Source: Ignicoccus islandicus DSM 13165 (GTDB lineage: Archaea > Thermoproteota > Thermoprotei_A > Sulfolobales > Ignicoccaceae). Taken from it: a DNA stretch of 32,000 nucleotides. The notes below the pieces were generated by a model that was not told the DNA's origin, ran no database searches, and saw only the letters and a list, made by a program, of their open reading frames with translations. The translations under genes were made by a program, and so were the position numbers. The DNA lies in assembly GCF_001481685.1 (NCBI RefSeq), contig NZ_CP006867.1, positions 720,001-752,000 of the forward strand, given 5' to 3'. This document shows positions 1-32,000 of the stretch, one piece after another (position 1 is the first letter of the stretch; every line of letters starts with the position of its first letter).

Positions 1-1305
1 CTAGAGAAGATCAGGCCTACCAAAGAGGAATACGAGAAAAGAGACAAGCTTTTCAGGAAGATAAAGGAAGTAGCTGTTAGAGTTCTCAAGGATGAAAAGG
101 TTGAAGCTGAGGTCACTCTCCAAGGGAGTGCAGCCAAGGAAACATGGATAAGAAACAATTTAGAGCTAGATGTATTCGTATTATTTCCCGTAAGTACAAA
201 GGAATGGCTAAAAGTGACTGGCCTAAGAATAATTGAGAAGATCGCTGAAAAAATTGGTAAATACGAGATACGATACGCGGAGCATCCTTACGTGAGGTTG
301 AAAGTTGAGGGCGTGAAAGTAGACCTCGTCCCGGCCTTCAAAGTAAGCGACGGACGCGAAGCGATAACTGCTGTAGATAGGACGCCATTTCACACTAAGT
401 GGGTAATAGAGAAGTTGAACGAAATGGGTGAGAACTCACGTGATGAGGTCCGATTGTTAAAAGCTTTCTTTAAGGGAATAGAAGTTTATGGGGCCGAAAT
501 TAAAGTACAAGGCTTCTCGGGTTACGTTACAGAGCTCTTAGTAATAAACTATGGTGGATTCGCGGAAGCTTTGAGCTCTATTTCTCAATGGCGACCACCA
601 GTTTTCGTGGATCCAGGGAACTTCGGCTCGAAAGCTAAGTTCCTACACAAGTTCCGTGGTTCACCGATGGTACTACCCGATCCAGTTGACCCCAATAGGA
701 ACGCGGCAGCTTCAGTATCACTTGAATCTCTAGCTTTGGCTAGCTTGGCTAGTTGGAGGTACATAACTAATCCGTCACCAAGGTTCTACTTTAAACCACC
801 AGCACCAGATGTAAAGGCAGAAAGGCCTACTTACTTGATTAGTTTTACATTGAATCCCGGATATCCTCCGGAAACCATCTGGGGTGAGTTAAAGAGAATA
901 TCTAGATCACTCATATCGACTCTCCGCAGAGCAGGTTTTGAAATAACGCGATACAAGTTATGGAGTGACGAAGAGAAAGAGGCGGCCATAGCTATAGAGA
1001 TGATTAATGACGTATTGAGTCGCGAGGTAGTCCGGATAGGTCCACCAATATGGGAGAAGAAACATCTCCTAAGTTTCTTCACTGCACATGATAAAGTGTT
1101 AGCGGGGCCTTGGGTAGAAGGCGATAGAGTGTACTTGATAGAACCTAGGGATGTAACTTCGTTTACGGAATTCGTAAGAGGTGTAATAAGTCGATATAGG
1201 TCAAAGAGCATAAATTTGGAAAGCGTTGAAATTAAGAAGATACTTCAGCCTAAAACTGAATGGCTTCGGTGGTTTGTTTACGGGAAGTATTGGTGGTGGA
1301 CGTAG
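1..1305 (+). CDS. cca: CCA-adding tRNA nucleotidyltransferase (archaeal class I); 5' end lies outside the window
   Basis: Frame 1 is open from base 1 (LEKIRPTKEEYEKRDKLF...), so the listed 214..1305 ORF is only the part after the first Met. The upstream part carries the class I nucleotidyltransferase signature LQGSAAKETWIRNNLELDVFVLF (G-S ... D-x-D). AVDRTPFHTKWV matches the archaeal CCA-enzyme motif as I remember it. Stop TAG 1303-1305. Confidence 0.85.
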   Translation, partial: LEKIRPTKEEYEKRDKLFRKIKEVAVRVLKDEKVEAEVTLQGSAAKETWIRNNLELDVFVLFPVSTKEWLKVTGLRIIEKIAEKIGKYEIRYAEHPYVRLKVEGVKVDLVPAFKVSDGREAITAVDRTPFHTKWVIEKLNEMGENSRDEVRLLKAFFKGIEVYGAEIKVQGFSGYVTELLVINYGGFAEALSSISQWRPPVFVDPGNFGSKAKFLHKFRGSPMVLPDPVDPNRNAAASVSLESLALASLASWRYITNPSPRFYFKPPAPDVKAERPTYLISFTLNPGYPPETIWGELKRISRSLISTLRRAGFEITRYKLWSDEEKEAAIAIEMINDVLSREVVRIGPPIWEKKHLLSFFTAHDKVLAGPWVEGDRVYLIEPRDVTSFTEFVRGVISRYRSKSINLESVEIKKILQPKTEWLRWFVYGKYWWWT

Positions 1306-2024
1306 AATGCTACGACATCGACGAGTTTCCAGTATGCTATCCTCAAACTAATGGGTGTTTTATTAGAGACGAACTCAAGAAAAGCAACATCGAGTGCGCA
1401 ATCTCCTATGGTAGGCGAGAAATCGGCGAGTATAAGGTCTTAGGCATTGGATTTAGAGGCTTGGTTTTCCTTGCGAGACACTCTACTGGCATAGTTGCGG
1501 TGAAGGTTCCCCGAATCGATCGGCTTTACGATATGAGACAAGAAGCCTTAAATCAAAAGTTAGCCTATCCCTATGCACCGAAAGTGTATGAATACTCGAA
1601 ATACTTTCTCGTTATGGAATACATTGAGTGTCCAGATCTATTAGATGTAGTTCAAGGACTATTGGCGGAAGATAACGTTCAAAGCATCAGAAAAGTTGTT
1701 TGCGATGTACTAAAAGCGGGCTATCAGCTTGATCAAAGAGGTATAGATCATGGAGAATTGGTTAGACCATGGGACCACGTTAAAGTGTGTAAAAACAGAG
1801 TGGTCTTTATAGATTTCAATAGCTCATCTATACATAGGAGACCTTCGAACTTAACCTCACTAATTTCGGCCTTGTTACTAAAGCCCTCACTTCCTTCATC
1901 TAGAATAGCTAACCTCCTAAACGTCGATAGAGCTAAACTGATAGAATTGTTAAGGGTTTATAAGAAAACACGAAACGAGCATTCTTTTAATAGGATTATC
2001 AAGATGGTGTGCCTATTAAATTAG
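1260..2024 (+). CDS. RIO/Bud32-like minimal Ser/Thr protein-kinase-fold protein (COG2112-like)
   Basis: Gly-rich loop GIGFRGLVF, VAVKV lysine, hinge LVMEYIE, catalytic loop IDHGELVRPWDHV, metal-binding FIDFNSS. Start uncertain: ATG 1260 overlaps cca by 46 nt; in-frame GTG 1293/1296 are alternatives. The 3' end overlaps the convergent gene by 26 nt. Confidence 0.55.
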   Translation: MASVVCLREVLVVDVECYDIDEFPVCYPQTNGCFIRDELKKSNIECAISYGRREIGEYKVLGIGFRGLVFLARHSTGIVAVKVPRIDRLYDMRQEALNQKLAYPYAPKVYEYSKYFLVMEYIECPDLLDVVQGLLAEDNVQSIRKVVCDVLKAGYQLDQRGIDHGELVRPWDHVKVCKNRVVFIDFNSSSIHRRPSNLTSLISALLLKPSLPSSRIANLLNVDRAKLIELLRVYKKTRNEHSFNRIIKMVCLLN

Positions 2025-5000
2025 CGAACCATATGCTTAGCGCAATCAACGTAAGCACTATTGTAATGGAACTTATCGCAAAGGACATAGCTTGAAGTAC
2101 GTTACCTGGTGTTTGAGTAGAGCTGACAATTCCAATTGACAGTAGCATCGCGCTAGAGAGTAGTATTACTAAAGGTAGTTTCCTCCAAGGGTTCCAGGGC
2201 TGTATAGTACCACTCCTCATGAGCTTTGGTAGAACTTCCTCAATGGGTTGCACTTTTTCAGATTCAATAGGCTTACGATTCTCTTCTACTTCCAGTTGGA
2301 TAATTGAGTTTCCGAGAGGTACCATTAGTTCTTTGCTTCCTATTGTCACCTTAATTGATTCCTTCGGGTATACTAGTGCCACGGCTCCATTAACTTCTAA
2401 TTCATATTTATCGTCAATCTTTATCTTCGCTTTACTCAAGTCTTTAAATAAGCTTCTCGATTCTATTATTTCAATGATAGTTGAATGGTAATCGTACTTT
2501 AGTGGATCGTCTAGATATATAACTACTGGAGCCACGAGCTTCTTAAATCCTTTCGATATTAAGAGCGGTGGCAACGTAGCTTTGTGAACTATACCATTTT
2601 TCTCTATTACCTCTAAATCTATGTTCCCTGAGAGCCATTCATATGGAACCATGACAGTAGTAGTTCCGTTTACCGAATATTCTAGGTAGGTGTCGTTTGA
2701 ATAGAGTTTTAGTTTAACATCATAGGGCTTTCCATACTTAAGCACAGTAAAGGTCACGGTCGCATTAACTGGTGCAACCTTTTGGGGCGTAGGGACGTCT
2801 ATTACAATCGTAGTTCCGTCTAACTTTACGTTATAAATCTTATCGGAAACTTGTAATACTGCGGAATCGCTCGGTACGATGATTATGCCTACGCCGTTGT
2901 CCAATCGCACCGGGATACCATTTATCTTTATTATAGATGGTATGGGCGTGCCCTTGTACTGGGTAACGACTGTAGCATATCGGTAATTCGGATTTGTCTG
3001 GTATCCTTTGCAAATTATGCTAATAGATGCTGGTACTTTATTGTAAGATAACTTAACGCCCCTGATCGTGTTGTTATCAATTAGTATGGTCAATGGCGTT
3101 TCGAGCCATTGCTGGGGTATTAGTACTGAAGTCTTATTTTGAGATAGTACGTAATTAAGCGAGTACATTCCATCGGTTAACACAAGGTTAGTTCCGTTTA
3201 ATCCGTAGAGATACACGTTAATTGGTGTGTCTAGAGGATACGGCGGTGGAGATCGTGGTAGCTCTCTTTTGTAGGGAATCTTTATGATAATTTCGTTACC
3301 GCCTAAGTTGAACTTAAGCTTTTTATTCAATACCGTTAAAGTTACTTCCTTTTTAGGGTATACGAGAACTATTGAGCCGTTTATCTGAAGGTTGTATTTA
3401 TCATCGAGGATTACGTCTACGTTTGCCGGTTTGTTAACCTCATCGTAGACCGCAATTATCTTGGACGAGTAATAGTTGTAACTAGGTGTCTCTTTAATTA
3501 GAATATAGAGAGGGGATTGTATAGCAGTTCCATTGAAGTTGGTCAGTAGAGGAGGTATCTGCGTCTTGTGAACGTTTTGATTAACTATAATATTAAGTAG
3601 AAGATATTTACTGAGCCAATCTGAGGGTATTGCTATGTACGTACTGCTAGAGTTAACGAAATACTTTAAGTATTCCTCTCCGTCCGATATTGAAATTATT
3701 GCGCTTACAGGTCTTAACATGTGAATTACCATGTATGCATCTAGATTACTCAAGTGCTCTTCAGATGGAACCTTTAGGTAGACGGTCTGGCCGTTTAGAG
3801 CTATGTTGTATTCCTTCCCATTAAATGTGATTTTCAAGAGCTTCTTTGGATATACAATGACAGTTGCACCATTTACTGGGAGCCGATACTTATTGTCTAA
3901 AATTACGATTCCTTTAGTTACGTTTCCTCCTTGATCTTCGACTACAATTCTTACAGTATAGTAATTATAGAAAGCATACGTTGTATTGACGAATATATTT
4001 ATATCAGAGAGACTATTTCCTACTTTTAGAACTGGTAAGGTGAAGTTTAACATCCTAAGCGTATTGTTCTCATTTACTATCAGTGTAGCCGATAACGTAC
4101 TTGAGACCCAGTCCTTCGGTAGAGCTATTATTGTCTCATTTGAGATAACGTAGCTTAGAGTGTATATATCTTTTCTTAGTTTTAATATGCCATTTTCAGC
4201 ACCATGAAGGTTTAGTTTAATCATCTCAGTTAAAGGCTGTGGAGGTATAATTGTCTCGTTCCTTTGTTTCTTGTATAAGATAGGGAGCCTTATTTCATTT
4301 ATGCCGAGTGGCACAAGTAAACTTGACTCGGAATCGTCACTACCGATTACTCTCAATGGCAAGACTGGGTAATCGGGAACGATTAGCTTGAATCTATCCT
4401 TCTTTACTACTACCCAGCTATGCCCACTGTTGCAACTGACGGAAAGCGGTGACGGTAGCTCCGAGTAAACCTCAATGGTGTGACCGCTCTTTACGCCATT
4501 ACCTGGACAGAAGGCTACCCAATCTCCATCGTTTACTCTAAAGGTTGTATAATAGGAATTGTTTACCTTGGCGTTGATATCGACTTTACACGGAAGGAGC
4601 ACGTATTGTGGATATGGTCCTACTTTTAGTCTCATTAAAGTAGAGTTGAAGTATAAGTCTACGGATATAGGCTCCGGTGAAACTAGGAAGGCGCCACAAG
4701 CAGTATAGGATACGGGTTTCGGTACTTTTACATAGACGCTTGTTGTTGTTGGCGATATAACTAGGCTTTTAGATATCCTACTTCCATTGAGAGAGGCTAT
4801 CGATATTACTTGAGTTGTTGGAGGTATCGCTAAATAGCACTCTTTAGGACATTCTACTAGGTTTGAATCTATTATCAAGGCAAACTTTTCATCGGATTCC
4901 ACTTTGACCAGTCTTAGTACTGGTGCATTAGGTATTACGATAATTTTGGAATTGGAAAGCAAATCGAAGGATGTTATTAATGTACTGTTGTTTACCCTAA

Positions 5001-5988
5001 GTATAGCATCTCCAGAGCACGGTATTGCTAATCTCAAACTGACGTAGGGTGGTGCGGTAGAGCGTATTTTTAGGCCCTTTAGTGACTCTATCAGAATCGA
5101 ATTAGATTGATTCGATGCTACAACGATCTCACTTTCACACTCTAACGAGTACTCGGAAGTCCCCAGAGAGGACAGTTTCTTAACAGTATTGCAAGAGAGT
5201 GGTACTATTACGTCTTTCGCCAAACTTTCGTAATATTGCCATGAGGTTACCGGAAGGAACTGAAAATCATTGAAAACAGATATTACATACCTAATCGTAG
5301 GGAAAGTAAACACTATCTTCGTTATTCCTCCTATATTTAATATTTGTGGAGGCGATGACGGATTGACGCTAGTAAGGATTAGCTTGGCCTTGTTGCAGTT
5401 AGCTAAATAGTATTCTGCTAGGTCTCCTAATTCCGAAGAACTTTTTGCTGATAACTTAAAATACGCATTCTCACCACTGCTGAGAAGAATTATATGTAAC
5501 CTCTCATTGAAATTCTCTGAACCTCCTTCTACTTGGTATACACTGTATCCATTAAAGAAGGTGCTCTCAGATGTCATAGTCATCGAATACTTGATGGAAT
5601 AGAGTACATGACCATTCGGTAAGAGAACAGGTTCGTTAAACGTCACGTTTTTGGAGATAATTCGAGATACTCCGATAAAGGGAAATATGGATTTGGTTAC
5701 GCATCTAGCTATAGAAATCAATGGCGTTTGCTCGATTAAACATCTAGTTAGGTTGCGTTCAATCGCTTCTTCCACCTTCTCTTGAAGGGATTTAGACACA
5801 GTTTCAACGCTTACTTTCAAATTATTGAATTTTAAGTCTCTTATACTTAGATTGCCGTCAATTGATACGTGCATGTATGATGGTTTTAAATAAGTTAACG
5901 CTGAGGGATTCGAATAATCTATTGTCAGATTAATTTGCATTGAATTGACTACAATTAACACCATCAAGAGTGCTATTGTAACCCTCAT
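1999..5988 (-). CDS. Large secreted, C-terminally membrane-anchored, N-glycosylation-sequon-rich surface protein (1,329 aa) with four tandem modules; function unknown
   Basis: Uninterrupted 4-kb ORF. ATG 5988 gives MRVTIALLMVLIVVNSMQ (signal-peptide-like); the track start at 6003 is a TTG five codons upstream. The C-terminus has two hydrophobic segments (LPLVILLSSAMLLSIGIVS, AISSITIVLTLIALSIWFANLI). There are dozens of N-x-S/T sequons, paired Cys in the N-terminal half and repeated modules in the C-terminal half. Confidence 0.75.
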   Translation of the reverse strand: MRVTIALLMVLIVVNSMQINLTIDYSNPSALTYLKPSYMHVSIDGNLSIRDLKFNNLKVSVETVSKSLQEKVEEAIERNLTRCLIEQTPLISIARCVTKSIFPFIGVSRIISKNVTFNEPVLLPNGHVLYSIKYSMTMTSESTFFNGYSVYQVEGGSENFNERLHIILLSSGENAYFKLSAKSSSELGDLAEYYLANCNKAKLILTSVNPSSPPQILNIGGITKIVFTFPTIRYVISVFNDFQFLPVTSWQYYESLAKDVIVPLSCNTVKKLSSLGTSEYSLECESEIVVASNQSNSILIESLKGLKIRSTAPPYVSLRLAIPCSGDAILRVNNSTLITSFDLLSNSKIIVIPNAPVLRLVKVESDEKFALIIDSNLVECPKECYLAIPPTTQVISIASLNGSRISKSLVISPTTTSVYVKVPKPVSYTACGAFLVSPEPISVDLYFNSTLMRLKVGPYPQYVLLPCKVDINAKVNNSYYTTFRVNDGDWVAFCPGNGVKSGHTIEVYSELPSPLSVSCNSGHSWVVVKKDRFKLIVPDYPVLPLRVIGSDDSESSLLVPLGINEIRLPILYKKQRNETIIPPQPLTEMIKLNLHGAENGILKLRKDIYTLSYVISNETIIALPKDWVSSTLSATLIVNENNTLRMLNFTLPVLKVGNSLSDINIFVNTTYAFYNYYTVRIVVEDQGGNVTKGIVILDNKYRLPVNGATVIVYPKKLLKITFNGKEYNIALNGQTVYLKVPSEEHLSNLDAYMVIHMLRPVSAIISISDGEEYLKYFVNSSSTYIAIPSDWLSKYLLLNIIVNQNVHKTQIPPLLTNFNGTAIQSPLYILIKETPSYNYYSSKIIAVYDEVNKPANVDVILDDKYNLQINGSIVLVYPKKEVTLTVLNKKLKFNLGGNEIIIKIPYKRELPRSPPPYPLDTPINVYLYGLNGTNLVLTDGMYSLNYVLSQNKTSVLIPQQWLETPLTILIDNNTIRGVKLSYNKVPASISIICKGYQTNPNYRYATVVTQYKGTPIPSIIKINGIPVRLDNGVGIIIVPSDSAVLQVSDKIYNVKLDGTTIVIDVPTPQKVAPVNATVTFTVLKYGKPYDVKLKLYSNDTYLEYSVNGTTTVMVPYEWLSGNIDLEVIEKNGIVHKATLPPLLISKGFKKLVAPVVIYLDDPLKYDYHSTIIEIIESRSLFKDLSKAKIKIDDKYELEVNGAVALVYPKESIKVTIGSKELMVPLGNSIIQLEVEENRKPIESEKVQPIEEVLPKLMRSGTIQPWNPWRKLPLVILLSSAMLLSIGIVSSTQTPGNVLQAMSFAISSITIVLTLIALSIWFANLIGTPS
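2280..4225 (-). repeat. Four tandem, divergent ~165-aa protein-level repeat modules (~490-500 nt period) inside the surface-protein gene
   Basis: A recurring block is seen in four copies: ..Y.L.YV.S.N.T...IP..W(L/V)S..L...I..N ... (I/V)ILD(D/N)KY.L.(V/I)NG..V(L/I)VYPK...(I/L)T......(F/Y)N(I/L).L.G....I.(V/I)P. The D(D/N)KY codons lie at about 3887-3898, 3396-3407 and 2403-2414. The third copy, near 2900, is degenerate (IIKINGIPVRLDNGVGIIIVPSD). Similarity is at the protein level only; the DNA copies are not near-identical. Confidence 0.7.
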
Positions 5989-6066
5989 TGAAGTTATTCC
6001 CAAAATGGGGATGTATAGATAAGTTAGTAAACTATTTGCCTACCATACTAAATTGGGATAAAGAAA

Positions 6067-6672
6067 ATGGTAGGCGAAAGCATTTCTCTTAAAGAGGGCG
6101 ATCTAATTGAGATAGACTTAAGTCACGTACCCTTACGTCCATCTTCCAAGAAAGAGATCATGGAACTAGAAACAGCTCTAATTATTGGAACAATATACAG
6201 ACCAGAAGTGTTACAGCTTATCCTCGATCCAGTAGAGAAGGCTACTTGGGTAGACAGTTTAGCTGTCGCAGCAGGAGCTCTAGCAAGAGAGAAAGCAGGC
6301 TACCCTATCTCCAAAATCGCAGAGGAGCTTGGTAGAAGCGAATCCACTGTAAGGAATCATCTCAAAGGCAAAACAAAGGCAGGAAAACTCGTGCGTGAAA
6401 CATACGAACTTCTTGCCAGAGGTGAACTGAAGTTAGTAATTCCAATTAAGGGCGTCCTAGTAACTCAAGATAAAATTAAGGAACTCGAAGAACGCGTCAA
6501 AGAACTAGAGAAAGAAAACGCTGAGCTTAAGGAAAAACTTCAGCAAACAGAGACCCAAGAGAAGGTGGAGGAACTAATGAAGAGAATAGAATCTCTTCAA
6601 AAAGAACTAGAAGAGAAAGAGAGAATCTTGTCAGAAATAAGGAAACTTGTATGTACTACCATCCATTCTTAA
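6067..6672 (+). CDS. DNA-binding protein: helix-turn-helix followed by a long C-terminal coiled coil
   Basis: YPISKIAEELGRSESTVRNHLKGKT reads as an HTH (sigma-70 region 4/LuxR-like spacing). Residues ~135-195 are a heptad-like charged helix (KELEERVKELEKENAELKEKLQQ...LQKELEEKERILSEIRKL). Divergent from the surface-protein gene; the 3' end overlaps purQ by 17 nt. Confidence 0.55.
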   Translation: MVGESISLKEGDLIEIDLSHVPLRPSSKKEIMELETALIIGTIYRPEVLQLILDPVEKATWVDSLAVAAGALAREKAGYPISKIAEELGRSESTVRNHLKGKTKAGKLVRETYELLARGELKLVIPIKGVLVTQDKIKELEERVKELEKENAELKEKLQQTETQEKVEELMKRIESLQKELEEKERILSEIRKLVCTTIHS

Positions 6673-7321
6673 GCGATTCCCTTAAACTAATCCAAAGTTT
6701 CTTACCCCCCGCCGTTCTCTTAGGAGGTACTAGTATCTCTTCAGCAGCTCTTTCTGGATGAGGCATTAGTCCGACGACATTAGGGTGCTTCTCAGAATAT
6801 AATCCGGCAACGTTCCAAAGGCTACCATTTGGGTTTTCAATGTACCTAAACGCTACAGACAACGGTTCAGTAACTGAAAAGAATCTACCTTCTGCATGTG
6901 CGATTGGTAAATCAATCACCTCGTTTTCTTCATATTCTCTTGTCCAAGGCGTCTTAACTGACTCTACCTTAACTTTTACCCACTTACAAATAAACCTATT
7001 ATTGATATTGTGTAATAATGCGACATCACCAAATATTCCTCTCTCAACTAACATTTGGAAACCGTTACAGATACCCAATACAGGTTTCCCTTGCTCTATT
7101 GCTATAGAAACCTCTTCCATAGCGTTTGAACGCGCAGCAATCGCGCCGGCTCTTAGTCGGTCTGCGTAACTAAAGCCCCCCGCTAGTACTATTGCGTCGT
7201 AATCCTTTTCCTTGAAGTCTTTATGCCAGACTATTTCAGCCGTCATTCCATAAAGTCTAACTACGTGTGCAACGTCTTCGTCTCCATTAGTACCCGGAAA
7301 TTTGAGTACTGCTACTTTTAT
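6656..7321 (-). CDS. purQ: Phosphoribosylformylglycinamidine synthase, glutaminase subunit PurQ (start codon unresolved)
   Basis: Nucleophile elbow LGICNGFQ and MPHPERAAE (His/Glu of the triad). The conserved PurQ N-terminus KVAVLKFPGTNGDEDV lies in-frame upstream of the first ATG (7246). No ATG/GTG/TTG exists between the in-frame TGA (7330..7328) and that motif. The end coordinate is set at the ATA codon 7321..7319. Confidence 0.8.
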   Translation of the reverse strand: MKVAVLKFPGTNGDEDVAHVVRLYGMTAEIVWHKDFKEKDYDAIVLAGGFSYADRLRAGAIAARSNAMEEVSIAIEQGKPVLGICNGFQMLVERGIFGDVALLHNINNRFICKWVKVKVESVKTPWTREYEENEVIDLPIAHAEGRFFSVTEPLSVAFRYIENPNGSLWNVAGLYSEKHPNVVGLMPHPERAAEEILVPPKRTAGGKKLWISLRESLKNGW

Positions 7322-7571
7322 ATAACCTCACCTCCATCTCATGAATCACTGGATTAAAGATTCTTAACTCCTTACATAATCTAGTTACTTTCTCAATGGC
7401 AGATTCTTCGCTGTCAGCAACGACATTAAATAAGAACCACTTCCCAGTTCTCAAGGAAGTTACGTCTTTTCCCAGATTGGAACGACTTACTAACTCATTA
7501 AATATCGTTTCTGCTTCTGGATCTCGTGCGACTTTTTTGTTTCGTATTATTACCTCTACCTGGTATTCCAT
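7287..7571 (-). CDS. purS: Phosphoribosylformylglycinamidine synthase subunit PurS
   Basis: Small ORF between purC and purQ with PurS-like layout (VEVIIRNKKVARDPEAETI ... GKWFLFNV ... NPVIHEMEV). ATG 7571; the TTG at 7580 used by the track is an alternative. The last ~11 codons (YKSSSTQISGY) overlap the purQ N-terminal coding region in another frame. Confidence 0.7.
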   Translation of the reverse strand: MEYQVEVIIRNKKVARDPEAETIFNELVSRSNLGKDVTSLRTGKWFLFNVVADSEESAIEKVTRLCKELRIFNPVIHEMEVRLYKSSSTQISGY

Positions 7572-7581
7572 TGATGTCAAC

Positions 7582-8280
7582 TCATAGCACCTTTATTAGG
7601 TCATTTAAGAGCACTTTATAGGCATCTAAGGTTTCCCTACCGCTTTTTCCCTTCCGGAATAGGTCTTTATCGTAAGAGGATCCATCTTTCCACGCTCTGA
7701 ATACGTCGGGACTTAATTCATCTATTAATATGAACTCATCCCCCCTTTTACCGAACTCTAATTTTAGGTCAACTAGTTCATATCCGGCTCGTTCGAATAA
7801 TTCTCTGAGAATATCATTTATCCTTAACGAAAGGTCTCTTAGGTGCTTAAGTTCTTCCTCACTTAATAATCCGGCAGCAATTGGATCATCGTATGAGAGT
7901 AAAGGATCATGTAACTCATCACTCTTGAAATGTATTTCGAAGATAGGTTTCTTCAATTTCTCACCTTTCTTAAATAATGGCATTCTCTTAAGTAAACTTC
8001 CGAAGGCGTAGTTTCTGACGATGAATTCCAGTGGAAGAGGTTCTGATCGTAGTGCTATTATTTTGTTAGAATCTCGGCTTACAAATTGAGTCGGAATGCC
8101 TCTCTCATTTAAGTATCTCATTAAAACCTCTGTGAAGATTGCATTAACTTCGCCTTTACCATTCACAGTCTCTATTTTTTCGCCGTCGAATGCAGAGAAG
8201 GTATCTTTAAACTCAAGTAAAACCTTGTCTTCGTCTAACTTGTATACCCTTTTGGATTTTCCCTCATATAGAAGATCCAA
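7582..8280 (-). CDS. purC: Phosphoribosylaminoimidazole-succinocarboxamide (SAICAR) synthase
   Basis: MDLLYEGKSKRVYKL N-terminus and LIDELSPDVFRAW motif typical of PurC; 232 aa; directly upstream of purS-purQ on the same strand. Confidence 0.9.
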   Translation of the reverse strand: MDLLYEGKSKRVYKLDEDKVLLEFKDTFSAFDGEKIETVNGKGEVNAIFTEVLMRYLNERGIPTQFVSRDSNKIIALRSEPLPLEFIVRNYAFGSLLKRMPLFKKGEKLKKPIFEIHFKSDELHDPLLSYDDPIAAGLLSEEELKHLRDLSLRINDILRELFERAGYELVDLKLEFGKRGDEFILIDELSPDVFRAWKDGSSYDKDLFRKGKSGRETLDAYKVLLNDLIKVL

Positions 8281-8339
8281 AAACCCACCTCAGGCTAGAA
8301 CTAATTATACTTAATAATTTAACTTCGTTTGAGGTCTAT

Positions 8340-9188
8340 ATGAGCAAAAATTTACTTTACACAACGATAATCATTCTAAGTTGCTTAGGAACTGTAAACG
8401 CAGTCTATTATAGTGCCCCAAGGACTCTGACTATGGTTTTTAGAAACGGGACAGACATCTATACTATCATAAATTGGCAAAAGGATTTACATCTCGAGGG
8501 ACAAGCATCAGTTATATACAAACTGAAGATAGTAACACAGACCGTTACCCCGACTAGTTGCATAGTTGTTATAGGCACGAAAGTGTTAGATGCACCAATA
8601 ATGGACGCTGGAAACTACTTCCTTGTTTCCTTTCCAGAGAAGGCTGAACTTATGCAATGTAGTGGAATCGCGGAGATGAATGAGACCTACGTAGGTAAGG
8701 AAGTCGTTTTGGACGTCTTTGTTACTATTAATACAGCTACATTTTATTCTCTTAGGCAAATTATCAGTATCACCATTGCTCATGATGAATGGAAAAGAGT
8801 AAACTGGACGCAAATACTCCCATCTCCAGCAGAACTCATGCCTAGTTGTGAGGTCCGTTGTTCACAAGTCTATGCTACGATGTACGTAAGTCGAGGAGCA
8901 ATTACTAGCAGCGGCAAAATCGTCCTACCAGAAACATCTTTCAAAGCAATGGGTTTCTTAAAACCGTGTTTAGGAGAAATTCCCATTCTGAGTATTAACG
9001 AACTAAGAACAATCACGTATAACTTCGTTACTTCGTTTACCCCTATCTTTAAACCTCTCGAAAACGCAAACAGTGAAACGTCTTCAATACCAATTGTCAG
9101 TTTAATGATAATCATGTCCTATTCAATATGGAGGCTAAAAGGTAGAAGAAAGATTATTACTTATGTTTCGCATGAACGGAATGGTTAG
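8340..9188 (+). CDS. Hypothetical type I membrane/secreted protein (signal peptide plus C-terminal TM anchor)
   Basis: N-terminal LLYTTIIILSCLGTVNAVYY (signal-like). C-terminal SSIPIVSLMIIMSYSIWRLKGRRK (TM plus basic stop-transfer). Sequons NGT, NET, NWT. No family recognised. Confidence 0.55.
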   Translation: MSKNLLYTTIIILSCLGTVNAVYYSAPRTLTMVFRNGTDIYTIINWQKDLHLEGQASVIYKLKIVTQTVTPTSCIVVIGTKVLDAPIMDAGNYFLVSFPEKAELMQCSGIAEMNETYVGKEVVLDVFVTINTATFYSLRQIISITIAHDEWKRVNWTQILPSPAELMPSCEVRCSQVYATMYVSRGAITSSGKIVLPETSFKAMGFLKPCLGEIPILSINELRTITYNFVTSFTPIFKPLENANSETSSIPIVSLMIIMSYSIWRLKGRRKIITYVSHERNG

Positions 9189-9197
9189 AGTGAGAGG

Positions 9198-9710
9198 ATG
9201 CCAGAGTACACGGCAAAGGTTTATAGAAAAGACAACACTGTATACTTAATACTGATCAGAGGTAAAAGAAGGGAATATATCCATCGCTGCATAGGCTTTG
9301 TGATTAATGGGAACGAAATAAAATCAATTGATGGTAAAGTAGAAGCTCGCCTACCATTTGACGTTGATCCCGAAATAGTAATTAGAGCGTTACAGACCAT
9401 TGGTGATTGGTTCATTAAAAGATTATCTCAAGGAAGAGGAAGAATAGGGTATTTAACCGAGATTGCAATCAAACATGTAGTTTACATGCTTTGCAAAGAA
9501 GAGAAAAAGAAACAAGGAATTAAGCAAACGGAGTGCTTGAAGCAGTCCGAAGTTAAGACAAGTCGCGGTAAGGTGACATGGAAGGCTATATACCAATTAT
9601 ATTCGAATGCGAGCGATCTTGAAAAATCTCTATCAGAACCTAATTACTGGGAAGGCGAGTTGCCTGAAGAATGCACCGTACAAGTAAGTGAAACTTCCAG
9701 TGATAAGTAA
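9198..9710 (+). CDS. Hypothetical cytoplasmic protein, 170 aa
   Basis: ATG 9 nt after the upstream stop, preceded by GAGAGG. No motif recognised; lysine-rich centre (KEEKKKQGIKQ). Confidence 0.45.
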   Translation: MPEYTAKVYRKDNTVYLILIRGKRREYIHRCIGFVINGNEIKSIDGKVEARLPFDVDPEIVIRALQTIGDWFIKRLSQGRGRIGYLTEIAIKHVVYMLCKEEKKKQGIKQTECLKQSEVKTSRGKVTWKAIYQLYSNASDLEKSLSEPNYWEGELPEECTVQVSETSSDK

Positions 9711-9715
9711 TCGAT

Positions 9716-10906
9716 TTATGACTCGTAATCCATTAGTTTTCTTTGGCTAAGTAGTTTAGAAGAACTCAAGAACGGCATCTCATTCAACACAATCTTTTGG
9801 AATTCCCTCTCATCTAATTTAATTCCACTTAAGGCATTACGTACAGCGAGTTTTACGCCTTCCCTAACTTGCCATACTCCTAAAGGTAAGTAGTAGTCCT
9901 TACTTATTTCTCGTATCACCAGTACCGACGCGCTAGTGCCTTCTTCTGCTAAAGCCTGTAATGCCCCTGCCTTAGTTGCATGGAATCCACCATCGGAAGG
10001 ATCTGATGCTTTAGATGTAGGCAGTGGACCTTCATAGTTATAAATAATTACATCTTTATTAGGGCTCCATAAGGTCCCTTTCTTCCATATTTCAAACATT
10101 TCTACTATTGGAGGTCCTGGCTTCAATATAACTATATATCTATTACTGTAATGTTCATATGTTCCTAGATGAATAGAATTAACCCACTTTCGCTTTAATA
10201 TGGTTTCCTTTAAGTGTTTTGAGATAATTTGATCTACAGCCGTAATTGCCCATCTCGTCGGCACCAATTTCTTTCTTTTTCCCAATAATCCCAAGCTCAA
10301 TGCTTTTTGGAGGGCGTAAACGTCTCTACCGTACTCGTAAAGTTCCCTTAAAGCCACTTCGGCCTTTATTCTTTCCTCGAACTTACGTTCTATTAAAGAA
10401 TCGACTTTCGGATTAGATTGCACCTTTACCTCTTGCGCTCGCGCGCTTGGACCTATCGGTGCAATTAAGCCATCTAATTTCGGTGGAATTACCTTACCTT
10501 CTATTCTAGCTTCTACGTCTACGGGTTTTTCTGAAATTCCCGCCCAGATTACCTCGTTATCAAGTAATTCCTCAACTCTCCTCACATCTACTTTTTTAAA
10601 TGGGTTAAGCATCTCCATTCTGAGATTAGCTACTTCCTCTAAACCTAGCCTCATTCTGACCCACTCCGTAGGTGCATCGCGAAGCCTCGGATCGCCGTAA
10701 GGTGAAAGGGAGAGCGCTAGCGGTACCTTAGGGTACCCGCTCTCTCCTACTAAGGGGGATGGCGGTGAAGGGGCATCAGCTACGTGACCTTCCCATCTGG
10801 CTCTATTGAAGGCGCGTAGCCTTTGAAGTATCGGGCACCGAGGTAGACCACATAATCTCTTGTAACCCTTACACCTCGCACATAGATCTGGATCTATACG
10901 CTTCAA
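9716..10906 (-). CDS. nreA: Nre-family archaeal DNA repair protein with C-terminal PCNA-interacting (PIP) motif
   Basis: N-terminal 4-Cys cluster CARCKGYKRLCGLPRCP characteristic (from memory) of the Nre_N domain; ~400 aa. The C-terminal QRKLMDY fits the PIP consensus Q-x-x-(L/I/M)-x-x-(F/Y). The TTG start overlaps the upstream stop (TTGA). Confidence 0.7.
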   Translation of the reverse strand: MKRIDPDLCARCKGYKRLCGLPRCPILQRLRAFNRARWEGHVADAPSPPSPLVGESGYPKVPLALSLSPYGDPRLRDAPTEWVRMRLGLEEVANLRMEMLNPFKKVDVRRVEELLDNEVIWAGISEKPVDVEARIEGKVIPPKLDGLIAPIGPSARAQEVKVQSNPKVDSLIERKFEERIKAEVALRELYEYGRDVYALQKALSLGLLGKRKKLVPTRWAITAVDQIISKHLKETILKRKWVNSIHLGTYEHYSNRYIVILKPGPPIVEMFEIWKKGTLWSPNKDVIIYNYEGPLPTSKASDPSDGGFHATKAGALQALAEEGTSASVLVIREISKDYYLPLGVWQVREGVKLAVRNALSGIKLDEREFQKIVLNEMPFLSSSKLLSQRKLMDYES

Positions 10907-11124
10907 AATTCACCTTTTTCAGGTAGCGAGAACAACTCTTTTGAGTTTGACCTAATTTTTCTAATCAATCCTTGTCTTAGAGCTTCAGCAATTATTTTCC
11001 TCGCCTCTACTGCATTGTATCCCTTCGAGGCCATTTCCTCGATTATCTGCAATGAGGTGAGCGGACCCTTACTCTTTTTAAGAACGTCTATTAGGTCTTC
11101 AATCCTCTGGGTCACGAATACCAC
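10903..11124 (-). CDS. Small winged-helix-like protein (73 aa)
   Basis: [37 protein letters not shown] looks like a wHTH recognition region. GTG 11124 (or GTG 11115) lies inside the last 26 nt of radA; the stop overlaps the nreA start. Confidence 0.5.
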
Positions 11125-12076
11125 ACTCCGTTATCTCGAAGACGGTCTCTCCCTCGGGTAAGTGTGGCGCGTCTACCATTCTTGCTATTCTCTTGTTGCC
11201 TCTACTCTTCTTTAACTGTACTCTGACGCCCGGCGCATGGTAAAGTACGTGACCACCTACTGCTTGAGTAGGATCACCATAGAATACATCAGGCTTTGCC
11301 ATCACTTGATTCGTAATAACGACGGCTACGTTATATATTTCGGCTAGTCTACTCAGTTGATGGAGATGCTTATTTAGTTTTTGTTGTCTAACGGCCAAGT
11401 TCTCTCTACCTGGATATTCTGCCCTGAAGTGACTAGTTACCGAGTCCACGACGACTAACCTAATATTTTCCTTAGGAACTAATCCGAATAGCTCTTCAAC
11501 TACAGCCATTTGATGATCGCTGTTAACCGCCCTCATATAGTATATGTTCTCCATTGCAAGTTCTGGATCCAGGCCCGCGCACCTCGCCATTTGTTCTATT
11601 CTTTCCCACCTGAAGGTACCTTCGGTATCTATGTAAACTGCTTTGGCGATGTTTTCCCCTTCCGTGAGTCCTCCTTGGTCAGTAGGCAATTGGACGTTAA
11701 CGCTTAATTGGTGAGATATCTGGCTCTTACCGCTTCCGAACTCACCGAAGAATTCAGTAATCGTTTTAGTTTCAACTCCTCCACCTAGTAATTCGTCCAA
11801 GTTGCTCGAGCCGGTAGTTATCTTCTTCAAGTTCATTCTTTCCATTTTTACCTCCTTTGCCGTCTTGAAACGTATGTCTAAGAGCTCCCTTGCAGCCTTT
11901 ATTATTTTGTGTGCCGTAGCGAGGGGAATCCCTGCAACTGATACGAGCTCCTCGGGAGTAGCTACGGCTATTGCCTCTATAGTAGTATAGCCAGCTTCTA
12001 CTAGCTTAGAGGCTGTTGTTGGCCCGACTCCCGGTAGGTCTGCTATAGACCTAGGTCTGATCTCGTTTTCACTCAT
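11099..12076 (-). CDS. radA: DNA repair and recombination protein RadA
   Basis: N-terminal HhH domain ([17 protein letters not shown]), Walker [10 protein letters not shown], Walker [16 protein letters not shown], 325 aa. Colinear with Sulfolobus RadA as remembered. No intein. Confidence 0.95.
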
Positions 12077-12136
12077 TTCTTCCAGTCCCCGAAAGGTGAT
12101 TTGAGGTTCAGATAGGTATATTAATTAAGGCGTTAC

Positions 12137-12961
12137 CTAGAAAGAGCATCTCACTCCGGGTCCTCCTTGGCGATAACTATCTCCAAGTTCCTTCATTAAG
12201 ACGTATTGGGCTATTTGACCGGTGCAATGAGTAGGTATTACTAACTCGGGGGACTTGGAAGCGAGATATTTCGCAACCTCGCGTATCCTCTCTTCATTAG
12301 CTCCAAGTAAGTGTAAACCACCTATCAATGCTCTCAAATTGCTTGAGTTAGTTACTTTAAGTCCGTATTCAACTACGTTTTCAACACCGGCATGTCCGCA
12401 TCCAGTTATTACAACGAGACCCTTCGGCGTCTTAACGTATAGTGCTGCATCGTCCTTCACGAGATCTTGAACTATTCCCTTTTCGGGATCTAGTCTATAT
12501 ACTAAACCGCTATGGCTAGGTCCCCATTCCCTCGGTATCTCGCCAGAGAAGTATACGCCATCAACTAACTCCAAAGGCAGTCTCGTTGTTATGACGGGGA
12601 CGCCTAGTTGATCTTTCTTGAATGGAATTCCTATTTCTCTTAGTACACCATTTATTCTAGCAAACTTCGAATCGAATGCGTCCGGATGAACCACTATGGG
12701 TGCTCTTGCGACCTCTAAAACCTTTTTTAAACCACCTGTATGGTCTCTATGACCGTGACTGATAACTATGTAATCGGGCTTAAGTTCTACGCCTAATTTG
12801 CTTGCATTGTGTAGTAGAACGTCGCCAGTAAGCCCCGTATCGAAAAGTATTTGAACGTCCTCTTTTTGTAGGAGCGCAGCAAAGCCGTATTCCGCAAGAA
12901 GCTCTTGGGTTAACTGAGGTATTAGACCAGCGTAAACGTCTGAGAGTATAGTTATTTCCAC
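12137..12961 (-). CDS. Metallo-beta-lactamase-fold hydrolase (COG1237-like)
   Basis: H-x-H-x-D-H motif in VISHGHRDHTGG plus downstream TGCGHAG and PTHCTG metal-ligand-like motifs; GTG start. Confidence 0.75.
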   Translation of the reverse strand: MEITILSDVYAGLIPQLTQELLAEYGFAALLQKEDVQILFDTGLTGDVLLHNASKLGVELKPDYIVISHGHRDHTGGLKKVLEVARAPIVVHPDAFDSKFARINGVLREIGIPFKKDQLGVPVITTRLPLELVDGVYFSGEIPREWGPSHSGLVYRLDPEKGIVQDLVKDDAALYVKTPKGLVVITGCGHAGVENVVEYGLKVTNSSNLRALIGGLHLLGANEERIREVAKYLASKSPELVIPTHCTGQIAQYVLMKELGDSYRQGGPGVRCSF

Positions 12962-13006
12962 GAAAGTATCCCCGTAACTTTACGTGTTAATGAGAGAAAA
13001 TAAGGG

Positions 13007-16000
13007 TTATTCGACGTAAACAGCAGGCTTCGTCGGAAGAGGTTTCTTCTTACCTCCTTCTTCAGTTATCTCTATTGGTGCTCCAACTCTCCTTTCTAGG
13101 TAGCCCTTGAACTCTTCTACGGACTTCTTTTCATCGAACTTGCCCTCTAGTATAGCGCTTCTCAATGATTCGGGAAGCGATTGAGCTATTTCAAATATTT
13201 TCCTGAGATCCTTCGCCTTAGACTTCCCGAATATTTTAGTTCCTTCAGCCATGAACTCCCTCATACCTTTTCCTTCCTTCAAGATCTTCAGCGCCAATCT
13301 CAACATGTTATAGCTTTCCTCATCAGCGAATTGTAGCTTGATCTTGCTTACGTTAGTAATCTTAGCTACTTTAATTATCTCCGTTATATCGTCTGCTAAC
13401 ATGTCGACGAACTCCTTCTTAGCTATAATTGATTTATCCATGTAATCTCTTTCTACTCTAGGCCATCCTTCGTTTAGGACGAACGTTGAATTGCCTAAGA
13501 GATGCCACAACTCTTCTGCGAAATATGGCGTGAAAGGTACCATTGTTCTAATCCATCTCTCAACAATGTATTTCAATACCCATTTGCTCGCATCAGTTAA
13601 ATCGCCTATAGTGGATTTCACCTCGTTTACATATCGCTTTATTTCGTTCAATATTTCGAAGTATATCGCGTTAGCAGCGCTTCTTAGACGTAACTCATCC
13701 ATCCAGCGAGTTATTTCATCCAACTTATGAACGAAGTAGCTCATCATCCATGCATCTAGCGATTTCAGCTCCTCGGGTTTCGGAACTTCTCCGAAAGTTG
13801 CTACCAGTTCTGCTATCTCCTTAATGCTACTGAGATTACTTAAGACCCTGCCAACTACCTCTTCGCTAAAGTCGGCATCGCCTTCCAATTCAGCGCTATA
13901 TAGTAACGCCAATCTAACTACATCGGGAGAATACTTTTTCGTTGCTTTGTATAGAGGAATTATATTGCCTAAGCTCTTACTCATTTTCTTTCCTTCAAGC
14001 GTCACGAAACCGTTCACAACTATTTGCCTGGGCCAGAGATCTTCTGGGAATATAGCTGCATGGTTGAATATGAAGAACGTTAAATGATTCTTAATTAGGT
14101 CCTTGCCTGAATGCCTAGAATCCAAGGGGTACCAGTAAGAGAAACTCTCCCTTGCCTTCACTAGTACGTTCGGATCCAGACCATATTTCTCACTTAACTC
14201 CTTTACTTCGCCCTTTCCTAGCAAAATGTACTCCCATACCTCAGGTTTCAACTTATCTGCGCTTACACCACTTTCTCTTAGAATGTGAACTACAGTATAG
14301 AAGGCCATATAGATAGTTGAATCGCTTAAGCTTTCTATCACCCACTTCTCATCCCAAGGTAGGGGCGTTCCAAGTCCCCTGGTCCTCGCGCACGCTCTTC
14401 TTTGAAGCCACTCAATTGTTTCCTCGAAGTCCCTCCTAAACTTTTCTGGGATTATTTTCATTTGGGATAAGGCCGTTCTAGCTAGACGCTTCCATTGTTC
14501 GTCGCCATAATTGATGAACCACTGATCTTCTAGAACTTTCACAACTACCTCGTTACCAAACCTCGAATAAACTGGTCCGTTCTTTATTTCGTAAAATACG
14601 TCGCCATAGCCCATTGCCTTTAACCATTCAGCCGTAAGTTCTCTAGCTTCGGGAACGCTCTTTCCTGCCAACAAGACTCTTAAGGCTGCTGCGAGTTTCT
14701 CATCCTTAATCCTTTCGAAAACGCTGGGGTCCATTTTTCCCTTTCTGAACTCAATCAAGTATACCCTTGAGGTCGCTTCAGTTAATTTGTCCTTCTCTAG
14801 TTGCGATGATATGTTTAGTTCTCTTATAACCCTTAAGACCGGTAATTCGTCTTCTCCGGGAACTTCTATAACGCGTATCAACGAAATGTTCTTGACTATG
14901 TCTGCGTATTCCTCATTTCCCTCTAAATCCTTCAAGGCTATGTAATCGAAAGGCGCATGGGCAGGTACGCTCATAACTACGCCAGTAGCTATGTTCGGAT
15001 CAACAAAGGTGGCTGGTAAGACCGGTACCTCATCTCCAGTGGCTGGATTGATCGCGAATTTCTTTAACAAATCAGTTCCTTTTACAGAGCCGATCTCTCT
15101 AACTCCCTTCTTTTGGAAACCTATCTTATAGGCAGCTTTGGGACTGAGGACCCATTTCTTCCCTTCCACTTCAACGATTTTGTACTCGACTTCTGGATGA
15201 ACCCACATGTTAGTTACGCCGAAGACTGTCTCAGCTCTCAAAGTGGCAGCGGGAAGGTATAGGTCCGAGTCTTTTAATTTGAAGAGTATGACGTCATAGT
15301 CCTCTATTTCGGGTTCAACGTCGCCTAACGTGTCATGCTGACTCACTGGAGTATTATATATGGGATCCCAAGCGACTGGATGAGTACCTTTTTCTATGTA
15401 CCCCAATTCCTTGAGCTTATAGAATTGCCATACTATGAAGCTCTTGAAATCGTCGTCTATAGTTCTAAATTTTCGGCGCCAATCTATCATGTAGCCCATT
15501 TCTTTCATGCTTTCTTCAGTAATAGAAGAGAAGTAATCCGCCATCGTAAGCGGATCTACTAGTTTCTTTACATCATTTAGAGGTAAATCGAAGACTATTA
15601 CGAAGAGCGCTGTTTGAAGAACAGCATCGGCTTCGTTACTTCCCACCTCACCTAGACCGAGCCTCTTCAATTCTTCATTTAGGGCCCTATGAAAGCATGA
15701 ATTAAAGGAACACTCTCCTCTCTCGAGGTAAGTTCTGGCTTTATTCCATATGGTACGTAGGAACTCGCTTAGGTCGACCTTACCTTCTACCTTAGACAGG
15801 ACTTCATTAGCTATCTTAACTTTTTCAGACATAGCTATTACTGGTGTTCCAGTATAGTGAAACCCCATAGGAAACAATACGTTGTAACCTTTCATTCGCA
15901 TATATCTCGCGTAAGCGTCTGTTATACTATAAGTTCTGGAATGGCCTAGGTGCATGGGGCTGTTCGGATAGGGGAACGCGGCGGTTATGAAGAACTTGGG

Positions 16001-16099
16001 TTTATCGCTTACGTCTGCTTCGTGAAGCTTCGCTTTTTCCCATTCACTTCTCCACTTCTTTGCTATTTCGTTGAGGTAATCGATGAAGCCTTTGCTCAT
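13007..16099 (-). CDS. leuS: Leucyl-tRNA synthetase, archaeal type, with an extra ~60-aa insertion
   Basis: HIGH-type motif PMHLGH, KMSKS, CP1 editing motif ATLRAETVFGVTNMWV, SVPAHAPFDY, archaeal-type C-terminal extension ending KPLPTKPAVYVE. Colinear with Pyrococcus LeuRS as remembered. Confidence 0.9.
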   Translation of the reverse strand: MSKGFIDYLNEIAKKWRSEWEKAKLHEADVSDKPKFFITAAFPYPNSPMHLGHSRTYSITDAYARYMRMKGYNVLFPMGFHYTGTPVIAMSEKVKIANEVLSKVEGKVDLSEFLRTIWNKARTYLERGECSFNSCFHRALNEELKRLGLGEVGSNEADAVLQTALFVIVFDLPLNDVKKLVDPLTMADYFSSITEESMKEMGYMIDWRRKFRTIDDDFKSFIVWQFYKLKELGYIEKGTHPVAWDPIYNTPVSQHDTLGDVEPEIEDYDVILFKLKDSDLYLPAATLRAETVFGVTNMWVHPEVEYKIVEVEGKKWVLSPKAAYKIGFQKKGVREIGSVKGTDLLKKFAINPATGDEVPVLPATFVDPNIATGVVMSVPAHAPFDYIALKDLEGNEEYADIVKNISLIRVIEVPGEDELPVLRVIRELNISSQLEKDKLTEATSRVYLIEFRKGKMDPSVFERIKDEKLAAALRVLLAGKSVPEARELTAEWLKAMGYGDVFYEIKNGPVYSRFGNEVVVKVLEDQWFINYGDEQWKRLARTALSQMKIIPEKFRRDFEETIEWLQRRACARTRGLGTPLPWDEKWVIESLSDSTIYMAFYTVVHILRESGVSADKLKPEVWEYILLGKGEVKELSEKYGLDPNVLVKARESFSYWYPLDSRHSGKDLIKNHLTFFIFNHAAIFPEDLWPRQIVVNGFVTLEGKKMSKSLGNIIPLYKATKKYSPDVVRLALLYSAELEGDADFSEEVVGRVLSNLSSIKEIAELVATFGEVPKPEELKSLDAWMMSYFVHKLDEITRWMDELRLRSAANAIYFEILNEIKRYVNEVKSTIGDLTDASKWVLKYIVERWIRTMVPFTPYFAEELWHLLGNSTFVLNEGWPRVERDYMDKSIIAKKEFVDMLADDITEIIKVAKITNVSKIKLQFADEESYNMLRLALKILKEGKGMREFMAEGTKIFGKSKAKDLRKIFEIAQSLPESLRSAILEGKFDEKKSVEEFKGYLERRVGAPIEITEEGGKKKPLPTKPAVYVE

Positions 16100-16384
16100 T
16101 TCTCAAATACCCGCTTCTTCAGATATGTCGAGGCAAAAACGGTTTCCCTTTGTTGACGCGTTTCCGAAACGTAGTAGACCCAGAGAGAATTTATTAAAAA
16201 TCTCTTTCAACGGTTTCTCCAGGAAATTCGAGGTATTTCATCAACAACTCGTCTATTTCGGGAATTCCGGTCACAACGTTATCTAATTGAAGCGTCTCGC
16301 TCACGCGGAGCCCCGCTCTGGGATCTAGACGTTGGAAAAGTTAATAAACAAACAAATCTCCATTTCATAGAGAAGAAATGAGAC

Positions 16385-16397
16385 ATATTATTTAAAA
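16385..16397. promoter_or_regulatory. AT-rich TATA-box-like element, possibly bidirectional, upstream of rps17e
   Basis: ATATTATTTAAAA centred ~37 nt upstream of the rps17e ATG. A GGAGGAGG purine tract at 16409-16416 lies between it and the ATG. Pattern-based call only. Confidence 0.4.
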
Positions 16398-16427
16398 CCT
16401 TCGCAGAAGGAGGAGGGGGCTGCGAAA

Positions 16428-16646
16428 ATGGGAAAGATCCGGATCAATGTAGTGAAGAGGACGGCACGAAAACTTTTGAACATGTATCCTGATCTATTTA
16501 TAAGAGATTTCGAACACAATAAAAAGGTGGTCAACGAGCTAATAGAGGTTCGTTCGAAGAAACTAAGAAACCAAATAGCTGGATACATAACCCATTTGAA
16601 GAAAGTTGAAGAAAGGAGGCAAAAGATCGAACTAGAGGAGAGGTGA
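16428..16646 (+). CDS. rps17e: 30S ribosomal protein S17e
   Basis: MGKIRINVVKRTARKLL...FIRDFEHNKKVV matches the S17e N-terminal signature; 72 aa. Confidence 0.9.
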   Translation: MGKIRINVVKRTARKLLNMYPDLFIRDFEHNKKVVNELIEVRSKKLRNQIAGYITHLKKVEERRQKIELEER

Positions 16647-16653
16647 GGCCTAG

Positions 16654-16959
16654 ATGCAAGAAATAGTATCTGAGAACTTCACAATTCACGTCGTTGAAGA
16701 CAGATACAATCCATTGATAGAAAGACGAGAACTCTCTATAGTTATCCACCACGTAGGTAAGTCCACTCCAAAGCGATGCGAAGTCAAGGAAGCGATCGCC
16801 AAATCGTTAGGCATTGATCCAAATCTAGTGATAGTTAGGAAGCTCGTAACGGAATATGGAATAGGAAGAACCAGAGGAAAGGTTCACATTTACAACAACC
16901 AAAAGAGATTAGAAGAAATTGAGCCTCAAAAGGCGATAAAACAGAACCAATGTGGGTGA
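16654..16959 (+). CDS. rps24e: 30S ribosomal protein S24e
   Basis: NPLIERRELSIVIHHVGKSTPKRCEVKEAIAKSLG...VIVRKLVTEYGIGRTRGKVHIY fits S24e; 101 aa; 7 nt after rps17e. Confidence 0.9.
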   Translation: MQEIVSENFTIHVVEDRYNPLIERRELSIVIHHVGKSTPKRCEVKEAIAKSLGIDPNLVIVRKLVTEYGIGRTRGKVHIYNNQKRLEEIEPQKAIKQNQCG

Positions 16960-16965
16960 TAGACC

Positions 16966-17139
16966 ATGCCGAAACACGCGCAAGTTAAGCCTCATAAGCT
17001 CTATGAAATAGATCCAGAGACTGGGACCATAAAACCGAAGAACAAGAAATGTCCTAGATGCGGTAGTTGGATGGCCCATCATCTGAAACCTGTTGAAAGG
17101 TGGCATTGCGGTAAGTGTGGATACACTATTTTCGTTTAA
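16966..17139 (+). CDS. rps27ae: 30S ribosomal protein S27ae (zinc ribbon); below the 60-aa cutoff of the ORF track
   Basis: Hand translation gives [57 protein letters not shown] (57 aa). C-x2-C ... C-x2-C ribbon and the canonical position after rps24e. Confidence 0.85.
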
Positions 17140-17175
17140 CCACTCTAGAAGCCCAGCTCATCACTTAGTTGAAAG

Positions 17176-18180
17176 GTGAAGTTTTTGATAGTACTTGGAA
17201 TTGAGAGTACAGCCCATACCTTCGGTGTAGGAATAGCCACTGATAGGAAACCTTATATATTAGCAAATGTTTTCCATACATATGTACCAGAGAAAGGTGG
17301 AATACATCCAAGAGAGGCTGCGCGCCATCACGCTGAATGGGCCCCGAAACTTCTAAGACAAGCTTTGGACGAAGCAAGGATTAGTATTAGAGACGTCGAC
17401 GCAATCGCATATAGCGCAGGTCCGGGATTGGGACCATGCTTGAGAACAGGTGCGGTTGTAGCTAGAGCTCTAGCAGCGAAATACGGAATGCCTCTAGTAC
17501 CAGTTAACCACAGCCTAGCTCACATAGAAATTGCGAGGTTATACACTGGCTTCGAGAGACCTTTGAGCATATACGTTTCGGGAGGAAGCACTATTATCGC
17601 CACTCCCGGACATCGAAGATACAGCGTCTATGGGGAGACCCTAGATATCGGTCTGGGAAACTTGCTAGATACGTTCGCGCGGGAAACCCAGTTAGGTCCA
17701 CCATTCGTGAAGAACGGCGTTCACGTAGTCGAGCTATGTTCCGAAGGAGCGAAGGAACCGTATCCTCTACCTTACACGGTATATGGAGTAGACTTATCGT
17801 TTTCGGGTCTTTTGACAGCCGCATTGAAAGCTTGGCAAAGGGGTTACAGAAGCGAAGTTTGCTACGGGCTCTGGGAAACGGCATACGATATGGTTCTCGA
17901 AATTGCCGAAAGGGCATTGGTTCATAGCAAATTAGAAGAAGTAGTGTTAGTAGGAGGCGTAGCCGGTTCGAAAAGGTTACAAGAGAAAACTACGCTTATG
18001 GTCGAAGAATACGGTGCGCAATACAAACCTATTCCTTATCAATACGCTCGCGATAACGGGGCCATGATAGCGTGGACCGGTTTACTGCTTCTTAAATATG
18101 GTATCAGAGTTAAACCCCTCGAAGCGTTAGTTTATCAGAGATGGCGTTTAGACGAAGTGGAGGTTCCATGGTTAGATTAG
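17176..18180 (+). CDS. kae1: tRNA N6-adenosine threonylcarbamoyltransferase Kae1 (KEOPS catalytic subunit), stand-alone
   Basis: GIESTAHTFGVGI, VNHSLAHIE (metal-binding His pair), YVSGGST, ARDNGAMIAW; 334 aa; GTG start. No fused or adjacent Bud32. Confidence 0.9.
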   Translation: MKFLIVLGIESTAHTFGVGIATDRKPYILANVFHTYVPEKGGIHPREAARHHAEWAPKLLRQALDEARISIRDVDAIAYSAGPGLGPCLRTGAVVARALAAKYGMPLVPVNHSLAHIEIARLYTGFERPLSIYVSGGSTIIATPGHRRYSVYGETLDIGLGNLLDTFARETQLGPPFVKNGVHVVELCSEGAKEPYPLPYTVYGVDLSFSGLLTAALKAWQRGYRSEVCYGLWETAYDMVLEIAERALVHSKLEEVVLVGGVAGSKRLQEKTTLMVEEYGAQYKPIPYQYARDNGAMIAWTGLLLLKYGIRVKPLEALVYQRWRLDEVEVPWLD

Positions 18181-18294
18181 GGAACTTGAAAGGATGTGGG
18201 AGGCCTTTAGGTCTGAACGCGAGATGATGAGGGATCAACCGACCGAAGAAGCGGTTTCGCTTAATATATTCGTTTTAACAACTTCATTTCGGAA

Positions 18295-19449
18295 GTGACT
18301 CAAATGGAAGAGGGGAGAATAAACTTAAACTTAGCGTGGACCTTCCCCCTCGAGAGAGGGACCATATCTCTTAAAGCAAATGATGAGAATACAGTTGCTA
18401 TATCCGTTTCAATGCCTCCCACTAACTTACCTTCTGACATTTCGCAAACTAGGGGTTACGCTTATCTTGTAAGAAGGATAGATGGTAAAATAGTTAGTTG
18501 GAGATACGAGGCTCTCATGGGGTTTAATTGTACAGCATTCGATCCGATGGGTGATAGGGTAATTTACGGTAATGACGATGGTAACCTTTACGTCTTTGAT
18601 TACGAGGGTAATTTAATAGATCAAAGGAATTTCGGATCTCCTATTCATGCATGCGTCTTCTCTGCGGACGGTAAAAGGCTAGCAATATCTCTAGAAGGCG
18701 AAGGAGGAGATAAGGTAAGCGTTTTGGATTCAAGTTTGGAGTACCTATGGGAGTTTCTCGCTAACGATAACGTATGGAGCATGGCTTGGAAAGACGACGT
18801 CCTAGCTGTTGCTAGCCACGATGGAAACGTATACTTGGTCAAGAAACCAACGATTATTTGGAAGGAGGAGGTAGCTGAAGCTGTTAATAGAGTGAGTTGG
18901 TGCGGTAACAAGCTGGCTGTAAGCACTTTCAAGCCCGGATCCATTATAGTTTACGACACAACAGATATAGAGAAACCGGTGAGGGTTATGGAATACTATT
19001 CGGGTCTCGAAAACGTTTGGGGCCTCGATTTCGATACGGACTGCAAATTGATTGCGTTCGGTGATCTCATTACTAAGAGATTTGGAATCATTGACTTAGA
19101 AGGGAACTTGATCGTTAATAAGCACTTAAATGATGGAATTCAATCCTTGTCATGGGAAGAATCCAACATATTCTTGGCTCATAACTCTCTATGGGTTCTG
19201 AGTGTTGAGAAGTGTACTCCCCTTTCCAAGGCGGGGGTCCTAATAGATCACGTAGTTACAATATCGTTTAAACTAGAAGAGAGTGATGTTGCGGAGATAT
19301 CCAGCGTTCTCCATCACCTCCTAGGAAGTCCACGGTACGTATATGTTAATGATAAACTCTTGAAGGTAAGTGTTGTTAAGGGTGATCACCTTTACATAAA
19401 GTCTCCCTTCGAAGGGGAAGTTGAAGTTAAGAGGGTGAGAGAAGTTTGA
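18295..19449 (+). CDS. Cytoplasmic beta-propeller (WD40/PQQ-like) repeat protein with a small C-terminal domain
   Basis: Recurrent blade-like motifs: YGNDDGNLYVFDYEGNLI, FSADGKRLAIS, ASHDGNVYLV, AFGDLITKRFGIIDLEGNLI. No signal peptide. Start GTG 18295 or ATG 18304. Confidence 0.55.
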   Translation: MTQMEEGRINLNLAWTFPLERGTISLKANDENTVAISVSMPPTNLPSDISQTRGYAYLVRRIDGKIVSWRYEALMGFNCTAFDPMGDRVIYGNDDGNLYVFDYEGNLIDQRNFGSPIHACVFSADGKRLAISLEGEGGDKVSVLDSSLEYLWEFLANDNVWSMAWKDDVLAVASHDGNVYLVKKPTIIWKEEVAEAVNRVSWCGNKLAVSTFKPGSIIVYDTTDIEKPVRVMEYYSGLENVWGLDFDTDCKLIAFGDLITKRFGIIDLEGNLIVNKHLNDGIQSLSWEESNIFLAHNSLWVLSVEKCTPLSKAGVLIDHVVTISFKLEESDVAEISSVLHHLLGSPRYVYVNDKLLKVSVVKGDHLYIKSPFEGEVEVKRVREV

Positions 19450-19841
19450 TGAAATTAAGCAAAGAGAAGGCGGAAGAAATTGCTTCCACGCTAAACTATC
19501 GGTGGCCTGACGAAACCGTAGTAGCAGTTGCACAGGAATACCTAAGCGGCAAGGTTCTCATGGTTGCTTCAATGAATAAGGAAGCAGTTATAAGAACTTT
19601 AACCACTGGGGTAGTTCACTACTGGAGTAAAAGTAGGAAAGAGCTGTGGATAAAGGGAGCGACGAGCGGTCATATTCAAGTGTTAGAGAAGTTCTATATT
19701 GATTGTGATAGGGATTCGGTTCTACTGATTGTACGCCAAGCATCTCTAAAGGCTTGCCACGAAGGGTATCACTCATGTTTCCATTATGAAGTAAAAGAAG
19801 ATGGAATCCAAGTTAACGATCAAATTCATTATAAAGAGTAA
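19449..19841 (+). CDS. hisI: Phosphoribosyl-AMP cyclohydrolase (monofunctional HisI)
   Basis: GKVLMVASMN, WSKSRKELWIKGATSGH, IDCDRDSVLL, CHEGYHSCF. ATG 19449 shares one base with the upstream TGA (TGATG); the track start TTG 19446 is an alternative. Confidence 0.85.
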   Translation: MKLSKEKAEEIASTLNYRWPDETVVAVAQEYLSGKVLMVASMNKEAVIRTLTTGVVHYWSKSRKELWIKGATSGHIQVLEKFYIDCDRDSVLLIVRQASLKACHEGYHSCFHYEVKEDGIQVNDQIHYKE

Positions 19842-19903
19842 AGGGTATTGACCTCGCTAACCACATTAATATTTCCTAGCGATATTAAAGTGACGAGGAA
19901 GGA

Positions 19904-20659
19904 GTGACAGTGACGGCGGTCGATAAGGTACTGCTGGATAATAGGGGTAAGAACGTATTCATCTTGTTAGATCCGGATAAAGTCCTTAAAGAAAAGGATA
20001 CGTATGCAAAGAACCTTCAACGGGCTTGCAGCGGAATCGCGTCGGTCTTGGTTGGAGGAAGTACAGGTTTTTCCCAATGCGAGGTAAACGAGACCATAGA
20101 CCTCGTGAGGTCCGTTTGCAATAAACCAGTGATAATATTTCCCGGATCTCCAGCGCACGTTACGCCTAAGGCCGACGCTATATTATTCATGAGCCTACTT
20201 AATTCCAGGAAAACGAAGTTCATAATAGAGGATCAATTGGAAGGTTCTTTACTAGTATGGAAATATGGCTTAGAAGCGCTTCCTACAGCTTATCTGATTG
20301 TGGGTGAAGGCGGTACTGCTGGATGGATAGGTGATGCTAATCCAATACCGTTCGAGAAACCGGAAATACTATTAATGTACGTATTAGCTGCGAAGTACCT
20401 AGGCTTTAAGTACGTATACATAGAGGCCGGAAGCGGGGCGAAGAGACACGTTCCCCCTGAAATGGTCAAAGCAGTTAAGAATGTGGTCGGAAACGACGTC
20501 TTCTTGATAGTTGGCGGCGGGATAAGAACCATTGAGACAGCTAAATCCTTACTGAACGCCGGAGCTGACGGAATAGTCTTAGGTACGCTTTTTGAAAGAG
20601 ATCCCGATAGGGCGATTGAAATAATTAATTCTATTACTCGGGAAAAATCTATGAGATGA
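19904..20659 (+). CDS. Geranylgeranylglyceryl phosphate synthase (PcrB/GGGPS family)
   Basis: LLDPDK near the N-terminus, VGGSTG, YIEAGSGA, VGGGIR: TIM-barrel GGGPS pattern. GTG start preceded by GAGGAAGGAG. Confidence 0.8.
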   Translation: MTVTAVDKVLLDNRGKNVFILLDPDKVLKEKDTYAKNLQRACSGIASVLVGGSTGFSQCEVNETIDLVRSVCNKPVIIFPGSPAHVTPKADAILFMSLLNSRKTKFIIEDQLEGSLLVWKYGLEALPTAYLIVGEGGTAGWIGDANPIPFEKPEILLMYVLAAKYLGFKYVYIEAGSGAKRHVPPEMVKAVKNVVGNDVFLIVGGGIRTIETAKSLLNAGADGIVLGTLFERDPDRAIEIINSITREKSMR

Positions 20660-20684
20660 ACGATTACGCTATTAATCCCTTTTA

Positions 20685-21761
20685 TTGGATGCCGTGCCGG
20701 TAGTGGGAATGGAGTGTAACAAGAGGAAGTGGTTAAGCCTCTTAAAAGCGTACAAGTTACCGGAAAAGCCTCCTAGAGTCAAGGCCAGACTTCACTTAAA
20801 TGAGAATCCATATCCCCCACCTAGAGAGGTGGTTGAGGCGGCTTACGAAGCCGTGAAACATGGAAACCTCTACCCCGATCCCGAACGATACTTCCTTCTA
20901 AGGGAATTAGCAGCAAATTTCTATTCCTTACCAGGACCTGAGTGGATCTTACCTACCTTAGGTAGCGATACTGCCCTTAAGTTATTCTTTGAAGTATGTG
21001 CTCTAGGTTCAAATGCAGTCTTCCCTTCCCCTAGCTTCCAAGCTTATCCTCACTTAGCCAGCACCTCCAACACTACCATGGTATATTCAAATTTAATCGA
21101 GGGTGAGGACGACTTTGAACTAGATCTAAATGACTTCTTAAGTAAGGATGCAGAGGCGGCAGTGATCGATAGCCCCAATAATCCAACCGGATCCATTTTA
21201 ATAAATGAAGACGATTTAGAGAAGTTATCCAAAAAATTCAAGGTTGTTCTAATTGATGAGGCTTACGCTGAATTCAAACCCAAAGAGTTGACGAAATTAG
21301 TCACTAATCATGAGAATATTCTATTTACAAGAACAATGAGCAAAGTCTTTGGATTGGCCGGATTTCGCGTTGGTTTCCTAATAGGAAATCCTGAGTACAT
21401 TGAGGAAATTTCAAAGTTATTGCTACCTTACGATATGCCTTCCCCCTCGGTAGAAGCGGCTATATCAGCGCTCCGTCATAGCAATTACATCAATGACTAT
21501 CTGAGTTACGTCGAAAAGGAGAAGGAAAGGTTATATGAGGTAGTTAGATCTCTTGGATGGAAACCTTTCAAGAGCTATACCAATTTCGTCCTAGTCAAGA
21601 CGAACGTAAAGGACATTGTAAACAAGTTTAAGGAAAAAGGTGTGATGGTTAGAGGTGTGCCACTGGGGAACGAGTGGTTTAGAGTTAGTATTGGGAAGCC
21701 GGAAGAAATGGAAACGTTCTACGAGGTCGCTGAGGAAATTTCTAGTCACCTTCCTTCCTGA
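20685..21761 (+). CDS. hisC: Histidinol-phosphate aminotransferase
   Basis: LNENPYPPP, DSPNNPTGS, MSKVFGLAGFRVGF (PLP lysine). Start TTG 20685 or ATG 20709. The 3' end overlaps the convergent cupin gene by 20 nt. Confidence 0.85.
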   Translation: MDAVPVVGMECNKRKWLSLLKAYKLPEKPPRVKARLHLNENPYPPPREVVEAAYEAVKHGNLYPDPERYFLLRELAANFYSLPGPEWILPTLGSDTALKLFFEVCALGSNAVFPSPSFQAYPHLASTSNTTMVYSNLIEGEDDFELDLNDFLSKDAEAAVIDSPNNPTGSILINEDDLEKLSKKFKVVLIDEAYAEFKPKELTKLVTNHENILFTRTMSKVFGLAGFRVGFLIGNPEYIEEISKLLLPYDMPSPSVEAAISALRHSNYINDYLSYVEKEKERLYEVVRSLGWKPFKSYTNFVLVKTNVKDIVNKFKEKGVMVRGVPLGNEWFRVSIGKPEEMETFYEVAEEISSHLPS

Positions 21762-22146
21762 GGGCAGCGTAAGGGTCCTCTACCCTCACTCTCTCATTCA
21801 ATGGCTGCGTCGAAACTTCTATGAGTCTCACGTCTTCTAATGCAATCAATTGATGGACTGTGAAGGGCCTTATCGTTACGGCCTCTCCTTCTTCTAAGAC
21901 GTATTCCTCATTTCCGCTCTTTATCTTCAACCTTCCTTTATCGACGTAAATGGTTTCTTTTTTCATCCTATGATAATGCACGCTCGTTGAATAACCCTTC
22001 TTTATTTCTAGAATTTTTCCACCGTACTCTTCCTCGTCTGCAATCCATATTTCCCTACCCCAAGGCTTTTCAACAATCCTTGCCTTCTTTATGTCAGAAG
22101 CTGAGACAGTCCTCAATTGCGCGCTTTCCATATGAAAGTCCCTCAC
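21742..22146 (-). CDS. Small cupin-domain protein (mannose-6-phosphate-isomerase-like)
   Basis: KPWGREIW ... GYSTSVHYHRMKKETIYVDKGRL ... H at FTVHQL: cupin metal-site pattern. Start ATG 22146 or 22131. Confidence 0.65.
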   Translation of the reverse strand: MRDFHMESAQLRTVSASDIKKARIVEKPWGREIWIADEEEYGGKILEIKKGYSTSVHYHRMKKETIYVDKGRLKIKSGNEEYVLEEGEAVTIRPFTVHQLIALEDVRLIEVSTQPLNERVRVEDPYAALRKEGD

Positions 22147-22197
22147 TGTAAGTTTATTCGATATAGTTTTATTTTAGTGGAAGGGTTTCAGTCGACT

Positions 22198-22785
22198 TTG
22201 ATAACCAAGAAAGCATTGGAACTGGAACTTGAAAAAGTACTGGACGTAAAGGGGTCTTTAGGCATTAAGTACGAGCAATACGTGACCCCCTCGAACATTG
22301 CGGCTGACGTACTATGGAGAGCTTTTCTCAACGGCGACGTTAGCGGGAAGGTGGTAGCAGACCTAGGTTGTGGTACTGGAAAGTTCTCCTATGGCGTAGA
22401 GTTGCTAGGTGGGAGGGGAATCTGCGTAGAGGTAGACTGGAGCTTGCTTTCTAAGTCTCCCACAAAAGAAAAGGTTAGGGCATATGTGCCATTCGTTCCT
22501 TTGAGGAGCATAGATACGGTAATAATGAATCCTCCATTTGGTACCAAGAAGGAGAAGGCTGACAGACCGTTCTGGATGGCTGCACTAGCTATTTCCAAGT
22601 CCGTATATAGCTTGCAGCCGAGTTCCCCTAGTCTGTTTAAAGTTATTTCTAATAGGGCCTCGAAAGCTGGTTTCGAGTGCGAAGTCCTAGCTCTGTATAA
22701 GTTTCCTCTCAAAATGAGATACGAGTTTCACCGAAGTAGGGTGAGAGTAATTGAGACGGCGCTTTACTATTGCAGAAAGGTTTAA
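22198..22785 (+). CDS. SAM-dependent RNA methyltransferase, NPPF type (COG2263/METTL5-like)
   Basis: Motif I VADLGCGTGKF and motif IV VIMNPPFG. The track ORF opens at 22117, which would overlap the divergent cupin gene. In-frame TTG 22198 (or GTG 22177) after the AT-rich TTTTATTTTA fits a ~195-aa enzyme better. Confidence 0.65.
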   Translation: MITKKALELELEKVLDVKGSLGIKYEQYVTPSNIAADVLWRAFLNGDVSGKVVADLGCGTGKFSYGVELLGGRGICVEVDWSLLSKSPTKEKVRAYVPFVPLRSIDTVIMNPPFGTKKEKADRPFWMAALAISKSVYSLQPSSPSLFKVISNRASKAGFECEVLALYKFPLKMRYEFHRSRVRVIETALYYCRKV

Positions 22786-23878
22786 ATATGGTGAATTAAT
22801 AAAAGAGGACCTCAGTTCCCAAGGAAACTTAAATGAAATATTGGAATCCCTCTTGAGTCCAGGGAAACACCTCTGCGTAAGGGTTAACCGACTCAAAGCG
22901 AAACCAGAGGACGTCATGTACGAGATGGAATTAAAGGGTTTCAAGCCATACCAACCGTACAAGGAACTTGAAGAATTAGTCTGCGTTAAAGTTGAAGGCC
23001 CTTTCGAAATACCTATCTTAGATTCTTATATTATAGCAGATAAGCGCGCAGCGGAAAGCGTATACATTGGAGCTAATTTATACGCGCCTGGCATCATCTC
23101 TATGAAAAATGTAAAGGAAGGAAAAGAAGTAACAATTCTTTCAGAGAGAACGATGGATCCGGTAGGCATTGGCTTTGCGAAGATTTCCGAGAAAGCTCCT
23201 AGAGGCTTAGCAGTGGAAGTTACAATGAGCGTCTATAAAGCTCCTAAGTTTAGGGAACTAGAAGCGTTTAAGAAAGGCGGAATTTACCCGCAAAGCGCAC
23301 CGGCCGTTGCAGCCGTTAAGGCTCTCCAGCCACGAGGTCTAATTGTTGATCTCAATGCCGCGCCAGGCGGTAAGAGTTTTCACGCATACGAACTTTCAAA
23401 AGGGAAAGTGATATCTGTCGATATATCCCGAAAGCGATTAAGTAAAATGATTGAGGAAATGAAGCGATTAGGTCATAATATAGAAATAATAAGAGAAGAC
23501 GGACGATATTTCGATCTCAAGCACCCGGAGCTCTTGGGTAAGGTAGACAGAGTAATAGTGGATCCACCTTGTACCAGCATCGGAGTCGTTCCTAAGTTGT
23601 GGGATGAGAAGAGCGACGAAGACTTAATAAACGCCTATAACTATCAAGTTCAGTTCGTTAAGGTTGCTTACAGACTACTTAAGAAGGGAGGTCTAATGTT
23701 GTATTCAACGTGCACAATCACTAGAAAAGAGAACGAAGAAGTTATAGAGTTTGCCAAACGGTTGGGCTTTGAAGTGTTAGAAATCGAAACCCCTTGGGGC
23801 AAAACGCCTATTAAAGTGTTTCCTCATATGCACAAAGAACCTGGATTCTTTATTTCAATATTAAGGAAAAAGGTTTAG
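22751..23878 (+). CDS. RNA (tRNA/rRNA) cytosine-C5 methyltransferase with PUA-like domain (NOL1/NOP2/Sun family, NSun6/Trm4-like)
   Basis: DLNAAPGGKS (SAM), DPPCTSIG (motif IV Cys) and YSTCTI (motif VI Cys), preceded by a PUA-like segment EVTILSERTMDPVGIGFAKI. The TTG start overlaps the upstream methyltransferase by 35 nt. Confidence 0.8.
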   Translation: MRRRFTIAERFKYGELIKEDLSSQGNLNEILESLLSPGKHLCVRVNRLKAKPEDVMYEMELKGFKPYQPYKELEELVCVKVEGPFEIPILDSYIIADKRAAESVYIGANLYAPGIISMKNVKEGKEVTILSERTMDPVGIGFAKISEKAPRGLAVEVTMSVYKAPKFRELEAFKKGGIYPQSAPAVAAVKALQPRGLIVDLNAAPGGKSFHAYELSKGKVISVDISRKRLSKMIEEMKRLGHNIEIIREDGRYFDLKHPELLGKVDRVIVDPPCTSIGVVPKLWDEKSDEDLINAYNYQVQFVKVAYRLLKKGGLMLYSTCTITRKENEEVIEFAKRLGFEVLEIETPWGKTPIKVFPHMHKEPGFFISILRKKV

Positions 23879-23959
23879 CAATCTAATCGAGATAATGGGT
23901 TACTTGTTTACACTATATTAATAAGTCCATTTAGCGTGATTTACTGCTGAGGAGTAAAC

Positions 23960-24430
23960 ATGAAACTCGAGACTAGTGGTAGAGATTTAGGTTACGATTC
24001 AAACCAATCGTCTCAACCGGAGATAGTGAAAGTAATTTCTGAGTGCATTGAGAAGTTGAAGGAGTTGCATGAAAACTATTCGAATAAGAGGTTTACGCCA
24101 CAAGAGTTAAAGGACAAGCTAAGCGAGATCAGACCGAAAATGGAGCTTCTTACTTCCAAGTGGGTTCCAGATATACTTTACGCATTACTCCTAAGCGGTG
24201 GGATGGGATTCAACGAACTTAAGCACACTTTGGGCATGTCCTCAAGGGTACTATCTGATAAACTACAAGAGCTGGTTAAGAACGGACTAGTAGTTAAGGA
24301 GGAGGTTGATGGTCCAGGAACCAAGAGAGTAAAGTATAGGTTAACGAGCGTTGGTAAGGAGGTAGTATTCTCCTTAACCCCTTTCTTGCTTGGTATATAC
24401 CTAGCTGGCAACGAAGGCTGTAAGAATTAA
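23960..24430 (+). CDS. HxlR-type winged-helix transcriptional regulator with ~65-aa N-terminal extension
   Basis: KWVPDILYALLLSGGMGFNELKHTLGMSSRVLSDKLQELVKNGLV matches the HxlR family core. ATG preceded by GAGGAG. Confidence 0.7.
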   Translation: MKLETSGRDLGYDSNQSSQPEIVKVISECIEKLKELHENYSNKRFTPQELKDKLSEIRPKMELLTSKWVPDILYALLLSGGMGFNELKHTLGMSSRVLSDKLQELVKNGLVVKEEVDGPGTKRVKYRLTSVGKEVVFSLTPFLLGIYLAGNEGCKN

Positions 24431-25509
24431 CTAACTAATAACTTTTCTCTAAGAAGCGCTACATTACTCCACGAAGTCTCTTGGGCGTATCTCCATAACT
24501 TACCCCATACGTCTTCTTGAACACCCTTCTCTATTAAGGTCTTCATTTTTTCGACGTTCCCTACGGGAAAAGTAACTTCCTTAGCTACCTCCCAACACTC
24601 TATCAACCGCTGAACCCTGGAACATATTGGTTTGCCCTCACTCCCTATTACCGTATGAAGTGCACCGGAAATTCCGTAATCGTTAGGATAGTCTCTATAG
24701 GGCATCAAGACGTAGTCCGCGAGTCTAATTAGAGCCCCTAGTTCGCCCCTACTTAGGTACCTCTCAATTAGTACGACCCTACCTTTGCCTAACTTACGTT
24801 TGACCTCGTTTATCGCCTCATAGTCTCTTTCAGTGAGGGGTTTTCCCGCTAAGATCAACGTCCCTTCCCTTATCTTCTTTATTAGCGTTAATGCCTCCTC
24901 TAAACCTTTATCTCTCCTTAGGAGTCCGTACAACAACAGTACTGGTCTGTGAAACTCCACCTCGACTCTTGAGGCGGTTAGGGTCTCGCTTCCGTGAGGT
25001 ATTATTACCGTTTTCTCTAAATTATCGATCATTTTCGATAACGCTATTTCTTGGATCGCATGGTGAAGCAGTATTACATCGCTAATCTCAGCAATTTCTT
25101 TATGTAGTAAAATCCAATGTTCGTTGTATCTTACTCGAACAGTGTGGATAGTGGAGACTAAAACGTCCGCGAACGGCCTCACGTATCTCAGTAACCAAGA
25201 TGCCCTAGAGTCCAATGGAATAGTGGGCCATAATCCGTATTCCAGCTGTATCTCGAGGTAATCGAATGGCCCTAATTCCTCGACGCTTTCAGCTATTTGG
25301 TGATGGTAGCGTTGGCTCCCCCTTACCCAACTTCTAATAACCTTCACTCCATCCACAACCTCTTCCTCCGGAGCATTGTCCCATTTAGTCGCGATCACGA
25401 CGACTTCGTGACCTCTTTCAGACAATGCCTTAGATAATGAGAACGCGTATTCTCCTATACCGCAAGGCATTGGAGGAAACGAGGACACAATACCTATTCT
25501 CATTTTCAA
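24427..25509 (-). CDS. Glycosyltransferase, GT-B fold (GT4-like)
   Basis: N-terminal IGIVSSFPPMPCGIGEYAFSL and C-terminal LMPYRD...GISGALHTVIGSEGKPIC region typical of group 1 glycosyltransferases; 360 aa. Confidence 0.7.
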   Translation of the reverse strand: MKMRIGIVSSFPPMPCGIGEYAFSLSKALSERGHEVVVIATKWDNAPEEEVVDGVKVIRSWVRGSQRYHHQIAESVEELGPFDYLEIQLEYGLWPTIPLDSRASWLLRYVRPFADVLVSTIHTVRVRYNEHWILLHKEIAEISDVILLHHAIQEIALSKMIDNLEKTVIIPHGSETLTASRVEVEFHRPVLLLYGLLRRDKGLEEALTLIKKIREGTLILAGKPLTERDYEAINEVKRKLGKGRVVLIERYLSRGELGALIRLADYVLMPYRDYPNDYGISGALHTVIGSEGKPICSRVQRLIECWEVAKEVTFPVGNVEKMKTLIEKGVQEDVWGKLWRYAQETSWSNVALLREKLLVS

Positions 25510-25578
25510 TCGTCCACGAATTAGCTCGTCCCCTAGCTTAATACCCCTTGAAGGTCGAAGGCAGAAGGGATCAACGGA

Positions 25579-26319
25579 GTGAAGGCTGAGGAAATAGCTA
25601 AGGAAATAGAGAACCGACTAGGCTTGAAAACCTCAATAGAAAGCGATTCAATAATTATAAGCGATGGAATAGATAGCGTGAAGGCAAAGCCTAGCGAGCT
25701 GTTAATGTCAATTGCGTTGTGGGTAGAACCTAAGAAGGCTTGGAGCGTCCTGAAGATACTTTACGGAAGTCAGAGCGTTGCCTATGAAGCTTACGAAGAG
25801 TATAAAGAATTACCTTATTCCCCGACTGGGAAAACTTGTTGGCTCTACAAAGCATTGGCCAAAGCGGTTGAACAAAGGATCGGAGGAGTTCCTAAGAGTA
25901 AGGTATTGCGTCAGCTGGAAGACAAGGTCTATAGGAGATGGCCTAACGTTTGCGGAGAGATAGATGCTCAAACTGAAGTGACGAAATTGGTAACCGAACT
26001 CAACTCGCTCGGAATATCTTCATCGCTAACAGTGGATGGAAACCAGTTAACGTTAAGGATAGGAAGCAGAAGTTTAACTTTAGAAAGAAGGTCGCCTATC
26101 TCACTGTTACTGGTTAAAGAACTAAGGAAGTTAGCTAACGAAGACTTGGAGTTGCTTAAGGAACTCATTGAGATCGGAAATAAGGGAGGTTGCGAAGGCC
26201 TAGTGTCAAGGGTTTTAATAAGGAAAAAACTAGCTAAGTACCCAACTATAAGGTCAATGCTTGAAAACGAGATAGAGGAAATAGCTAGGGATCTAAGACC
26301 AATTACTCGTACTCAATAG
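25579..26319 (+). CDS. Hypothetical protein, 246 aa
   Basis: Clean ORF with GTG start filling the gap between the GT gene and guaA. No motif recognised. The 3' end overlaps guaA by 17 nt. Confidence 0.45.
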   Translation: MKAEEIAKEIENRLGLKTSIESDSIIISDGIDSVKAKPSELLMSIALWVEPKKAWSVLKILYGSQSVAYEAYEEYKELPYSPTGKTCWLYKALAKAVEQRIGGVPKSKVLRQLEDKVYRRWPNVCGEIDAQTEVTKLVTELNSLGISSSLTVDGNQLTLRIGSRSLTLERRSPISLLLVKELRKLANEDLELLKELIEIGNKGGCEGLVSRVLIRKKLAKYPTIRSMLENEIEEIARDLRPITRTQ

Positions 26320-27421
26320 TAGCCGGAGGCTTCGGCGTAACATCATATACTACTCTCCTTATTGAAGGAACCTTCTCGAAAATCTCTTCTGCTATCTCTT
26401 CTAATAAGCTCCTGTCTATCTTAAGTACGTCAGCTGTCATGAAGTTATCTGTTAAGACAGCCCTGATTGAGAGAGTGTAATTACCATCCTTTTTCTCTGA
26501 AACTTGTACTACTACGTGCGTAACATCATTTCTCTTGGTTATTATCTCTTTCCATATTTCGTATGGTCTCTCCCACTCTGTAACCAGGGCTATTGGGCCG
26601 TATGCCCTTAGATCGCCCTTGACGCCCGTTGCCTTCACTCCTTCGAATACGTACGTTTCTGGGTTATCCATAATTTTTTCCCCTAACTTGTCTTCCCATA
26701 TAGCGGCAAAGTATTGGCTGGGGTTTAGGTCCTTCAATTTTTCCTCAACGATTGTAGTAGCCTTCCTTAAAGCTTGGAGCTTATCGGTCCTTACCTCACC
26801 CACGCACCTAACTAACAAACCGGGTCCAGGGAACGGTTGCCTAGAAGCTATTTCCTCTGGCAAGCCTAAGGCTCTTGCTACAGCTCTAACCTCGTCTTTA
26901 TAAAGCTCTACGAGAGGCTCCAGTAACTTGAAGCCCCATTTCTCCCTTACGTTTATTCCTAGTTGTTCTAAGACGTTGTGCTGCGTCTTTATCCCACCGG
27001 TCGTTTCTATCCAGTCCGGCGCGGTGGTACCTTGGACTAACCACCGTGCTCCCCACTTTCTCGCTTCTTCGGAAACCACATTGTAGAATATTTCTCTAAA
27101 TATCTTTCTCTTCTCTTCGGCATCGCTTTTTCCGATTAGTTCCTTCATGAAGCGTTCGCTTGCGTCCACTATCTCAATGGGCATTACGTCCTTCAACACT
27201 TCCTTTACCCAGAGCGGCTCTCCCTCTCTCATGAACCCTGTATCAATGAATATTACTCTGATTTGCTCGGGACCTAGAGCTTTGAAAGCTAAAGCGGCCG
27301 CAGTCGTTGAATCAACGCCACCACTCACTGCTGCCAAGACCTTTTCGTTACCTACAAGCTTCCTTATTTCCTCGATTTTTCTCTTAATAAATTCATTTGG
27401 ATCGAACAACTTCCTATTCAC
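26303..27421 (-). CDS. guaA: GMP synthase (glutamine-hydrolysing) subunit B, ATP-pyrophosphatase subunit
   Basis: P-loop AVSGGVDSTTAA, PFPGPGL, C-terminal DVTPKPPATIEYE. No GATase domain, hence the B subunit of the two-subunit archaeal enzyme. GTG start. Confidence 0.9.
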   Translation of the reverse strand: MNRKLFDPNEFIKRKIEEIRKLVGNEKVLAAVSGGVDSTTAAALAFKALGPEQIRVIFIDTGFMREGEPLWVKEVLKDVMPIEIVDASERFMKELIGKSDAEEKRKIFREIFYNVVSEEARKWGARWLVQGTTAPDWIETTGGIKTQHNVLEQLGINVREKWGFKLLEPLVELYKDEVRAVARALGLPEEIASRQPFPGPGLLVRCVGEVRTDKLQALRKATTIVEEKLKDLNPSQYFAAIWEDKLGEKIMDNPETYVFEGVKATGVKGDLRAYGPIALVTEWERPYEIWKEIITKRNDVTHVVVQVSEKKDGNYTLSIRAVLTDNFMTADVLKIDRSLLEEIAEEIFEKVPSIRRVVYDVTPKPPATIEYE

Positions 27422-27532
27422 CGCCTTACGTAAATGGAAAACAGTTTAAACTTCGCGATTCCATGCCCTCAGTGACCTTTTCACCACATTAACCTTCGGC
27501 CGAAATCCGATTCCTCATCGGGCACTATTCGA

Positions 27533-27544
27533 TATACTTTTAAG
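27533..27544 (+). promoter_or_regulatory. TATA-box-like element upstream of tRNA-Ser
   Basis: ATATACTTTTAA centred ~29 nt upstream of tRNA position 1, the expected archaeal box A distance. Pattern only. Confidence 0.4.
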
Positions 27545-27566
27545 TCTAATTAATGAAGGATTTCGT

Positions 27567-27655
27567 GCCGGGGTGCCCGAGCGGCCCAAGGGGGTGGCCT
27601 GGAGAGCCACTCCCCCTAACGGGGGGCGCGGGTTCGAATCCCGCCCCCGGCGCCA
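27567..27655 (+). tRNA. tRNA-Ser (anticodon GGA), class II with long variable arm, genomically encoded CCA, no intron
   Basis: Hand-folded. Acceptor GCCGGGG/CCCCGGC; anticodon stem GTGGC/GCCAC with loop CTGGAGA (GGA at 27601-27603); variable arm CCCCC-TAAC-GGGGG; T arm GCGGG-TTCGAAT-CCCGC; discriminator G; then CCA. Confidence 0.9.
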
Positions 27656-27657
27656 CC

Positions 27658-28677
27658 TCATAGAGTCACGAACTCGATTGATTCTATTCCATACTTGTTT
27701 ATTGGAAGAAGTTTGGAGATCTTTCTCAAGTCTACGTTACATTTACCCTTGCATTTCACGACAATTCTGCTATCACTCCTCTCGATGAAATATATATTTG
27801 AGGAACCGGGATTAAGCGCATCTATTAACTTCATCACCTTGACGTCATCGTCTTCTTCTTCGCGAGCCATTTTCTCGAGAACGTTCAAGGCCTCTTCCCC
27901 AATAACTGATTCCACCTCTTCCTTGCCTCCGAGCGCATCTAGCCTTACCTCTAGCAATTCCTCGGGGGAACCGTGACCTTCTATTAAGAACCGCACTAAT
28001 TGTGCGTAAGCTATGCTTAGGGGTAAGTCTGCTGCCACAGTCCACGAAATCCTGTCGTTGAAAACCTTCTCCCCCTTTCCGAAGTCGTAGTTCCGAGCTA
28101 TCGCTAGTAATAAGTCCAATTTCGATGTACCCATTTCTCTGGAAAGTAAATCGAGTGCCTTTACACCCATTAAGAGAGGACCTTTGACTTCTACGCTTAC
28201 ATCCTTTGTAGAGTTAGAATACAAAGGAGCTATTTCCGATGCTACAGTGCTTAGAGCTTCCTCTAATTCTCCTTCCCCTTCGGCTGTTTTGAGCAATGAG
28301 AAAAGGGCCACGCAAGGTCTCGGATCGTCTCCACATATAGTTATGGTCTTCTTATGACGCAGTATAGAGAGAGCATCATGTAAGTTAGTGACCTCTGTCA
28401 TCTCTGAGCTTATTGGAATAGGATAGAAATTGTAACCCATGAAAATGTAGTCGCTATATAGATCTGAATAAAGATCATCTAAAACGAGAAGGGCCCTAGA
28501 GGAATCTTCATCTAGGAGGTAGTCTAGATTAGATCCTTCTATTATCCAATGGTCTTTAATGACCGCCCTCTTTACCCTCAATCTGATCCCGACCGTCACC
28601 GAATAATAGATATATGTCTCAAAAACGTATGTGTCTAAATGGTCGGTAAAGGAGGATCTCGAAGATATATTCGCCAA
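27658..28677 (-). CDS. Hypothetical acidic cytoplasmic protein, 339 aa, divergent from the molybdoenzyme gene
   Basis: Clean ORF (TTG start at 28677) ending 2 nt from the tRNA. No signal peptide, TM or recognisable motif. Acidic patch EKMAREEEDDDVKV. Confidence 0.5.
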   Translation of the reverse strand: MANISSRSSFTDHLDTYVFETYIYYSVTVGIRLRVKRAVIKDHWIIEGSNLDYLLDEDSSRALLVLDDLYSDLYSDYIFMGYNFYPIPISSEMTEVTNLHDALSILRHKKTITICGDDPRPCVALFSLLKTAEGEGELEEALSTVASEIAPLYSNSTKDVSVEVKGPLLMGVKALDLLSREMGTSKLDLLLAIARNYDFGKGEKVFNDRISWTVAADLPLSIAYAQLVRFLIEGHGSPEELLEVRLDALGGKEEVESVIGEEALNVLEKMAREEEDDDVKVMKLIDALNPGSSNIYFIERSDSRIVVKCKGKCNVDLRKISKLLPINKYGIESIEFVTL

Positions 28678-28750
28678 GGATCTTTCAAACCGTTTATGTT
28701 TTCAGCTACCCTTATTAGTGATACAGTGAGAGAATTCCAATGGTGAGTGC

Positions 28751-31700
28751 TTGAGTTCAGTGAACCAAACTAGGAGAAAGATTATAAAGACCATTGCCAT
28801 TGGCGCTGCCTTCGCTGCTATCAGTAAGGCTTCTAAAGTTCCAAACGAACAACTCGCGGCTGAGTTAGAGGGCATTACCTCTAAGCTTCAAAAGAACGTT
28901 AGGATGGCTCCAGTGAGAATAGAAAGGATACCAGTAGGTCCTTGTAGGTTCTGTGGAACTGGATGTGGCGTGCAAGCCTTAGCTAAGGTTGACACTGCCA
29001 CTGGAGAAACCCTCGATATGCTAGCTATTCTCGGTATGCCTAAGTACCCAGTAAACAGGGGAGCGATGTGTACGAAAGCATTCTACATCCATAAAGCGCT
29101 CGGTTACGGTGGTAATAAGGAAGCTTACAAACTAAGGCTCAAGAAACCAGCAGTTATTAAGGACTGGATAATTCCCGAACTAGGTAGGCCTCCGATAAAG
29201 GAAGACGAGATATTCCTTGCACCGAGAGTCAAGTACGGTCAAGTTAGCAAGAACTACGACGCTAAGCTGACTCAAGAAGAACATTACGCAAAGAACATGG
29301 TAGAAGTCGACTGGGACACTGCAGTAAAGTTCTTCGTTACTATGTTCAAATACGCCCTTAAGAGGTACGGACCTCACAGCTTCGCTTACTACGGAAGCGG
29401 ACAATTAGGAACCGAGGAGAGCTACGTAATCAACAAGTTAACCAAGGGAGGTATTCACACTAACAACCTAGACGGAAACCCGAGAATGTGTATGGTCTCA
29501 GCGGTAGGTGGTTTCATTACCTCCTTCGGTGCTGACGAGCCCGAGGTATCCTACGATCACATCGACATAGTAGACAAGGCCAACCCCGCTTCTAAGATGC
29601 ACGCAACCACGTTCTTCTTAATAGGTACTAACACTGCTGAGGCTCACCCGATAGTCTTCGGTAGAATAGCTAAGGTTAAGGAGAAGAACCCCAACGCAAA
29701 GGTCATACTAGCTGACCCAAGGAAGACCAGGAGCGGAGCTATCGCCGATCTATGGCTACCTCTAAGGTGGTCCATGGACGTCGCTCTGATGAACACTCTC
29801 GCTCACATAGTTGCCTTCGAACTCGACCACTGTAAGGTCATCGACGTAGAGAAAGGTATAGTTCAATGCGATGAGAAGTACGTTGATATCAAGTGGCTCA
29901 AGAGGCATGCTGACTTCGCCGTAATTAAGAACAGCCAGAAGACTTGGGCTAAGAAGGACTATAACACCAAGTACAACAAGATGGGAGAGCTCAACGAAGT
30001 ATGGGACATGGGCACCACTGCAAGCGCCGCCACCAACTACGGAATGTACCCGAGCGTAGGTAAGAAGTACGCCTCCGAAGAGGACGTAGAGAGGGACTGG
30101 TGGAAGGGCTTCGCCCTATACTTGAAGTTCCTTGAGACCTACAAGCCCGAAATAATGGCCAAGTTACTCTTCGGTGACCAAGCACCGCTAATCAACAAGA
30201 AGTTGGCCGAAAAGCTAGTTGCAGCCGGCGAGCTAGCTCCTGAGAAGGTTAACCTAGGAGCTAATACTCCCTTCGTTGAGATAGACCCTGTCGAAGCACT
30301 GAGATTAGCTGCGAAGTGGATGGCTAACGAGAAGGGTCAGAAGGGCAGGACCTTAGTGTTCTGGACCATGGGCGTAAACCAGAAGATGCAAGGTGTCCAC
30401 ACAGTCAACACAATAATCAACTTCCTCGCACTAACTGGCCAGCTATTGAAGTGGGGAGCCGGTGCCCTAAGCCTTACCGGACAGCCGAACGCTTGCGGAG
30501 GTATCAGAGACCAAGGAGGTTTGGCTCACGTACTACCTTACGGAAGGCTAATTGCTGTTAAGGCTGCTAGAGAGGAAGTCGAAAACATATGGAGGCAAGT
30601 AACTGCTGAGTTAATGAGAAGGCAAGGATACAGCGAGAGCGAAATACAAAAGACAATGAAGGAGATCTACGTCCACCCATCCCCCGGACCTCACGTAATC
30701 GAGATGTTCAGAAGAGTGAACGCCGGACAGCTAAAGATCGTCTGGATAGCCGAAACCAACCCCGGACAAAGCCTACCGAACGTATACAAGTACAGAGTGG
30801 GAATGGCCAAGCCACACGACGATTGCAAGGCCTTCCCGTTCGTAGTTGTAAGCGATATTTACCCAACTAGAACGACCGACGTAGCCGACCTAGTCTTCCC
30901 GGCAGCCGCTTACGCTGAGAAGGAGTTCTTCTATGGATGTACTGAGAGAAGGTACTCAGTAGTTAATTACACAATAAGGCCTCCGGGAGAGGCTATAGGC
31001 GACCACGTAATATTCGCCTTAGTAGGAAAGGCCCTAGAAGACGAAGGCCTAGTGCCCAAAGGCATCGTAAGTGGGTTCTTCCCTGAGAACGTTGACGAGG
31101 CCGCTAAGAAGGAAGGTATCAGCTGGGTTCAGTACGTGGTTAAGAAGAGCCAAGAGAAGAAGTGGCATATGAAGTTCCTAGACAACATATACGACGTAGA
31201 CATACTGAGCCTATCTAAGAACACCTACTATGACTTCAGCTACGCAAAAAGAGAAATATTCAGGAAGAAGACGTGGGAAGAACAGCACGGTTACAGATGG
31301 CCATGGCCATGGACCTACGCTGTTAACAAGAACGTGAAGGAGAGATACGATAAATACGAGAGCGCTACCAGATACGCCTATCCGTACGATCCTCTAATGC
31401 CGGAACCTAAGCTAGTTAAAGAGATATACAATAAGATAAAGAACATGAACGATCCAGAGGAGATAAAGCACTACCTAATGAGTATTCCAGACGAGGAACT
31501 GCACCCCATACACAAACACAAGTGGGTCGCTAAGGCCTATAAGAATCCAGCGCTACTGAAGTGGGTATTAAAGAACATTGTCGAGGAAATCGACGACATT
31601 GCCTACAAGGAAGCTAACAAGCTCAACCCAGAGTGGTACGGCTTGTTCTATGCGAAGCCCACTGGTAGAATGACCGTATGGGCTAGGCCGTGGTTGCCGG

Positions 31701-32000
31701 TCAACATAGATCACAACACCGGTGTGGTAACCATAAATGACAACGTCATCATCGCCTACGAGAAGCTTGATGCAGACGCCGTCTTCAAAGGTAAGATAAA
31801 CATCTTCGAGGCACCAAAAGGACCATTCGTCGTGGCTGAGAAACACGTAGGTAAACCAGTCAAGGACGTCAATGAGGCCCTCGAGATGCTAAAGACTAAG
31901 AGCTGGGGCGAGATGATCTCCAACCCAGAGTACAAGAAGTATCTAGAATCGATATTTGCCATAGCTCTAGCTCCTGCTGAAGTACCTGGATTCAAACTAG
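28751..32000 (+). CDS. Tat-exported molybdopterin (Mo/W-bisPGD) oxidoreductase catalytic subunit, NapA/NasA-like, oversized; 3' end outside the window; NOT in the supplied ORF track
   Basis: The + frame with codon starts at 28751+3n has its last stop at 28727-28729 and then no stop to base 32000. I translated it by hand throughout. Start is TTG 28751 (GGTGA at 28742-28746) or GTG 28760. The N-terminus (M)SSVNQTRRKIIKTIAIGAAFAAISKASK is a twin-arginine signal. PCRFCGTGCGV...NRGAMCTK is a C-x2-C-x3-C-x27-C [4Fe-4S] motif. GSGQLGTEESYVINKLTKGGIHTNNLDGNPRMCMVSAVGGF is the Cys Mo-ligand segment. FLIGTNTAEAHPIVF, LVFWTMGVNQ, LSLTGQPNACGG and VVVSDIYPT..DLVFPAAAYAEKE are also present. Confidence 0.85.
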   Translation, partial: MSSVNQTRRKIIKTIAIGAAFAAISKASKVPNEQLAAELEGITSKLQKNVRMAPVRIERIPVGPCRFCGTGCGVQALAKVDTATGETLDMLAILGMPKYPVNRGAMCTKAFYIHKALGYGGNKEAYKLRLKKPAVIKDWIIPELGRPPIKEDEIFLAPRVKYGQVSKNYDAKLTQEEHYAKNMVEVDWDTAVKFFVTMFKYALKRYGPHSFAYYGSGQLGTEESYVINKLTKGGIHTNNLDGNPRMCMVSAVGGFITSFGADEPEVSYDHIDIVDKANPASKMHATTFFLIGTNTAEAHPIVFGRIAKVKEKNPNAKVILADPRKTRSGAIADLWLPLRWSMDVALMNTLAHIVAFELDHCKVIDVEKGIVQCDEKYVDIKWLKRHADFAVIKNSQKTWAKKDYNTKYNKMGELNEVWDMGTTASAATNYGMYPSVGKKYASEEDVERDWWKGFALYLKFLETYKPEIMAKLLFGDQAPLINKKLAEKLVAAGELAPEKVNLGANTPFVEIDPVEALRLAAKWMANEKGQKGRTLVFWTMGVNQKMQGVHTVNTIINFLALTGQLLKWGAGALSLTGQPNACGGIRDQGGLAHVLPYGRLIAVKAAREEVENIWRQVTAELMRRQGYSESEIQKTMKEIYVHPSPGPHVIEMFRRVNAGQLKIVWIAETNPGQSLPNVYKYRVGMAKPHDDCKAFPFVVVSDIYPTRTTDVADLVFPAAAYAEKEFFYGCTERRYSVVNYTIRPPGEAIGDHVIFALVGKALEDEGLVPKGIVSGFFPENVDEAAKKEGISWVQYVVKKSQEKKWHMKFLDNIYDVDILSLSKNTYYDFSYAKREIFRKKTWEEQHGYRWPWPWTYAVNKNVKERYDKYESATRYAYPYDPLMPEPKLVKEIYNKIKNMNDPEEIKHYLMSIPDEELHPIHKHKWVAKAYKNPALLKWVLKNIVEEIDDIAYKEANKLNPEWYGLFYAKPTGRMTVWARPWLPVNIDHNTGVVTINDNVIIAYEKLDADAVFKGKINIFEAPKGPFVVAEKHVGKPVKDVNEALEMLKTKSWGEMISNPEYKKYLESIFAIALAPAEVPGFKL

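Follow-up and report, generated by a model that had tools for sequence, protein, structure and literature searches.

The closest solved relative of the protein described here is the monomeric NapA of Desulfovibrio desulfuricans (PDB 2NAP, 2JIM; 723 aa), which, like the Ignicoccus islandicus protein, has no NapB partner. Both have the [4Fe-4S] motif, a Cys-Met pair, equivalents of Met308, Gln346 and Arg354, and a cap domain; the I. islandicus protein is longer by 523 residues, signal and C-terminal tail included. The NapAB enzymes of E. coli, Cupriavidus necator and Rhodobacter sphaeroides (~800 aa plus a di-haem NapB) belong with it to the Nap/Nas/Fdh branch of the Mo/W-bis-PGD superfamily and have the catalytic motifs in common. 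Bacterial long forms of ~1,107-1,116 aa are found in Desulfurivibrio alkaliphilus, D. dismutans (NapAGHD), Nitrospirota, Caldimicrobium and Kryptonia. Archaeal Nap systems are represented by I. hospitalis (Igni_1377-1380), Pyrodictium delaneyi (NapADFGH; Pyrde_1154 / Pdsh_02795), Hyperthermus butylicus and Pyrolobus fumarii, a nitrate ammonifier; the archaeal orthologues have 1,240-1,250 aa, with a Tat leader and insertions as in I. islandicus. To our knowledge, no long-form NapA has been purified, assayed or structurally solved.

Expression of napAGHD in Desulfurivibrio is high in the presence of nitrate, and the system has been described as representing a novel NapA type (PMC5516251); NapA of D. 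dismutans is strongly upregulated on nitrate (PMC12142623). Long-form Nap genes are also present in P. delaneyi, which is able to grow on nitrate (PMC5556600). Its long-form NapA protein has been detected and nitrate reductase activity has been measured, while the abundance of the protein showed no response to nitrate (PMC8105010); it is presumed to be a nitrate reductase (PMC5556600, PMC8105010). An earlier note on the I. islandicus DNA, made from sequence, had found no obvious substrate for the enzyme. In view of these nitrate-linked members of the clade, that statement was too strong, although the part concerning Ignicoccus stands: the function of the homologous I. hospitalis complex was called unclear in 2008 (PMC2614490).

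The napA gene and its family placement

The window, that is, the whole 32,000-nt stretch of DNA analysed, ends within one long gene:

28751-32000 and off the window edge, plus strand: napA, first 1,083 of 1,246 codons (open frame, 100% identity to ALU11751.1)

The stop-free frame (28751-31999, plus strand) comprises 1,083 codons and reaches the window edge; the chance probability of such a run is ~3e-23. The in-frame upstream stop is TGA 28727-28729, and the first in-frame start, TTG 28751, is the one used in GenBank; RefSeq starts the gene at GTG 28760, giving a product of 1,243 aa. On a contig with 100% identity to window positions 27627-32000, from which the 3' end was taken, the frame ends at residue 1246, 489 bases past the window (32491 including the stop codon). 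The product is a 100% match to ALU11751.1 / WP_075050620.1, annotated in GenBank as "nitrate reductase" of 1,246 aa. The open frame is a real, intact and already annotated gene, encoding the long-form NapA of I. islandicus. Since the gene was annotated and its kind had already been described, no new system has been discovered here.

The earlier note had described a plus-strand frame of more than 1,080 codons running to the window edge and an oversized product of more than 1,200 aa, and both descriptions are borne out. It had also presumed that the frame was missing from the ORF list for want of a stop in the window; this is confirmed, as ORFs running off the source go unlisted. Its call of a Tat-signal, NapA-like molybdoenzyme is supported by the motifs, profile searches and fold match presented below. 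The "Sulfolobales-like" host that it proposed is contradicted by the 100% product match and the record, which give Ignicoccus islandicus (Desulfurococcales).

The top NCBIfam models for the protein are NapA models (E 1.4e-81 and 1.8e-78), followed by Fdh-alpha (E 1e-58) and Nas (E ~1e-48). The NapA equivalog cut-offs are missed (NF010055, 275 vs 904 bits; TIGR01706, 264.8 vs 930.55); judged on sequence scores, the protein does not qualify as an equivalog under the NCBI criterion, though NapA models rank best. By sequence, the top solved structure is D. desulfuricans NapA (E 9e-115), with motifs in register, and the NapAB enzymes match more weakly than this monomeric type (~270 vs 388 bits). 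Identity to I. islandicus NapA amounts to 67-75% in Hyperthermus, Pyrolobus and P. delaneyi, and to 37-41% in the bacterial long forms. In a neighbour-joining tree, which was built quickly from distances, carries no support values and has an unreliable root because classical sequences gave no clean outgroup, long forms make up one clade of 96, in which the archaeal and bacterial proteins are sister clades. A genome scan with clade-specific insertion motifs, chosen so that classical NapA would not swamp the results, returned 58 loci, all of them long forms; I. islandicus, I. hospitalis, H. butylicus and P. fumarii were not among these loci and were covered by protein look-ups.

Catalytic motifs, insertions and predicted fold

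Five motifs were located in the frame:

28751-28837, plus strand: predicted Tat signal (from sequence), T-R-R-K-I-I-K, TIAIGAAFAAIS, then KASK
28943-29071, plus strand: [4Fe-4S] motif C65-x2-C68-x3-C72-x34-C107, then Lys109 (PF04879 match, invariance)
29474-29515, plus strand: Mo/W-ligand motif GNPRMCMVSAVGGF (alignment to GNPRLCMASAVGGY of D. desulfuricans NapA)
30359-30382, plus strand: FWTMGVNQ, with Met540 as the equivalent of Met308 of D. desulfuricans NapA (HMMER alignment, 2NAP/2JIM)
30473-30511, plus strand: LTGQPNACGGIRD, with Gln578 and Arg586 as the equivalents of Gln346 and Arg354 of D. desulfuricans NapA (alignment)

The Tat n-region occupies 28769-28789 and the h-region, a 12-residue hydrophobic core, 28790-28825, so that both elements named in the earlier note are in place (28769-28825). 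The RR pair is conserved in at least 90% of 112 homologues, and PF10518 is on record for some bacterial homologues. The quoted CRFCGTGC motif lies at 28943-28966, and the fourth cysteine is residue 107. PF04879 matches this region with E 1.3e-6 (28.5 bits vs a cut-off of 22.7), and the four cysteines and Lys109 are invariant in 112/112 sequences. The Mo-ligand stretch, previously described as Nap/Nas-type, is present and Nap-type: GNPRMCMVSAVGGF aligns residue by residue with GNPRLCMASAVGGY, and P-R-x-C-M is invariant in the 112 sequences. In formate dehydrogenases (Fdh), a Cys or selenocysteine ligand is followed by His, and in Nap by Met. In I. islandicus NapA the predicted metal ligand, Cys247, precedes Met248, an arrangement of Nap type and unlike the Cys/SeCys-His of Fdh. 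The W, M, G, N and Q of FWTMGVNQ and T-G-Q-P-x-A-C-G-x-x-R within LTGQPNACGGIRD are likewise invariant in the 112 sequences; we take Met308, Gln346 and Arg354 of D. desulfuricans NapA to be active-site residues. GEAIGDH lies at 30986-31006. Overall, the protein comprises two molybdopterin domains (PF00384, E 1.5e-40), one [4Fe-4S] site and a cap domain. The earlier note had expected the last of these past the window and regarded its absence as the mark of a pseudogene; PF01568 was found there, at residues 1104-1217 (E 4.9e-21), starting 21 residues past the window.

Relative to classical NapA, I. islandicus NapA carries ~450 extra residues in at least eight ordered insertions:

29102-29290, plus strand: insertion 1, residues 118-180 (between the Fe-S and first molybdopterin domains)
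29822-30286, plus strand: insertions 2-4, residues 358-375, 399-452 and 473-512 (alignments, model)
30593-30667, plus strand: insertion 5, residues 615-639, a helical hairpin (alignments, model)
31088-32000, the last running off the window, plus strand: insertions 6-8, residues 780-809, 872-962 and 981-1098 (block before the cap)

Measured against classical NapA, ~50-60 aa are added after the Fe-S domain, ~110 aa within residues 358-512 and, ahead of the cap domain, ~235 aa after GEAIGDH; the sizes estimated earlier were roughly right. Two thirds of the extra sequence (~315 of ~450 residues) is common to I. islandicus NapA and the bacterial long forms, in which the insertion positions are identical and in register. 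The archaeal proteins differ from the bacterial ones by ~139 further residues, a C-terminal tail and the Cys361/Cys373 pair, which falls in insertions 2-4 and occurs in archaea only. Insertion 1 is present in bacterial and archaeal long forms and missing from classical NapA; insertions 6-8 carry the clade signatures AYPYDP and WARPW.

The AlphaFold model of the protein (pLDDT 92.9, pTM 0.94) has 2NAP as its top Foldseek match (E 3e-53; TM 0.90, target-normalised). The predicted core overlays the Desulfovibrio NapA fold in its entirety, covering the 720-residue target with 26% identity across the structural alignment; the NapAB enzymes reach TM 0.81-0.83. In the model, insertion 1 forms ordered helices (pLDDT >90), insertions 2-4 ordered beta-rich and helical elements, and insertions 6-8 a helical bundle and a mixed alpha/beta unit (pLDDT mostly >90). 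An extra cofactor site within the insertions was considered and rejected: they contain neither CxxCH nor an added cysteine cluster, only the archaea-only cysteine pair.

Partner genes and upX

Long napA is followed by napG and napH in nearly all of ~50 loci with downstream DNA. The three genes lie together in I. hospitalis, P. delaneyi, Pyrolobus and Hyperthermus, and NapG and NapH are operon partners in the Desulfurivibrio-type system too, whereas the arrangement is split in I. islandicus and one sister MAG. The earlier note had placed the partner subunits just past the window, which is not the case: the next gene downstream encodes a 102-aa rubrerythrin-like protein, and no napG or napH homologue was found in 32 kb upstream and 10 kb downstream of napA. 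The genes for I. islandicus NapG, which has a Tat signal, and for NapH lie at another genomic locus. There, as in the sister lineage, napG, napH and a napD-like gene lie behind a thiosulfate/polysulfide-reductase-like operon (NrfD / PhsA-like / Fe-S), with napG-napH directly downstream of it and co-oriented; all three genes are intact in both lineages. A self-contained nap cluster is seen in I. pacificus, I. hospitalis and one more Ignicoccus-like MAG. The location of the electron-donor genes elsewhere in the genome is the one unusual feature of I. islandicus NapA. The nap loci annotated for I. islandicus, I. hospitalis, Hyperthermus and Pyrolobus contain no cytochrome gene, whether of the NapB or NapC kind or any other. 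The NapD-like protein, conserved and of ~113 aa, adjoins napH or napA in five archaeal genomes; PF03927 matches all five, weakly and below cut-off (best E 0.002).

Upstream of napA lies a divergent gene:

27658-28581, minus strand: upX (EYM_04365), 307 aa, divergent (gene call)

Homologues of upX adjoin nap genes in eight further distinct archaeal loci (a duplicate Pyrolobus contig excluded), and in I. islandicus and one sister MAG napA is paired with upX and without other nap genes. The upX product has no Pfam or NCBIfam match; an exhaustive HMMER search recovered 21 representatives among 1.84 billion proteins, and a word-indexed search two. The protein is lineage-restricted, bears cysteine, has a phosphatase-like fold and accompanies the long-form nap loci of archaea.

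Possible function in Ignicoccus

We regard napA, with a probability of roughly 0.6, as the gene for the catalytic subunit of a periplasmic nitrate reductase that is long-form, lacks NapB and belongs to the NapA + NapG/NapH + NapD-like type. Apo-NapA, protected by the NapD-like protein, would acquire a Mo- or W-bis-pyranopterin cofactor in the cytoplasm, and the loaded enzyme would then be exported via Tat into the Ignicoccus intermembrane compartment. Quinol would donate electrons to NapH in the membrane; from there they would pass via NapG, a Tat-exported four-cluster protein, and the [4Fe-4S] cluster of NapA to the metal, where nitrate would be reduced to nitrite. As for the insertions, we infer that they probably provide NapG docking or a stabilising shell in place of the NapB docking surface. 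Desulfurivibrio NapA is induced by nitrate, whereas the Ignicoccus host does not grow on it; for this reason, the enzyme would most likely be an auxiliary electron sink and not the main respiratory reductase, or be active under conditions other than those tried. Counting against a nitrate reductase are the failure of nitrate as sole electron acceptor in Ignicoccus and the unclear function of the I. hospitalis complex (PMC2614490), the unchanged abundance of the P. delaneyi protein with nitrate (PMC8105010), the missed NapA equivalog cut-off and the separation of napA from napGH, which sits directly behind a PhsA/Psr-like operon.

It is possible, though rather unlikely, that with fold and export route as above the Ignicoccus enzyme acts physiologically on something other than nitrate, either a different oxyanion or a compound of sulfur or selenium (candidates are thiosulfate, polysulfide, selenate and chlorate), and is linked via NapGH to sulfur-based respiration. 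This would be consistent with the inability of Ignicoccus to respire nitrate, which cannot be its sole electron acceptor (PMC2614490), with the detection of NapG in I. hospitalis cells on H2 and sulfur without nitrate (PMC3149612), and with the position of napG-napH behind the NrfD / PhsA-like / Fe-S operon. Strong purifying selection in hosts that do not grow on nitrate points the same way, since it implies that NapA matters to such organisms. However, the active-site motifs are the same as those of P. fumarii and agree with Desulfovibrio NapA in all residues checked, and the orthologues are 68-75% identical overall; moreover, adjacency to a PhsA-like operon is no evidence of electron sharing, and the other Ignicoccus genomes named above keep a separate nap cluster. 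An improbable elaboration is that long-form NapA has been drawn away from nitrate respiration in the I. islandicus lineage, towards an oxyanion other than nitrate or a compound of sulfur or selenium, with upX as a new dedicated maturation factor acting, for example, in metal-cofactor sulfuration or insertion. The location of the NapGH module behind the PhsA-like operon and the pairing of napA with upX would both fit such a recruitment. A formate dehydrogenase or CO2 reductase, as considered in 2008 for the complex of I. hospitalis (PMC2614490), is very improbable: Fdh-alpha is the second-best family and Fdh structures are the next-best fold matches, but NapA models and structures give much higher scores, Met and not His comes after the metal ligand, the partners are NapG/NapH and not of FdhB type, and extracts of I. 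hospitalis and P. delaneyi had no formate dehydrogenase activity (PMC2614490, PMC8105010). An assimilatory cytoplasmic enzyme of NasA/NarB type, NasA having also been named in the earlier note, is hardly credible despite the match to Nas models, given the twin-arginine export signal conserved across the clade, the quinol dehydrogenase pair NapGH as partners (NapG with its own Tat signal), and a P. delaneyi genome without nitrate/nitrite transporters for assimilation (PMC5556600). Both of these families were rejected, as NapA is ahead in profile, sequence-structure and fold searches.

The absence of napG and napH from the 42 kb around napA and the lack of growth on nitrate (PMC2614490) could also be read as signs of a decaying, non-functional relic, orphaned when napGH was lost or moved. 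I. islandicus napA is, however, under strong purifying selection: compared with the sister lineage, its product is 91.9% identical, with dN/dS ~0.03, where neighbouring housekeeping genes reach 56-85% (GMP synthase 84.5%). The gene is full length and without frameshift, keeps the residues of all 96 columns invariant across 112 homologues (96/96), and includes the PF01568 cap; both lineages also retain intact napG, napH and napD-like genes elsewhere. The relic reading is effectively refuted.

The NapB-less long form of NapA occurs widely among sulfur-cycling bacteria and hyperthermophilic archaea and appears to carry nitrate reduction in Desulfurivibrio, Pyrodictium and the like. Very strong selection on napA without growth on nitrate belongs to a puzzle that has attended the very small energy metabolism of Ignicoccus since 2008, and the split nap arrangement, together with the co-travelling upX, offers concrete handles for experiments.

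An open frame encoding a complete long-form NapA

The plus frame that begins at 28751 is free of stops for 1,083 codons up to the window end (chance probability approx. 3e-23), and it is missing from the ORF track because ORFs running off the source go unlisted. The upstream in-frame stop is the TGA at 28727-28729, and the first in-frame start is the TTG at 28751; RefSeq has chosen the alternative GTG at 28760. The earlier note had reported this long unlisted frame, and the motifs it quoted are each found in their places. The gene is already annotated: its translation is 100% identical, over the whole length, to ALU11751.1 of Ignicoccus islandicus DSM 13165 ("nitrate reductase", 1,246 aa; RefSeq form WP_075050620.1, 1,243 aa). 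The host had been thought Sulfolobales-like, which this match to a protein of a species placed in the Desulfurococcales does not bear out. Window positions 27627-32000 are matched at 100% identity by a public contig, which adds 10.5 kb beyond them.

The full-length protein contains domains PF04879 and PF00384 and, at residues 1104-1217, the cap domain PF01568. The cap starts 21 residues beyond the window edge; its absence downstream would, according to the earlier note, have marked a pseudogene. The top curated models are two NapA equivalogs (E 1.4e-81 and 1.8e-78), which outrank Fdh-alpha and Nas, at scores of 275 and 265 bits that lie far under the cut-offs of 904 and 931. Of the proteins with solved structures, the closest in sequence is the monomeric NapA of Desulfovibrio desulfuricans (E 9e-115). 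In the alignment of the two proteins, GNPRMCMVSAVGGF corresponds to GNPRLCMASAVGGY, FWTMGVNQ to LWCMGINQ, and LTGQPNACGGIRD to LTGQPNACGGVRD; these segments hold the metal-ligand Cys with the next Met and the equivalents of Met308, Gln346, and Arg354. None of these residues, which we take to have the active-site roles known from work on NapA, varies among 112 aligned homologues. The AlphaFold2 model of residues 47-1246 has a pLDDT of 92.9 and a pTM of 0.94, and its closest structure is 2NAP, with a TM-score of 0.90 when normalised to the target and 0.55 when normalised to the query. The two values indicate that the modelled NapA core is complete and that nearly half of the predicted protein lies outside it.

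Inserted sequence and selection on napA

Compared with classical NapA sequences of approx. 770-780 aa, the I. islandicus protein has a short additional C-terminal tail and insertions at residues 118-180, 358-375, 399-452, 473-512, 615-639, 780-809, 872-962, and 981-1098. Approximately 315 inserted residues also occur in the bacterial proteins of approx. 1,110 aa, and approx. 139 are specific to archaea. Every insertion is predicted to form ordered secondary structure. A scan of the insertions for haem motifs or further cluster motifs found none, and their sole Cys feature is the archaea-specific Cys361/Cys373 pair. In a quick neighbour-joining tree, the archaeal (n = 29) and the bacterial (n = 67) long forms fall into one monophyletic group each, and the two groups unite in a single clade, to which we assign the I. 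islandicus protein with a probability of about 0.95.

A Thr-rich linker of up to approx. 40 residues joins the Tat hydrophobic region to the Fe-S domain in the homologues P0015 (Pyrolobus fumarii, Pyrodictiaceae), P0018, P0022, and P0029 (related metagenome sequences), which points to a membrane tether that stays uncleaved and may be glycosylated. The corresponding spacer of I. islandicus NapA is shorter and not Thr-rich.

Between I. islandicus and its sister lineage, NapA is 91.9% identical (dN 0.044, dS approx. 1.5, dN/dS approx. 0.03), and the flanking genes are 56-85% identical (GMP synthase, 84.5%); selection constrains napA more strongly than the housekeeping genes around it. All 96 family-invariant columns are kept. 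In view of this dN/dS and the retained columns, we reject a decaying relic. The pS of napA (0.65; window 28751-32000 against sister-lineage locus L066) is also clearly below that of six neighbouring genes (0.79-0.88), which could reflect strong codon bias from high expression or a more recent exchange of napA between the two lineages.

The split nap system and its neighbours

Of 65 loci surveyed, almost every one with downstream DNA has napG and napH following the long napA. I. islandicus departs from this pattern: the napA stop is followed by a T5 tract, an AT-rich spacer, a rubrerythrin/EncFtn-like gene (102 aa), two tiny ORFs, and unrelated genes. The partner subunits had been expected just past the window; a tblastn search covering 32 kb on the upstream and 10 kb on the downstream side found neither NapG nor NapH, and both are encoded at another I. 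islandicus locus. The loci and genes concerned are as follows.

Genes of the split system and associated genes
L064 (I. islandicus) 4928-11836: napGH locus, in the order NrfD-like (301 aa), PhsA-like molybdoenzyme (822 aa), four-cluster Fe-S protein (226 aa), NapG (308 aa), NapH (497 aa)
L068 (sister MAG) 341-7259: napGH locus, same arrangement as L064
L064 11495-11836 (-), L065 2650-2991 (+), L002 (P. fumarii) 15881-16234 (-), L001 (Hyperthermus butylicus) 16188-16556 (+), L006 (I. pacificus) 14134-14553 (-): unannotated NapD-like gene, approx. 113-139 aa
L006 12575-14140, L064 10001-11494, L069 (Ignicoccus-like MAG) 8001-9419: extended NapH, 472-521 aa
L062 (I. islandicus napA contig) 5006-5314 (140 bases past the napA stop, approx. 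515 past the window end), L066 1524-1832, L002 725-961: rubrerythrin/EncFtn-like gene
L001 23217-23729, L002 1-392 and 5219-7798: multi-haem cytochromes c
Window 27658-28581 (-), L006 6740-7630, L001 8876-9841, L002 8887-9846, L066 5836-6753, L069 2066-2968: upX (EYM_04365), approx. 300 aa

In both I. islandicus and the sister MAG, napG and napH lie directly 3' of the NrfD/PhsA-like/Fe-S operon and are co-oriented with it; the I. islandicus NapG carries its own Tat signal. Since the sister lineage (GCA_054020855.1) has both loci as in I. islandicus, and since napA, napG, and napH are kept together in I. pacificus, I. hospitalis, and another Ignicoccus-like MAG, we conclude that the split is a derived condition, stably maintained in the I. 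islandicus lineage. Downstream of I. islandicus napH are a convergent NapD-like gene (113 aa) and an ABC transporter, perhaps for molybdate or tungstate, whose binding protein is of the SBP_bac_11 type. In the genomes of five archaea the conserved NapD-like gene neighbours napH or napA, with identities of 36-46% between the proteins. Each of the five sequences matches the NapD profile PF03927 weakly, below the cut-off (best E 0.002), and the protein is probably the archaeal NapD.

The NapH proteins of I. pacificus, I. islandicus, and the Ignicoccus-like MAG bear an N-terminal hydrophobic extension of approx. 200-250 residues, whereas those of Pyrodictiaceae and I. hospitalis (approx. 310-320 aa) are without it. 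The rubrerythrin/EncFtn-like gene also follows napA in the sister MAG (79% identical), and a P. fumarii homologue (58% identical) lies approx. 9 kb upstream of napA. Genes for large multi-haem cytochromes c of 835-859 aa, which have coiled-coil-like regions, occur less than 10 kb from the nap cluster in H. butylicus and P. fumarii; none were seen near the Ignicoccus nap loci.

The divergent gene upX accompanies the long-form nap loci of archaea, and its position and orientation vary from locus to locus. Its product matches nothing in Pfam or NCBIfam, has only 21 representatives among 1.84 billion proteins, and contains four invariant cysteines (C-G-x-x-P-x-x-C and C-x3-C). In the very confident AlphaFold model (pLDDT 95.7), the fold of the N-terminal half is weakly similar to that of Cys-phosphatases (PTP/DUSP/DUF442; E approx. 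5e-3, TM 0.65-0.71 to targets), although the catalytic motif C-x5-R is missing. UpX may be a Nap-specific accessory factor. Elsewhere in the window, the 1,334-aa ORF at 1999-6003 (-) has no Pfam match at E <= 1e-4, and the remaining genes are ordinary housekeeping genes (CCA-adding enzyme, LeuRS, RadA, Nre, Kae1/TsaD, an aminotransferase, an RsmB-like methyltransferase, and the ATP-pyrophosphatase subunit of GMP synthase).

Relatives, electron transfer, and substrate

Orthologues of napA followed by napG and napH occur in H. butylicus and in P. fumarii, presumably a nitrate ammonifier. Pyrodictium delaneyi, whose Nap genes are archaeal long-form members, grows on nitrate (PMC5556600). The NapA of the Desulfurivibrio alkaliphilus napAGHD operon is a bacterial member of the clade, and that of Desulfurivibrio dismutans, whose locus was among those retrieved in the genome scan, is strongly up-regulated on nitrate (PMC12142623). 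In I. hospitalis, the NapD-like gene, napA (1,249 aa), napG, and napH form the Igni1377-1380 cluster, the function of which was called unclear in 2008 because Ignicoccus cannot use nitrate as sole electron acceptor (PMC2614490); its NapG was seen in the proteome during growth on H2 and sulfur (PMC3149612).

The domain set, active-site residues, export signals of NapA and NapG, presence of NapG and NapH, and purifying selection are established for the I. islandicus system. By analogy with the established Nap model, NapA would receive its cofactor while still in the cytoplasm, aided by a NapD-type chaperone, and would then be exported via Tat. Electrons would pass from quinol through NapH and NapG to the [4Fe-4S] cluster of NapA, the Mo/W centre, and nitrate. 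The insertions might serve as a docking or stabilising shell for NapG, replacing NapB.

On balance, nitrate is somewhat more likely than not to be the physiological substrate in I. islandicus. The main rival reading, a different substrate tied to sulfur respiration, would suit the physiology of the host and the new position of napGH, but is rather unlikely given an active site identical to those of D. desulfuricans NapA and of the orthologue from P. fumarii, counted here as a nitrate ammonifier.

Enzymes of this type appear in three separate bodies of work (Ignicoccus, 2008; Desulfurivibrio, 2017/2025; Pyrodictium, 2017/2021), and we found no paper that describes the size or insertion architecture of the long form or the biochemical characterisation of any member. 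The present analysis contributes a map of the insertions at residue level, a confident model that predicts a complete NapA core with ordered additions, the division of the nap system between two loci in the I. islandicus lineage, and the strength of selection on its orphaned napA.
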